Assembly (NCBI GenBank): GCA_034659215.1
Contig: JAYEGS010000057.1
Location: 1-55,787 of the forward strand
DNA from: Pseudomonadota bacterium
GTDB lineage: Bacteria > Desulfobacterota > Anaeroferrophillalia > Anaeroferrophillales > Tharpellaceae
Reading direction: 5' to 3'
DNA: 55,787 bases
This document shows positions 1-55,787 of the stretch, one piece after another. A program made the translations under genes and the position numbers. Numbering within the stretch: the stretch's first letter is position 1; every line of letters begins with the position of its first letter. A model generated the notes under the pieces. That model saw only the letters and a list, made by a program, of their open reading frames with translations. It ran no database searches and was not told the origin of the DNA.

Positions 1-2
1 CC

Positions 3-530
3 AAGGTCGGTTGTGAGCGGATGCAGGAGATCGAAAACCCGGAACTGGCAACTAAACGTAGCCGAGCTCTTTATCGGGCTAAAGGTTATTCCGATGGTTG
101 GATCGAAAAGCGGATGCGTGGGATTGTCATTAGTGCAGAACTGGTGGATGAATGGAAAAAACGTGATGTTGGCGGTAGCCGGGAATATGATCTTTTGACC
201 GCTGAAATATCCAAAGCGTCTTTCGGTCTGACACCATCCGAATACAAAAACCTTAAACAGCTTGAGCGCGAAAATCTGCGTGACCATATGGGTGATCTGG
301 AATTGATCTTTTCTATGCTCGGTGAAGCGGCAACCACGGAAATCACGCGCATTCAAGATGCTCAAGGTTTTAGTGAAAACCGCCGTGCCGCTAACAAGGG
401 CGGTCGGATCGCCGGGGATGCGCGGGAGAAACTGGAAAAAGAGTCGGGGCGTAAGGTTGTATCGAACGATAATTATTTGGGTGCACCGGAAAAGCAGATA
501 CGGTTGGCAAGTAAGAAAATAAAAAAGTGA
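3..530 (+). CDS. DinD-like (DNA-damage-inducible protein D family) protein, 5' end cut by the window edge
   Basis: The frame is open from base 3 (KVGCER precedes the listed Met at 21). KGYSDGWIEKRMRG...LTAEISKASFGLTPSEYKNLK...ENLRDHM resembles the conserved C-terminal half of DinD / antirepressor-associated proteins as I remember them. Stop at 528-530. Confidence 0.55.
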   Translation, partial: KVGCERMQEIENPELATKRSRALYRAKGYSDGWIEKRMRGIVISAELVDEWKKRDVGGSREYDLLTAEISKASFGLTPSEYKNLKQLERENLRDHMGDLELIFSMLGEAATTEITRIQDAQGFSENRRAANKGGRIAGDAREKLEKESGRKVVSNDNYLGAPEKQIRLASKKIKK

Positions 531-541
531 AAAATAGAGAT

Positions 542-854
542 TGTGGAGAAAACTTGTACCTCGAATCCGATTTCATCATGCTTTTCGCCCTACAGCACTA
601 CATGTATTGTCCACGCCAGTGCGCCCTGATTCATCTGGAGAAGGCCTGTAAGCTGTTTTCTCATTATGCCAAGCGGCTTGTTGAGGGAAGATGAGCTGGA
701 CAGTATTCGTGGGATTGAGGGGCGGACGGCGAGGGATTATTTCGATTAGTTTGACCATATGATTGTTGCTCAGAAAGAGGATTTTATCTTTGCCGGGCGT
801 AATCGGCGTCCACCTCTTGATCAGGTCAACTGTCTGTTGTCATTCGGATTTTAT
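542..854 (+). pseudogene. Remnant of a cas4-cas1 type CRISPR adaptation gene (internal deletion, frame change, in-frame stop)
   Basis: The frame from 542 reads ENLYLESDFIMLFALQHYMYCPRQCALIHLEKA, the Cas4 N-terminal YCPRQ-ALIH-E motif. The frame from 681 reads LREDELDSIRGIEGRTARDYFD*FDHMIVAQKEDFIFAGRNRRPPLDQVNCLLSFG, the Cas1 core GIEG-A-YF...GR-RRPP-D-VN-LLSFG motif, with a TAG at 747-749. The two pieces are in different frames and only about 300 bp of an expected 1.5 kb or more remains. Confidence 0.6.
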
Positions 855-1158
855 AGCCGATCCCTTTGCTGGCTATGATTTGAGACAGCCCATTGTTAGT
901 CATCGACGACCGTCACGACAAAAGCCCTTATCTCTGTTGGCTGCTGTCAAACAGTCATTTCTGTTGCAGTTGCTGATGTTGGTTCCTCGTGGTGTTTGCT
1001 TTGTTCTCTTGCCTCTTTTCGGACAATTGCCGAGATGAATTTTGCGAGAGTTTTAAAATGTGTAATTAATGTGTAATAATGGGGACGCTCTTGATTTAGT
1101 GACTGAGCACAGCATCAGGGATAGACTCGATTGAAATAGGTAGGTAGAGGAAATATCA

Positions 1159-1443
1159 GTGAAGTTAATTTTTGGTCAACAAATTCCTGACGATATCAAG
1201 ATAGACTTGGAAAATGCGTCTGCTTTGCATCAACGCGCCGTTTCTGATTACGCAAAATGTGTGGAATTCAGCAAAATAATGTCTGATGTTTTAGTGAGAT
1301 TAGAAGATGCTGAATGTGATCATATTGCCGGTAAAGTGATGAGCATTCTTATCGAATGTAATCCGAAAGAAGGGGCCCATTGCGATAAAGCCACTGTTGT
1401 TGGGGAAAAAATGAAAAAGTTCAATTCAAGGACAACCTCCTAG
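1159..1443 (+). CDS. Hypothetical small protein (94 aa, GTG start)
   Basis: ORF with GAGGA 8 nt upstream of the GTG. It lies in an AT-rich patch and I recognise no family. Its stop overlaps the convergent crotonase stop (CTAG). Confidence 0.3.
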   Translation: MKLIFGQQIPDDIKIDLENASALHQRAVSDYAKCVEFSKIMSDVLVRLEDAECDHIAGKVMSILIECNPKEGAHCDKATVVGEKMKKFNSRTTS

Positions 1444-2042
1444 TTGCCCTTGAAATTTGGTTGCCTTTTTTCCTTGAGGGCGCGGACTCCTTCGGCGTGG
1501 TCGTCAGTGCGTTGGGTGATTCCCTGGAAGGCGGCCACCAGATCAAGATGTCCGGTGATTTCGGCTGTCCGGGCATTGCGGATCGCTTTTTTTATCATGG
1601 CTACGGCCACGGGGCTGTTTGAGGTGATGGCGTTAACCATTTTTTCGGTTTCAGAGCTCAATTGATCCTGATCTACCAATTGGTTTAAAAGGCCAAGTTT
1701 TAGAGCTTCTTCCGGTTCAACTATCCTGCCGGTGAGGGAGAGCTCCATCGCTTTGGCGTAGCCTACAACCCTTTGGAGAAAAAAGGCACCGCCGTCGCCG
1801 GGTACCAGGGCGAGTTTGGCAAAAGTTTCACCGAAACGAGAGTGTTGACAACCGATGCGAATGTCACACATGCAGGCCAGATCACAGCCTGCTCCGATAG
1901 CGGCTCCGTTGACCATGGCCACGATCGGGGTTTGGAGACTTTCTATGGTCAGGGGGATCTGCTGAATACCTTTGCTGTAGCGTCGGCGAAGCTCTTCAGG
2001 GTATATCGGGGGGGTATGCTCTTCTTTGTCTGACTCAAGCAT
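1440..2042 (-). CDS. Enoyl-CoA hydratase/isomerase (crotonase) family protein lacking about 60 N-terminal residues; possible pseudogene
   Basis: PIVAMVNGAAIGAGCDLACMCDIR and the C-terminal helical part are typical crotonase fold. The ORF is only 200 aa, against about 260 usually. The N-terminal strand and the first oxyanion-hole segment are missing. Only about 130 bp of non-coding DNA lies upstream. Confidence 0.7.
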   Translation of the reverse strand: MLESDKEEHTPPIYPEELRRRYSKGIQQIPLTIESLQTPIVAMVNGAAIGAGCDLACMCDIRIGCQHSRFGETFAKLALVPGDGGAFFLQRVVGYAKAMELSLTGRIVEPEEALKLGLLNQLVDQDQLSSETEKMVNAITSNSPVAVAMIKKAIRNARTAEITGHLDLVAAFQGITQRTDDHAEGVRALKEKRQPNFKGN

Positions 2043-2105
2043 CTTTAGTGCCAGATTGCGGACAACTGATTTGAGTGGATTTGTTTGGGTTAAAGTGTTA
2101 GCGAA

Positions 2106-2134
2106 TTGCCATATCGGATAGTTTGGGTTATAAT
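2106..2134 (+). promoter_or_regulatory. Candidate sigma-70 promoter for the CBS gene
   Basis: TTGCCA (2106-2111), 17-nt spacer, TATAAT (2129-2134), about 105 nt upstream of the ATG at 2241. Confidence 0.4.
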
Positions 2135-2240
2135 GTAAACATAATGCAGAAAATGGGGGGGCTTTGCGTGGGTGACGTACATGGAGAGGCTAGTCACAAC
2201 CTCCGAAGAGATGAATGTAGTAAATCTAAGGAGTAAGCTT

Positions 2241-2690
2241 ATGAAGAAAGCTCAGGACATTATGACGACGCCGGTGATTACGGTAACGCCGAATACCGGC
2301 ATCAAGGAGTTGGCCCGGCTGTTGACCAGTAAACATATCAGCGGCGTTCCGGTGGTGGATGACAATGGTCTATTGTTGGGGATTGTGACTGAGACCGATC
2401 TTCTGTTTACGGAGAAACCCCTTCATATTCCGACGTTTGTGACGTTGCTTGATGCAGTGGTTTTTTTCGAAAATCCTTTTAAGATGGATAAGGATTTGAA
2501 AAAGTTGACCGCCAGTACCGTTGCTGATCTCTATAGTCAGGATTGTTTGGCCGTTGCGGGCACGACTCCGACCGAAGAGATCGCCGAATTGATGATTACC
2601 CAAAAAGTTAATATCCTGCCGGTAATCAATGAAGAACGTAAGGTTGTTGGTATCGTTAGCCGTACTAATATGCTCTCTTTGATTACTTGA
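2241..2690 (+). CDS. CBS-domain pair protein
   Basis: Two CBS repeats (IMTTPVITV...ISGVPVVDDNGLLLGIVTETDL and LAVAGTTP...NILPVINEERKVVGIVSRTNM). I chose the ATG at 2241 because AAGGAG sits 8 nt upstream; the listed ORF start at 2172 has no such site. Confidence 0.8.
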   Translation: MKKAQDIMTTPVITVTPNTGIKELARLLTSKHISGVPVVDDNGLLLGIVTETDLLFTEKPLHIPTFVTLLDAVVFFENPFKMDKDLKKLTASTVADLYSQDCLAVAGTTPTEEIAELMITQKVNILPVINEERKVVGIVSRTNMLSLIT

Positions 2691-4002
2691 GGGTAACCTT
2701 CTCAGGTGGGCGGTGGCAGGTCTCCTTCATTAAAAAGGAGCAGAGCAGGGCGAGCCCGGCCGCTCCGCAGAGTAGATACAAAAGCTGCGAATAGGCTTGA
2801 GGGGCATAGTGTCCGGCTGCAGTTTTGGGGTAGGCATCAAGTATTTTGCCGAGTAAAGGCATGAAGGCCGCACCGCCGAGGAACGGAAAGAGGTTGACGG
2901 TACCCACCGAGGTTCCGGCGATAGCTACCGGAAAAAGCTCTTTGGTGGTGGTGAAACCGATTGCGACGATTGCTGAAGCGGAAAACGAAAAGATAAAGAA
3001 GACCAAGTAGAGGGCCGGCGTCGGCAGGCTGGCGGGAAAAAGCGCCAGCACTACCATTTCTGCCGTAAGGATGGCCGTACAAAAGATTATTACCTTTTTG
3101 CGACTGTGCAGGACTTTTTCGGAGAGATAGCCCAGCAGAGGGCTGCCGACAATCATTCCCCAGGCGATCATGCTTAAGATCGAACCGGCTTCAGCCCGGC
3201 TCATACCATAGACATCCATCAGGTAGGGGCCGCCCCAGAGGGCACCGAAGCCGAAGAATATACCGCAATCCAAGAAAAACCAGATTGCTACCGGCCAGAA
3301 ATATTTTTCAGTAGCAACTCGACGCGCTCCTTCCCAGAGGCCGATCATTTTTGGGGTTGCGACTGTTTCCCGGCTGCCGTAATCGATTTCAATTAATGAG
3401 GGCCAACCTTTGTCGGCGGGCCGATCTCGTACCAATAGCCAGACTAAAGCGACCAGGATGAAGGTTAAGCAACCAATTATCTCAAAAGCTATCCGCCAGT
3501 CGAAACGGGCGGTTATCAGGGCTAGAATCCATGTCGCAGCCATGGCCCCGATGCCGCCGACGGCATTGAGAATACCCGCCATGATTGCGAACTCACGCGC
3601 CCGAAACCACTGCGAAAGGATCTTCATCGTCGGGATAAAGACCATTGAGACCCCGAAACCGACCAGTACTCGGCCGACAAAAGCCATCGTGATACTCTGC
3701 GCCAGGCCGAAGATCAGGCTGCCGGCGGCCGCAATCAGCAAGAAAAAGGTTACGGTCTTGCGCGGCCCCAGAGAGTCGGCCATCAGCCCGGCCGGCAGTT
3801 GCATGCAGGCGTAACAATAGAAGTAGACCGAACCCAAAAGCCCCATAACACTGGCTGAGGTATCGAACTCCCGAACCAGGGCATCAGCCACCACCGAAAG
3901 GGAGAGGCGGTGAAAGTAGACGAAGAAATAGGCCAGGGCCAGGATTGCAAAGATCAGCCACCGGTAACGTAAAACCTTGGTCTTCGCCTGGGTGTCATGC
4001 AT
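2683..4002 (-). CDS. MFS transporter (12-TM, oxalate/formate or sugar-phosphate antiporter-like)
   Basis: 439 aa, highly hydrophobic, with two six-helix halves. It has MFS-style loops (GLMADSLGPRKT after TM2). The substrate cannot be assigned. Confidence 0.85.
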   Translation of the reverse strand: MHDTQAKTKVLRYRWLIFAILALAYFFVYFHRLSLSVVADALVREFDTSASVMGLLGSVYFYCYACMQLPAGLMADSLGPRKTVTFFLLIAAAGSLIFGLAQSITMAFVGRVLVGFGVSMVFIPTMKILSQWFRAREFAIMAGILNAVGGIGAMAATWILALITARFDWRIAFEIIGCLTFILVALVWLLVRDRPADKGWPSLIEIDYGSRETVATPKMIGLWEGARRVATEKYFWPVAIWFFLDCGIFFGFGALWGGPYLMDVYGMSRAEAGSILSMIAWGMIVGSPLLGYLSEKVLHSRKKVIIFCTAILTAEMVVLALFPASLPTPALYLVFFIFSFSASAIVAIGFTTTKELFPVAIAGTSVGTVNLFPFLGGAAFMPLLGKILDAYPKTAAGHYAPQAYSQLLYLLCGAAGLALLCSFLMKETCHRPPEKVTLK

Positions 4003-4020
4003 AATATCACTCTCTTGCCA

Positions 4021-4161
4021 GGAGGCTGTCCGAGAATGTTCTTTTTCCCCAGCTCAGCGTTATGCGAAAAAAATTATCCTCGGAACATTAATCATATGCC
4101 TGCGGTAATTTTTTTCGCATGCCTCGATCTGAGAAAAAATTTCTATTCTCGGACAGCCTCC
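4021..4161 (+). mobile_element. MITE-like element, family A, copy 1 (141 bp)
   Basis: Terminal inverted repeats GGAGGCTGTCCGAGAAT ... ATTCTCGGACAGCCTCC. Near-identical 141-bp copies lie at 7423-7563 (inverted) and 48462-48602. Flanked by CA/CA. Confidence 0.75.
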
Positions 4162-4308
4162 CAGGTAGTCGCTTATGAGAAATTGCACTCGTCAAGATAG
4201 AGTATTACTTTATAGGCTGCCGGACAAAAAAGCAAGTGCATAAATCTTGCTTATTTTGGGCTGTAGCTTGACCGGTGATAGATGGTTGAGAATTTATATT
4301 TTATATAG

Positions 4309-4336
4309 TTGACAAAATTAACTTATCAGTTATACT
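4309..4336 (+). promoter_or_regulatory. Candidate sigma-70 promoter for the response regulator / kinase operon
   Basis: TTGACA (4309-4314), 16-nt spacer, TATACT (4331-4336), about 55 nt upstream of the ATG at 4391. Confidence 0.45.
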
Positions 4337-4390
4337 GCGAGTGTGAAAAAAATAACGTGCGTGATGTGATGCCATTCCAGGAGTAGAGAG

Positions 4391-5800
4391 ATGACAGGAG
4401 TAAAGGTTCTTGTAGTTGACGATGAAGCGGTAATCAGGAAAGGGCTCTGCCGGGTCATGGAGGGTCGGGGCTACCAGGCGGAGTCAGCTGAAAGTGGTTT
4501 TGCGGCCATCGAGAAGCTTCAGAAAGCGCCCTTTAACATCGTCATCACGGATCTTAAAATGCCGGGAATGGATGGTATTGAGGTTCTGAAAGCCATCAAA
4601 ATCCTGCAACCTGATGTGCCGGTCATCATGATTACCGGGTATTCTACTGTGGATACTGCCGTAGAGGCCATGAAAAATGGGGCATTTGACTATATTTCCA
4701 AGCCTTTTACCCCGGAGCAGGTGATAGCGATGGTCGAAAAGGCGTTGGAACAGCGAACCGTTCAGCTTCAGCGAACCCATCCGGTGGTTGGACCCAGTTT
4801 GAACGGTTTCGAGATCTTTGTCGGCGAGAGCGAAGCGATGCAGAAGGTCTATGACCGAATCAGGCAGGTTGCTCCTACCGACAGTACGGTTCTTATCACC
4901 GGTCAGAGCGGGACCGGGAAAGAACTGGTGGCCAAGGCCATTCATAAAAACAGCGTGCGCTGCAACAAGCCCTTTGTCGCAGTCGATTGCACCTCTCTGG
5001 TTGAAAACCTTCTGGAAAGTGAGCTCTTCGGGCATGTCAAGGGTTCTTTCACCGGGGCCGTACAGACCAAGACGGGCCTGTTCAAGGTCGCTGACGGAGG
5101 CACTCTTTTTCTGGATGAGATTTCCAACCTCAGTCTGGCCACTCAAGGCAAACTATTACGGGTTCTCCAGGAGTTTAAAATAACTCCTATCGGGGGAACC
5201 AAACCCATTCCCGTTGATATTCGACTCATAACCGCCACCAACAGAGATCTGAATGAGATGGTCAAGGAAGGGCTTTTTCGTCAGGATCTCTTCTTTCGGC
5301 TGAATATCATCCCGGTTAACCTGCCTCCCCTGATTGATCGAGAAGGGGATCTTCCTCTTTTTATTGAGCATTTCCTGAAAAAATTCTCCGAGGAGATCGG
5401 CAAAGAGATTCATGGCGTCTCCCCGGCCGCTATGTCCATTCTGGAACGGCATCCATTTGTCGGAAACGTCAGAGAACTGGAAAATATTATTGAAAGGGCG
5501 GTTGTACTTACCCACAATAAACTTATCCAACCCGAGGATCTTGAGATTCAGCTCATCTCCGATGCTCCTTCTGAAATTATAACGGAGTCCGTTCCCCTGA
5601 GTGCGGAAGGCCTGAAGGAGGTCAAGCGACAGGTTCGGGAAAAAGCGGTCGGGCCGGTTGAACGCGCCTTCCTTATTCAAGCCCTTGAGCGCAACCACTG
5701 GGTTGTCACCCGGGCGGCCCGGGATGTCGGGATGTTGAGGCCCAATTTTCAGGCGATGTTGAAAAAACACAGTATTTCCGTAAGAGATCATTTTGAGTAG
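4391..5800 (+). CDS. Sigma-54-dependent Fis-family response regulator (NtrC class)
   Basis: Receiver domain (VLVVDDE...ITDLKMPGMDG...SKPF). AAA+ sigma-54 interaction domain (GQSGTGKE, GSFTGA loop, GGTLFLDEI). C-terminal Fis-type HTH. Confidence 0.92.
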   Translation: MTGVKVLVVDDEAVIRKGLCRVMEGRGYQAESAESGFAAIEKLQKAPFNIVITDLKMPGMDGIEVLKAIKILQPDVPVIMITGYSTVDTAVEAMKNGAFDYISKPFTPEQVIAMVEKALEQRTVQLQRTHPVVGPSLNGFEIFVGESEAMQKVYDRIRQVAPTDSTVLITGQSGTGKELVAKAIHKNSVRCNKPFVAVDCTSLVENLLESELFGHVKGSFTGAVQTKTGLFKVADGGTLFLDEISNLSLATQGKLLRVLQEFKITPIGGTKPIPVDIRLITATNRDLNEMVKEGLFRQDLFFRLNIIPVNLPPLIDREGDLPLFIEHFLKKFSEEIGKEIHGVSPAAMSILERHPFVGNVRELENIIERAVVLTHNKLIQPEDLEIQLISDAPSEIITESVPLSAEGLKEVKRQVREKAVGPVERAFLIQALERNHWVVTRAARDVGMLRPNFQAMLKKHSISVRDHFE

Positions 5801-5821
5801 CGGTAGAGGAGGAAAGCGGAC

Positions 5822-7411
5822 ATGCGTCTGAAATTGATCGTTCAGATCTCTTTGATTACGGGAATTATTCTCCTGTTCACCTCGGCCCTCTTTGGTTACT
5901 TTAATATCTCAATTCTCAGGCACGCCTTCTTCAAGAGCGCTGTATCAGACCTCGACCATCTGAGTGAAACTATTTTCAGAGCTGTATTTCATCAGATGTT
6001 GAAAAATGACCGGGATGCGATTCAGGTTACAATCGGGGAGGTGGGCGCAGGGAAGGGGATAGAGAGTGTCAGGATCCTCAACCGGGAGGGGGTGATGGCC
6101 TTCTCCACCCAAACAAGCGAAATCGGCTCCATCTTTGACAAAGAGCAGGCTCCGGCCTGTATGGTTTGTCATAATCATGGAATGACCCTGGATGATCCCT
6201 TTCCCATGGGCAAAAGCCGAGTCTGTATGGAGGACCCCTCCACCCTGGCTCGAAGTGGAATGTTTATTGATAGTAACGGAAAAAAGGTTCTCGGCCTGAC
6301 CAGGCCCATATATAACGAGGAGACATGCTGGACGGGTGCATGCCATGCCCACTCCAAGGATACGCATTTTCTGGGTCTTCTGGAGATTACCATTTCCGCC
6401 GATCCCATGCTCTCGATGATCAGCAATTATCGCAATAATACCATTATTCAGATTCTTTTTCTGATTCTCTCCATCTCACTCTGTTTGACCCTGCTCACCA
6501 AAAAGTTGATCATCCAACCGGTTCATACGCTGTTGGAACACACCCGGGCAGTCGGAAAGGGCGATTGGAGCCCTGTCGACTCAGTGCCGGGAGACGAATT
6601 GGGGGAACTTGCTGAGGCGTTCAACGATATGACCGGCAAGTTAAAGAAAAACCGGGAAGAGCAGGAGAGGTGGGCGGCGACGCTGGAGAGCCGGGTGGAG
6701 GAGCGCACGCGCGAGATAAAGGAGATGCAGTCGGTTCTGGTACGCTCGGAAAAACTCGCATCCTTAGGAGAACTCGTTGCGGGGATCGCCCACGAGCTCA
6801 ATAACCCGCTTACCGGGATTATGATTCACACCTCTCTTATTTCCGGGGATCCACGTTTGGACAAGACTCTGGTGGAGGATTGCGAAACAGTTCTTCACGA
6901 GGCCCAGCGCTGTTCCAAGATCGTTAAGGAATTGCTGGACTTTGCCAGAGCCTCGGAACCGCAAAAGGCGATGTATCAGGTTAGCAAAGCCATTGACCGA
7001 ACTATAGCCCTGATTGAATACAATACTGATTTTAAAGAGACTGAGATAGTCAAAGAGTATGATCCTGACCTCCCGGCAGCATTGATGGACGCATCCCAGA
7101 TTGGGCAGGTTTTTATTAATATGATAGTCAACGCCAATCAAGCTATGCCGCAAGGCGGGAAACTGATCATAAAGACAGGTGTGAATGAAGCAAAAGATTA
7201 CATCTATGTTCGGATTGAGGATACCGGATGCGGTATTCCGGAAGAAAATATAGAGAAACTTTTCGACCCTTTTTTTAGTACCAAGGGGCACCATGGTACG
7301 GGCCTGGGGCTTTCGGTCTCTTACGGAATTATCCAGTCCCACGGTGGCAATATTGAGGTTGAGAGCACGCCGGGAAGAGGAACGGCTTTTACTATTTATC
7401 TACCCCTCTGA
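5822..7411 (+). CDS. Sensor histidine kinase with periplasmic c-heme-motif domain, HAMP, HisKA and HATPase_c
   Basis: TM1, a periplasmic domain of about 190 aa containing CMVCH (CXXCH) and CWTGACH (CX4CH), TM2, HAMP, H-box GIAHELNNPL, and N/G boxes (NANQAM, DTGCGI, GTGLGLS). Sits 21 nt after the regulator gene. Confidence 0.9.
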   Translation: MRLKLIVQISLITGIILLFTSALFGYFNISILRHAFFKSAVSDLDHLSETIFRAVFHQMLKNDRDAIQVTIGEVGAGKGIESVRILNREGVMAFSTQTSEIGSIFDKEQAPACMVCHNHGMTLDDPFPMGKSRVCMEDPSTLARSGMFIDSNGKKVLGLTRPIYNEETCWTGACHAHSKDTHFLGLLEITISADPMLSMISNYRNNTIIQILFLILSISLCLTLLTKKLIIQPVHTLLEHTRAVGKGDWSPVDSVPGDELGELAEAFNDMTGKLKKNREEQERWAATLESRVEERTREIKEMQSVLVRSEKLASLGELVAGIAHELNNPLTGIMIHTSLISGDPRLDKTLVEDCETVLHEAQRCSKIVKELLDFARASEPQKAMYQVSKAIDRTIALIEYNTDFKETEIVKEYDPDLPAALMDASQIGQVFINMIVNANQAMPQGGKLIIKTGVNEAKDYIYVRIEDTGCGIPEENIEKLFDPFFSTKGHHGTGLGLSVSYGIIQSHGGNIEVESTPGRGTAFTIYLPL

Positions 7412-7422
7412 AGATCCTCCTA

Positions 7423-7563
7423 GGAAGCTGTCCGAGAATAGAAATTTTTTCTCAGATCGAGGCATTTTTTTCAAATAAGCGCAGGCATATACTTAATATT
7501 CCGAGCATTATTTAAAAAAAATAACGAAGAGCTGGGGGGAAATGGCATTCTCGGACAGTCTCC
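7423..7563 (-). mobile_element. MITE-like element, family A, copy 2 (141 bp, inverted orientation)
   Basis: Reverse complement aligns along its full length with copies 1 and 3. Flanked by TA/TA. Fills the gap between the convergent stops at 7411 and 7563-7565. Confidence 0.75.
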
Positions 7564-10472
7564 TAGCCGCTTCCTTTGAAATGGAATCTAATTTTTGCCT
7601 GAATTTGAGAGAGGTGGGAAAGGATCCTCTTCAGCATCGTTTGCTCAATGTCGGTCAGGCTTTTGGGGTTGATGAAATTATCCGGGGGCAAATTGCGGTT
7701 AATCATGGTTGTTTGATGTTTTAAGCGGAACTGCATCAGGTAGCTGTAAACCTCGGTTGTCTCTTCATAGGTGTTTCTTTTGATCGCCCCGATTTCATAT
7801 AGTTTTTTTATGCGTAAAAGCGTATTGGTCTCGGCAATGTTGTACTGTAGGGAATAGATTCTGGCAAAGTTTAACAATAGCTTCATGGCATTTTTGATAT
7901 TGAAAGTTTCCGGTTTTTTATCCGATGATCCGACGACGATCTTGCCGAAAAAACTGATGGGTGGTTTATAGAGCAGGGCATTCTGGGCGAAATAGATGAA
8001 AAAAAGTCGGTTTTTTTGCAGTAGATTGTCAATATGTTGTCGTAACTTTTCGGTAAATCGACGGTTTCCATAGAGGCTTCTGAAATCGAAGAAAATATTG
8101 ATCTCCAGTAGATTTTGCGGTGTAGCTTCAGTTATCCAGTGATGGAAGTAATTTTTCCAGGAGGATAAGGGCTGGCACCATTTTGGGTTCATTGCCATTA
8201 TCTCGCCTTCGCACAGGCGATAGCCGGCCTGGTCCAGATCTTTACAAACTTTTTCCCCCAGCGAGATGAAATAAGCGTGCGTTTCTTCCTTTTTATCATC
8301 TTCAACGTCATCATATATAATGGCATTGTCCTGGTCGGTTACCAGGGTCTGTTCCGAGCGTCCGACGCTGCCGAGGGCTACAAATGAAAAGTCCGTCGGC
8401 GGAGGGCCGAGCTCCTCGATGGCAAAAGTGATGATTTTTTCATTGATCAGGTCGGAAACCTTACTGATCAGCTTGGTCGTGTTTTCTGACTTTGCCCCGC
8501 TGTCGATCAAGGTTTTGATTAGTCTCGGTAGCCGGTTATGAGCCTTGGCAAGAGTGGCGACAGACTCAGCTTCATGGATCTCCCGGATAAGTAATGAAGA
8601 TGAATACTGGTGGAATTGGAGGAGATCTCGAATGTCAATGATACCGTTGATTCGACCATCTGCAGCATGAGTAAACAGGTGTCTGACAGATTCCTGCTGG
8701 GTGAGTCGGGTGGCTTCGAAGATCAGGGTGTCATCCGGTATTGAAATAATCGAGGAACTCATTATTTGATGGACTTGAGTTTCCGGCGCCATGTTTTCCA
8801 CGACGAATCGATGGGAGATGTCATAATCGGTTATGATGCCAAGGTCGTCCCCGGTTTCCGACTGGATGAGAATTGCGCTTTGTTGATGACTTTTCATGAT
8901 TTCGGCAGCTTTGTGGATGGAGCAGTGCATATTGCAGGTCAGAGGAGGGGTGGCAAATTTTTTGATGGGTTGATTGATGAAGAGGAGTGAGGTTTGGAGC
9001 TCAATAATAAGATCTTCGCGCTCCTGTTCTACTTTTACCCTTTCTGTTATATCTTCAACAATGCCTTCAAAATGTTCAATAACTCCATCATTATTCAAAA
9101 TTTCTCCCATGGAAATTGAGATAATCGGGTTGGTTCCGTCATGCCTTCTTAAGGGGAGAATGCGATTTTTTATAAAACCTTTTTCTTTGAGTTGAGCCTT
9201 GAGGTCTTCCCAATCCTGAAGATCTGTAAATAGCAGTGAAAGGGGGGTGTTGAAAAGTTGCTCCCGGTTTTTGCAGCCGAAGATTTCGGCCGTTGCCGGG
9301 TTGACTTCAATGAAATTACCATTTTTGGAAGTATCTATGAGGAAAACTCCAATATGCAGGTTGTTGGTAAGAGACTGATAGCGTTGTCGGCTGAGTCCTA
9401 ATTCTTCCTCTATCTTTTTGTTTTTTCTGATATCTTTCAGGGTCAGTATAACCCCTTTTTGGTTTTCAAGGGTTATGCTTGCTACTGAAATATGGGTATC
9501 CAACAGGTTTCCGTCGGCGGAGAGCAGTCGGGCTTCAAAATTAGGGTGCATTTTGTGATTTTTGAGAATATCCTGGTAAAATTGGCGGCCTTTTGCATCC
9601 TGACTGAAAATAGTTTCGAGATCAGTTTCAGAAAGTTCTTCGGCATAGCCGAGCATCTCCTGAATGGCTTTGTTACAGTAGGCCGGATTTCCTTCAATGA
9701 ACATCAAAACGCCTTCCGGGGAAGCTTCAACCAGAGTCCGGTACTTTGTTTCAGATTTTTCAAGCTCTTCTTCCGCTTGTTTACGTTTTCTCTCAATCTG
9801 CAGGCTCTCCAGGTTGATTTGAAAGAGCAGTAGAAGAATGAGAAGGGTTATAGCGGAAGACATCTTGACTATCGTGCTGCTCATAGCACTTATATCTTTC
9901 TCCACATCATCCAGATAGATTCCGGTGCCGACAATCCAATTCCAGGGAGTAAAACTTTTTACGTAGGAGACTTTGGGGACTATCTTGGTCGGGTCGTCAT
10001 TCCACTGCCACAGGTAGTCGACAAATCCTTCCCCATGTTTCTGGGCGGTTTCCACTATTTCTCTGAATAGTTTTTTTCCCTGCTTATCAGTGTGGTTCGA
10101 GAGATTTATGCCCTCTAAATCATCACGATAGGGGTGCATGATTGTTATCGGAGTTGTATCAATTATCCAGAAATAATCTTTTTTCTCCTTGCCGTAACGC
10201 AGGTTCCTGATTGTTCTTATGGCTCTTTTTTGAGCTTCCTCTCTAGTTAACAGGCCTTCTTTCTCCTCTGTCTGCTGTGTCTCGAGAATGCCCCATGCAG
10301 AATTTGTGAGTTCACGGATCATCTCCCTTTTGTCCTCCATTAATTCACATTTCATTAGAGGTATGATGATCATGAACAAGGAGATGATAAAGAGAGAAAT
10401 GGCAAGCAGGGTGGGGAGGGTTATTTTCAGGGAAAAATTTTTTCGGCGGTCTTGTTTCATGTTTTGATACAT
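7563..10472 (-). CDS. Membrane sensor protein: sCache_2-like, two PAS domains, CBS pair, DUF294 putative nucleotidyltransferase with its C-terminal substrate-binding domain
   Basis: TM, then Cache signature DYFWIID...MHPYRDDLEGINL...GEGFVDYLWQW...PKVSYVKSFTPWNWIVGTGIYLDDV, then TM. Two PAS-like segments and a CBS pair follow. GlnD-type NTase motif LGSVGRSEQTLVTDQDNAIIY is present. I prefer the start at the ATG 10472 or 10460, because the longer listed ORF (to 10658) overlaps the upstream gene. Confidence 0.8.
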   Translation of the reverse strand: MYQNMKQDRRKNFSLKITLPTLLAISLFIISLFMIIIPLMKCELMEDKREMIRELTNSAWGILETQQTEEKEGLLTREEAQKRAIRTIRNLRYGKEKKDYFWIIDTTPITIMHPYRDDLEGINLSNHTDKQGKKLFREIVETAQKHGEGFVDYLWQWNDDPTKIVPKVSYVKSFTPWNWIVGTGIYLDDVEKDISAMSSTIVKMSSAITLLILLLLFQINLESLQIERKRKQAEEELEKSETKYRTLVEASPEGVLMFIEGNPAYCNKAIQEMLGYAEELSETDLETIFSQDAKGRQFYQDILKNHKMHPNFEARLLSADGNLLDTHISVASITLENQKGVILTLKDIRKNKKIEEELGLSRQRYQSLTNNLHIGVFLIDTSKNGNFIEVNPATAEIFGCKNREQLFNTPLSLLFTDLQDWEDLKAQLKEKGFIKNRILPLRRHDGTNPIISISMGEILNNDGVIEHFEGIVEDITERVKVEQEREDLIIELQTSLLFINQPIKKFATPPLTCNMHCSIHKAAEIMKSHQQSAILIQSETGDDLGIITDYDISHRFVVENMAPETQVHQIMSSSIISIPDDTLIFEATRLTQQESVRHLFTHAADGRINGIIDIRDLLQFHQYSSSLLIREIHEAESVATLAKAHNRLPRLIKTLIDSGAKSENTTKLISKVSDLINEKIITFAIEELGPPPTDFSFVALGSVGRSEQTLVTDQDNAIIYDDVEDDKKEETHAYFISLGEKVCKDLDQAGYRLCEGEIMAMNPKWCQPLSSWKNYFHHWITEATPQNLLEINIFFDFRSLYGNRRFTEKLRQHIDNLLQKNRLFFIYFAQNALLYKPPISFFGKIVVGSSDKKPETFNIKNAMKLLLNFARIYSLQYNIAETNTLLRIKKLYEIGAIKRNTYEETTEVYSYLMQFRLKHQTTMINRNLPPDNFINPKSLTDIEQTMLKRILSHLSQIQAKIRFHFKGSG

Positions 10473-10479
10473 TTGTGAT

Positions 10480-10818
10480 TTATTTAATGTTTTTCTTAGC
10501 TTGTTTTTTGTCAGCTGTGATATGTAATCCGCAATGGAGGCATCTGCGCAGAAAGAGAGGTGTAAAACCATTAAGATGAAAAAGGTTACCACAACGCGGA
10601 CACTTGCCCGCCGTTGTGAGAATACTGGATATAAGAACAAGCAGAAACCAGACTGCAAAAACTTTGGCGGTTTGGCGATCGGAATTGGTTATCCGCAGCG
10701 AAAGCCAGATAGATGGTATATAAATTAGAAGTACCCCCCAAAAAAAACAACGCCGTCGGCGAAGTTTCCTCAGTCCGGGGGCGAATTTCGAGACATCTTC
10801 AGTCTTCTCTTCTTTCAA
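10480..10818 (-). CDS. Small membrane protein with C-terminal zinc-ribbon (CPRCG...CLHCG)
   Basis: 112 aa with a TTG start and AGGAGG 5 nt upstream. Two predicted TM helices are followed by two CXXC pairs. I recognise no family. Confidence 0.5.
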   Translation of the reverse strand: MKEEKTEDVSKFAPGLRKLRRRRCFFWGVLLIYIPSIWLSLRITNSDRQTAKVFAVWFLLVLISSILTTAGKCPRCGNLFHLNGFTPLFLRRCLHCGLHITADKKQAKKNIK

Positions 10819-10847
10819 GCTGACCTCCTGATTCTGTTTTTAGGCGC

Positions 10848-10916
10848 ATAAGGCGCAAAGGCGGCAGGCACATAGTAAAACCAAAAAACTTTGTGTCTGC
10901 CGCCTTTGCGCCTTAT
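10848..10916 (-). terminator. Long GC-rich hairpin (25-bp stem, one mismatch, 19-nt loop) between two minus-strand genes; possible terminator or processing site
   Basis: ATAAGGCGCAAAGGCGGCAGGCACA ... TGTGTCTGCCGCCTTTGCGCCTTAT. No clear U-run follows on either strand. Confidence 0.4.
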
Positions 10917-10922
10917 CTATAA

Positions 10923-11447
10923 TCACTTTTTCAATATCGCGAGTATCTTTTTCTCTTTCCTGATGGCTTCACTGCAGGCGGACCAGACTCGATAGTTCTC
11001 AAGGCCGAGAATCGTCAGACCGGCGATAAACACTGGCCAAAAATTATCCCGAAGTGCACCGCTATAGTAATAGAACAGATAAAATGCCGACAGATAGCCG
11101 ATGTGTGACCAACCCCGAAAGTGAACGGATGCAGTGTTCATACGGCCCAGGATGAGGATGAGGGCGGAAAAAGCGTAGACTATCAGGGCAATGCTGATCA
11201 GGGTCGGAGAGGGAGAAATGCCTAGGAGCTGTCTTAGGTTTTCGGATATGGGGGGAAGGAATCGGAAGTTGACCGTCGCACCAAGGCTAACCAGGAAAAA
11301 CAGGGCCATCCACAATTTACTGTTGCGTATCTGTTTCTTGAGGTCGCGGATTCGATCCTGAATTTTCCGGCGCCGCTGATCCGGGCTCGGCACATCCTCG
11401 CTCGGATCTAAGTGATGATTTTGTTTCTGTTTCCGCCGTAAAAACAC
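10923..11447 (-). CDS. Hypothetical polytopic membrane protein (174 aa, GTG start)
   Basis: Basic N-terminal tail (RRRKIQDRIRDLKKQIR) followed by about four hydrophobic helices. I recognise no family. Confidence 0.45.
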   Translation of the reverse strand: MFLRRKQKQNHHLDPSEDVPSPDQRRRKIQDRIRDLKKQIRNSKLWMALFFLVSLGATVNFRFLPPISENLRQLLGISPSPTLISIALIVYAFSALILILGRMNTASVHFRGWSHIGYLSAFYLFYYYSGALRDNFWPVFIAGLTILGLENYRVWSACSEAIRKEKKILAILKK

Positions 11448-11520
11448 TCAAACCCCCAAATTTGGCTCAATAATTTCCATGAAGGTTGTCTCGAGCCTCT
11501 AGCAAAATTATCAAAGCAAA

Positions 11521-12369
11521 TTATTCACCTTTTCCTTTGTCCATATTATCAGCTTTCTTGATTTTTATCAATGTTGTTTCGGCAAGTTGTTTTTCCATGG
11601 CCATGTCAAGATAGATCCGGCCAAGGGTCTCAATTTCACTAACCCCTTTAGGGAAATCATTATCCACTTTTCCCCCGGAAATCTTTTTCACATAGTCCAT
11701 CAACTGGTCAATAGGCGTCAGCAGGTTTCGTTTGAGGAGGGCACTGACTCCGCCTACGGATAATATGAGAATCATTACGCAGAAGACTGCCATTTTCCAG
11801 CGCAGAGACTGCAGGCTACCGTCCAGAGAAGCGGTCGACAGGCCGATGTCCAGAGTTCCGAGAACTTTCTGCTGGGTGGGGTGAAAGTGGCAGTTGCCGG
11901 CAGAACAGTGGGCATCGTTGTATATCGGGGCGGTGATGGCTAACACGTTGTGGTTTTTGGCATTGACAAAACGCCTCGCCAGCTCCATGGAGCCCAGACG
12001 TACCGCAGGTTCGGAACCGCTGTGGCACTCGATACATCCGGCTGTCGTTTTGTCTACGACCTGGCTTAACTCTTCAGGGTTAGAGGAGAACATGATAACC
12101 CCCTCCTTGTTGAAGATACGGAGATGCTCGATTCCTTGCTGAGCTCCGATGCTGCCAATAATATGGTTCAGGCTTTCCCGGTCATCAGTCATCATGGTGT
12201 AGCGGGTTGCACTGACGACAGTATCGGCAAGACTGGTCTCTTGACGTACCGCGTCCCTCAGAAAACCCTCTTTAATGGAGGAGTACAGGAAAAGGCTGCA
12301 GATGATGACAAAACCAGTCAGGGAAAGCGCCACCGGGACGATGGCTTTGGAAGCAAAGTTGTTGAACAT
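11521..12369 (-). CDS. Membrane-anchored periplasmic c-heme-motif sensor domain plus HAMP-like segment, with no kinase output
   Basis: Start ATG 12369 with AAGGAGG 7 nt upstream. TM1, a periplasmic domain with CIECH (CXXCH) and CSAGNCH (CX4CH), TM2, and a HAMP-like LLTPIDQLMDYVKKISGG...EIETLGRIYLDMA. The periplasmic part aligns with that of the kinase at 5822-7411. Confidence 0.7.
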   Translation of the reverse strand: MFNNFASKAIVPVALSLTGFVIICSLFLYSSIKEGFLRDAVRQETSLADTVVSATRYTMMTDDRESLNHIIGSIGAQQGIEHLRIFNKEGVIMFSSNPEELSQVVDKTTAGCIECHSGSEPAVRLGSMELARRFVNAKNHNVLAITAPIYNDAHCSAGNCHFHPTQQKVLGTLDIGLSTASLDGSLQSLRWKMAVFCVMILILSVGGVSALLKRNLLTPIDQLMDYVKKISGGKVDNDFPKGVSEIETLGRIYLDMAMEKQLAETTLIKIKKADNMDKGKGE

Positions 12370-12446
12370 ATCCGACCCTCCTTTCCGGTCTTCCGGTTTC
12401 AAGCCTTAATTGTTACAATATTTATCGCTTTTAAGTTGAAGGTTTC

Positions 12447-12508
12447 AAAAAGGTCTAAGAAGTCGAAGAGGCTAACCCCTTAGACCTCTTCAACCTTTTA
12501 GACCTTTT
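12447..12508 (-). terminator. Imperfect long hairpin after the NrfD-like gene; possible intrinsic terminator
   Basis: AAAAGGTCTAAGAAGTCGAAGAGGCTAA cccc TTAGACCTCTTCAACCTTTTAGACCTTTT. On the minus strand the stem runs into TTTTTG. Confidence 0.4.
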
Positions 12509-12519
12509 CGACACATCTT

Positions 12520-13869
12520 TTATGAGGGCGTCACCACTTTTGCGAACTGGCGCTGCTCAGGATGGGCTGAGATAGGCTCAGTCCGGTTGGATACGGGCAC
12601 GGATGCAAGTTCTTTTGCCGGCACGGTCTTCCACGAATAGAGAATCGGGAGCCGATAGAGAAGAAAGCGGTAGACCACCACGAACAGGGCAAATATGGTT
12701 ACGCTTATGATCGTTTCCAATATATGGGGAATCTCCTGATAAAGGTTCCAGTTGAAACTGATCAGAGCCGTATTCAGCCGGTTCATCAGCAACCCGGCAA
12801 TAGTGAGAAAGGCGGTAAATCTGATCAAACCAACGTTTTTTCCTCTAATGGCGATGGAGAAAAGGATGATGGGAAGCACTACCCCCAAACCGATTTCCAG
12901 CATGTACCACTGACCCCATCCGGTGGGGAGATAGGACCACAGGTTGTCATGAACCAATCCGATAAGTTTGATCACAAAATAGGTTACCAGAGCCATGCTG
13001 GCGCCTTTGGCGAGACCGATGGTAATCGAGTCGAGATTATCCAGAAACTCACTGCTGCAACGCCAGGCCATGGTCTTTTTGACAATGGTACTCACTGCGA
13101 TAACCATACAAAGACCGGCAAAAACTGCAGAGCAGAGGTAGAATATCCACATAAACTCCGATGAGTACCAGAGTGGGTGCACTTTCCCCGGCGCATAGGT
13201 AAGGAGGGTTCCCAGAGCCCCCTGGTGGAGAGTCGAAAGGATGATTCCCGCCACGGTCAAGCCGATGGTTCCTCTATGTATATAGTTTTTCGCGGTGGGC
13301 CAGTTGATCCATTCAAAAAATGTCTCGGAAACTTCCAATATCTGCACTGTCAGGTAGGTCGCTACATGCCAGCCGACGAGAAAGAGAACGGCCGCCGTAC
13401 CCCAGGCGACAACCATGGGATAGTAGAGCCGCCAGGGACAGCCGAGATCTACCAGCAGGTAAACAACCGCAAAAAAATATCCGAGCAAGCCGTTGAGCAG
13501 CGCCAGATTAAGAATTGGTTTGAATTTTTTGTGACCGAAAAGTTCCACCGTCGTGCCGAGCAGAAATCCTGAGGCGGAGAGCGGCACCATACAGAAAAGA
13601 CCGAAGCCTAAGAAAAGGCCCCATGGGTAATCGAAACCGCCGTGCATAACCGAGCCCAGCCCATTGATATACCTATAGACAATAACCGGCAGGCCTACAG
13701 CAAAGATCATAAATAGGAACCAGTTGAAAGGATTACGCCGAAGTTGCTGGAAATACTCTTTAGGAGATAATCCCAGCAACAGTTTTTGCATTATATTCCA
13801 CTGGTGTCCATCAGTCGGATCGTTTAGAGAGTCAACCGGCTTAAAGCCTTTTTCAATAAAATGTTTCAT
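12520..13869 (-). CDS. NrfD/HybB/PsrC-family integral membrane quinone-interacting subunit
   Basis: 449 aa with about 10 TM helices. Its position after a Tat-exported FeS protein, with a 4-nt ATGA overlap, is the classic NrfCD/HybAB/DsrOP arrangement. Confidence 0.85.
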   Translation of the reverse strand: MKHFIEKGFKPVDSLNDPTDGHQWNIMQKLLLGLSPKEYFQQLRRNPFNWFLFMIFAVGLPVIVYRYINGLGSVMHGGFDYPWGLFLGFGLFCMVPLSASGFLLGTTVELFGHKKFKPILNLALLNGLLGYFFAVVYLLVDLGCPWRLYYPMVVAWGTAAVLFLVGWHVATYLTVQILEVSETFFEWINWPTAKNYIHRGTIGLTVAGIILSTLHQGALGTLLTYAPGKVHPLWYSSEFMWIFYLCSAVFAGLCMVIAVSTIVKKTMAWRCSSEFLDNLDSITIGLAKGASMALVTYFVIKLIGLVHDNLWSYLPTGWGQWYMLEIGLGVVLPIILFSIAIRGKNVGLIRFTAFLTIAGLLMNRLNTALISFNWNLYQEIPHILETIISVTIFALFVVVYRFLLYRLPILYSWKTVPAKELASVPVSNRTEPISAHPEQRQFAKVVTPS

Positions 13870-14816
13870 TCTCCTTGAACCTCCACTCTATTTTTAGACT
13901 TATCGTCTGTTTTTCCCTTTCCTCCTTTTGCCAGAAGATGAAATCCCAGAAACATGGCTGGCCAGATGCCTAAGACCATCGGTACGATGCCCAGGAAACT
14001 TTTGGTATTGTCTAAGATCGGGTGGTGTTGAAGGGTAGTGTTGAAACCCGCCTGATCGAAGGGAACACTGGATATATACATCCAGGAAGTACCGCCGACC
14101 TCGGTTTCCCCGTAGACATGATCGACATATTTTTTGGGGTTCGACCGAATCCGGTCATGCGCGGTTTTCACAAGGGTCTTCCGGTGCCCGAAAGTAAGAG
14201 CATCTTGTGGGCAGGCCTCGACACAGGCTGGCGGTTTCCCTTTAGTTAGACGGTTATCGTAGCAGAAGTTACATTTTATTATTTCAGGATGTAAAGCACT
14301 GTCATAAGTGTATGCCGGCATACTGAAGGGGCAGGCAACCATACACATTCTGCAGCCAACGCAGACATCCGCGTTGTAGATGACCGCGCCCTCTTTTGTT
14401 TTCGTGTAAGCGTTAACAAAACATGAGGTCAAACAGGCTGGTTCACTGCAATGGAAGCACTGGAGTTTCCGGTAGACCGGTGCACCCTGATCTTTTGTAT
14501 CGTAGCGGTTGACCACTGTGTAGGCTTTTTCAGTGGTTCTGCGTTTCTGTTTACCTCCGTGAAATACCTCATCGAAAACCGAGAAGTCGCTAAAAGATTT
14601 TTCCGGTTCCGGAAGGCCATGTTCTTGATTACATGCCGCTTCGCAGGTACGACAGCCGATGCAGCGGGTAAGATCTACCAAGACCCCCATACTGTCAGGG
14701 TAACCTTCGAACTCCTTCATAGCATGGGCGCTTTTTGTGGAGGACATCGCCGCAGCAGCGCTGCCGCCAGCGATGACGGTCGATTTGAGAAATTTTCTCC
14801 GGCTTATACCACTCAT
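13866..14816 (-). CDS. Tat-exported four-cluster [4Fe-4S] ferredoxin-type subunit (NrfC/HybA/DsrO-like) with C-terminal TM anchor
   Basis: Twin-arginine signal SRRKFLK...AHA. Cys groups CIGCRTCEAAC, CFHCSEPACLTSC, CVGCRMCMVACP and CNFC...CVEACP. Hydrophobic C-terminal helix FLGIVPMVLGIWPAMFLGFHLL. Confidence 0.9.
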   Translation of the reverse strand: MSGISRRKFLKSTVIAGGSAAAAMSSTKSAHAMKEFEGYPDSMGVLVDLTRCIGCRTCEAACNQEHGLPEPEKSFSDFSVFDEVFHGGKQKRRTTEKAYTVVNRYDTKDQGAPVYRKLQCFHCSEPACLTSCFVNAYTKTKEGAVIYNADVCVGCRMCMVACPFSMPAYTYDSALHPEIIKCNFCYDNRLTKGKPPACVEACPQDALTFGHRKTLVKTAHDRIRSNPKKYVDHVYGETEVGGTSWMYISSVPFDQAGFNTTLQHHPILDNTKSFLGIVPMVLGIWPAMFLGFHLLAKGGKGKTDDKSKNRVEVQGE

Positions 14817-14867
14817 AATGATCTATCCCCCTTTCCTTGTTGAAAAATGATCTCTTTCTCGAAAAAT

Positions 14868-15395
14868 CTATTCATGACCGCCTCCAGTTCCACCACCTGT
14901 GGGTGCATACTTGCCGGAACGGTAAAAACGATCGCCGGCGTCAGTCCTTTCATGACAGTCCGCACATTCTGAAGGTGCCTCCATTGCAAAATGGCAGTTG
15001 TAACACCTTAGGTGATAGGCGCCTTTGAGTCCGGTTATATCGACATGGTATCGATTCGGATCAGCCTCCATCTCCCTCAAATGCTCTACGGTGAACGGCT
15101 CTTTGACGTGGCAATCACTGCAGGCCACGGAGGATGTTCCTTTACTATCGGAATGGCATCTAGCGCATTGCGTATCCGCAACGCCATTGCCGAACACGTG
15201 ATGGTGGCAGACGGAACAGTCTTCCTCGACGCCGACATGCAGTTCGTGGTCAAAATCAACTCCATTGTAAAGGTGGGACAGGGAGTCTATGCGCACGGAT
15301 GCTGGGGGCTCGCCACCAGCGCCAAAAGCTGGTGCGGCGAGAAAAAACAGCGCCACGATCGTCCCTTTCAGGGCCCATCTTTTTCTACTTTTCAT
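14868..15395 (-). CDS. Periplasmic pentaheme c-type cytochrome (cytochrome c3-family like)
   Basis: Start ATG 15395 with GAGGAGGA upstream. Signal peptide MKSRKRWALKGTIVALFFLAAPAFG. Five CXXCH motifs (CSVCH, CARCH, CSDCH, CYNCH, CADCH). Confidence 0.85.
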   Translation of the reverse strand: MKSRKRWALKGTIVALFFLAAPAFGAGGEPPASVRIDSLSHLYNGVDFDHELHVGVEEDCSVCHHHVFGNGVADTQCARCHSDSKGTSSVACSDCHVKEPFTVEHLREMEADPNRYHVDITGLKGAYHLRCYNCHFAMEAPSECADCHERTDAGDRFYRSGKYAPTGGGTGGGHE

Positions 15396-15426
15396 TCGTT
15401 CGTTCCTCCTCGAATGTTCAGATATA

Positions 15427-15615
15427 CTATTTGTTTCCGTTATCAGCATCTTTATCGTACATGATAACTTTCCTATAAAAAAATGGAAATGCGATCAAAA
15501 ACCCGACACAGACGAGATATTCGACAGCTTTGATATAATCGTAGTACTCAACCAGGGTGCCGATCGCTACCGGTTCGCCAATGGTATTGAAAAAATGAGT
15601 TATTTGGTTGCCCAT
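15427..15615 (-). CDS. Small single-TM protein (62 aa)
   Basis: AAGGAG lies upstream of the ATG. One hydrophobic helix (YLVCVGFLIAFPFFY). Tightly packed in the operon. No known family. Confidence 0.45.
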   Translation of the reverse strand: MGNQITHFFNTIGEPVAIGTLVEYYDYIKAVEYLVCVGFLIAFPFFYRKVIMYDKDADNGNK

Positions 15616-15636
15616 TGAAGATCTCCTTTTCCGCGG

Positions 15637-15879
15637 TTAATTTCCATTCGGTGTGGATTCAGTCGCTACGGCCTCTTTTTTGTGTGACAAGCCAACTGAT
15701 GCTTTAATGAATCCCAGAACCAGCATGAGGGCCGGAACCAGTTGGGCGACAACGATCAGCGCACAAATTCCGACAAAAACAGAGACCAGAATCCCGCTCT
15801 TGTAAACCACCGTATCCCCGGCAAATGCCGGACTGATTGACGCCAGAACTAAAAAGATTGTTGTGATAGCTGTTTTCAT
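15637..15879 (-). CDS. Small exported/membrane protein (80 aa), paralog of 16383-16631
   Basis: AAGGAG RBS. Signal peptide MKTAITTIFLVLASISPAFA, then helix SGILVSVFVGICALIVVAQLVPALMLVLGF, which resembles IGLIGWLFIGFMAVIVACQFIPSIMMFGSM in the other copy. Confidence 0.5.
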   Translation of the reverse strand: MKTAITTIFLVLASISPAFAGDTVVYKSGILVSVFVGICALIVVAQLVPALMLVLGFIKASVGLSHKKEAVATESTPNGN

Positions 15880-15908
15880 GATTAATTCTCCTTTTATTTT
15901 TCGTCCCC

Positions 15909-16340
15909 CTAGTGCATCTCCACGTTGGAGTTTCCCAGGGTAGAACCTTTTGGGGACAGTCTTCTGTCCGTTGAATTATGAAATGCACATTGAACTACCT
16001 GTTTGATCTCCTCCTTGTCATCGCTGTTTACCGGTTTTAAGGCATGGTAGAAGATTCCCTCTTTACGGACTCTGCGGATAAGGGGGAGAGACTCCTCATT
16101 TGATATTAGGATAATGGTTAAGTTTTGGTTACAGCTCTTTAAAATGGGGATTATTTCCATTGCTGATAACCCGTCGAACTCGCTTCCCAAGAGGATAACG
16201 CTGGCCTCTTTTTTCAAGACATTACGAAGAACAGCATCTACGGAATCCGCCTCGATGACCTGATACTCGCTTCCGTTGAGATATCCCGCGATCTGTTTGC
16301 GAGTTGTCTCGTCTCTGTCAGCTATAAGAAGAAGCTGCAT
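15909..16340 (-). CDS. Stand-alone receiver-like domain protein lacking the phospho-acceptor Asp (pseudo-receiver)
   Basis: The CheY-like pattern is LLLIADRDE ... VILLGSEFDGLSAMEII ... IILIS ... YHALKP. The end of beta-3 reads LLG where LLD is expected. The beta3-alpha3 loop is shortened. Confidence 0.65.
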   Translation of the reverse strand: MQLLLIADRDETTRKQIAGYLNGSEYQVIEADSVDAVLRNVLKKEASVILLGSEFDGLSAMEIIPILKSCNQNLTIILISNEESLPLIRRVRKEGIFYHALKPVNSDDKEEIKQVVQCAFHNSTDRRLSPKGSTLGNSNVEMH

Positions 16341-16382
16341 GGTTTATCCCCCTTTTTAGAAAATGCCCTGGTAGACCGCCAA

Positions 16383-16631
16383 TCAAGAGTGGTCGACCTT
16401 TCCATTATTCAAAACGTCTTCATGGGTTTTTGTTTTTCTAAAAAGGCCCGTCATCATGGAGCCGAACATCATTATTGAGGGGATAAACTGGCAGGCAACA
16501 ATAACAGCCATAAATCCAATGAAAAGCCATCCGATGAGGCCGATTCCTCCACTTTCAACGCCGTTTGCGGCAAAAACCGAATTTGCTTGCAACATGACCA
16601 TCAGTGTGACGATACGTAATGTGTTTTTCAT
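16383..16631 (-). CDS. Small exported/membrane protein (82 aa), paralog of 15637-15879
   Basis: I prefer the ATG at 16631 because GGAGG lies 8 nt upstream, whereas the GTG at 16640 overlaps that site. Signal peptide MKNTLRIVTLMVMLQANSVFA plus one TM helix. Confidence 0.5.
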   Translation of the reverse strand: MKNTLRIVTLMVMLQANSVFAANGVESGGIGLIGWLFIGFMAVIVACQFIPSIMMFGSMMTGLFRKTKTHEDVLNNGKVDHS

Positions 16632-16727
16632 TTTTCTCACCTCCGTGCAGCTTCAAAAAAACTTCAATGCTTATTTGCGTTGTATTCTTTATGCGATCTG
16701 CGAAATACTTTATACAATCTACAGATT

Positions 16728-16743
16728 TGCATTAACCGTTCCA
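16728..16743 (-). promoter_or_regulatory. Candidate sigma-54 (-24/-12) promoter
   Basis: The minus strand reads TGGAACGGTTAATGCA, against the consensus TGGCACG-N4-TTGCA. GG and GC are at the correct spacing. It lies about 97 nt upstream of the ATG at 16631, at the head of the tightly packed operon. Confidence 0.35.
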
Positions 16744-17050
16744 CTTGTGAAAAAAATCTCACTTGAATAGGTAACCGATTGGATTTAAACGATTTTATTT
16801 GATAACTGGGGGAGAAGATGATTCATTTTGTTGCGTCTGGATGTATATATTTTTTGTACATTGTATCCATTGATATGGCTCGTCCGGAGATGTAGAATAT
16901 TGTAAGTCTTTGAAAATTAAAGGTTTATCCGAGATTGTTTGGGAGTATATGAAAAAAATGCCCCTTATTCCATCCAGAGTTGTTAGGGAGTTATTCTAAC
17001 AGCCATCCCGCTTTTAACGAGTTTATCAGGGGTAAGTGGGGTGCTCCATA

Positions 17051-17087
17051 CACAACAAGGCCACCTTGAAGAGGTGGCCTTGTTGTG
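17051..17087 (-). terminator. Perfect 15-bp GC-rich hairpin 24 nt after the msrB stop
   Basis: CACAACAAGGCCACC ttgaaga GGTGGCCTTGTTGTG. There is no strong U-run, so terminator function is uncertain. Confidence 0.4.
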
Positions 17088-17110
17088 AAAGAGGTTGTTG
17101 TCAGTTTTGA

Positions 17111-17623
17111 TTAATTCTCAAAAAGTTTCAGAAATTCTCCGTAGCCCTCCTTTTCCAGCTTCTCAACCGGAATAAATCGCAATGAGGCTGAGTTTATACA
17201 ATAGCGTTGCCCGGTCGGGGCCGGGCCATCATCAAAAACATGGCCGAGATGAGAATCACCGTATTTACTGCGAACCTCGGTTCTCGCCGTGAAAAGGCCA
17301 CGATCCTTTTTTAAGGTAATATGTTCTTTAATAAGAGGCCGGGTAAAGCTGGGCCAACCGGTGCCGGATTCGAATTTGTCCAGTGAACTGAATAGCGGTT
17401 CTCCCGAAACAATATCAACATAAATTCCGGCTTTTTTATTATCCCAATACGGATTGTCAAAGGGGCTTTCCGTCGCTTCTTCCTGGGTCACCTGAAATTG
17501 CAGCGGCGTCAGCATCTTTTTGATATCATCCGAATCCGGTTTCTGATAACGCCTTTCGGCCAGCACCGGCACGGAGAAAGCACAAAATGAGAAGATCAGC
17601 AAAAGTAGAAAAAATTTATTCAT
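17111..17623 (-). CDS. msrB: Exported peptide-methionine (R)-S-oxide reductase MsrB
   Basis: Signal peptide [22 protein letters not shown]. SelR motifs [32 protein letters not shown] and RYCINS. GGAGG upstream of the ATG at 17623. Confidence 0.9.
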
Positions 17624-17633
17624 CGTAAATCTT

Positions 17634-18071
17634 CTAACCTCCAAGAACATAGACACGGTAAACCCACCATCCGGTATAGGCCTGATAGAATGCCAGGATC
17701 AGCAGCAAAAGGTTGTTGGTGCCATGGAGCAAAGGCAAGAGCTTCCTTTTTTTCTTGCGGTGATCCATGTAGAGGCCGGAGAAAAGACCAAAGAGCAGCA
17801 AGGGAAGCATGAGCAGGGCTTGTTTGCCATGGGCTCCGGTAATCAGAAAACCGTGCCACCAGAGTCGTACCATGACCATGCCGCCGACCAGCCCGGCCAG
17901 CCATAACCCCAGTGTGATAATCCCCAGCTTAACGTGGGCTTTCCATTTGAAAGCAACTTTTTGCTGCCAATGCAGGGAGCGAAAGCGTTTTTGGCCCAGC
18001 CAGAGAACATAGCCTGCCAGCAAGGTTGCAAGCGCTTGGTTCATCGGATGAAAGAGCAGTACGACGGTCAT
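17634..18071 (-). CDS. Four-TM membrane protein, DUF4079-like, with one His at the start of each helix
   Basis: 145 aa. HP at TM1, AHVKLG at TM2, GAHGKQA at TM3 and LLHGTNN at TM4. The family assignment is from memory only. Confidence 0.55.
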
Positions 18072-18103
18072 ATTACCTCCTGAATCAATTTATCAAACCC
18101 AGG

Positions 18104-18580
18104 TTATTTAAAATCGTGAACCAGAACAAAATCGTTCTTCGCCCGAGTACCGTGACAGCCAATACAGCCCGCCGGTTTGCCGGCTATAGCAGCCTCTCCA
18201 TCAGGTGAATATTTGACCCAGAACCAGTCTCCGTCACCAGGGTTGTAGTCTTTAATTTTATACATAACGGTTATGGCTTTGAGTTCGCCGGCCATATTGA
18301 AGTTCTCTTTTACCTGAATCGAGCCGTATTGTAATGGAGGTGCGGTTGAAGCCAGGGCTTTATCGTTGACGTAGACCTTGTGTTTGGGGCCATGCGGAGC
18401 CCGGCCATCCTGCATGCCCAGATGATCGGGCCAAAAAGACCAATTTTGATAAGGTGAATCTTTGGTGATATAGCTCCAGAGGGCATCCGCATCACTGCCC
18501 GGCATTTCGGCCATAACCACAGGAACCGTAAATAGAGTAACCAGCAGTATGACGAAGCCGACGATAAGATTCTTTTTCAT
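18104..18580 (-). CDS. Exported cytochrome P460-family monoheme protein
   Basis: Start ATG 18580 with AAGGAG upstream. Signal peptide MKKNLIVGFVILLVTLFTVPVVMA. PHGP...VYVN...GDGDWFWVKY...CIGCH near the C-terminus is the P460 / cytochrome c-prime-beta pattern. Confidence 0.7.
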   Translation of the reverse strand: MKKNLIVGFVILLVTLFTVPVVMAEMPGSDADALWSYITKDSPYQNWSFWPDHLGMQDGRAPHGPKHKVYVNDKALASTAPPLQYGSIQVKENFNMAGELKAITVMYKIKDYNPGDGDWFWVKYSPDGEAAIAGKPAGCIGCHGTRAKNDFVLVHDFK

Positions 18581-18731
18581 GGTAAATCTCCTTTTATGTA
18601 GGGTTCGGGTTGAACTATAAAATAATACTAAACTAATACACTCAAATATAGAAGATGGAAATGAAAATAGCAACCTTCCAAACTCTTTTTCACAAATAAT
18701 TGATCATTTGATCGAAAAAGGTAAAGGCGAG

Positions 18732-18760
18732 TTGCTTTAGTCAGAGGTGATTGGTATACT
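18732..18760 (+). promoter_or_regulatory. Candidate sigma-70 promoter for the efflux operon
   Basis: TTGCTT (18732-18737), 17-nt spacer, TATACT (18755-18760). Confidence 0.35.
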
Positions 18761-18865
18761 ATTATGTAGCTCTGAGAATAGGGGTTGTTTGGTCGGTTAT
18801 GAGTGGGGTTTTGACTTCTTGTTGGGGGCGTGGACTTTTCGACAACCGGCAAAAGGAGACGGGAT

Positions 18866-20185
18866 TTGAAACGATTGAATAAGGCAGGCCTAAAGCCTGG
18901 AGGGCAGCATGTAAATGTCGGTATCATGGTCGTTATATGTATGCTGTTTAGTTTTGGTCTTGATAAGCCTTCGGCTATAGCCCAGGAATCTGCTCCTGAA
19001 CCATTGGTCGCTCTGGCACTGAAAGCTAATCCGGAATTAAAGTCGATTGACTTGCAGGTTCAGGCTTTACGACATAAAGCCAAAGCGGTTCAGAAGTGGA
19101 TGGATCCGGTTTTCGCGGTCGAGTACAGCAATTTTCCTTACGATACCTGGAGTATGGGAGATTCACCGATGACCGGTGTCCAGTTTAAATTGCAGCAAAC
19201 CTTTACCCTGAGCGGCAAGAACGAGCGCCGAGAGGCGACGGTTCGGGCCGAGGCGCAGGCTATCGGTTGGTCCTTGGCGGAAAAGCGCAATCAACTTGTC
19301 GGTTTGGTCAAAAGAACTTATTGGGGTTTGGCCTTGGTGCGTCAGTTGCGGTCAGTAAACCTGCAGCATATCGAACTTGTGAGACAATTTGTTGAGGTCA
19401 TTCGCATCAAATATCAGGTCGGCAAAGCTGGGCAACACGATCTTATGCGTCTTGAAGTGCTGCAAAGTAAATTAGAGGACGATCTGGGGGAGTTTGATTG
19501 CCGAGAAAGAGAATTATCAGCCGCTTTGAACGCGGTTCTGCACCGGTCTCCGGGCACTAATATTGCGACGCCGGAGCGGACGGATTCGACTCCATCATCT
19601 CTTGCTTTGAATGAATGGATCGCTCTTGCAATAAACCGACGTCCGGCATTGAAAGGTTGGAAAGCCAAGGCCGAGGCTAAAAGAGTTGCCGCAGCTGCGG
19701 CAGCCTACGAACGTTATCCGGATATTACGGTTTGGGCCGGGTATCGTATCCGTCGTCATGCGGGAATGGACGACGGGACGGATCAGATGAGTTTGGGTCT
19801 TGCGGTACCGCTGCCTTTTAACTACAGCGGCAGTTTTACCGCGCAAAAGGCCATGCGTCTAGCTGAAGCAGCGGCCATGAATGAACAGGAAATCGTCTTG
19901 CTGGATGAAATAAAGGCCGATTTGGAGAGCGCTCTGGCAGCTTGGGAACGGGCCCATCAGAAAGCCGCAACCTATTCGGAAGAACTCATTCCAAAGACCA
20001 GAAAAACCCTGGATTCAACGATGGCAGCCTATCAGAGCAATCGTGCGGATTTTGCTTCATTGTACCAGGTTGAGCTGCAGTTACTCGATTTTGAGCGGGT
20101 TCGGCTTATCGCCCTATCACAGACCTGGATTCAGAGATCAATCGTCGAAACCCTGGCTGGGAATCACATCCCTGAGCAGGAGTGA
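18866..20185 (+). CDS. TolC-family outer membrane efflux protein (CusC/CzcC-like)
   Basis: Two repeated coiled-coil/beta halves typical of OMF proteins. I prefer the TTG at 18866 because AAGGAG lies 7 nt upstream. That start gives a signal peptide ending AIA-QE. Confidence 0.85.
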   Translation: MKRLNKAGLKPGGQHVNVGIMVVICMLFSFGLDKPSAIAQESAPEPLVALALKANPELKSIDLQVQALRHKAKAVQKWMDPVFAVEYSNFPYDTWSMGDSPMTGVQFKLQQTFTLSGKNERREATVRAEAQAIGWSLAEKRNQLVGLVKRTYWGLALVRQLRSVNLQHIELVRQFVEVIRIKYQVGKAGQHDLMRLEVLQSKLEDDLGEFDCRERELSAALNAVLHRSPGTNIATPERTDSTPSSLALNEWIALAINRRPALKGWKAKAEAKRVAAAAAAYERYPDITVWAGYRIRRHAGMDDGTDQMSLGLAVPLPFNYSGSFTAQKAMRLAEAAAMNEQEIVLLDEIKADLESALAAWERAHQKAATYSEELIPKTRKTLDSTMAAYQSNRADFASLYQVELQLLDFERVRLIALSQTWIQRSIVETLAGNHIPEQE

Positions 20186-20199
20186 AAAAGGGGAGCGCT

Positions 20200-21492
20200 A
20201 TGTCGAGAAAGAGATGGAAAAAACTGATGACTATTGGCCTTACCTTGCTTCTCCTGGTGGGCTTCACCTTCGTCGGGCAAGCGGGTGCGCGTAAAGTCAA
20301 GTATTGGGTGGCACCGATGGATCCGGCTTATATCTCAAAAAAACCGGGGAAATCGCCAATGGGTATGGATTTGATCCCCGTCTATGAGGATGATCAAAAG
20401 GCGGAGATTGCGGGAACGGTTACGGTCGACCCGGTGATGGTGCAAAACATGGGGGTTCGGGTGGCGCCGGTCGAGCGGGGCTCCATTTCCCGGCACATTC
20501 GGACAATTGGCGAGGTCGATGTGGCCGAGAGTGAGATTTCGGTTGTCAATCTCCGTTTTTCAGGTTGGGTTGAACGCATCTATGCCGATGAGACCGGTCA
20601 GGAGGTCAAACGCGGGCAACGGCTCTTCTCCATCTATTCTCCGGAGTTGGTTTCGGCTCAGAAAGAGTACCTGATGGCCTATAACGTGAGTGGTTCAGTC
20701 GGCGAGTTGACCAAGTCGGCGGCCGAGCGTTTGCGCCTCTGGAATATTCCGGAATCCGTACTCAGGAAAATTGTCAGCCGCCAAAATGTCGACCGGAGTT
20801 TGGTTGTCACGGCTCCGCGTAGCGGATACATCCTGCAAAAAAATATTGTTGATGGGGCTCGAGTCAACGCCGGCCAGGATCTCTATCGTATCGGCAATCT
20901 GAAAAAGATCTGGGTGACGGCTGAAGTGTATGAATTCGATGCGCCCTGGATTAAGCTGGGTCAGCCCGCCAATATGGAGCTCTCTTTCCAGCGGGGCAAA
21001 CAATATGTCGGCAAAGTGGAGTATATTTATCCGACTTTGAACCGGAAAAGCCGAACTTTGAAAGTGAGATTGGAATTCAATAATCCGGGTGTTGAATTAA
21101 AGCCGGGTATGTTCGCGACGGTGCATATCGAAGGGCAAAGAAAAGAGGGGGTTTTAAAAGTTCCTACTGAGGCCATTATCCACTCCGGTGAACGGCAGAT
21201 CGTCTTCATTGCCGGAGAAGTCGGCAAGTACGAAGCCCGGGAGATTGTCACCGGGCTGGTTGGCGATGGACATCTGACCGAAGTGCTCTCAGGTCTGTCG
21301 CAAGATGAGATGGTGGTCACTTCCGGCCAGTTTTTGTTGGATTCCGAGGCTCAGTTGCAGGAAGCCGTACAGAAATTGCTGGCTGCAAGACTTCAGGTCA
21401 AGGGCCCGGCAAAAGCCCCGGTCGACCCGGTCGACCCGGCCAAGCCGGGTACCGGCCATGACCATGACCATGGCCGGAGACAAAAACAGTAG
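20200..21492 (+). CDS. RND efflux periplasmic adaptor (CusB/CzcB-like) with His-rich C-terminus
   Basis: N-terminal WVAPMDPAYISKKPGKSPMGMDLIPV motif, barrel-sandwich and beta-barrel segments, and the tail GTGHDHDHG. ATG 20200 with GGGGAG upstream. Confidence 0.85.
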   Translation: MSRKRWKKLMTIGLTLLLLVGFTFVGQAGARKVKYWVAPMDPAYISKKPGKSPMGMDLIPVYEDDQKAEIAGTVTVDPVMVQNMGVRVAPVERGSISRHIRTIGEVDVAESEISVVNLRFSGWVERIYADETGQEVKRGQRLFSIYSPELVSAQKEYLMAYNVSGSVGELTKSAAERLRLWNIPESVLRKIVSRQNVDRSLVVTAPRSGYILQKNIVDGARVNAGQDLYRIGNLKKIWVTAEVYEFDAPWIKLGQPANMELSFQRGKQYVGKVEYIYPTLNRKSRTLKVRLEFNNPGVELKPGMFATVHIEGQRKEGVLKVPTEAIIHSGERQIVFIAGEVGKYEAREIVTGLVGDGHLTEVLSGLSQDEMVVTSGQFLLDSEAQLQEAVQKLLAARLQVKGPAKAPVDPVDPAKPGTGHDHDHGRRQKQ

Positions 21493-21503
21493 GGGATCGA
21501 GCT

Positions 21504-24500
21504 ATGATTAAGTGGATCATCGAAAGCAGCGTTCGCAATCGTTTTTTCGTGATTATTATCACCGGATTTGTGATTGCGGCGGGGCTTTGGGCCATGTGGA
21601 ATACCCCGGTGGATGCGATTCCCGATCTCTCCGATGTCCAGGTGATCATTTTTACTGAATATCCGGGACAATCCCCGCAAGTAGTTGAAGATCAGGTCAC
21701 CTATCCCTTGACTACGGCGATGTTGTCGGTGCCCTACGCCAAGACCGTGCGCGGCTATTCGTTTTTCGGTTTTTCGATGACCTATATCATTTTTGCGGAC
21801 GGAACCGATCTCTACTGGGCTCGATCAAGGGTTTTGGAGTATCTGAACTTTGTCCAGAGGCGGTTGCCCCAGGGCGTGACTCCGCAACTGGGGCCGGACG
21901 CCACCGGCGTTGGTTGGGTCTATATGTATGCTCTGGCTTCGGATCAGCATGACCTGCAGCAACTTCGTTCAATTCAGGACTGGTATCTGCGCTATGAGTT
22001 GATGGCGCTCTCCGGGGTGGCGGAGGTCGCCAGTGCGGGGGGGTATGTTAAACAGTATCAAGTGGCAGTGGATCCGGAAAAACTCAGGGCCTACGGGCTC
22101 TCTCTGCAACACGTCAACATGGCGATTAAGCGTTCGAACATGGATGTCGGAGGCCGTCTGTTGGAGATGGGCGAGACCGAGTTTATGGTTCGGGGAAAAG
22201 GTTATATAACCTCGATTGAAGACCTGGAGGTTGTTCCGGTCGGCATTGATAGTGATACGCATACGCCGATTATGCTGGCTCAAGTTGCAAATATTCAGAT
22301 CGGACCGGAGATCCGTCGCGGTATAATCGAGCTGAACGGTGAGGGCGAAGCTGTGGCGGGCATCATTATTGTCCGCTTCGGAGAAAATGCCCTTGAAGTT
22401 ATTAAGCGGGTCAAGGTTCGTCTGGAAGAGTTGCAGGAGGGCTTGCCCGAAGGTGTGGAGATTCATACAGCTTACGACCGTTCAAACCTGATCCTGCGGG
22501 CCATTGATACGTTGAAGAACAAATTGACTGAGGAGCTGATCGTGGTCGCCTTGGTCATCATGCTCTTCCTTCTGCACTTTCGTTCGGCCTTGGTTGCGAT
22601 TTTCACGTTACCGGTCGGCATTTTAATTAGCTTCATTATCATGCGTCTGCTCGGTATGAATGCCAATATCATGTCTTTGGGTGGAATTGCCATCGCCATC
22701 GGGGTTATGGTCGATGCTTCAGTGGTGATGGTCGAAAATCTCCACAAACATAAAGAGAGAGATCACCGATTGTCGCAGCTTGATGTGGTTATCCGAGCTT
22801 CACATGAGGTTGGGCCGGCCTTGTTTTTTTCTCTTTTGATTGTGACCATAAGCTTCCTTCCCGTTTTCACGCTGCAACAGCAGGAGGGGCGGTTGTTCAC
22901 GCCCTTGGCTTATACCAAGACCTTCGCGATGGGGGCCTCGGCGATTTTGGCCATCACGATTGTTCCGGTCTTGATGTACTACTTTGTTCGGGGCAAGGTG
23001 ATCAGTGAAAAGCGGAATCCGCTCAGCCGTTTCTTTGTCTGGCTTTACCGCCCGGTCGTGCGCACCGTTTTGCGTTTTCCGGTGGCAACCGTTCTGATCG
23101 CTGTAGCCATAACCGTGGCGACCTGGTTTCCCTTCTCGAACCTGGGCAGTGAATTTATGCCGCCCTTAAACGAAGGCGATCTGCTCTATATGCCGACCAC
23201 CCTTCCGGGTATCTCGATTACCAAAGCCAAGGAGCTATTACAGCAGACCGACAAGATTATTGCTGCGCATCCCCAGGTTGCGCATGTTTTAGGGAAGATC
23301 GGTCGCGCCGAAACGGCTACCGACCCGGCTCCCCTATCGATGATCGAAACCACGATCATTCTCAAACCCGAAGCCACCTGGCCTAAAGGTAAAGTGATTG
23401 AGGATATTATTAAAGAGCTCGATAACATGGTTCAATTCCCCGGTTTGACCAATGCCTGGACGATGCCCATCAAGACCCGCATTGATATGCTGGCAACCGG
23501 TATCAAAACCCCCGTCGGGATTAAACTCATGGGGCCGGATCTGGCCGAATTATCGGCTGTCGGCGAAAAGATCGAAGCTCTGGTTAGTCAATTGCCGGAT
23601 ACCTTGTCGGCCTATGCCGAGCGGGTGGTGGGCGGTAATTTCATCGATGTGAACATTCGTCGAGGTGATGCCGCCCGTTTTGGTCTGACCGTCGGCGATG
23701 TTCAGGATGTTATCAAAAGCGCTATTGGCGGTATGAATGTCAGTTTTACGGTTGAGGGCCTGGAACGTTATCCGATTAATCTGCGCTATCCGCGTGAGTT
23801 ACGTTCGGATCTGGAGTCCTTAAAGCGGGTCGCCGTGCCGACGCCGCTGGGGCACGCCGTGCCGCTGGGGCACGCCGTGCCGCTGGTGCAGGTCGCCGAC
23901 ATTACGATCAGTAAGGGGGCGGCGGCGATCAAGAGTGAAAATGCCCGCCGCACAGCCTGGATTTATGTCGATCTTAAGACTTCCGATGTCGGGGGCTATG
24001 TTAAGCGAGCCCAACAAGTAGTCGCCGAACAGATCAAGTTGCCGCCGGGAGTTTCCATCGTCTGGTCCGGGCAATTTGAGTATATGGAACGGGCTAACCG
24101 GCGCCTGTTGGTGGTTGTGCCCCTTACTTTGGCGATTATCTTTCTTTTACTCTACATCCATTTTCGCAGCCTGACCGAAAGTCTGATCGTCATGCTGACT
24201 CTGCCGTTTGCTCTGGTTGGAGGTATCTGGCTCCTGGTGCTTTTCGAATACAATCTTTCGGTGGCGGTGGCGGTTGGCTTTATCGCGCTGGCCGGACTTG
24301 CGGCCGAGACCGGCATCGTTATGCTCGTCTATCTCGATGGCACCTACGAACGCCGGAAATCCGAAGGCCGCCTGAAATCCATTGCCGATCTGAAGTCGGC
24401 TATTATCGAGGGGGCCGTAGATCGGGTGCGCCCCAAGCTCATGACCGTGGCGACCACGACCCTTGGCCTCTTACCGATAATGTTCGGAACCGAAACCGGA

Positions 24501-24665
24501 ACCCGGGTTATGAAACGCATTGCCGCGCCTATGGTTGGCGGGCTGGTTAGCTCGACCATTCTAACCCTGGTAATCCTGCCGGCGGTTTACCTTATCTGGA
24601 AACGCTGGATTGATCGCTACGACCTGATCCCGGCAAGTCACCTCATAACGGACTCTAAGGAATAG
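21504..24665 (+). CDS. Heavy-metal efflux RND pump, CusA/CzcA family
   Basis: 1053 aa with 12-TM RND topology. Conserved N-terminus IIESSVRNRFFV, EFMPPLNEGDLLYMP, and the C-terminal half typical of the HME-RND family. Confidence 0.95.
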   Translation: MIKWIIESSVRNRFFVIIITGFVIAAGLWAMWNTPVDAIPDLSDVQVIIFTEYPGQSPQVVEDQVTYPLTTAMLSVPYAKTVRGYSFFGFSMTYIIFADGTDLYWARSRVLEYLNFVQRRLPQGVTPQLGPDATGVGWVYMYALASDQHDLQQLRSIQDWYLRYELMALSGVAEVASAGGYVKQYQVAVDPEKLRAYGLSLQHVNMAIKRSNMDVGGRLLEMGETEFMVRGKGYITSIEDLEVVPVGIDSDTHTPIMLAQVANIQIGPEIRRGIIELNGEGEAVAGIIIVRFGENALEVIKRVKVRLEELQEGLPEGVEIHTAYDRSNLILRAIDTLKNKLTEELIVVALVIMLFLLHFRSALVAIFTLPVGILISFIIMRLLGMNANIMSLGGIAIAIGVMVDASVVMVENLHKHKERDHRLSQLDVVIRASHEVGPALFFSLLIVTISFLPVFTLQQQEGRLFTPLAYTKTFAMGASAILAITIVPVLMYYFVRGKVISEKRNPLSRFFVWLYRPVVRTVLRFPVATVLIAVAITVATWFPFSNLGSEFMPPLNEGDLLYMPTTLPGISITKAKELLQQTDKIIAAHPQVAHVLGKIGRAETATDPAPLSMIETTIILKPEATWPKGKVIEDIIKELDNMVQFPGLTNAWTMPIKTRIDMLATGIKTPVGIKLMGPDLAELSAVGEKIEALVSQLPDTLSAYAERVVGGNFIDVNIRRGDAARFGLTVGDVQDVIKSAIGGMNVSFTVEGLERYPINLRYPRELRSDLESLKRVAVPTPLGHAVPLGHAVPLVQVADITISKGAAAIKSENARRTAWIYVDLKTSDVGGYVKRAQQVVAEQIKLPPGVSIVWSGQFEYMERANRRLLVVVPLTLAIIFLLLYIHFRSLTESLIVMLTLPFALVGGIWLLVLFEYNLSVAVAVGFIALAGLAAETGIVMLVYLDGTYERRKSEGRLKSIADLKSAIIEGAVDRVRPKLMTVATTTLGLLPIMFGTETGTRVMKRIAAPMVGGLVSSTILTLVILPAVYLIWKRWIDRYDLIPASHLITDSKE
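23843..23878 (+). repeat. In-frame 18-bp tandem duplication inside the RND pump gene
   Basis: GCCGCTGGGGCACGCCGT occurs twice back to back, with a partial third copy following. This encodes PLGHAVPLGHAVPL. Confidence 0.85.
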
Positions 24666-24677
24666 TTTCTGCAAAAT

Positions 24678-24756
24678 CAGTAGTGTCCGGTTTGCTCATT
24701 GCAACCCGATATCCCTAGATTTTTTTGCAAAGTAAGTTGCTAGCCGGACAGTACTG
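24678..24756 (+). mobile_element. MITE-like element, family B, copy 1 (79 bp) with 9-bp direct flanks
   Basis: Inverted ends CAGTAGTGTCCGGTTTGC ... GCTAGCCGGACAGTACTG. Flanked on both sides by CTGCAAAAT (24669-24677 and 24757-24765). About 88% identical to 52820-52897. Confidence 0.75.
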
Positions 24757-24942
24757 CTGCAAAATAGAGATAATAGTATGTGATTAGGACTTAAATAGTC
24801 TGGAGAAAGTTTGTTGTAATTGTTTTATCCTTGCAATTTTCGGGCTGATGTATTATCCCGGCGCTTCTAAATGGTATTGACATGAATTATTTTGCCGAGA
24901 TCCTTAAGAAGGGGGCCGGTCTCATTTACGAGGAAATCAAGT

Positions 24943-25569
24943 ATGATTATTGAAACAATTGTTGTTGGACCGTTGCAGGTAAATTGTTATCTGGTTGGTT
25001 GTGAGAAGAGCCGGGTGGCGGCGGTTATTGATCCCGGTGATGATGTTGAACGTATTATTGAGGGCCTGAAAAAGGCCGATCTCAAGGCGGCATACATTAT
25101 TAATACACATGAGCATTTTGATCATGTGGGGGGTAATAAGCGGTTGCATGAAGCTACCGGGGCGCAGATTCTAGCTCATGGAGCGGGTGCCGAGGAGATT
25201 ACCAATATCTCCAGTCGCGCGCTTTTGTGGGGCATGCAAGCCGAAGATTCTCCGCCGGTTGATCGCCTGCTCAAAGATGGAGATCTGGTGAATATCGGTG
25301 AGACGGTTACGTTGAAAGTTCTTTCAACTCCGGGCCACTCACTGGGTTCAATCTCTCTGGCGGGTGAAAAGGTTGCTTTTGTCGGGGATTTGATTTTTGC
25401 CGGTTCAATCGGGAGAACCGATTTCCCGGGCGGGGATTACGAGACTTTGATCAGATCGGTCAGAGAGAAGATCTTTCCCTTGGGCGATGATGTGGTTCTC
25501 TATTCCGGACATGGGCCTGCAACGACCGTTGGCCGGGAACAGGCCACGAATCCGTTTTTTGCCTCCTAG
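24943..25569 (+). CDS. MBL-fold metallo-hydrolase (glyoxalase II-like)
   Basis: THEHFDHVGG (HxHxDH), TPGHSLGS, and GRTDFPGGDYETL, typical of the short YcbL/GloB-like group. ATG 24943 with GAGGAA upstream. Confidence 0.85.
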   Translation: MIIETIVVGPLQVNCYLVGCEKSRVAAVIDPGDDVERIIEGLKKADLKAAYIINTHEHFDHVGGNKRLHEATGAQILAHGAGAEEITNISSRALLWGMQAEDSPPVDRLLKDGDLVNIGETVTLKVLSTPGHSLGSISLAGEKVAFVGDLIFAGSIGRTDFPGGDYETLIRSVREKIFPLGDDVVLYSGHGPATTVGREQATNPFFAS

Positions 25570-25579
25570 GTCATTTGTA

Positions 25580-26296
25580 TTGAATTCTGCAACAATTCTG
25601 ACCGACGGGCTGGAAGAGATTCTGGGGTACACGTTCCAGGATCGCGAGCTCTTGCTGCAAACCCTGACCCATAAATCATATGTCAATGAGAATCGCCATA
25701 AGGACGGGGGTGGTGATCTGCTTGATAATGAACGCCTTGAGTTTCTCGGCGATGCTGTTTTAGAGTTGATGGTTAGTGAAACTCTCTATGCTCAGTTTCC
25801 AGCCAAACCCGAAGGCGAGCTCAGTCGGATGCGGTCTCAAATCGTTAATACTGAAGCTCTGGCCCGTTTTTCCGGAAAGTTGGGATTAGGAAATTTTCTT
25901 CGCCTCGGGCGGGGAGAAGGAAAGTCGGGAGGTCGTCAGCGAACCTCATTACTGGCGGATGCTTTCGAGGCCCTGTTGGCAGCTCTCTATTTGGATGGTG
26001 CAACCGCAGTTTTGCAAGGATTGGTAAAGGAGCTGGTGAGCCGGGAACTGAATTCCTTGCGGGTCGACTATAAGTCGCAGCTTCAGGAGAGGCTTCAGGA
26101 AGAGGGCGGCACCCTTCCGGTCTATGAGTTGGTAGCGCGTCAGGGGGCTGATCATCAGCCTCTTTTTTTTATTGAAGTGCGAAATGGATGCGGTTCTCTT
26201 CTCGGATCCGGTAGTGGCCCTTCACGTAAAAACGCAGAGCAGAGAGCGGCTGGTGATGCTCTGCAAAAATTACAAGATGTGGGAAAAAAATATTGA
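25580..26296 (+). CDS. rnc: Ribonuclease III
   Basis: LGYTFQDRELLLQTLTHKSY, the signature ERLEFLGDAVLEL, and a C-terminal dsRBD (GADHQPLFFIEV...KNAEQRAAGDAL). The start is uncertain. I chose the TTG at 25580 because the longer listed ORF overlaps the preceding gene. Confidence 0.85.
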   Translation: MNSATILTDGLEEILGYTFQDRELLLQTLTHKSYVNENRHKDGGGDLLDNERLEFLGDAVLELMVSETLYAQFPAKPEGELSRMRSQIVNTEALARFSGKLGLGNFLRLGRGEGKSGGRQRTSLLADAFEALLAALYLDGATAVLQGLVKELVSRELNSLRVDYKSQLQERLQEEGGTLPVYELVARQGADHQPLFFIEVRNGCGSLLGSGSGPSRKNAEQRAAGDALQKLQDVGKKY

Positions 26297-26357
26297 CACG
26301 GTCGTGATAGTTATGATAAACGGGTCAGCCTTGTTTTCTTGAGGGGTGCAACCTGAT

Positions 26358-26433
26358 GCTGGCGTAGCTCAACTGGAAGAGCAGCTGACTTGTAATCAGC
26401 AGGTTGCGGGTTCGAGTCCCATCGCCAGCTCCA
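26358..26433 (+). tRNA. tRNA-Thr (anticodon TGT)
   Basis: Cloverleaf folded by hand. Acceptor GCTGGCG/CGCCAGC, anticodon stem GCTGA/TCAGC with loop CTTGTAA, TTCGAGT T-loop, encoded CCA. One C-A mismatch in the T stem. Confidence 0.85.
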
Positions 26434-26468
26434 CTGAAAATAAAGAGTATTTGAAAAAAAGAGTATCT

Positions 26469-26553
26469 GGAGAGGTTCCCGAGTGGTCAAAGGGAACAGA
26501 CTGTAAATCTGTCGGCAGAGCCTTCGGAGGTTCAAATCCTCCCCTCTCCACCA
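26469..26553 (+). tRNA. tRNA-Tyr (anticodon GTA), long variable arm
   Basis: Acceptor GGAGAGG/CCTCTCC, anticodon loop CTGTAAA, T arm GGAGG-TTCAAAT-CCTCC, encoded CCA. Confidence 0.9.
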
Positions 26554-26586
26554 TTTACGAAGCTTAGATAAACGCATCTTTTTTAG

Positions 26587-26663
26587 GCGGGAATAGCTCA
26601 GTTGGCTAGAGCGTCAGCCTTCCAAGCTGAGGGTCGCGGGTTCGAGTCCCGTTTCCCGCTCCA
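26587..26663 (+). tRNA. tRNA-Gly (anticodon TCC)
   Basis: Acceptor GCGGGAA/TTCCCGC, anticodon stem TCAGC/GCTGA with loop CTTCCAA, TTCGAGT T-loop, encoded CCA. Confidence 0.9.
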
Positions 26664-26707
26664 TTCCAAGTGCGAAATAATTTGGAATATCTGCCGAGGC
26701 GGATTAG

Positions 26708-26782
26708 GCCCACGTAGCTCAGTGGTGGAGCACTTCCTTGGTAAGGAAGAGGTCATCGGTTCAATCCCGATCGTGGGCTCCA
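26708..26782 (+). tRNA. tRNA-Thr (anticodon GGT)
   Basis: Acceptor GCCCACG/CGTGGGC, anticodon stem CTTCC/GGAAG with loop TTGGTAA, T arm ATCGG-TTCAATC-CCGAT, encoded CCA. Confidence 0.9.
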
Positions 26783-26865
26783 TCAAGATGTTTGCTGGTA
26801 GTTTGATGATTTGATAGATCCATAGCAACATAAGAATATAAGACCAAAGAGAGGAGATTAAGGAA

Positions 26866-28062
26866 ATGGCAAAGGAAAAATTTGAGCGCACCAAGCCTCA
26901 CGTTAATGTTGGCACGATTGGCCATGTTGACCACGGAAAAACTACTCTGACAGCGGCCATTACCAAGGTTCTGGCTCTCAAAGGTCAGGCTGCTTATACC
27001 GCTTTTGATGAAATCGATAAAGCTCCGGAAGAGAGAGAGCGCGGAATTACGATTGCCACGGCTCATGTTGAGTACGAAACCGAGAATCGTCACTATGCTC
27101 ATGTTGACTGTCCGGGCCATGCTGACTATGTCAAAAACATGATTACCGGGGCGGCCCAGATGGATGGTGCTATTCTGGTGGTCAGTGCGGCTGACGGCCC
27201 GATGCCGCAGACCCGTGAACATATCCTGCTCGCCCGCCAGGTCGGAGTTCCTTATATCGTTGTCTTTTTAAACAAAGCCGATATGGTTGATGATGATGAA
27301 CTTCTCGAACTGGTTGAGATGGAAGTTCGTGAGTTGCTCTCCGATTATGATTTCCCGGGAGATGATATTCCGATAATTACCGGCAGCGCCTTGAAAGCTC
27401 TTGAGAGCGATGGCCCTGGCGATTGTGAAGAGTGGAAATGCATTGGCGAACTGATGGATGCGGTTGATAGCTATATTCCGACTCCTGAACGTGAAGTCGA
27501 TAAACCTTTCCTGATGCCGGTTGAAGATGTTTTCAGTATCTCCGGGCGCGGTACGGTTGCTACCGGTCGGATTGAGCGCGGTATTATCAAGGTTAGTGAA
27601 GAGGTCGAAATTGTTGGTATCCGCGATACTGATAAGACGGTCTGCACCGGAGTTGAGATGTTTCGCAAATTGCTCGATCAGGGGCAGGCCGGTGATAATG
27701 TCGGAATTCTTTTACGCGGTAAAAAGCGTGAAGAGATTGTTCGCGGCCAGGTTTTGGCGGCCCCGGGCAGCATTACTCCGCATACCAAGTTTAAAGCGGA
27801 GGTCTACATCCTGACTAAAGAAGAGGGCGGTCGTCACACTCCGTTCTTTAAAGGTTACCGTCCTCAGTTCTATTTCCGGACAACCGATGTTACGGGTACG
27901 GTTGAACTGCCGGAAGGTGTCGAGATGGTAATGCCGGGCGATAATATCACGGTTGTCGGTGAATTGATTACCCCGATTGCCATGGAAAAAGAGTTACGTT
28001 TCGCAATTCGCGAAGGCGGCCGCACAGTTGGTGCCGGCGTTGTCAGCGAAGTTATTGAATAG
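26866..28062 (+). CDS. tuf: Elongation factor Tu
   Basis: [28 protein letters not shown]..., [14 protein letters not shown]. Unmistakable EF-Tu in the classic tRNA-tuf-rpmG-secE-nusG context. Confidence 0.98.
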
Positions 28063-28091
28063 CGATACGCTGTTTAAGTAGATAGTTTATT

Positions 28092-28146
28092 AGACGAAGC
28101 CAGGGAGGGGTGAAGAGAAATCCTGATCTGGCTTCGGTCTGTTTTA
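28092..28146 (+). terminator. Possible intrinsic terminator after tuf
   Basis: AGACGAAGCCAG ... CTGGCTTCGGTCT (one bulge, 24-nt loop) followed by GTTTTA. Confidence 0.4.
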
Positions 28147-28191
28147 TAGATAATTCTTCAGATATGTGAAAGGCTAGGTTGTAAAATAGCT

Positions 28192-28341
28192 ATGAGAGAT
28201 AAAGTGATACTTGCTTGCGGGCAGTGTAAAAGAAGAAATTATACAACAAAGAAAAATAAAAAGAATACCCCTGACAAGCTGGAGTTCAAGAAATATTGCC
28301 GTTTTTGTCAGACCCATACACCTCATAAAGAGACCAAATAG
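28192..28341 (+). CDS. rpmG: 50S ribosomal protein L33
   Basis: I translated this by hand because it is below the ORF-track cutoff: [49 protein letters not shown]. It has the Cys4 zinc-ribbon form of L33 and sits in the canonical position. Confidence 0.9.
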
Positions 28342-28388
28342 CTCCTTTTATTTGGACTTGATTTTTACTGCAACAAAAGCACGATTGT

Positions 28389-28465
28389 AGGCCAGTAGCT
28401 CTAATGGCTAGAGCACCGGACTCCAAATCCGGGTGTTGGGGGTTCGAATCCCTCCTGGCCTGCCA
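28389..28465 (+). tRNA. tRNA-Trp (anticodon CCA)
   Basis: Acceptor AGGCCAG/CTGGCCT, anticodon stem CCGGA/TCCGG with loop CTCCAAA, TTCGAAT T-loop, encoded CCA. Confidence 0.9.
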
Positions 28466-28497
28466 GCAATATTAAATTTTATGATAAACAGTGAAAT

Positions 28498-28719
28498 GTG
28501 GGAGGCCGAATCTTGGCGGCTATAAAAGAGAATATTGCCGAATTGAGTCAATACCTTAAAGACTCAAAAGGTGAAATGAAGAAGGTTACATGGCCTGGAC
28601 GTAAGGCTACGATCGGTCTCACTTGGGTTGTACTTCTTGTGGTTTTGGTTATCTCTCTTTATCTCGGAATTGTTGATCTGGGATTGTCTAAACTGGTTAA
28701 GTTGATTCTTTCGGTTTAA
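28498..28719 (+). CDS. secE: Preprotein translocase subunit SecE
   Basis: EMKKVTWPGRKATIGLTWVVLLVVLVISLYLGIVD is the SecE signature plus a single TM. The position before nusG fits. The exact start (GTG 28498) is uncertain. Confidence 0.85.
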   Translation: MGGRILAAIKENIAELSQYLKDSKGEMKKVTWPGRKATIGLTWVVLLVVLVISLYLGIVDLGLSKLVKLILSV

Positions 28720-28768
28720 GTTGACGACCAATAAAAATATGAAAGTGAGAGGGTTGACAGGGTAAGTT

Positions 28769-29311
28769 ATGGCGATGAAATGGTATGTGATACATGCTTA
28801 CTCCGGCTACGAGAACAGAGTTAAATTGACCTTGGAGGAGAGAATCAGACGTTACGGGCTCGAAGATATGTTCGAGGAGGTCGTGGTTCCAACCGAACAG
28901 GTCGTGGAGATGGTCAAGGGTAAGCGTCGTACTTCACAAAGAAAGTTTTTCCCCGGTTATGTCCTGGTCAAAATGGAGATGACCGAAGAGACTTGGCATT
29001 TAGTCAAAGGTACAGCTAAAGTAACCGGCTTTGTTGGAGGTGGTGAGCGAGTTGAAGCGACCAGATCAATCTCCGAAAGTGAAGCGAACAGTCTCCTTGA
29101 TCGCATAGCTGAAGGTGAGATGCGGCCCCAGCCTAAAGTCCTGTTTGATGAGGGCGAGAACGTTAGGGTGTTGGAAGGGCCTTTTGCCAATTTTACCGGT
29201 ACCGTTGATGAAGTCAATCTCGAAAAAGGTAAGGTTCGGGTTCTCGTTAGTATTTTTGGTCGGCCGACGCCGATAGAAATTGAGTACGGTCAACTTGAAA
29301 AGATAAGTTGA
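28769..29311 (+). CDS. nusG: Transcription termination/antitermination factor NusG
   Basis: KWYVIHAYSGYENRV..., FPGYVLVKM, and the C-terminal KOW motif (GPFANFTGTVDEVN...KVRVLVSIFGR). Confidence 0.95.
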   Translation: MAMKWYVIHAYSGYENRVKLTLEERIRRYGLEDMFEEVVVPTEQVVEMVKGKRRTSQRKFFPGYVLVKMEMTEETWHLVKGTAKVTGFVGGGERVEATRSISESEANSLLDRIAEGEMRPQPKVLFDEGENVRVLEGPFANFTGTVDEVNLEKGKVRVLVSIFGRPTPIEIEYGQLEKIS

Positions 29312-29406
29312 TATTATTTCAAAAATTCGAAAAGATAACAATATAATCCACTGGTGGCAGACAGCAGATGACTGTTTGCTTGACAGGGATTGCAGGAGAA
29401 TTAAGG

Positions 29407-29829
29407 ATGGCAAAAAAAATTGTAGGTCTGATCAAACTGCAGATACCGGCCGGACAAGCTAACCCCTCGCCACCGGTAGGCCCGGCCTTGGGACAGCATG
29501 GCGTTAATATCATGGAGTTTTGTAAGGCCTTTAACGCCAAGACTGATAGTCAACAGGGAATGATTATTCCCGTAGTCATATCGGTCTACGCTGATCGTAG
29601 CTTTAGTTTTATTACTAAAACACCACCTGCGGCGGTCTTGTTGAAGAAGGCTGCGAAAATTGAAAAAGGTTCCGGTGTTCCAAACAAAACTAAAGTTGGA
29701 ACTGTGACTCAAGCCCAGGTTAAGGAAATTGCCGAGCTCAAGATGGTTGATTTGAACGCTAACGATATTGATGCAGCCAGTCTCATTATTGCCGGGACTG
29801 CGCGGAGTATGGGCATCGTTGTAGAGTAA
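29407..29829 (+). CDS. rplK: 50S ribosomal protein L11
   Basis: [43 protein letters not shown]. The ATG at 29407 gives the canonical N-terminus. Confidence 0.97.
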
Positions 29830-29846
29830 GAACTTGTGAGGGAAGA

Positions 29847-30536
29847 ATGGCTAAAAGTGGAAAGAATTATCTCGCTAATCGGGCCAAAGTCGATTCTGAG
29901 AAGAAATATTCTTTAGTTGAAGCGGTGGAATTGCTGAAATCGTTTGCATCGAAAAAATTTGACGAGAGTATTGATGTTGCGGTTCGTTTGGGAGTTGATC
30001 CCCGGCATGCGGATCAGATGGTTCGCGGGGCGGTGGTTTTACCTCATGGTACCGGCAAGAGTGCTCGGGTAGTCGTTTTCGCCAAGGGTGAAAAAGAGCT
30101 TGAAGCTCGTGATGCCGGAGCGGATTTTGTTGGCGGAGATGAATTAGCTAAGAAGATTACTGATGGCTGGCTCGATTTTGACAAAGCCGTAGCGACTCCG
30201 GATATGATGGGCGTGGTTGGTAAACTTGGTCGTGTTCTTGGACCTCGAGGTCTAATGCCGAACCCTAAAGTTGGGACTGTGACCTTTGAAGTGGCTCGCG
30301 CGGTTAAAGAAATTAAAGCCGGTAAGGTTGATTTCAGGGTTGAAAAGGCGGGCATTGTCCATGCTCCGGTTGGACGTATCTCATTTTCCGCCGAAAAGTT
30401 GCAGGAAAATATTACCACGCTGATCGAGACCTTAAATCGTTTGAAGCCTGCTTCAAGCAAAGGTAACTATATGCGAGGGTTTACGCTTTCCTCGACCATG
30501 GGTCCGGGGATCAGGGTAGACATAAACAGTCTGTAG
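29847..30536 (+). CDS. rplA: 50S ribosomal protein L1
   Basis: MAKSGKNY...[23 protein letters not shown]..., 229 aa, in the canonical position. Confidence 0.97.
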
Positions 30537-30783
30537 ATATAATTGCATTTTATCAAAGTTAATTATTGACATACTCTATAATAAACTTAAGAATTTTTAA
30601 AAGAGTTTATTAGGAAGGTGTCATTCATTAGGATTTATGAGCTGAAGACCGTGGGTAGCCTGATTTATCAGGAGATAAGATCCCGCCGAGGCCGTCTGAC
30701 TTATTGGTTTTTACCGGAAGTCTGATATTAGTATGAGCTCATTTGCCTTTTGACAATTTTTTTTAACAAGGAGGTGAAAAAAG
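30537..30783 (+). promoter_or_regulatory. rplJ 5' leader region (internal promoter and possible L10-L12 autoregulatory leader)
   Basis: A 247-nt untranslated gap lies between rplA and rplJ. It contains TTGACA (about 30567) and GC-rich pairing segments at 30640-30720. By analogy, L10 operons commonly carry a structured leader. I did not fold it. Confidence 0.3.
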
Positions 30784-31314
30784 GTGAATAGAGCGGAAAA
30801 GCAGACCCAGATTGATGGGCTGACAGCGAAATTCAGTGATGCGCAAGCTGCTTTTCTGACCGATTATCGCGGATTAGATGTCGAAAAGATTACTGCCTTA
30901 AGAACCCAGTTACGGGAAAAAGAGACAGAGTATCGTGTGGTTAAGAATACTCTGGCCCGGATTGCTGCTAAAGCAACCGGTAATGAAGCCCTGGTAGATC
31001 ATCTTAAGGGACCCAGTGCCTTAGCTCTGGTTTACGGAGATCCTGCGGCTGCGGCAAAAGTATTAGTCGAGTTTGCCAAGAAAGAGGATGCCCTCGAAGT
31101 TATGGGTGGAGTACTTGACGGCAATTATCTTGACAATGATACCCTTAAACGATTGGCTGAATTACCCAGTAAAGATGTTATGCGGGCAACTCTGCTTGGC
31201 ACCATGAATGCAGTACCGGGTGGATTTGTCAATGTTTTGAGTGCGGTTACGCGTTCGGCAGTACAGGTATTAAACGCGATAAAAGAGCAGAAAGAGCAAA
31301 ATCAAGAAGCCTAG
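30784..31314 (+). CDS. rplJ: 50S ribosomal protein L10
   Basis: GTG start with AAGGAGGTG upstream. ...FLTDYRGLDVEKITALR...YRVVKNTLA... Confidence 0.95.
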   Translation: MNRAEKQTQIDGLTAKFSDAQAAFLTDYRGLDVEKITALRTQLREKETEYRVVKNTLARIAAKATGNEALVDHLKGPSALALVYGDPAAAAKVLVEFAKKEDALEVMGGVLDGNYLDNDTLKRLAELPSKDVMRATLLGTMNAVPGGFVNVLSAVTRSAVQVLNAIKEQKEQNQEA

Positions 31315-31395
31315 CCGACGTTACGTTTTGTTGGGAAAACATACTAATTATTGAAAAAGACTTTAAGAGTCAGATTTATTAAGGAGTTTTAGATT

Positions 31396-31773
31396 ATGTC
31401 AGTTACCAAAGAAGATGTCATCCAGTTTATTGAAAATATGTCAGTTCTTGAGCTTTCCGAGCTCGTAAAGGAACTCGAAGAAAAATTCGGCGTATCCGCA
31501 GCCGCTCCGATGGCCGTTGCGGCCATGCCGGCTGCCGGTGGGGAAGCTGCTGCCGCTGAGCAGACCGAGTTTGATGTTGTGCTTGTCTCTTTCGGCGAAA
31601 AGAAAATTCAGGTTATCAAAACGGTTCGTGAAATTACCGGACTTGGTTTGAAAGAAGCCAAGGCTGAGGTCGAAGGCGCCCCGAAAGCAATTAAAGAGGG
31701 CATCAGTAAAGATGAAGCTCAAGAGTTGGTCAAAAAACTTGAAGAAGCCGGAGCTACTGCCGAGGTTAAGTAA
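31396..31773 (+). CDS. rplL: 50S ribosomal protein L7/L12
   Basis: [33 protein letters not shown], an Ala-rich hinge, and [15 protein letters not shown]... Confidence 0.97.
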
Positions 31774-31816
31774 TTTGAAGATGATAAATGTTAAGCGTTT
31801 GTAACTGCTTTGAAAC

Positions 31817-31860
31817 GTAAGGGATAGGGTTAAAAGACCCTATCCCTTACGTTGTTTTTT
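31817..31860 (+). terminator. Intrinsic terminator/attenuator between rplL and rpoB
   Basis: GTAAGGGATAGGGT taaaaga CCCTATCCCTTAC followed by GTTGTTTTTT. Confidence 0.8.
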
Positions 31861-31979
31861 GTGCCAGAGAGTTTAGTCGGCTCACTAGGACAGATTCCTG
31901 GTGGCCGCCAACCCTTCCCATCCCCTTACAACTAGTTCATCAAATACTAACTAATTTTTTAAAAAGAGGTTAATGTTCT

Positions 31980-34900
31980 ATGGTAGTCCGGAATAGCCGT
32001 AACCTGCCTCGTCTGCGCTGTAATTTTGCGACCATTAAAGAAGTCGCAGAAGTCCCTTTTCTGCTTGATCTGCAACTCGACTCTTTTAAGCGTTTCCTTC
32101 AGGATGAAATTCCTCATGAGGATAGAGAAGATATTGGTCTTCAGGGTGTTTTCAAGAGTGTTTTCCCAATCAAGGACTTCTACGGTACCTCTTCTATTGA
32201 ATATGTCAGCTATAACTTCGGTACGCCACGTTATGACGACCGCGAATGTATGCTCAAAGGTCTGACCTATGCGGTACCCATTCGGGTTCGTATTCGCCTG
32301 ATTATCTGGGATATTGAAGAGGGCAGCGAGCAACGTTCGATACGAGATATTAAGGAGCAGGAGGTCTATTTCGGTGAAATTCCATTGATGAGTGAGAGGG
32401 GAACCTTTATTATCAATGGTACCGAGAGGGTTATCGTCAGTCAGCTTCATCGTTCACCCGGTGTCTTTTTTGCACAGGAAAAATCGAAAAGCACGGTCAG
32501 CGGGATGTCGTTGTACAGCGCGCGGGTGATACCCTATCGCGGTTCCTGGATCGATTTTGAATTTGACAATAAGGATCTCATTCATGTTCGTATCGACCGG
32601 CGCCGCAAATTACCGGCGACCGTACTCCTGCGAGCGCTAGGTTATTCGACAGAGGAGTTGTTAAATCTTTTTTACGACAGTGTTGTGGTTAATTGTTTGC
32701 CGGATGGTACTTACACTCGTGAGATAGATTATGAAAATACGGACTTAGTTGCTAGTTTTAAGGCTCGGGAAGATATTGTAGATCCTGAAAGTGGTGAAGT
32801 GCTGTTGCTTAAGGGTCGTAAAATCAGCAAGACGGCCTTACGTCGTATGAAGGCGGCCGAACTTAAAATTCTGCCGATGATGGATGACGAGTTGGTCAAC
32901 TCCTATGTTTCGCATGATGTCGTTGATCCGCAAACCGGAGAGGTTCTGCTTGAGTGCAATGAGGAGATCACGCCGGAAAAACTTGAGGATCTACAGGGCA
33001 GCGGCGTCGAAAGATTAGAAATTCTCTTTATCGATAATATCAATGTCGGCTCATATTTGCGCGACACCTTGTTGGTCGATAAAATTATCTTGAGTGAAGA
33101 AGAGCGGGAATCTGTTGTTCTTGGTGAGAAGAGTGAGAAGGAGCTTGAGGTTGAAAAAGCTAAACTCGAAATCTATCGGCGTTTGCGCCCTGGTGAGCCG
33201 CCAACGATTGATATTGCCGACGCCCTTTTTCAGAACCTTTTCTTTAATCCTGAGCGTTACGACCTCTCTCGTGTGGGCCGGCTTAAAATAAATCACAAGC
33301 TCGGAACCGATCAGCCGCTCGATTGCAAGACTTTGACGGCTGAAGATATCCTCGCTATAGTCAAATATCTGATCTCTTTGAGAACCGATAAAGGGGTTAT
33401 TGATGATATCGATCACCTCGGAAATCGCCGGGTTCGGACGGTTGGCGAGCTCATTGAAAATCAGTATCGAATCGGTCTGGTGCGGATGGAGAAATCAATT
33501 CGTGAGCGGATGAGCCTGCAGGAGATCGACACGGCGATGCCGCACGATTTGATTAACTCCAAACCGGTTAGTGCGGCGATTAAGGAGTTTTTCGGCAGCA
33601 GTCAGCTTTCTCAGTTCATGGATCAGACCAACCCGCTCTCCGAGATTACTCATAAGCGTCGTTTAAGTGCTTTGGGACCGGGGGGCTTGACTCGTGAGCG
33701 AGCTGGTTTTGAGGTTCGCGACGTTCATTTGACTCACTATGGCCGCCTTTGTCCGATTGAAACGCCTGAAGGTCCCAATATCGGATTGATCGCCTCTCTG
33801 GCAAGTTATGCCCGGGTTAATGAATTCGGTTTTATTGAAACGCCTTACCGGGTGGTAAGTGATGGCGTGGTCACTGATGAGGTACGCTATTTCTACGCCA
33901 TGGACGAGGATGATAAAATTATCGCCCAGGCGAGTGCCCCGCTTGATCCGGACGGGGGTTTTACTAATGAATTGGTGACCTGTCGCAAAGCTGGTGAATA
34001 CAGCTTTGAGCAGCGTGACAATATTGATCTTATGGATGTTTCGCCGCGGCAGCTGGTTAGTGTCGCCGCCTCGCTGATTCCATTTCTTGAACATGATGAT
34101 GCCAACCGGGCCTTGATGGGCTCAAATATGCAGCGCCAGGCCGTTCCTTTATTACGGACGGAAGCGCCGATGGTCGGAACCGGCATGGAAGGGCGCGTGG
34201 CGCTTGATTCCGGTATTGCGGTGGTTGCTAAAAGAAGCGGCTTTGTCGAGTATGTCGATTCGGGCAAGGTTATTATTCGGCATGAAGCGGAAAATGATGA
34301 GGATGAATTTGGCATCGACAGCTATCCTTTAGCGAAGTTCATGCGTTCAAATCAGAATACCTGTTTTAACCATATTCCTTTGATCAAAAGTGGTACTTTT
34401 GTTCAAGCCGGGGAGATTCTTGCGGATGGGCCTTCGATGGATATTGGCGAACTGGCTCTGGGCCAGAATGTCAAGATCGCCTTCATGCCGTGGGGTGGTT
34501 ATAACTTTGAAGATTCAATTTTGATCAATGAACGACTGATTAAGGATGACAAATTTACCTCTATCCATATCGAAGTTTGTGATGTGGTGGCCCGGGATAC
34601 CAAATTAGGACCGGAAGAGATTACCCGAGACATTCCCAACGTTGGTGACGAGGGCCTTGCCCATCTTGACCAGGATGGTATTGTTCATATCGGGGCTCAG
34701 GTCAGTCCCGGAGATATTCTGGTTGGTAAAATCACGCCGAAGGGAGAGACTCAGCTTTCCCCTGAAGAGAAACTTTTACGGGCTATTTTCGGTGAGAAGG
34801 CCGGTGAAGTCAGAGATACCTCGCTCAGGGTGTCGCCTGGAGTAAAAGGTGTGGTCATCAACACTAAAATCTTTTCTCGTAAAGGTTATGGTGGTGATGG

Positions 34901-36158
34901 GGGCTCTGATGAACGGGAACGTGATATCCAGGTGGTTAAACGCGAGGCGGACGAGGAGCTCTATTTTATTCGTCGCAGTGTGACGGCCAAGGTTCATAAA
35001 TTGCTGGACGGGCAGATCCTGGAAACCGACCTCAAGGGCGGAAAAGGAACCGTTGTCCTGAAAGCCGGGAGCAAACTTGAAGATGAAGATGTAGCAAAAA
35101 TTACGTTGACGATGTGTAGTAATCTGGTCTTGCGTGAGGCTTCAGAAGTAGAGGAGCAGATCGGCCGTCTGGTAAACTACATGGATCGTGAGATCGAGCG
35201 GGTTGATGCTTCAGTCGTTGAGAAAATCGAAACCCTGCGGCGGGGCGATGAACTGCAGCCCGGCGTCAATCAGATGGTGAAAATCTATATTGCGATCAAG
35301 CGCAAATTGTCGGTTGGCGACAAAATGTCGGGCCGCCATGGTAACAAAGGGGTGCTCTCGCGGATTGTCCCGGAAGAGGATATGCCCTATTTGGCTGATG
35401 GCTCAACCGTGGACATCGTCCTTAACCCTCTGGGTGTGCCTTCGCGCATGAACGTTGGCCAGGTGCTCGAAACTCATCTTGGCTGGGCCGCTCAGAGTTT
35501 GGGGCGTCAGATTGAAGAGATGATTGAAAAAGAGTATGGTAGCGATGCTTTGCGAGAAAAACTTGATCAAGTTTTTACTCATGATCAACGCTCTCTTGAT
35601 TGGCTGGCGGCAGCAACTGATGATGAAGTTCGTGAACAGGCGGTCAAATTGTCGGCTTATGTGCCGATGGCATCACCAGTGTTTGATGGTGCCGGCGAGC
35701 AGCGGATCAAGGACTGTCTGGAAAGCGCCGGCCTGCCGCGTAGTGGTCAGGTGATCTTGCATGACGGTCGTACCGGGGAGCCTTTTGAGCGTCCTGTAAC
35801 TGTGGGTTACATGTATATCCTTAAACTTCATCATCTGGTTGATGACAAGATGCATGCGCGTTCAATCGGGCCCTACTCTTTGGTGACTCAGCAGCCTTTG
35901 GGTGGTAAAGCCCAGTTTGGTGGGCAGCGTCTTGGAGAGATGGAGGTCTGGGCCCTCGAAGCCTATGGTGCCGCTTACTCCCTGCAGGAGTTCTTGACGG
36001 TTAAATCGGATGACGTTGCGGGGCGGACGAGGATGTATGAATCAATCGTTAAAGGTAAGCAGACCTTGGAGTCGGGCTTGCCTGAATCCTTCAATGTCTT
36101 GATTAAAGAGCTCCAGAGTCTCTGTCTGGATGTCGAGTTGGAGGAGGATAAATCATGA
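31980..36158 (+). CDS. rpoB: DNA-directed RNA polymerase subunit beta
   Basis: 1392 aa with conserved blocks throughout (e.g. [55 protein letters not shown]). Confidence 0.99.
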
Positions 36159-39100
36159 GAGATGTCTTAAGTTTTTTTCAGAAACCCAAAGATGCCTTGA
36201 AGTTCAATTCCCTGCGGATTAAACTGGCGTCGCCGGAGAAAATTCGGAGTTGGTCATTTGGTGAGGTAAAAAAGCCTGAAACCGTCAATTACCGTACGTT
36301 TAAACCGGAACGGGATGGTCTCTTCTGTGCCAAAATATTTGGCCCTGTAAAAGATTTCGAGTGTAACTGCGGTAAATATAAACGCATGAAACACCGGGGC
36401 ATAGTCTGTGAGAAATGTGGTGTTGAAGTTATCCAGTCGAAGGTTCGGCGGGTGCGTATGGGTCATATTGAACTCGCATCCCCAGTCGCGCATATCTGGT
36501 TTTTGAAAAGTCTGCCGAGCCGTATTGCTCTGTTGCTGGATAAAACCTTAAAGGATGTAGAGCGGATTCTCTACTTTGAGAACTATGTTGTTCTTGATGC
36601 CGGAGATGCCGATGAGATCGTCAAAGGCCAGCTTGTTTCTGAAGATGAGTTCTTGCTCCTTGATGAGAAATATGCTGATAAAATTCGCTGTGGAATCGGG
36701 GCCGAAGCGGTTAAGGAGATGTTGCAGGAGATCGATCTTGAGGGTGAGCGGGTTAAGTTACGTCAGGATATGATCGAGACCGGCTCCGAGGCCAAAAAGA
36801 AGAAAATAGCCAAGCGTCTTAAAATTATTGATGATTTTCGCAAATCAGGGAATTTGCCGGAGTGGATGATCATGGATGTGATTCCGATTCTGCCGCCCGA
36901 TTTGCGCCCCTTGGTACCTCTTGATGGTGGTCGATTTGCGACCTCTGATCTTAACGACCTCTATCGTCGGGTCATCAACCGCAATAATCGTCTCAAACGA
37001 TTGATTGAACTTAAAGCTCCGTGGATTATTATCTGTAATGAAAAGAGGATGCTGCAGGAGTCGGTTGACGCCCTCTTTGACAATGGTCGACGGGGTCGGG
37101 CGATCAGTGGAGCCAATAAACGCCCCTTGAAATCATTAAGTGACATGTTGAAAGGGAAGCAGGGACGTTTTCGTCAGAATCTGCTTGGTAAACGGGTTGA
37201 TTACTCCGGTCGTTCAGTAATTGTTGTCGGTCCTGAGTTGCGTCTGCATCAGTGCGGATTGCCCAAGAAGATGGCACTCGAACTCTTTAAACCTTTTATC
37301 TATAACCGGTTACTTGATCGTGGCCATGTGACCACGATCAAAAGTGCCAAGAAGATGGTGGAGTTGGAGAGCTCCGAGGTATGGGATCTTCTCGAAGAGG
37401 TTATTACCGAACATCCGGTTCTCCTCAATCGAGCTCCGACCCTGCATCGACTTGGGATTCAGGCTTTTGAACCGGTTTTGACGGAAGGCAAAGCGATACG
37501 TTTACACCCCTTGGTCTGCAGCGCTTATAATGCTGACTTTGATGGTGACCAGATGGCCGTACATGTGCCGTTGTCGGTTGAAGCCCAGACTGAAGCCCGG
37601 GTTTTGATGATGTCGACCAACAATATTCTCTCACCTGCCAATGGGCGTCCCGTGATTATCCCGACTCAGGATATCGTTTTAGGGATCTACTGGTTGACCA
37701 GAGATCGACCTTTTGCCTCTGGAACCGGAACCCTCTACAGTACTCCGGGTGAGGTGCGTATGGCCTATGATGCCGGAGCTGTGGATCTCCAGGCCGTTAT
37801 TAAAGTGATGATGGAAGGTCAATTGACTGAAACTACGGTCGGCCGCGTTCTGTTGCACGAGATCGTTCCGGGTGAGATTGAGTTCTCCTCTTATAACGAA
37901 ACCTTAACCAAGAAGAGTATTTCGGTTCTTTTCGAGAGGATATATCTGAAAGCCGGTGATAAAAAATCAGTCATCTTCGCCGATCGGATCAAGGATCTGG
38001 GCTATAAGGTTGCAACTCAGGCGGCCATCTCGATCGGGATTGATGATCTGGAGATTCCGAAGAGTAAGAGTGATTTGATTGGTGATGCGAACGAAAAGGT
38101 TCTCGAAATCGAGCGCCAAATCAATAATGGTCTAATTACCTCCGGCGAGCGTTACAATAAATTGGTTGACATCTGGTCGAAAACCACCGATCTGGTGGCC
38201 AACGCGATGATGGATACTATCAGTAAAGATATAGTAGAAGATGAAGAAGGCGAGCTGCAAGAGGTTAAATCCTTTAACTCGGTCTATATGATGGCCGATT
38301 CAGGGGCTCGTGGCAGCCAACAGCAGATCCGGCAGCTGGCCGGGATGCGCGGATTGATGGCTAAACCTTCCGGCGAGATTATTGAAAATCCGATTATCGC
38401 CAACTTCCGTGAAGGGCTTAACGTTCTTCAGTATTTTGTTTCGACTCACGGAGCTCGTAAAGGTCTGGCCGATACGGCCTTGAAAACTGCGAACTCAGGT
38501 TACTTGACCCGGCGTCTGGTTGATGTTGCTCAGGATGCGGTAGTCAGCGAAATTGATTGCGGCACCTTGGACGGTATCTTTGTGACCCCGTTGACCGAGG
38601 GTGGTGAAATTATTGAAACGGTTGCGGCTCGGGTTCTCGGAAGGGTTGCCCAGGATGATATTGTTTCGCCGATCACCGGCGAGATTATTGTTGAAGCCGA
38701 TCAGGAGATAACTGAGGAGCTGGCCGAACAGATCGATGTTTCCGGTATCGACCGAATACGGATTCGTTCGGTTTTGACCTGTCAGTCCAAAAAAGGTATC
38801 TGTGCCTACTGTTATGGTCGTGATTTAGCTCGTGGGCGAGTTGTTAATATAGGTGAGTCGGTCGGGGTTATCGCGGCTCAGTCAATTGGTGAACCAGGTA
38901 CGCAGCTGACGATGCGGACATTCCATATCGGCGGCACCGCCAGCAGTGCGGTTGAACAATCCGCGCTTGAAGCCAAACTGGGTGGTCAAATCCGGTTTAT
39001 AAAACTTGATACGGTGCGTAATCGAGACGGTAAACTGGTGGCTATGAACCGTAATGGTGAGATTGCGGTGGTTGATCGGAGTGGTAATGTTAAAGAGCGC

Positions 39101-40336
39101 CACAAGGTTGTCTTCGGAGCTATCCTGCACGTCGAAGAGGGGATGGAAATTAAGCCCGGGCAGCTCTTGTCCGAGTGGGATCCCTTCTCCATCCCGACCA
39201 TGACTGCGGTCAGTGGTAAGGTTAAGTATGGTGACCTGATCGAAGGGGTAACCGTAACCGAGCAGGTTGATCAGCAGACCCGGATGTCGCGGCGGGTTGT
39301 AACCGAAACCCGAAATGCTGATTTGCGTCCCCGGCTCTCAATTAAAGATGAGAAAAACCGAACCCTGAAAGTTGGCGATCGTGGTGAAGCGCGTTATAAT
39401 TTCTCCCCCGGAATCCATATTATGGTGGCCGATGGTGAGGAGGTTCTGGCTGGTGATATTGTTGCGACCAAACCTCGGGATACAACGAAAACCAAGGATA
39501 TTACCGGTGGTTTGCCCCGGGTTGCGGAGCTCTTTGAGGCTCGTAAGCCGAAAGAGATCTCGGTTATTGCCGAGATTGACGGGATTGTCTCTTTGGGTAA
39601 AATGACAAAGGGCAAACAGAAGGTTATTGTCACTCCGGAGATCGGAGATCCGGTTGAACACGTGATTCCGAAAGGGAAATACCTGATCGTCCATGAAGGC
39701 GATATGGTGGCTGTCGGTGAGCCCTTGGTCGATGGCTCCATCGATCCGCATGATATCCTGAGGGTCTTAGGGGTTAAAGAGCTGGCCAAATATATTGTCA
39801 ACGAAGTCCAGGAGGTCTATCGTCTGCAGGGGGTTGGCATCAATGATAAACATATCGAGGTCATTGTCCGTCAGATGTTGCGGCGGATCAAGGTGGTTGA
39901 TCCCGGTGAAACCGTTATGCTGGTCGATGAGACGGTCGAAAAACATGCTTTTGAAGAGGAGAATCGCAAAGCTGTGGCCGAAGGTCTGCAGCCGGCGGTT
40001 GGTGAACCTCTTTTCTTAGGGATAACCAAGGCCTCTTTGAGTACCGATAGCTTTATTTCGGCCGCATCCTTCCAGGAGACGACCAAGGTTCTGACTCAGG
40101 CCAGTGTCGCCGGTAAGGTTGATAACCTGATTGGGCTCAAAGAGAATGTTATTATGGGCCGTCTGATTCCAGCCGGTTCCGGACAGCGTTGTTATCGTAA
40201 CCTTAAGGTTCGGATGAGTGAAGAGGATGAACAGCTTATCAAAGATGCTGTGGCTGCTGAAGCTGAAACGGCTGAATCCGCCTTGTTGTTAAATGAGGGT
40301 GCTCAAGCAGTCGTGGCTGAGGATACAGCCTCCTAG
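36155..40336 (+). CDS. rpoC: DNA-directed RNA polymerase subunit beta-prime
   Basis: 1393 aa. Zinc motif [20 protein letters not shown] and catalytic [12 protein letters not shown]. Overlaps rpoB by 4 nt (ATGA). Confidence 0.99.
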
Positions 40337-40356
40337 TTTGAAAGGGAAAACTGATA

Positions 40357-41424
40357 ATGAGCGGAGATAGTCGCGTTTATCGCGTTCTTGATGTAAACTT
40401 TAATCGTTTGCGTGAGGGGCTGCGCGTGGTTGAAGACTACAGCCGCTTGGTTTGTGACGATAGTCTGGCCCTGCAGATCAAAGATATGCGTCACCGTTTG
40501 CGACGATTAATTGATGAAAAGCTGACGCTTGCCTGCCTTGGAGAGCGGCGGGCGGCGACCGATATCGGTCGCCATACTTTTACCGATTCTGAGGCTGAAC
40601 GAACTGATTGGCAGGCAATTCTTCTGGCTAATCTAAAAAGAGCGCAAGAGGCGGCCCGGGTCATTGAAGAGTGCAGCAAACTGGTAGACGAACCGCAACT
40701 CTCCCAAGGGGTTAAAGCTCTCCGTTTTGATCTTTATGAACTTGAGCGAGGTGTAATCGGTTCACGGGCGGCCAAGGTTCGAGATTGGTTTGGCTTAACC
40801 GATAAAAAGGCTGCCGCCCTTTATTTGGTTGCCGATGAAAATTTTTATTCCGGTTCTGATCTGATCGCTGATCTTAGAGCGGTGCTTGAGGCCGGGGTTG
40901 ATTTTTTGCAATGGCGTCAGAAACAGGGTAGTGACAGCTCCTTTTTGGCAAAGGCGCGAGAGGTGGGAGCACTTTGTCGGGAGTATAAGACCCCTTTTGT
41001 GGTCAATGATCGGCCCGATATTGCGCTTTTGGTTGAGGCTGATGCCTTGCATCTGGGCCAGGATGATTTGCCGATTGCAGCCGCCCGAAGTCTCGTGGGT
41101 TCTCAGATGCCGATTGGTCGTTCAACCCACTCATTGTCGCAAGCTCTGGCAGCTGAGGCCGAAGGGGCTGATTATATTGGTTTTGGCCCGATTTTTAAGA
41201 CCCCGAGCAAGGCCAATCCCGACCCCGAAGTCGGGATTGACGGTTTGCTTGAAGTTTTGCAACACGTATCACTGCCGGTGGTGGCGATTGGTGGTCTTGA
41301 TGAAAGTAATATTGCAGAGGTCGCAGGCAGCAAAGTTGCTACGGTAGCTGTAATCAGGGCGATTCTCAAGGCTGACCGTCCGGCTGAAATGGTTGGCCGC
41401 ATACGCTCATTAATTGGTTTTTAG
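40357..41424 (+). CDS. thiE: Thiamine-phosphate synthase (ThiE) with an N-terminal extension domain of about 150 aa
   Basis: The C-terminal 200 aa carry TMP-TENI motifs (LQWRQK, PFVVNDRPDIAL, ADALHLGQDDL, IGRSTH, DYIGFGPIF.T.SK, VAIGGL). The N-terminal helical domain YRVLDVNFNRLREGLRVVEDY is an add-on seen in some anaerobe ThiE proteins. Confidence 0.85.
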   Translation: MSGDSRVYRVLDVNFNRLREGLRVVEDYSRLVCDDSLALQIKDMRHRLRRLIDEKLTLACLGERRAATDIGRHTFTDSEAERTDWQAILLANLKRAQEAARVIEECSKLVDEPQLSQGVKALRFDLYELERGVIGSRAAKVRDWFGLTDKKAAALYLVADENFYSGSDLIADLRAVLEAGVDFLQWRQKQGSDSSFLAKAREVGALCREYKTPFVVNDRPDIALLVEADALHLGQDDLPIAAARSLVGSQMPIGRSTHSLSQALAAEAEGADYIGFGPIFKTPSKANPDPEVGIDGLLEVLQHVSLPVVAIGGLDESNIAEVAGSKVATVAVIRAILKADRPAEMVGRIRSLIGF

Positions 41425-41443
41425 TCAGAGGACAACAGATTTT

Positions 41444-42748
41444 ATGACTCAGATGATTGCCGCTCGTCGGGGCGATATTACGCCTGAAATGGAACAGGTT
41501 CTTGCAACGGAGACAATTTCTGCGACTGACCTGTTGGCTCGGGTAGCGGCCGGAACGATTGCCATACCGGCCAACCGAAATCATAAAAACCTAACGGCTT
41601 ATGGTATTGGCCAGGGGCTGAAAGTAAAAATTAATGCTAATATCGGCACCTCATCTGATGCTTCCGATCTCGATAATGAACTGCTTAAGCTAAAAGCAGC
41701 GATCGATTGCGGTGCTCATGCCATGATGGATTTAAGTACCGGTGGTGATCTTGACCAGGTTATGAGAGCCATCTTTGCGCACTGCTCGGTTCCTTTGGGT
41801 ACGGTGCCGATCTATCGCGTGGCCCAGGAAGGCGTGCAGAAACATGGCTTCTTTGGTGACGTCACCGTCGATGAGATGTTTGCTGTTATTGAACGCCAAG
41901 CTCAGCTCGGAATTGACTTTATGACGATTCATTCCGGCGTCAATCTGCGCACTCTGGAGAGTCTTAGAGAGTGTGGCCGGGTAACCGATGTGGTTAGTCG
42001 GGGTGGCGCTTTTATGGTCGAATGGATGGTCTATAATGAACAGGAAAATCCTTTTTTCGAGCACTATGATCGTCTTCTGGAAATTGCTTTAAAATACGAT
42101 GTAACATTGAGTCTGGGCGATGGCTTGCGGCCCGGATGCTTAGCTGATGCAACCGACCGGCCGCAACTGCAAGAGCTCATCTATCTTGGTGAACTTACCG
42201 ACCGGGCTTGGCAAGCCGGGGTTCAAGTGATGATTGAGGGGCCCGGTCATGTCCCCTTAAACCAAGTTGAAACCAACATTAAACTGCAAAAGAGCCTCTG
42301 TAAAGGAGCGCCTTTTTATGTGTTGGGTCCACTGGTTACCGATATTGCTCCGGGATATGATCATATTACTTCAGCCATTGGCGGCGCCGTCGCTGCTGCC
42401 GCCGGAGCTGATTTCCTCTGTTATGTGACCCCGGCCGAGCATCTTTGCCTGCCCAATGTTGCTGATGTCAAAGAGGGTGTTATTGCTTGTCTGATTGCCG
42501 CCCATGCCGGTGACATTGCTCGCGGGTTGCCCGGAGCTCTGGATTGGGATCGGCAGATGGCGGAGAAACGTAAAACGCTTGATTGGCAGGGCCAGATCGA
42601 TCTGGCTATTGATCCGGTACGGGCTCGGGCTCGGCGTGAAGAGAGTATGCCGACAGATGAAGAAGTTTGTACAATGTGTGGTGAGTTTTGCGCCATCAAA
42701 AAGGTAGATGCTTACCTGCATCCCAAAGATAACGATGAGGTTAAATAA
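41444..42748 (+). CDS. thiC: Phosphomethylpyrimidine synthase ThiC (short form)
   Basis: [16 protein letters not shown]..., NANIGTS, DLSTGG, and the C-terminal [11 protein letters not shown] cluster motif. Confidence 0.95.
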
Positions 42749-43146
42749 TGAAACCGTTAGATTTTACAAAACTTGACGGCCTGATCACGGCTGTAGCTCA
42801 GGACTACCAAACCAACGAAGTTCTGATGCTTGCTTTTATGAACCCTGAAGCTTGGGAAGAGACCGTGAAAACCGGCCGGGCTTGCTACTATAGCCGCAGC
42901 CGTAAACGGCTCTGGCGCAAAGGTGAGGAGTCGGGTAACGTTCAGATAGTCAAAGAAATTTTTATCGATTGTGATCGTGATGCCGTGGTTATGAAAGTCG
43001 AGCAGATTGGTGGGGCGGCTTGTCATGTTGGTTACAATAGCTGCTTCTATACTAAGATTGAGTCGGACGGCAGTGAAAAAATTATTAAAGCTGAAAAAGT
43101 TTTCGATCCGGAAAAAGTCTACGGAAAAAAGGACGTTAAAAAATGA
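42748..43146 (+). CDS. hisI: Phosphoribosyl-AMP cyclohydrolase
   Basis: [41 protein letters not shown]...CH.GY.SCFY. The start overlaps the thiC stop (TAATG). Confidence 0.9.
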
Positions 43147-44012
43147 AATTACGTGTTGGAATTCCCAAGGGTTCGTTACAGGATGCGACTATCGACCTTT
43201 TTAAAAATGCCGGTTACAAGATAACCACCAGTTCACGCTCATATTTTCCGACAATTGATGATCCCGAGATCGAATGTATGCTGATTCGGGCTCAGGAGAT
43301 GGCGCGTTATGTCGAGAGCGGGATTCTTGATATCGGCATCACCGGGCATGATTGGGTTGTTGAAAATGGTTCTGATGTCGTTGAAATGACCGAGCTTCAA
43401 TATGCCAAAGTGACCTTCAATAAAGTGCGCTGGGTGCTGGCCGCTAAAGCGGGCGGGGATATTCGTTCGGTGAAAGACCTCGAAGGCAAGACGATTGCGA
43501 CCGAGGTGGTTAATCTATCGAAGAAATACTTGGCTGAACATGGGGTTTCGGCTAAGGTCGAGTACTCTTACGGGGCGACTGAAGTTAAAGTTCCGCATCT
43601 TGCCGATGCGATTATCGAAATCACCGAGACCGGTTCCTCTTTAAGGGCGAATAACCTTGAAATTATCGACACGGTGCTTGAAACCACAACCGTTCTCATA
43701 GCCAATCACAAACTTGCCGAAGATAGCTGGAAAAAAGATAAGGTTGAGCGGCTCATCATGCTTTTGCAAAGTGCCCTCGAATCCCGCAACCGGGTCGGCG
43801 TCATGTTTAATGTTGAACAGAATAAACTTGACGAAGCGATTAAACTTCTGCCACCGGCCAAGGTGCCGACGGTATCCAATTTGATGGATAAAGAGTGGGT
43901 TGACGTCTTTGTCGTTCTGCGTAAATCCGTAGTTCGGGATATTATCCCGGCGCTCAAGGCTCTCGGAGCCCAGAGCATTGTCGAGTTTCCCTTAAGTAAA
44001 TTCATCGAGTAG
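43143..44012 (+). CDS. hisG: ATP phosphoribosyltransferase, long form
   Basis: [13 protein letters not shown]..., DIGITGHDW, and [11 protein letters not shown], plus a C-terminal regulatory domain (289 aa in total). ATGA overlap with hisI. Confidence 0.92.
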
Positions 44013-44026
44013 AGATCTATGATCCA

Positions 44027-44068
44027 GGAGGCTGTCTGTGAGAAAATTTTTATTCTCTGACAACCTCC
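44027..44068. repeat. Mini-derivative of MITE family A (two terminal repeats joined), forming a hairpin after hisG
   Basis: GGAGGCTGTCTGTGAGAA aatttttat TCTCTGACAACCTCC resembles the family A termini with the interior deleted. It lies 15 nt after the hisG stop. Confidence 0.55.
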
Positions 44069-44231
44069 TGGTCGGTATTTGATAAAGAGCTTGACAGTAA
44101 AGCGCTTTTCTGGTACCTGCTACCGCTCCTTGGGAAAACCGGTTTTTGTCTAAGAGGTTGTTCTAAGGGTGAAGAGATAAATAAAAAAGAAATAGCTGCA
44201 GTTAACCTGTGGCATTATCGGAGGATAAGTT

Positions 44232-44522
44232 TTGGCTAATCATAAATCAGCCCTTAAAAGAATCAAACAGAGTGAAAAAAAACGCCTGCGCAATCGCCAG
44301 GTTAATTCGCAATTAAAAACAGTACTTAAATCATTTTACAGCGCTGTAGACGAGAAGACCGAAGCTACTGATTTGGTTGAAGTCCACCGGAAAACAGTTT
44401 CCGAGATTGGTCGGGCCGCAAGCAAAGGAATCATGCATAAAAGAACCGCAGATCGCAAGATCTCCCGGATCACTCTCCATATGCAAAAATCCCAGGCGCA
44501 AGCTGCGCCGGTAGTCGGATAG
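44232..44522 (+). CDS. rpsT: 30S ribosomal protein S20
   Basis: TTG start. MANHKSALKRIKQSEKKRLRNRQVNSQLKT is the canonical S20 N-terminus. Confidence 0.93.
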   Translation: MANHKSALKRIKQSEKKRLRNRQVNSQLKTVLKSFYSAVDEKTEATDLVEVHRKTVSEIGRAASKGIMHKRTADRKISRITLHMQKSQAQAAPVVG

Positions 44523-44570
44523 TAAGCTTTACTCCGGCGTTTTTTGCCGTAAGTCAAATAAAATAAAAAA

Positions 44571-44604
44571 GCATCATCCCGGTAGCCGGGGTGATGCTTT
44601 TTTT
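44571..44604. terminator. Bidirectional intrinsic terminator (A-run, 12-bp stem, T-run)
   Basis: AAAAAA GCATCATCCCGG tag CCGGGGTGATGC TTTTTTT, between the convergent genes rpsT and tyrS. Confidence 0.8.
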
Positions 44605-44799
44605 GTCCAAGAAATTTTTCCAACCATCTCGATGCGACGGATGCCCCAAGAGCACTTCCTCTCTTCGCTCGGGCGCAGCCTCCAGACCGGGCTTCAGCCC
44701 GTGGCGGGCTGAGCCGTGTCCCCCTCGAAGTGGGCGAAGCGATGCTCCTTCTAACTTCTGCTGCTTAATGGGGTTACTGACAACGGCTGCATTAGTTTA

Positions 44800-46080
44800 C
44801 TATTTCAATAACACCTGGTAAAATCTCTTTTTACCGGCTCGTATAATAATTTTATCCTGGTTAAAATCAGCTACCTCAAGTTGGCGGTCGGCATTGATGC
44901 GTTGCTCATTTAAATAAGCGCCGCCCTGTTCAATCAGACGCCGGGTTTGGCCTTTTGATTTGCTCAGGCCGGTCAGGATGAAGAGGTCGACCAGGGTCAA
45001 GCCGGCGGTCAACTGCTCCCGTTCAAGTTCCAGCGTGGGCAGCTCCACTTTCGTTTGGGCAAGACTGATATTACGAATTGCGGATGAAGTTTCAATTTTA
45101 AGTTCAGGATCGGCGCTGCCGAAACGGCTAATTGCGGTTTTGTAGGCCGTGGTTGCGGCTTCATGACCATGCACCAGGGCCGTAACTTCATAGGCGAGGA
45201 TCTCTTTGACGCGGTTGACGGCCTGATCCTGAAGGGCGCTTAAGCGTGTGATTTCAGGTATCGGCAGAAACGTGAAAAAACTTAAGAGGCGTCTGATTTC
45301 AGAGTCTTCGCAATTGCGCCAGAACTGGTAAAAATCGAGTACCGAAGTTCGATCAATTGCGAGCCAGACGGCTCCGGCGGCGGTTTTGCCGAATTTTTCA
45401 CCGCTGCTGGTGGTCAGCAGCGGGAACGTAACCCCGTAAGCCTCAACGCTTTGGGTGCGGCGAATGAGATCGATGCCGGCCACGATATTTCCCCACTGAT
45501 CCTGGCCGCCCATCTGGATGCGACACTGCTGTTCTTTGCATAAGACGTGAAAATCGTAAGCCTGGAGAATCATGTAGTTAAATTCGATGAAAGAGAGGCC
45601 GGTTTCAAGGCGTTGTTTGTAAGATTCGGCCGTGATCATCCGGTTGACACTGAAATGGCGTCCGATCTCTCTTAAGAAGTCGACATATTTAAGCGATGAG
45701 AGCCAGTCGGCATTGTTGATCAGTCGGCAGCGATCATCACTGAAATCAAGAAAGCGAGCGAGCTGGCCCGCAATCCCATTTCCATTTTCAACAATCATTT
45801 CCGGGGTCAGCATCTGTCGTAGTTCAGTCTTGCCGCTGGGATCGCCAACCATGGCGGTGCCGCCACCGAGGATGGCAATCGGGCGATGACCGGCCTTTTG
45901 CAGATGCATCATGACGATAATCGGGATGAGAGAGCCGACATGAAGGCTGTCAGCTGTCGGATCAAAACCGATATAGAAGGTCTGCGGCGCCTCTTGCAGA
46001 AGTTTTTGTAAACCCACGGCGTTGGTACTCTGATAAACCAGCCCCCGCTCTTCAAGCTCTTGGTATACCTGGCAACTCAT
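44800..46080 (-). CDS. tyrS: Tyrosine--tRNA ligase
   Basis: GFDPTADSLHVGSL (HIGH-type), KFGKT (KMSKS-type), and a C-terminal S4-like domain. Confidence 0.95.
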   Translation of the reverse strand: MSCQVYQELEERGLVYQSTNAVGLQKLLQEAPQTFYIGFDPTADSLHVGSLIPIIVMMHLQKAGHRPIAILGGGTAMVGDPSGKTELRQMLTPEMIVENGNGIAGQLARFLDFSDDRCRLINNADWLSSLKYVDFLREIGRHFSVNRMITAESYKQRLETGLSFIEFNYMILQAYDFHVLCKEQQCRIQMGGQDQWGNIVAGIDLIRRTQSVEAYGVTFPLLTTSSGEKFGKTAAGAVWLAIDRTSVLDFYQFWRNCEDSEIRRLLSFFTFLPIPEITRLSALQDQAVNRVKEILAYEVTALVHGHEAATTAYKTAISRFGSADPELKIETSSAIRNISLAQTKVELPTLELEREQLTAGLTLVDLFILTGLSKSKGQTRRLIEQGGAYLNEQRINADRQLEVADFNQDKIIIRAGKKRFYQVLLK

Positions 46081-46086
46081 CTTCTA

Positions 46087-46368
46087 CTAATCCATGGTCA
46101 TGATTTGTTGGGCCTGGCGCAGGCGTTGGTTCCCTTCCTGGAAAAGTTGCATCGCTTCCAAGATCTTCTCCACTACATCTTCACGGCCCTCCTCTTTGGC
46201 CTGGACAGCCCATTTCTTGTAATCGGTCTGGTGACTATCGTTGTGGTCGATCCAGTGATTCAAAAGCATCGTCAATTTTTCGGCAAAGCTCATTTTTCCC
46301 TGATGGTTGCTGCAGCTGTGGCAGTGGCCGTCGTTGTCGCAGGGGCCGTGATCATGATGTTCATGCAT
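46087..46368 (-). CDS. Small His/Cys-rich protein (93 aa), putative metal-binding
   Basis: N-terminus MHEHHDHGPCDNDGHCHSCSNH followed by a helical segment. Packed 3-6 nt from its neighbours. No known family. Confidence 0.5.
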   Translation of the reverse strand: MHEHHDHGPCDNDGHCHSCSNHQGKMSFAEKLTMLLNHWIDHNDSHQTDYKKWAVQAKEEGREDVVEKILEAMQLFQEGNQRLRQAQQIMTMD

Positions 46369-46371
46369 GAT

Positions 46372-46677
46372 TTATTTCTCCTTTTTGTTTTCAGCTATTT
46401 TCAGATATGAGACCCCGACATCATCGGAGTCGGAGAGGCGATCTATCCGGCGCAGATATTGATGGGGGATGGTGATACTTTCAACCTTAGCGAACTCTTT
46501 GCGTAGAGCTTCGTCTTCCGGAGAGATGATCAGGCGGTTGAGATCTTCAAAGATGATCTCCGAGAGCTCAATAAAACCAAAAAATTCCGACTCTTTTACG
46601 GATCGTGCTAAAAGTGAGTAGCTGCGATCGTCGGTTTGAAAATGGACGCGGTAGATGGGGGTTTTGTTCGTACTCAT
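46372..46677 (-). CDS. DUF1820-like small protein
   Basis: IYRVHFQTDDRSYSLLARSVKESEFFGFIELSEIIFED...ISPEDEALRKEFAKVESITIPHQYLRRID resembles the DUF1820 pattern as I remember it. Confidence 0.55.
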   Translation of the reverse strand: MSTNKTPIYRVHFQTDDRSYSLLARSVKESEFFGFIELSEIIFEDLNRLIISPEDEALRKEFAKVESITIPHQYLRRIDRLSDSDDVGVSYLKIAENKKEK

Positions 46678-46681
46678 AACT

Positions 46682-48376
46682 CTAATTGTCGCCGTTCTTA
46701 AAAATACCGAAGATTTTTCCCAGGAGTCCCTTTTTCTTTTGCGGTTTTGTTGCCTGCCCTTTTACCGGGGGCTTGGGGGTGGGGCCGTCAAATTGTTTCT
46801 TAATGTTTTTGTTGGTTTCAGGGGCGGACTTTGCCGGTTGCTGCTTTTTGTCTGTGCTCTTTGCCCCCGCACCCTTAGCTGCCTGCTCCCCGCCGCTCCG
46901 CTTGCGGGGCGGACGTCGGCGTGAACGATTTTCCGTCGATTTTTGCGCTTCTCCCTGATTGCCGCCGCTTGAACTGCTGCGCCTGCGGGAGGATTGTTTG
47001 CTCTCTTGATCCGATTTTTCCTCAGAATCCGGGCGGCGCTTTTTAGGTTCATATTTTGCCCCGGTTGAGCGTGACGGTTTTTTTCTTGAGCTTGAGGAAC
47101 TACCGCCGCGTCCTCTGGAATCACCGGGTTTTCCTCTTCCCGATGTACTGCGCGGGCTGCTCTGGGAGCGGCGTTGCGGGCGTTTGAAGTTGCGCTCAAA
47201 ATCTTCATCTTCAGCCCAGATAACCGGGATTTTTCCGGCTAGTTTTTCAATTGCTTCAAGGTAGAAAGCATCCTCTTCACCGGCCAGGGCGATGGCGTTG
47301 CCGGTGGCCCCGATCCGTGCCGTTCGGCCGATCCGATGGACATAGTCTTCGGCATCCTGGGGCAGATCATAGTTGAAGACATGGGTGACCGCATCGATAT
47401 GGAGTCCTCTGGAGGCGACATCGGTGGCAATCAGGATGTTGAGTCTCTTATTCTTAAAGCGCTCCAGCGTGGCCAGGCGTTTCTTTTGCGGGACATCACC
47501 GGTTAAGCAGGCCGCCGCAAAACCATTAGCTTTGAGGTACTCTTCAAGGATTTCGGCCATTCTTTTGGTGTTGGTGAAAATCAGGCTGCTCTCGGGTTTT
47601 TCCCGGCGCAAAAGGCCAAAAAGCAGAGACATCTTTTCGTGTTTGCCGACGTGGTAGAGGCTCTGGTCGATTTTGTCAACCGTAATCTGTCCCGGATTGA
47701 TGTTGGTTGCTTCGCTGATATTAAGATGCTCGTAAGCGAGCTCCATGACCTTCTCTGAGAGGGTTGCGGAAAAGAGCAGGGATTGGCGTTTGTCAGTCGA
47801 GGGGCAGCGTTTGAGGAGCCAGCGAACGTCAGGGATAAAACCCATATCAAACATCCGGTCGGCTTCGTCAATAACTAATACTTCAAGTTCATCTAAGAAG
47901 ATAACCTTCTGCTTCATATAATCGATCAAACGACCCGGCGTCGCGACGACGACATCAACCTGCTCGTATTGCAGGGCCATGCGCTGTTTTTCATAATCGA
48001 CGCCACCGTAAATTGCTTGAAAACGAATATTCGTGGATTCGCATAAGATATCAGCTTCACGTCCGATCTGAACCGCCAGTTCACGGGTCGGGGCCAGGAT
48101 CAGAGCCCGGGGACGGGAGGTGCTTTCGTTGATCCTGGAGTTATCGCCGTTTTTTGGTGAGCGGATCAGGCGCGTCAGCAACGTGATCAGGAAGGTTGCG
48201 GTCTTGCCGGTTCCGGTCTGGGACTGGGCCGCGATATTGTCGCCTTTAAGGGTTTGAGGAAGTACCTCGGCTTGAACCGGGGTACAGAATTCATAACCGG
48301 CGGCGGCGATTCCTTCAAGAACCTCGGCCGGAATATCGAGTTGGGTAAAGCTGGTGTCGCTAAAGACTTGTTGCAC
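46682..48376 (-). CDS. DEAD-box ATP-dependent RNA helicase with a long basic low-complexity C-terminal tail
   Basis: Q motif F..L, AQSQTGTGKT, PTRELA, DEAD (VIDEADRMFDMGF), SAT, and HRIGRTAR. The last 170 aa or so are R/S/K/P rich. GTG start. Confidence 0.93.
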   Translation of the reverse strand: MQQVFSDTSFTQLDIPAEVLEGIAAAGYEFCTPVQAEVLPQTLKGDNIAAQSQTGTGKTATFLITLLTRLIRSPKNGDNSRINESTSRPRALILAPTRELAVQIGREADILCESTNIRFQAIYGGVDYEKQRMALQYEQVDVVVATPGRLIDYMKQKVIFLDELEVLVIDEADRMFDMGFIPDVRWLLKRCPSTDKRQSLLFSATLSEKVMELAYEHLNISEATNINPGQITVDKIDQSLYHVGKHEKMSLLFGLLRREKPESSLIFTNTKRMAEILEEYLKANGFAAACLTGDVPQKKRLATLERFKNKRLNILIATDVASRGLHIDAVTHVFNYDLPQDAEDYVHRIGRTARIGATGNAIALAGEEDAFYLEAIEKLAGKIPVIWAEDEDFERNFKRPQRRSQSSPRSTSGRGKPGDSRGRGGSSSSSRKKPSRSTGAKYEPKKRRPDSEEKSDQESKQSSRRRSSSSGGNQGEAQKSTENRSRRRPPRKRSGGEQAAKGAGAKSTDKKQQPAKSAPETNKNIKKQFDGPTPKPPVKGQATKPQKKKGLLGKIFGIFKNGDN

Positions 48377-48461
48377 GTTTTTGGTAATCCTTATTAGTTA
48401 AATAAAAAAGTGTTGTCCCGGTTTTGCCGGGTGCTATGGTTGTTGCAGAAGAGTAAAATTA

Positions 48462-48602
48462 GGAGGTTGTCCGAGAATGCTCTTTTTCCCCAGCTCAGCG
48501 TTATTTTTTGAAAATAATGCTCGGAATACTAGGTGTATGCCTGTGCTTATTTTCAAAAAATGCCTTGATCTGAGAAAAAAATTCTATTCTCGGACAGCCT
48601 CC
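48462..48602 (+). mobile_element. MITE-like element, family A, copy 3 (141 bp)
   Basis: Same termini and internal layout as copy 1. Flanked by TA/TA. Confidence 0.75.
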
Positions 48603-48785
48603 TACGGCTGATAGGGTTTGGCTCAAGTCGGTCAAAAGTACGGTAAATTCGGGTCAGTACAGGTGTTTTCTTGGTGATGGTTGGAAGGTGTGAAATCTGA
48701 AGTGATTTTTACTGCCCACTGCCGACTGTCCCAGTTACTCTCTGCGGCGCGTCTAATAGCAGGTAACGGTTGAAAATTCAAACAT

Positions 48786-49397
48786 TTAATTTGTTTTACT
48801 ATAGATAGAGCGGGCCTTTTGCAGGTCTTTGGGAGAATTAATGTTGAGGAAGGTGTGATCCGGGTAAATGTCGGGGAAATCTGAGCATATAATGATCTTG
48901 ACCCGGACATCATTAAAGAATCGTCTGATTTTAAAATTTTTCTCTTTTAACTGTTTGGCGATGGCGGGAATACAGCTCTGTTTATAGAGGGCGGCCAGGG
49001 GTTGCAGGCCGTCAGGGGTTTGCGGAATTATGACATCGAACTCTTCTCTCTCCTGCCAGAGTTTTGTCAGTCCGCAAGCGCTAATGAAAGGCATGTCTCC
49101 GGCGACGATCTGCAGATAGGGGTTGCGGGCTTTAAGCAAGCAGCTGTAAATTGCTCCCAAAGGGCCTTGATCCGGTTCGAGATCAGTGACGATGCGTCCC
49201 TGGGGATGTTGTTTCAACGTGTTGCTGCTGATCAAGGTCTCTGTGCAGAAAGAGTTGAGGATGCCGAGGGTGCGACTGAGCAGGCTTTCCCGGCCTAAGC
49301 GGAGTTTGGTTTTGTCCATACCGTCCAGGCGCAGAGCCCGGCCGCCGGCGAGTACGGCTCCACTTAGGGGGTATTTGCGTGATGGTTTGGGGGGCAT
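48786..49397 (-). CDS. mobA: Molybdenum cofactor guanylyltransferase MobA
   Basis: LSGAVLAGGRALRLDGMDKTKL, DLEPDQGPLGAI, and PFIS are typical MobA. It directly follows mobB. Confidence 0.88.
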   Translation of the reverse strand: MPPKPSRKYPLSGAVLAGGRALRLDGMDKTKLRLGRESLLSRTLGILNSFCTETLISSNTLKQHPQGRIVTDLEPDQGPLGAIYSCLLKARNPYLQIVAGDMPFISACGLTKLWQEREEFDVIIPQTPDGLQPLAALYKQSCIPAIAKQLKEKNFKIRRFFNDVRVKIIICSDFPDIYPDHTFLNINSPKDLQKARSIYSKTN

Positions 49398-49402
49398 GGT
49401 GG

Positions 49403-49915
49403 TTAACTATTTAGTTCAAAATAGTCGCAGATAAAAGTGCTGATCGCAGAAATTTCATCCGGGGTAAAGAGCGGAACATCAAGGGTTTGTTTCCGGTCAC
49501 TGATAACCGCAATCAGGTTGGGGTCGGGGGTTGCCCCACGGCTTAGCAGCGGCAGGCCGAGGGCTTGGCGTTGGACTTCGACCTTGGGTATCTCGATTTG
49601 CTTGAAGCCCTCCACTAAAATCAGGTCAAGATCCTGCAGATAGGTCGCCGCTAAATCCTCAAGTGGGAGCTGCTTTGCGGTTTGTTCTATCAGAGCTGTC
49701 TGCTTCGGTCCGGTAATAACCGTTTTCCGGGCTCCGGCTGCGGTAAAGCGCTGACTGTCTTTGCCTTCATGATCAATCGTAAAAGAGCGATGATGATGTT
49801 TGACGGCGCCGACCTTCAGGCCTGCAGCCGTCAGATCGGCGATCAAGGTGGTCAACAGCGTCGTCTTGCCGCTGTTGCTGTTGCCGATAAAACCTAAAAG
49901 AGGAACTTTTTTCAT
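49403..49915 (-). CDS. mobB: Molybdopterin-guanine dinucleotide biosynthesis adaptor MobB
   Basis: P-loop GFIGNSNSGKTTLL, KHHH, ILVEGFK. Confidence 0.88.
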   Translation of the reverse strand: MKKVPLLGFIGNSNSGKTTLLTTLIADLTAAGLKVGAVKHHHRSFTIDHEGKDSQRFTAAGARKTVITGPKQTALIEQTAKQLPLEDLAATYLQDLDLILVEGFKQIEIPKVEVQRQALGLPLLSRGATPDPNLIAVISDRKQTLDVPLFTPDEISAISTFICDYFELNS

Positions 49916-50067
49916 TTGGGTTGAAAACCTTTTAACTTAAAGCGGTTAGTGCGAAATCCGACTTGCTGATTGACAGTCGTGGTTGCTCGTGTTACTTCAT
50001 TCAAGTAGCGGCATTTAGCCTAATTCACAGAAAAAATCAATCTATCATCTTAAAGCTGTTCCTATAA

Positions 50068-52179
50068 ATGAAACTGCGTCTTATTTTTCTGGTCTTGTCT
50101 TTGCTCGCATTTTTGTCGGCGACAACCGGAGGCTATCTCCACTATACCTCTCTGAAAAAAGCGGCTTTTAAGGAGGCTGAACATCACGCCATTACCCGGG
50201 TTGAAATTATTCAGAAAAATCTTTCAACCTTTCTTTCGGAAAATGTTAAACCGGTTCGTACCCTGGCCGGTATGCCGCAACTGATTAAACGTCTGGTCGT
50301 CGGGGGGCGTGATTCAGTTGTGCAGACGGATGTTTTGCTCGATCATTTCAAGAGTGCTTTGAGGGCTGATGTCTGTTATTTGATGAATTTTGACGGGGTC
50401 ACGATTGCTTCCAGTAATCGTGACGATGCTGACAGTTTTGTCGGTAAAAAATTTGCTTTCCGGCCCTATTTCCAAGGGGCGGTGGATGGGTTTCCGACCT
50501 CCTATCTGGCTCTGGGAACGACTTCCGGGAAACGTGGGGTTTATTGCAGCTATCCGGTTTTTGCGGAGCAGGGTGATAGTCCGTTGGGGGTTGCCGTGAT
50601 CAAGGCGTCGCTTGAACAGATTGAGAAAAAATTGGGTCAGAGCCGGGATGAGATCGTTGTCGTAACCGATCCTCGGGGCTTGATTTTTATCGCTAATCGC
50701 AAGGCTTGGCTTTTTCAGCTTCTCTGGCATCATTCCGAACGTGAACTGCGGGGCTTAGCCGAATCCCGGCAGTTTGGTAAGGGGCCCTGGTCCTGGACGG
50801 GTTTGGTTCAAGATGGTGAGCACTATGCGATTGATAAGGTTGGAAATCGATATTTTGTTAATCGGTTGGAGATTGACGGTTTTCCGGGTTGGCATGTAGT
50901 TCATCTGCGCAGTTTGAAGGCAATTTACAAGGTGGTTCTCGATCCTCTGGTTCGAGTAACCGTGCCTACCGTTATAACTCTCTGTATTCTGATGGCGTTG
51001 GTAGTCTTTTTTCTCTATCGCAAAGCCAGTGTCGAGATCGTCCAGCGCAAAAATGCCGAACAGGCCTTGCGCGAGAGTGAAAAACGTTACCGCTCGATCT
51101 ATCATAACACGCCGGCGATGCTCCACTCAATTAATGTTGATGGTCGCTTGGTTAGTGTCAGTGATCACTGGCTTGATGTTTTAGGTTATGAGCGCGAGGA
51201 GGTGGTTGGTGAGCCGCTGCTTGACTTTTTGACGCCGGAGTCTAGTCGTTACGCTCGGCAAGAGGTTCTGCCGGATTTTTTTCGCACCGGATTCTGTAAA
51301 GATATCTCTTATCAGTATCTGCGCAAAGATGGGGCCGTTATGGATGTTTTGCTTTCGGCCATCGGAGATCGTGATCCGGACGGGACAATTGTTCGTTCAC
51401 TGGCGGTATCGATCGATATCAGTGCCCGCAAAGCGGCTGAAGAGGCTTTGCAGCAAGCTCAGAAAAAGCTTAGTCTCTATACTCAAGATCTTGAACGTCA
51501 GGTGAAGAAAAGAACGGCCGAACTTAGCCGTTTATCAGGCAGTATTATGGCTGGCCAGGAGAAAGAGCGGGCTGCGATTGCCAGGGGCCTGCATGATGAA
51601 CTCGGTCAGGTGCTGACCGCTTTACGGATCGAGACGGTCTGGCTGGCCGACCGGTTGCGGCCGGTTGATGAGAAGGCCGCCGAGCGGGCGGCAATGATGA
51701 GCTCGCTGATTGATGATACGATTGATGAAGTAAGGAGTATTGCCTTACGTCTGCGGCCCGGTATTCTTGATGATCTGGGTCTGGTCGAAGCTCTGGAGTG
51801 GTATGCGGCGGACTTTGAAAGGCGAACCGGGATTACCTGTGCTTTTACGGTTGAGGGGGTTGTTCCCTCCATGAATGATATATTGGCAACCGCAGCCTAT
51901 CGTATATCTCAGGAGGCCTTGACCAATGTTGTCCGTCATGCGGCGGCGGATCAGGTCTCCATGTCCCTGGTGGCCGAAGACTCTTTGCTTGTTTTAACTG
52001 TGGAGGATGATGGTTGCGGTTTTTTCATTGACAAATTATCCGAAGTTGCCGGACTCGGAGTTGCAGGGATGCGGGAACGAGCGGTTTTGGTCAGTGGATT
52101 TCTGGAGATTTTATCCTCTCCCGACCGAGGAACCAAGGTCGTCTTTAAGGCTCCATTCAAAAGGGAAGAGAAATCATGA
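50068..52179 (+). CDS. Sensor histidine kinase: double-Cache-like periplasmic domain, PAS, HisKA_3, HATPase_c (NarX/DegS class)
   Basis: TM, a periplasmic domain of about 270 aa and a second TM. A PAS domain follows (YRSIYHNTPAMLHSIN...). H-box GLHDELGQVLTAL. ATPase motifs QEALTNVVRHA and DDGCGF. Confidence 0.9.
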   Translation: MKLRLIFLVLSLLAFLSATTGGYLHYTSLKKAAFKEAEHHAITRVEIIQKNLSTFLSENVKPVRTLAGMPQLIKRLVVGGRDSVVQTDVLLDHFKSALRADVCYLMNFDGVTIASSNRDDADSFVGKKFAFRPYFQGAVDGFPTSYLALGTTSGKRGVYCSYPVFAEQGDSPLGVAVIKASLEQIEKKLGQSRDEIVVVTDPRGLIFIANRKAWLFQLLWHHSERELRGLAESRQFGKGPWSWTGLVQDGEHYAIDKVGNRYFVNRLEIDGFPGWHVVHLRSLKAIYKVVLDPLVRVTVPTVITLCILMALVVFFLYRKASVEIVQRKNAEQALRESEKRYRSIYHNTPAMLHSINVDGRLVSVSDHWLDVLGYEREEVVGEPLLDFLTPESSRYARQEVLPDFFRTGFCKDISYQYLRKDGAVMDVLLSAIGDRDPDGTIVRSLAVSIDISARKAAEEALQQAQKKLSLYTQDLERQVKKRTAELSRLSGSIMAGQEKERAAIARGLHDELGQVLTALRIETVWLADRLRPVDEKAAERAAMMSSLIDDTIDEVRSIALRLRPGILDDLGLVEALEWYAADFERRTGITCAFTVEGVVPSMNDILATAAYRISQEALTNVVRHAAADQVSMSLVAEDSLLVLTVEDDGCGFFIDKLSEVAGLGVAGMRERAVLVSGFLEILSSPDRGTKVVFKAPFKREEKS

Positions 52180-52814
52180 TAAAAGTGTTGTTGGCTGATG
52201 ATCATGTGATTGTCCGGGCCGGTCTTGTCCGGATTGTCGAGGAGAGTGGAGATATTGAGGTTGTTGCCGAAGCCTGTGATGGACGTGAGGCGGTTCGTCT
52301 GGCCTTGAAATCTCCACCTGATGTGGCGATCGTTGATATCTCGATGCCGGGTCTGGATGGTCTGGAGGTGTCCTCAAGGCTGTTGGAGGCTTATCCAAAA
52401 TTACCGATTATCATTTTGACGATGCATGAAGAGGAGCAGTATGTAATCCGGGCGGTTGAAGTCGGGGTTATGGGCTATGTGACCAAACGTTCCGCTCCGG
52501 AACAGCTGGTTTCCGCTATTCGTAAGGTCTATGGTGGAGCCCGATATTTAAGTGAAGAAGCGGTTGAAATGTTGGCTTTACGGTTGGCTAAGGGAGTCAC
52601 CGGAAAGTCTCCGCTCGATTCATTATCAACCCGGGAAATGCAAGTTTTGCGGCATCTGGCTTTAGGCCAAACCAATCATGAAATTGCTGATGCCTATCAT
52701 ATCAGTGTAAAAACCGTCGATACCTATCGTTCTCGCCTCCTGAAAAAACTAAATCTGCGCAATAATGCCGAATTGTCTCGTTTTGCCATCCAAAACCGTC
52801 TGATTGAGCCCTAA
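52176..52814 (+). CDS. NarL/FixJ-family response regulator (receiver plus LuxR-type HTH)
   Basis: KVLLADDH..., DVAIVDISMPGLDG, YVTK, and the C-terminal LSTREMQVLRHLALGQTNHEIADAYHISVKTVDTYRSRLLKKL. ATGA overlap with the kinase. Confidence 0.93.
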   Translation: MIKVLLADDHVIVRAGLVRIVEESGDIEVVAEACDGREAVRLALKSPPDVAIVDISMPGLDGLEVSSRLLEAYPKLPIIILTMHEEEQYVIRAVEVGVMGYVTKRSAPEQLVSAIRKVYGGARYLSEEAVEMLALRLAKGVTGKSPLDSLSTREMQVLRHLALGQTNHEIADAYHISVKTVDTYRSRLLKKLNLRNNAELSRFAIQNRLIEP

Positions 52815-52819
52815 ATCTT

Positions 52820-52897
52820 CAGTCGTATCCGGTTTGCTGATTGCAACCTGATATCCCTAGATTTTTTGCCAAGCAAGTTGCTAGCCGGACAGAACTG
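52820..52897 (+). mobile_element. MITE-like element, family B, copy 2 (78 bp)
   Basis: About 88% identical to 24678-24756. Flanked by CTAAATCTT and TTAAATCCT (7 of 9 identical). The left flank contains the regulator stop codon. Confidence 0.7.
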
Positions 52898-53071
52898 TTA
52901 AATCCTACCTCTTTGTAATAAAAATTCTTACAAGAGTTTCAGAAATAGTCGACTTGTTTATCCAGGTCTTTTTTTGCTATTAAACCATCCTAATAAAACC
53001 GGGTTTCTCAAATGTCCGTTATGGTAGCGGCGTTGTCAGGGAGGCCTTCATTAGTTGATGGGAGCAAAAAG

Positions 53072-54067
53072 ATGAAAAAAAGTAAGCTTTTAGTATTAAG
53101 TCTGGTTGTGGCAGTGGCGATGATGGCGTTCGCGACGGTTTCTTTCGCGGGTCCCGTAGTCATCAAGTTTTCGCACGTGGTTGCGGAAAATACTCCTAAA
53201 GGTCAGATGGCCAACAAGTTTAAGGAACTTGTCGAAAAACGTCTGCCCGGTAAAGTTGAAGTCGAAGTCTTTCCTAATTCGCAGCTTTTTGGCGATAACA
53301 AGGTGCTTGAAGCGATGCTTTTGGGTGACGTTCATATGGCCGCTCCTTCGCTCTCTAAATTTAAAAAATACACCAAAAGCCTGCAGCTCTATGACTTGCC
53401 TTTTCTCTTCAAAGATATGGACGCGGTTTCTACTTTTCAGAATGGTCCTTACGGACAGAAAATGTTGATGTCAATAAAGAAAAAAGGACTTATCGGTTTG
53501 GGTTACCTGCATAATGGTCTCAAACAGCTCTCCTCCAGCTCGCCGCTTAAAGTCCCGGCCGATGCTAAACAGAAAAAGTTCCGTATCATGAGTTCCGATG
53601 TTTTGGCGGCCCAGTTTGAGGCGGTTGGAGCCATGCCTTTGAAAAAACCTTTCTCTGAAGTTTTCACCCTTTTGCAGACCAAGGCTATTGATGGTCAGGA
53701 GAACACCTGGTCTAATATCTACTCCAAGAAATTTTTTGAAGTTCAGGGTTATATTACTGAGTCCAACCATGGTCTGCTCGACTACATGATCGTTACCTCA
53801 ACTGAGTTCTGGATGGGTTTGTCGGATGAGTTGCGCACCGAAATCAAGGCTGCTTTGGATGAAGCGATCGCTTTCGGTAACGAAGTTGCCGCGAAAAAAT
53901 CGGTTGAAGATCGTCAGAAAATCATCGATTCCAAACGTTCCAAGATTATCGAGCTTACCGATGCCGAGCGTCAGCAGTGGGTTGACAAAATGAAACCGGT
54001 TTGGAAAAAGTTTGAAGGTCAGATCGGTAAAGAGTACATCGACGCAGCCATCGCTGCCAATAAATAG
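53072..54067 (+). CDS. dctP: TRAP transporter substrate-binding protein DctP family
   Basis: Signal peptide MKKSKLLVLSLVVAVAMMAFATVSFA. VIKFSHVVAENTPKG, NSQLFGD, and GQENTWSNI are typical DctP. ATG 53072. Confidence 0.9.
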   Translation: MKKSKLLVLSLVVAVAMMAFATVSFAGPVVIKFSHVVAENTPKGQMANKFKELVEKRLPGKVEVEVFPNSQLFGDNKVLEAMLLGDVHMAAPSLSKFKKYTKSLQLYDLPFLFKDMDAVSTFQNGPYGQKMLMSIKKKGLIGLGYLHNGLKQLSSSSPLKVPADAKQKKFRIMSSDVLAAQFEAVGAMPLKKPFSEVFTLLQTKAIDGQENTWSNIYSKKFFEVQGYITESNHGLLDYMIVTSTEFWMGLSDELRTEIKAALDEAIAFGNEVAAKKSVEDRQKIIDSKRSKIIELTDAERQQWVDKMKPVWKKFEGQIGKEYIDAAIAANK

Positions 54068-54101
54068 TTTTTTCCAGAATAGTTACGATTTGATTTGCTT
54101 A

Positions 54102-54137
54102 GCGGGCCTCGTTTCTAAGGGGCCCGCGCTTTTTTTG
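54102..54137 (+). terminator. Hairpin plus T-run between dctP and dctQ (attenuating terminator)
   Basis: GCGGGCC ... GGCCCGC followed by GCTTTTTTTG. Confidence 0.6.
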
Positions 54138-54158
54138 TTGTTTGACTAGAGGTTTTTT

Positions 54159-54731
54159 ATGATTAGCCGTATTGTCAATAATCTTGAAGAGACGTTTATC
54201 TCTCTTCTCTTAGCTTCCATGACCCTTTTGGTTTTTGCTGAGGTGGTCTTGCGTTTTGGTTTCGGTACCGGTCTCATGTGGGCTCAGGAACTGACTCTGC
54301 ATCTCTCCGCCTGGATGGTTCTCTTTGGTGCCTCCTACGGGGTTAAAGTCGGTTCTCATATCGGGGTTGATGCTCTGGTCAAAGTTTTACCGCATAAGTG
54401 GCAGCGGATTGTTAGTGCTTTTGCTGTGATCTGCTGTTTGATCTATTGTGGTATCTTTATGAAGGGCGCCTGGGTCTATCTCAGTAAGATGCATATGATC
54501 GGGATTGAGTTGGAGGATATGCCGATTCCAAAATGGTTGGGGCATAGTATTTTGCTTCTCGGGATGGTTATGCTGGCTGGGCGGCTGCTTCAGCTTCTGT
54601 GGGAGATTATTACCGGTAAAGCCGATGGCTTTAAACTGACGGATGAGGCTAAAGACAGCATGCATCTGGCGCAAGAGGTGAAAGAAGCTCAAGCCGCAAG
54701 TGCCAAGGCTCGTGGAGGTGATACGGTATGA
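54159..54731 (+). CDS. dctQ: TRAP transporter small permease DctQ family
   Basis: 190 aa with four TM helices, positioned between dctP and dctM. Confidence 0.85.
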   Translation: MISRIVNNLEETFISLLLASMTLLVFAEVVLRFGFGTGLMWAQELTLHLSAWMVLFGASYGVKVGSHIGVDALVKVLPHKWQRIVSAFAVICCLIYCGIFMKGAWVYLSKMHMIGIELEDMPIPKWLGHSILLLGMVMLAGRLLQLLWEIITGKADGFKLTDEAKDSMHLAQEVKEAQAASAKARGGDTV

Positions 54732-55787
54732 CTACTGCCGCGCTTTTTATTTTATTGTTACTTTTTCTCTTGACCGGAATGCCGATCGCTTTTGCCTTGG
54801 GTCTTTCCAGTGCTACGACAATCTTATTCTTTTCTGATACTTCAGTCGCTTCAATGGCGCTGAAACTATTTGAATCACAGTCCGAACACTATACGCTGCT
54901 GGCGATTCCCTTTTTCATTCTCTCCTCGGCCTTTCTTTCAACCGGTGGCGTGGCTAATCGGATCATTAATTTTGCGATCGACTGCATCGGCTGGATTCGG
55001 GGCGGTTTGGCCATGGCTTCGGTTCTCGCCTGTATGATTTTTGCGGCAGTCTCGGGCTCTTCACCGGCTACGGTTGCCGCTGTTGGTTCGATTGTTATTG
55101 CCGGGATGGTTAAGGCCGGTTATCCGGAAAAGATGGCGGCCGGCGTGATTACTAATGCCGGAACTCTGGGTATCCTGATTCCACCTTCGATTGTGATGCT
55201 GGTCTATGCGGCGGCAACCGAAGTCTCGGCAGCTCGTCTCTTCATGGCCGGTTTCCTGCCCGGCATTATGATGGGGACGATGCTTATGATAGTTATCTAT
55301 ATCGTGGCCCGGGTTAAAAATCTTCCGGCTCAGCCCTGGGTCGGGTTTGGTGGTCTCTTACGTTCCGGCTTTGATGCGGCTTGGGGTTTGATGCTGATTA
55401 TTATCGTCCTGGGTTCGATCTATGGCGGCATCGCCAGTCCGACTGAAGCGGCGGCGGTTTCGGCCGTTTATGCTTTTGTGATCGCGGTTTTTGTCTATCG
55501 CGATATGGGCCCCTTGAAAGGGGTGGTCTGGAGAGAAGCTGATGAGTCGTTGGGGGGTGCAGTCGTTCGCAACCTGCGCGTGTCATTCATGGCTTTGCCG
55601 GGCTCGGTTACCCATTCAGATGTGCGAAAAGTAATGATGGACGCCTCCAAAGTTTCGATCATGTTGCTTTTCATCATTGGTAACGCGATGCTTTTTGCTC
55701 ATGTTTTGACCTCTGAGCGGATTCCGCACCATCTTGCGGCGATGATTGTTGATTGGGGATTGCCGACCTGGGGTTTTCTGGTCGTGG
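54728..55787 (+). CDS. dctM: TRAP transporter large permease DctM family, 3' end cut by the window edge
   Basis: Not in the ORF track because there is no stop within the window. I translated it by hand: MTTAALFILLLLFLLTGMPIAFALGLSS...AAVSGSSPATVAAVGSI...GTLGILIPPSI. ATGA overlap with dctQ. Confidence 0.9.
   Translation, partial: MTTAALFILLLLFLLTGMPIAFALGLSSATTILFFSDTSVASMALKLFESQSEHYTLLAIPFFILSSAFLSTGGVANRIINFAIDCIGWIRGGLAMASVLACMIFAAVSGSSPATVAAVGSIVIAGMVKAGYPEKMAAGVITNAGTLGILIPPSIVMLVYAAATEVSAARLFMAGFLPGIMMGTMLMIVIYIVARVKNLPAQPWVGFGGLLRSGFDAAWGLMLIIIVLGSIYGGIASPTEAAAVSAVYAFVIAVFVYRDMGPLKGVVWREADESLGGAVVRNLRVSFMALPGSVTHSDVRKVMMDASKVSIMLLFIIGNAMLFAHVLTSERIPHHLAAMIVDWGLPTWGFLVV

Follow-up and report, generated by a model that had tools for sequence, protein, structure and literature searches.

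A candidate sigma-54-controlled quinone:cytochrome c oxidoreductase locus with a conserved accessory frame

What is the role of a respiratory gene cluster that encodes a cytochrome c, an iron-sulfur (FeS) protein and an NrfD-type membrane subunit alongside four small proteins, and no catalytic subunit? A preliminary description of the 55.8-kb window (the whole stretch of DNA analysed) had presented such a cluster, seven tightly packed minus-strand genes, as an undescribed unit. All seven open reading frames are present as described: from the first gene, sTM1, to the NrfD-class gene they are separated by gaps of 21-51 nt (42, 29, 21, 31 and 51 nt, in order) and then by one 4-nt ATGA overlap, and a GGAG-type ribosome-binding site can be read ahead of every start. 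Gene order is kept across dozens of species genomes, far above chance, and the succession p62, cytochrome, FeS, NrfD-like, sens293, mem174 is near-invariant in them. Molybdopterin, hydrogenase or other catalytic subunit genes do not occur within the window, and none adjoins the related modules, either at about 80 species loci or in those cultured genomes that were examined; the preliminary description had noted the same absence near this locus. A missing catalytic subunit is normal for quinone:cytochrome c oxidoreductases of the Nhc, Qrc and Cbc4 types. The shuttle between quinone pool and periplasmic cytochrome proposed earlier remains the best reading of the trio. The unit is larger than the seven genes first noted, since a downstream gene pair, a sigma-54 promoter and a kinase/activator pair, all missed before, belong to it.

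The redox core

The core is composed of four proteins: an NrfD-class subunit, an FeS protein, the cytochrome cyt5 and the small protein p62. cyt5 (14868-15395, minus strand; 175 aa from MKSRKRW, with the longest ORF reaching 15449) is a c3/c7-class pentahaem cytochrome c, and all five CXXCH sites counted in the preliminary description are conserved in 77 homologues. It matches PF14522 and the NCBIfam c7/HmcA/TmcA models, and among solved structures it is best matched by two C-terminal domains, that of the nine-haem cytochrome c (1DUW, E=4e-6) and that of HmcA (1H29/1GWS). The FeS protein (13866-14816, minus strand; 316 aa) is of the HmcB/HybA type and has the features expected of a Tat-exported, tail-anchored 4x[4Fe-4S] protein, namely a Tat motif (SRRKFLK), four clusters of Cys residues and a hydrophobic C-terminal tail. 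It scores 396 bits against NCBIfam HmcB (E=8e-119; cut-off 420) and 207 bits against HybA, and also matches Fer4_11 and FdnH (1KQF_B, E=2e-31). The integral membrane, quinone-interacting NrfD-class subunit (12520-13869, minus strand; 449 aa; HmcC/HybB type) gives 340 bits with NCBIfam HmcC (E=1e-101; cut-off 550), 156 bits with HybB (1e-45) and a match to QrcD (7e-11), which bears out its earlier assignment as NrfD-type; PF03916 is found in its homologues. The QrcC/QrcD models are likewise matched by the FeS/membrane pair. An AF2 model of the NrfD-class subunit, of low confidence (pLDDT 59), has 10 long helices, and its top Foldseek matches are ActC/ActF of alternative complex III.

Because the HmcB and HmcC scores fall under the NCBIfam equivalog cut-offs (420 and 550), the core is not Hmc itself. 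On its profile matches it belongs to the HmcB/HmcC, HybA/HybB branch of the NrfD class, a kind already known. The claim of an undescribed unit is therefore not upheld: the arrangement is that of the Hmc/Nhc/HybAB branch of NrfD complexes and of the Geobacter Cbc4 architecture.

The fourth member, p62 (15427-15615, minus strand; 62 aa), is a single-helix membrane protein with the conserved motif T-L-V-D-x-Y-x-Y-I-K-G-x-E-Y-L-I-C...F-P and without a match to any profile model searched. It is the invariant partner of the redox trio, being encoded at all 58 species loci having sufficient upstream flank; the cytochrome and FeS genes occur at 57 and 56 of the 58 species loci, respectively.

Accessory genes and regulation

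The core is preceded by a cassette of three genes, sTM1 (16383-16631, minus strand; 82 aa from ATG, 85 aa from an upstream GTG, with a ribosome-binding site), RR* (15909-16340, minus strand; 143 aa) and sTM2 (15637-15879, minus strand; 80 aa). As first proposed, the two small membrane proteins are paralogues (29% identity, pairwise E=1e-5), and each matches the other's profile with an E of about 1e-22. sTM1 has the conserved core F-G-F-x-A-L-I-x-V-x-Q-L-x-P-A and no family in Pfam or NCBIfam profile searches. RR*, earlier called receiver-like, is indeed a stand-alone receiver fold (PF00072, E=3e-10, 40.7 bits; cut-off 30.2); the absence of its phospho-acceptor Asp had escaped notice. Gly52 occupies the CheY D57 position, where 65 of 69 homologues have S or G; K109 is retained. 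The homologues from metagenome loci lack this Asp as well. In Geopsychrobacter, Malonomonas and others RR* and sTM2 are fused, with the receiver-like domain in front. The N-terminal hydrophobic segment of sTM2 thus follows a cytoplasmic domain, implying a two-helix hairpin, so that sTM1 and sTM2 are more likely membrane hairpins than the exported proteins they had been taken for.

The small genes were at first treated as one set that might always travel with the trio. They are real and conserved, and this holds for p62 throughout; the cassette of small membrane protein, pseudo-receiver and small membrane protein is found at 49 of 58 species loci and also precedes CbcBA-type operons. It is frequent, not universal, and separable from p62 and the trio: roughly one species locus in six has no cassette, so the core can do without it.

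A hairpin of about 30 bp lies directly 3' of the NrfD-class gene (12438-12517, minus strand; dG -44.9 kcal/mol, z=-7.15). Similar hairpins occur in the two closest relatives (loci L009 and L010) but are absent from L012 and L001. It is probably a terminator or attenuator that sets the next two genes apart; in this lineage so strong a hairpin makes it uncertain that the whole frame is transcribed as one unit. The first of these genes, sens293 (11521-12402, minus strand; 293 aa; likely true start the ATG at 12369; present at 64/68 loci), encodes a TM segment, a periplasmic haem-c Cache-like domain (sCache; CIECH and CSAGNCH), a second TM segment and HAMP, with no output domain; the CxxxxCH haem site is almost invariant among homologues. 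It aligns with the N-terminal 250 aa of the histidine kinase at 5822-7411 over both haem motifs (30% identity, E=4e-31) and is a paralogue of that kinase's sensor module without the kinase part. The second, mem174 (10923-11447, minus strand; 174 aa; 66/68 loci), is a four-helix membrane protein with homologues in only 137 representative clusters among 1.84 billion proteins, none of them fused. Its AF2 model (pLDDT 91) has no PDB match by structure search.

The same accessory genes surround a second type of core. At metagenome loci the cassette precedes either CbcA (seven haems) plus CbcB (cytochrome b) or the p62-cyt5-FeS-NrfD set, sens293-like and mem174-like genes trail both, and one locus (L039) has both core types. 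In CbcBA-type loci, the gene in the CbcD position encodes a protein 43-52% identical to sens293. Geotalea uraniireducens Rf4 encodes the cassette, with sTM1, RR* and sTM2 homologues, followed by CbcA, CbcB and a mem174-like protein (39% identity). By synteny sens293 is CbcD-like and mem174 CbcE-like. In Geobacter sulfurreducens the cassette positions are held by GSU0597, GSU0596 and GSU3489, which match by layout and are already listed, as uncharacterised. Judged from these comparisons, the accessory genes are an uncharacterised frame common to two interchangeable, unrelated cores.

A candidate sigma-54 (-24/-12) promoter, TGGAACGGTTAATGCA (16728-16743, minus strand), sits about 95 nt upstream of sTM1. 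Of 69 related loci, 59 have an equivalent GG-N10-GC element ahead of their first operon gene, where 0.13 would be expected per region. On the plus strand, 4391-5800 encodes an NtrC-type sigma-54 enhancer-binding response regulator (Response_reg, Sigma54_activat, HTH_8) and 5822-7411 the histidine kinase, which combines a haem-c Cache-like sensor in the periplasm with HAMP, HisKA and HATPase domains; equivalents occur in 39 and 37, respectively, of the 40 loci with 8-kb flanks. The activator probably acts on the operon and the kinase is probably its cognate sensor. There is precedent in the cbcBA operon, which depends on sigma-54/BccR (bioRxiv 10.1101/2021.04.15.440034).

Function and direction of electron flow

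We read the locus, with a probability of roughly 0.6, as a sigma-54-controlled inner-membrane oxidoreductase that would link the menaquinone pool and periplasmic c-type cytochromes and carry an accessory frame. By analogy with the Hmc, Nhc, HybAB and Qrc families, the haem-free 10-helix NrfD-class subunit would bind quinone or quinol, electrons would pass from quinol through the FeS chain and the pentahaem protein, the presumed equivalent of the last domain in Nhc/Hmc cytochromes, to soluble periplasmic cytochromes or in reverse, and proton movement could be coupled via the NrfD-class subunit. The haem-Cache kinase and NtrC-type activator, both conserved and linked to the locus, would drive the -24/-12 promoter. 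More speculatively, and on domain logic, the cassette, sens293 and mem174 may form a kit tethered to the membrane that serves regulation or assembly and perhaps feeds back on the kinase and activator. We favour menaquinol oxidation feeding the periplasmic cytochrome network, as the core stands where the same frame in Desulfuromonadales otherwise holds CbcBA, a menaquinol oxidase. The characterised relatives Nhc, Qrc and Hyd-2 mostly reduce quinone, an observation against this direction.

The same complex could instead run the other way and reduce menaquinone with electrons from periplasmic cytochrome c, the role proposed for Nhc and Qrc. Oxidation of hydrogen or formate in the periplasm, a cathode or a syntrophic partner would then supply the quinone pool and, through it, quinol-dependent reductases. 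A published account (PMC8076601) treats NhcABCD and Qrc as TpIc3:quinone oxidoreductases and Hyd-2 as a hydrogen:quinone one, and the best matches of the core are to such families (HmcB/HmcC, HybA/HybB, 9Hc/HmcA). We consider this possible but rather unlikely, given a core that stands in for CbcBA within the same frame and hosts that are mostly Desulfuromonadales respiring extracellular acceptors. NrfD-type modules can be reversible, and sequence alone does not decide direction.

It is also possible, but again rather unlikely, that the products of the cassette, sens293 and mem174 are not regulators but belong to the complex as stoichiometric subunits with a structural or electron-transfer role, as the name "CbcABCDE complex" would suggest. 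They are tightly linked to both core types, the haem site of sens293 is near-invariant, and CbcD and CbcE have been listed as a monohaem cytochrome subunit and a membrane subunit (PMC10470525). The TM-Cache-TM-HAMP layout that sens293 shares with the adjacent kinase is, however, a signalling layout; specific contacts of one accessory set with two cores that have no homologous subunit are hard to reconcile; some species do without the cassette; and a terminator-like hairpin here, like the terminator after cbcB in G. sulfurreducens (bioRxiv 10.1101/2021.04.15.440034), precedes the downstream genes.

That the FeS/NrfD-class pair anchors a catalytic enzyme encoded elsewhere, such as a HybOC-type periplasmic hydrogenase, is improbable: the similarity to HybA and HybB is clear, but the HmcB/HmcC scores are far higher, the pair is always encoded together with p62 and a cytochrome of its own, and none of about 80 species loci or of the cultured genomes examined has an adjacent hydrogenase or molybdopterin gene. 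Finally, chance ORFs or non-functional remnants, suggested by nothing besides small size and missing family annotation, are ruled out for the small genes by conserved order, ribosome-binding sites and motifs over dozens of species, by gene fusions and Geotalea uraniireducens homologues, and by the transcription and co-regulation of GSU0597, GSU0596 and GSU3489.

Comparison with known systems

The Nhc (NhcABCD) and Hmc (HmcABC part) complexes of Desulfovibrio share with the present core a multihaem periplasmic cytochrome c, whose C-terminal domain (9Hc, HmcA) aligns with cyt5, a Tat-exported 4x[4Fe-4S] protein, a 10-helix NrfD-class subunit, a small membrane subunit and the lack of a catalytic enzyme. 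They differ in that cyt5 has five haems in 175 aa compared with nine (Nhc) or 16 (Hmc), that the small subunit is encoded upstream and resembles no model, and that the present cluster is under predicted sigma-54 control inside a Cbc5-type frame, in hosts that are Desulfuromonadales-like and not sulfate reducers. HmcE and HmcF genes, too, are absent here, and the scores fall under the Hmc cut-offs.

Cbc4 of G. sulfurreducens (CbcSTU, GSU0068-0070), proposed as a menaquinol:periplasmic cytochrome oxidoreductase (bioRxiv 10.1101/2025.04.14.648717), has by description the same order of cytochrome c, 4x[4Fe-4S] protein and integral membrane subunit, whereas CbcS is described as a membrane-anchored NapC/NirT-type tetrahaem protein and cyt5 has five haem sites of c3/c7/9Hc type. 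E. coli Hyd-2 contains a homologous, periplasm-facing pair of an FeS and a haem-free NrfD-class protein (HybA/HybB), linked there to hydrogenase subunits that are missing here, where the periplasmic partner is a cytochrome c. The Cbc5/cbcBA locus (GSU0597, GSU0596, GSU3489, CbcA-CbcE; BccR) resembles ours in its sigma-54 promoter, adjoining NtrC-type activator, leading cassette of hypothetical protein, receiver and hypothetical protein, terminator after the core, and trailing haem (CbcD position) and membrane (CbcE position) proteins, with homology shown directly for Geotalea uraniireducens and CbcBA-type metagenome loci. Its 7-haem CbcA, dihaem cytochrome b CbcB and 12-haem CbcC are wholly replaced here by p62, the pentahaem cytochrome, the FeS protein and the NrfD-class subunit.

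Gene content and conservation of the cluster

All seven minus-strand open reading frames named in the preliminary description were found at their coordinates and with the described features. From the upstream end, they encode the small membrane protein sTM1 (16383-16631; 82 aa counted from the ATG), the receiver-fold protein RR* (15909-16340; 143 aa), a second small membrane protein, sTM2 (15637-15879; 80 aa), the membrane protein p62 (15427-15615; 62 aa), the pentahaem cytochrome cyt5 (14868-15395; 175 aa counted from MKSRKRW), a 4x[4Fe-4S] protein designated FeS (13866-14816; 316 aa) and an NrfD-class membrane protein (12520-13869; 449 aa). Reading the sequence from sTM1 to the NrfD-class gene, the spacers measure 42, 29, 21, 31 and 51 nt, the last pair overlaps by 4 nt, and a GGAG-type ribosome-binding site precedes each of the seven starts. 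sTM1 and sTM2 are paralogues, each matching the profile of the other with E near 1e-22.

We found relatives of the NrfD-class protein in the genomes of 385 GTDB species. The 80 best, at 60-89% identity, come nearly all from Desulfuromonadales-type MAGs; closest among them are Candidatus Tharpella aukensis and MAGs labelled as unclassified Thermodesulfobacteriota or 'Pseudomonadota'. The cluster is also present in two organisms in culture, Geopsychrobacter electrodiphilus and Malonomonas rubra. We used profile-based synteny to count each gene over related loci, taking as denominators the loci with enough flank. Equivalents were present for p62 in 58/58 loci, cyt5 in 57/58 and FeS in 56/58, and so were two genes downstream of the NrfD-class gene: sens293 (11521-12402; a 293-aa haem-Cache-HAMP protein) in 64/68 loci and mem174 (10923-11447; a 174-aa membrane protein) in 66/68. 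RR* lies upstream in 49 of 58 loci (anywhere in the locus in 52/58), and the two sTM genes do so in 46/58. The invariant unit therefore consists of six genes. The seven genes first described are real, and two of the six invariant ones, sens293 and mem174, had been missed; the three upstream genes form a cassette, sTM1-RR*-sTM2, that is frequent but separable.

Two further genes were considered as members of the unit and rejected, as they are unconserved in related loci. One (7563-10658, minus strand) encodes a 1031-aa membrane protein in which Cache, two PAS and CBS domains are combined with a putative nucleotidyltransferase of the DUF294 type and the substrate-binding domain belonging to it, an unusual sensor-to-nucleotidyltransferase architecture that is not kept beside the cluster in other species. 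The other encodes a 112-aa zinc-ribbon membrane protein (10480-10818). Both stand where the closest relatives (L008, L009 and L010) carry, after the mem174 gene, a second cassette copy with no redox genes behind it (13428-14410 in L010), a copy that the window lacks.

Elsewhere in the window, a minus-strand gene at 18104-18673 encodes an exported protein of 189 aa that contains a cytochrome P460 domain (E=1e-9) and a single CXXCH. It is adjoined by a gene for a 145-aa membrane protein (17634-18071), and the gene beside it at 17111-17656 is predicted to encode an exported MsrB-type methionine sulfoxide reductase-like protein. On the plus strand, five tRNA genes (26358-26779 and 28389-28462) lie on either side of the EF-Tu gene, after which come nusG, the gene for ribosomal protein L1 and rpoB/rpoC. 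The presence of this standard conserved ribosomal and transcription region shows that the contig is chromosomal.

A minimal Hmc/Nhc-like redox core

The FeS protein carries an SRRKFLK motif, four Cys clusters and a Fer4_11 domain. It matches NCBIfam HmcB (396 bits, cut-off 420) and HybA (207 bits), with further matches to DsrO and NrfC, and supplies the Tat-exported 4x[4Fe-4S] periplasmic partner expected in complexes of the NrfD/PsrC superfamily. The NrfD-class protein matches HmcC (E=1e-101, 340 bits, cut-off 550), HybB (E=1e-45, 156 bits) and QrcD (E=7e-11) in NCBIfam, and is an NrfD/PsrC/HybB-homologous membrane subunit without redox cofactor motifs, as is characteristic of the superfamily. 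PF03916 is precomputed on its close homologues; a Pfam scan of the window's own protein gave no NrfD match at E<=0.1, and PDB searches with the single sequence and with a profile gave no match. Membrane subunits of the superfamily are composed of two four-helix bundles, with 8-10 transmembrane helices in all. The AF2 model of the window's protein, made with a shallow alignment, has ten long helices at low confidence (pLDDT 59, pTM 0.54), and was used for coarse fold matching only. Its top Foldseek matches are ActC and ActF (E=8e-6 to 5e-4; TM-score to ActC about 0.5), the NrfD-like subunits of alternative complex III.

All five CXXCH motifs of cyt5 are kept in 77 homologues. Its best matches are to c7, c3 and nine-haem cytochromes (9Hc), and the match to NapC/NirT is partial only (E=0.002). 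Among solved structures, it is closest to the C-terminal domain of nine-haem cytochrome c (1DUW, E=4e-6) and to that of HmcA, the homology in 1DUW being confined to residues 177-289. A word-indexed homologue search with cyt5 returned only 52 close relatives, with no named Geobacter protein among them. Taken together, the HmcB, HmcC, HybA and HybB matches and the 9Hc/HmcA matches place the trio in the Hmc/Nhc/HybAB branch of NrfD-type complexes. The fourth core component, p62, is a single-helix protein; like sTM1, sTM2 and mem174, it has no match in Pfam or NCBIfam, even at permissive thresholds. Some loci with this core (L103, L141, L079 and L123) have a gene for an additional cytochrome c inserted after the NrfD-class gene and before sens293, with nine CXXCH in L103 and L141 and a partial haem count in L123; its position recalls that of the 12-haem CbcC in CbcBA-type loci, named after the menaquinol oxidase CbcBA.

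As previously noted, no catalytic subunit accompanies the trio: none is encoded within the 55.8-kb window, the remainder of which holds housekeeping, efflux and signalling genes. The four-protein Hmc/Nhc-like core is conserved without a catalytic enzyme. Nhc and Qrc are described in like manner, as oxidoreductases between cytochrome c3 and quinone that have no separate catalytic enzyme (PMC8076601). By this relationship, the core would move electrons between menaquinol and periplasmic cytochromes.

A frame shared with CbcBA-type loci

Upstream of sTM1 lies a -24/-12 element, TGGAACGGTTAATGCA (16728-16743). Of 69 loci, 59 have an equivalent ahead of the operon's first gene, against an expectation of 0.13, and these include loci in which the operon opens with p62. 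Nearby genes encode an NtrC-type activator (4391-5800) and a histidine kinase (5822-7411), with equivalents in 39/40 and 37/40 of the loci with long flanks, respectively. The sigma-54 promoter and the linked kinase/activator pair are thus both conserved, and we infer that the pair drives the promoter. Between the NrfD-class and sens293 genes lies a very stable 30-bp hairpin (12438-12517, minus strand; dG -44.9 kcal/mol, z=-7.15) that has no counterpart elsewhere in the window. Of the closest relatives, L009 has a hairpin homologous to it, and L010 has a different hairpin that includes a U-run; more distant relatives have none at this position. An Rfam search over the window returned tRNAs only.

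The fold of RR* is that of a receiver (PF00072, 40.7 bits against a cut-off of 30.2), and Gly52 stands at the position of CheY D57. This residue is S or G in 65 of 69 homologues, and K109 is retained. RR* and sTM2 form a single protein, with RR* in front, in Geopsychrobacter, in Malonomonas and among several proteins from metagenomes, from which it follows that the N-terminal hydrophobic segment of sTM2 is a membrane helix after a cytoplasmic domain, and hence that the pseudo-receiver is membrane-tethered. sens293 consists of a transmembrane segment, a Cache-like domain with CIECH and CSAGNCH motifs, a second transmembrane segment and a HAMP domain, and has no output domain. Its CxxxxCH site is near-invariant, and it is 30% identical to the sensor module of the neighbouring kinase (E=4e-31), with both haem motifs aligned; a PDB sequence search with sens293 gave no match. 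The mem174 family is small (137 representative clusters among 1.84 billion proteins) and has no fusions. Its AF2 model shows four helices at good confidence (pLDDT 91), and Foldseek found no related solved structure (best E 1.6). Some mem174 relatives are labelled 'menaquinol oxidoreductase' in public databases.

The G. sulfurreducens cbcBA operon begins at a sigma-54 promoter, and its products are the hypothetical protein GSU0597, the response receiver GSU0596 and the hypothetical protein GSU3489, followed by CbcB and CbcA; the gene for the activator BccR adjoins the operon, and a terminator follows cbcB (bioRxiv 10.1101/2021.04.15.440034). One related locus, L039, contains both the NrfD-type cluster and a second, CbcBA-like operon, in which the sTM, RR* and sTM genes are followed by those for a C-terminally anchored cytochrome with 7 haems, a cytochrome b of the PF01292 family and a homologue of mem174. 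When RR* was used to seed a scan of metagenomes, the cassette was found in front of either of two cores. In type A, CbcA-like and CbcB-like genes and often a 12-haem cytochrome gene are followed by sens293-like and mem174-like genes; in type B, p62, cyt5, FeS and the NrfD-class gene are followed by sens293 and mem174. The phospho-acceptor Asp is absent from 24/24 type-A and 29/34 type-B metagenome homologues of RR*. The type-A order is that published for G. metallireducens CbcABCDE, namely a 7-haem cytochrome, a cytochrome b, an 11-haem cytochrome, the monohaem CbcD and the membrane protein CbcE (PMC10470525), and it is on gene order that we equate sens293 and mem174 with the named G. sulfurreducens and G. 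metallireducens genes. The fourth-position (CbcD) protein of type-A loci is 43-52% identical to sens293 of the window. In Geotalea uraniireducens Rf4, a cultured strain, the cassette genes stand next to those for CbcA, CbcB and a homologue of mem174. Its RR* is 50% identical to that of the window (E=1e-42), its mem174, encoded after CbcB, is 39% identical (E=5e-29), and its small cassette proteins match those of the window with E=2e-5 and 4e-8. The pseudo-receiver cassette and the two trailing genes are therefore common to this locus and CbcBA-type loci.

In five metagenome loci (L150, L151, L163, L117 and L161), the cassette precedes genes matching neither core type; in L161, a p62-like gene is followed by a 471-aa ORF with 7 haems. 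The same frame may accommodate further core types. Directly downstream of the CbcBA-type locus of Geotalea uraniireducens Rf4 (L167, 8721-15371) lie several toxin-antitoxin pairs (PemK, ParE, RHH) together with genes for the CRISPR-associated proteins Cas2 and Cas4, an arrangement suggestive of the boundary of a variable genomic island.

Proposed function and comparison with named systems

The locus thus separates an interchangeable redox core from shared accessory genes. One conserved frame, made up of a sigma-54 promoter, the cassette with its membrane-tethered pseudo-receiver, a haem sensor paralogue lacking the kinase part and a small membrane protein, surrounds either a CbcBA-type or an Hmc/Nhc-type core, two quinone-coupling cores that are unrelated to each other. 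As the core takes the place of CbcBA in this frame, electrons probably flow in the direction of menaquinol oxidation, although the nearest characterised relatives of the core reduce quinone. We speculate that the cassette and the CbcD-like and CbcE-like proteins form a membrane-bound regulatory kit rather than electron-transfer subunits. As a more specific and tentative proposal, to which we assign a probability of about 0.3, the cassette, sens293 and mem174 would constitute a hitherto unrecognised membrane signalling device that reads the redox state of the periplasm or quinone pool. In such a device, two small hairpin membrane proteins and a membrane-tethered pseudo-receiver would make up the cassette, and the whole would tune either the sigma-54 kinase/activator pair or the activity of the quinone oxidoreductase core, of either type, that is joined to it.

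The locus bears on a question in extracellular electron transfer, namely by what means Geobacter and related bacteria select one of several parallel quinol oxidases of the inner membrane at different redox potentials. If the proposed device exists, it would make the choice of respiratory branch at a given redox potential, and the Geobacter 'CbcD' and 'CbcE' would be regulators rather than electron-transfer subunits. Concrete knock-out targets in G. sulfurreducens are GSU0597, GSU0596, GSU3489, cbcD and cbcE. The accessory genes already appear in Geobacter lists as uncharacterised genes or nominal Cbc5 subunits. In the publications consulted, we found no statement that they form a frame common to two unrelated cores, that the receiver is without its Asp, or that the protein in the CbcD position is a kinase-less paralogue of the sensor kinase.

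The locus reveals no new kind of respiratory enzyme; its redox core is a minimal five-haem form of the Hmc/Nhc family. Nhc differs in that NhcA has nine haems against five in cyt5; its small membrane subunit NhcD can be set beside p62 by description only. In Hmc, HmcA has 16 haems, whereas cyt5, with 175 aa and 5 CXXCH, matches its C-terminal domain only. Both scores fall short of the Hmc equivalog level (396 against 420 bits for HmcB, 340 against 550 for HmcC), and the cytochrome b HmcE and cytoplasmic HdrD-like HmcF are absent from the window and from the conserved neighbours. Cbc4 (CbcSTU), compared by published description, has the same architecture as the core. We provisionally set this identity aside since its cytochrome would be of a different type: CbcS is described as a NapC/NirT-type membrane-anchored tetrahaem (bioRxiv 10.1101/2025.04.14.648717), whereas cyt5 has five haem sites. 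Cbc3 and Cbc6, which share orthologous subunits with each other according to the published literature, were rejected, as their subunits are listed as a b-type cytochrome and membrane proteins, not NrfD-class. The Cbc5-type locus differs in its core: CbcA (7-haem) and CbcB (dihaem cytochrome b) are absent from the window locus, which has no PF01292 protein and no 7-haem cytochrome, and an NrfD-type core stands there instead. Around their cores, both loci have a sigma-54 promoter with an adjacent NtrC-type activator, a cassette at the front that encodes a small protein, a receiver and a second small protein, and a trailing CbcD-like haem protein and CbcE-like membrane protein.
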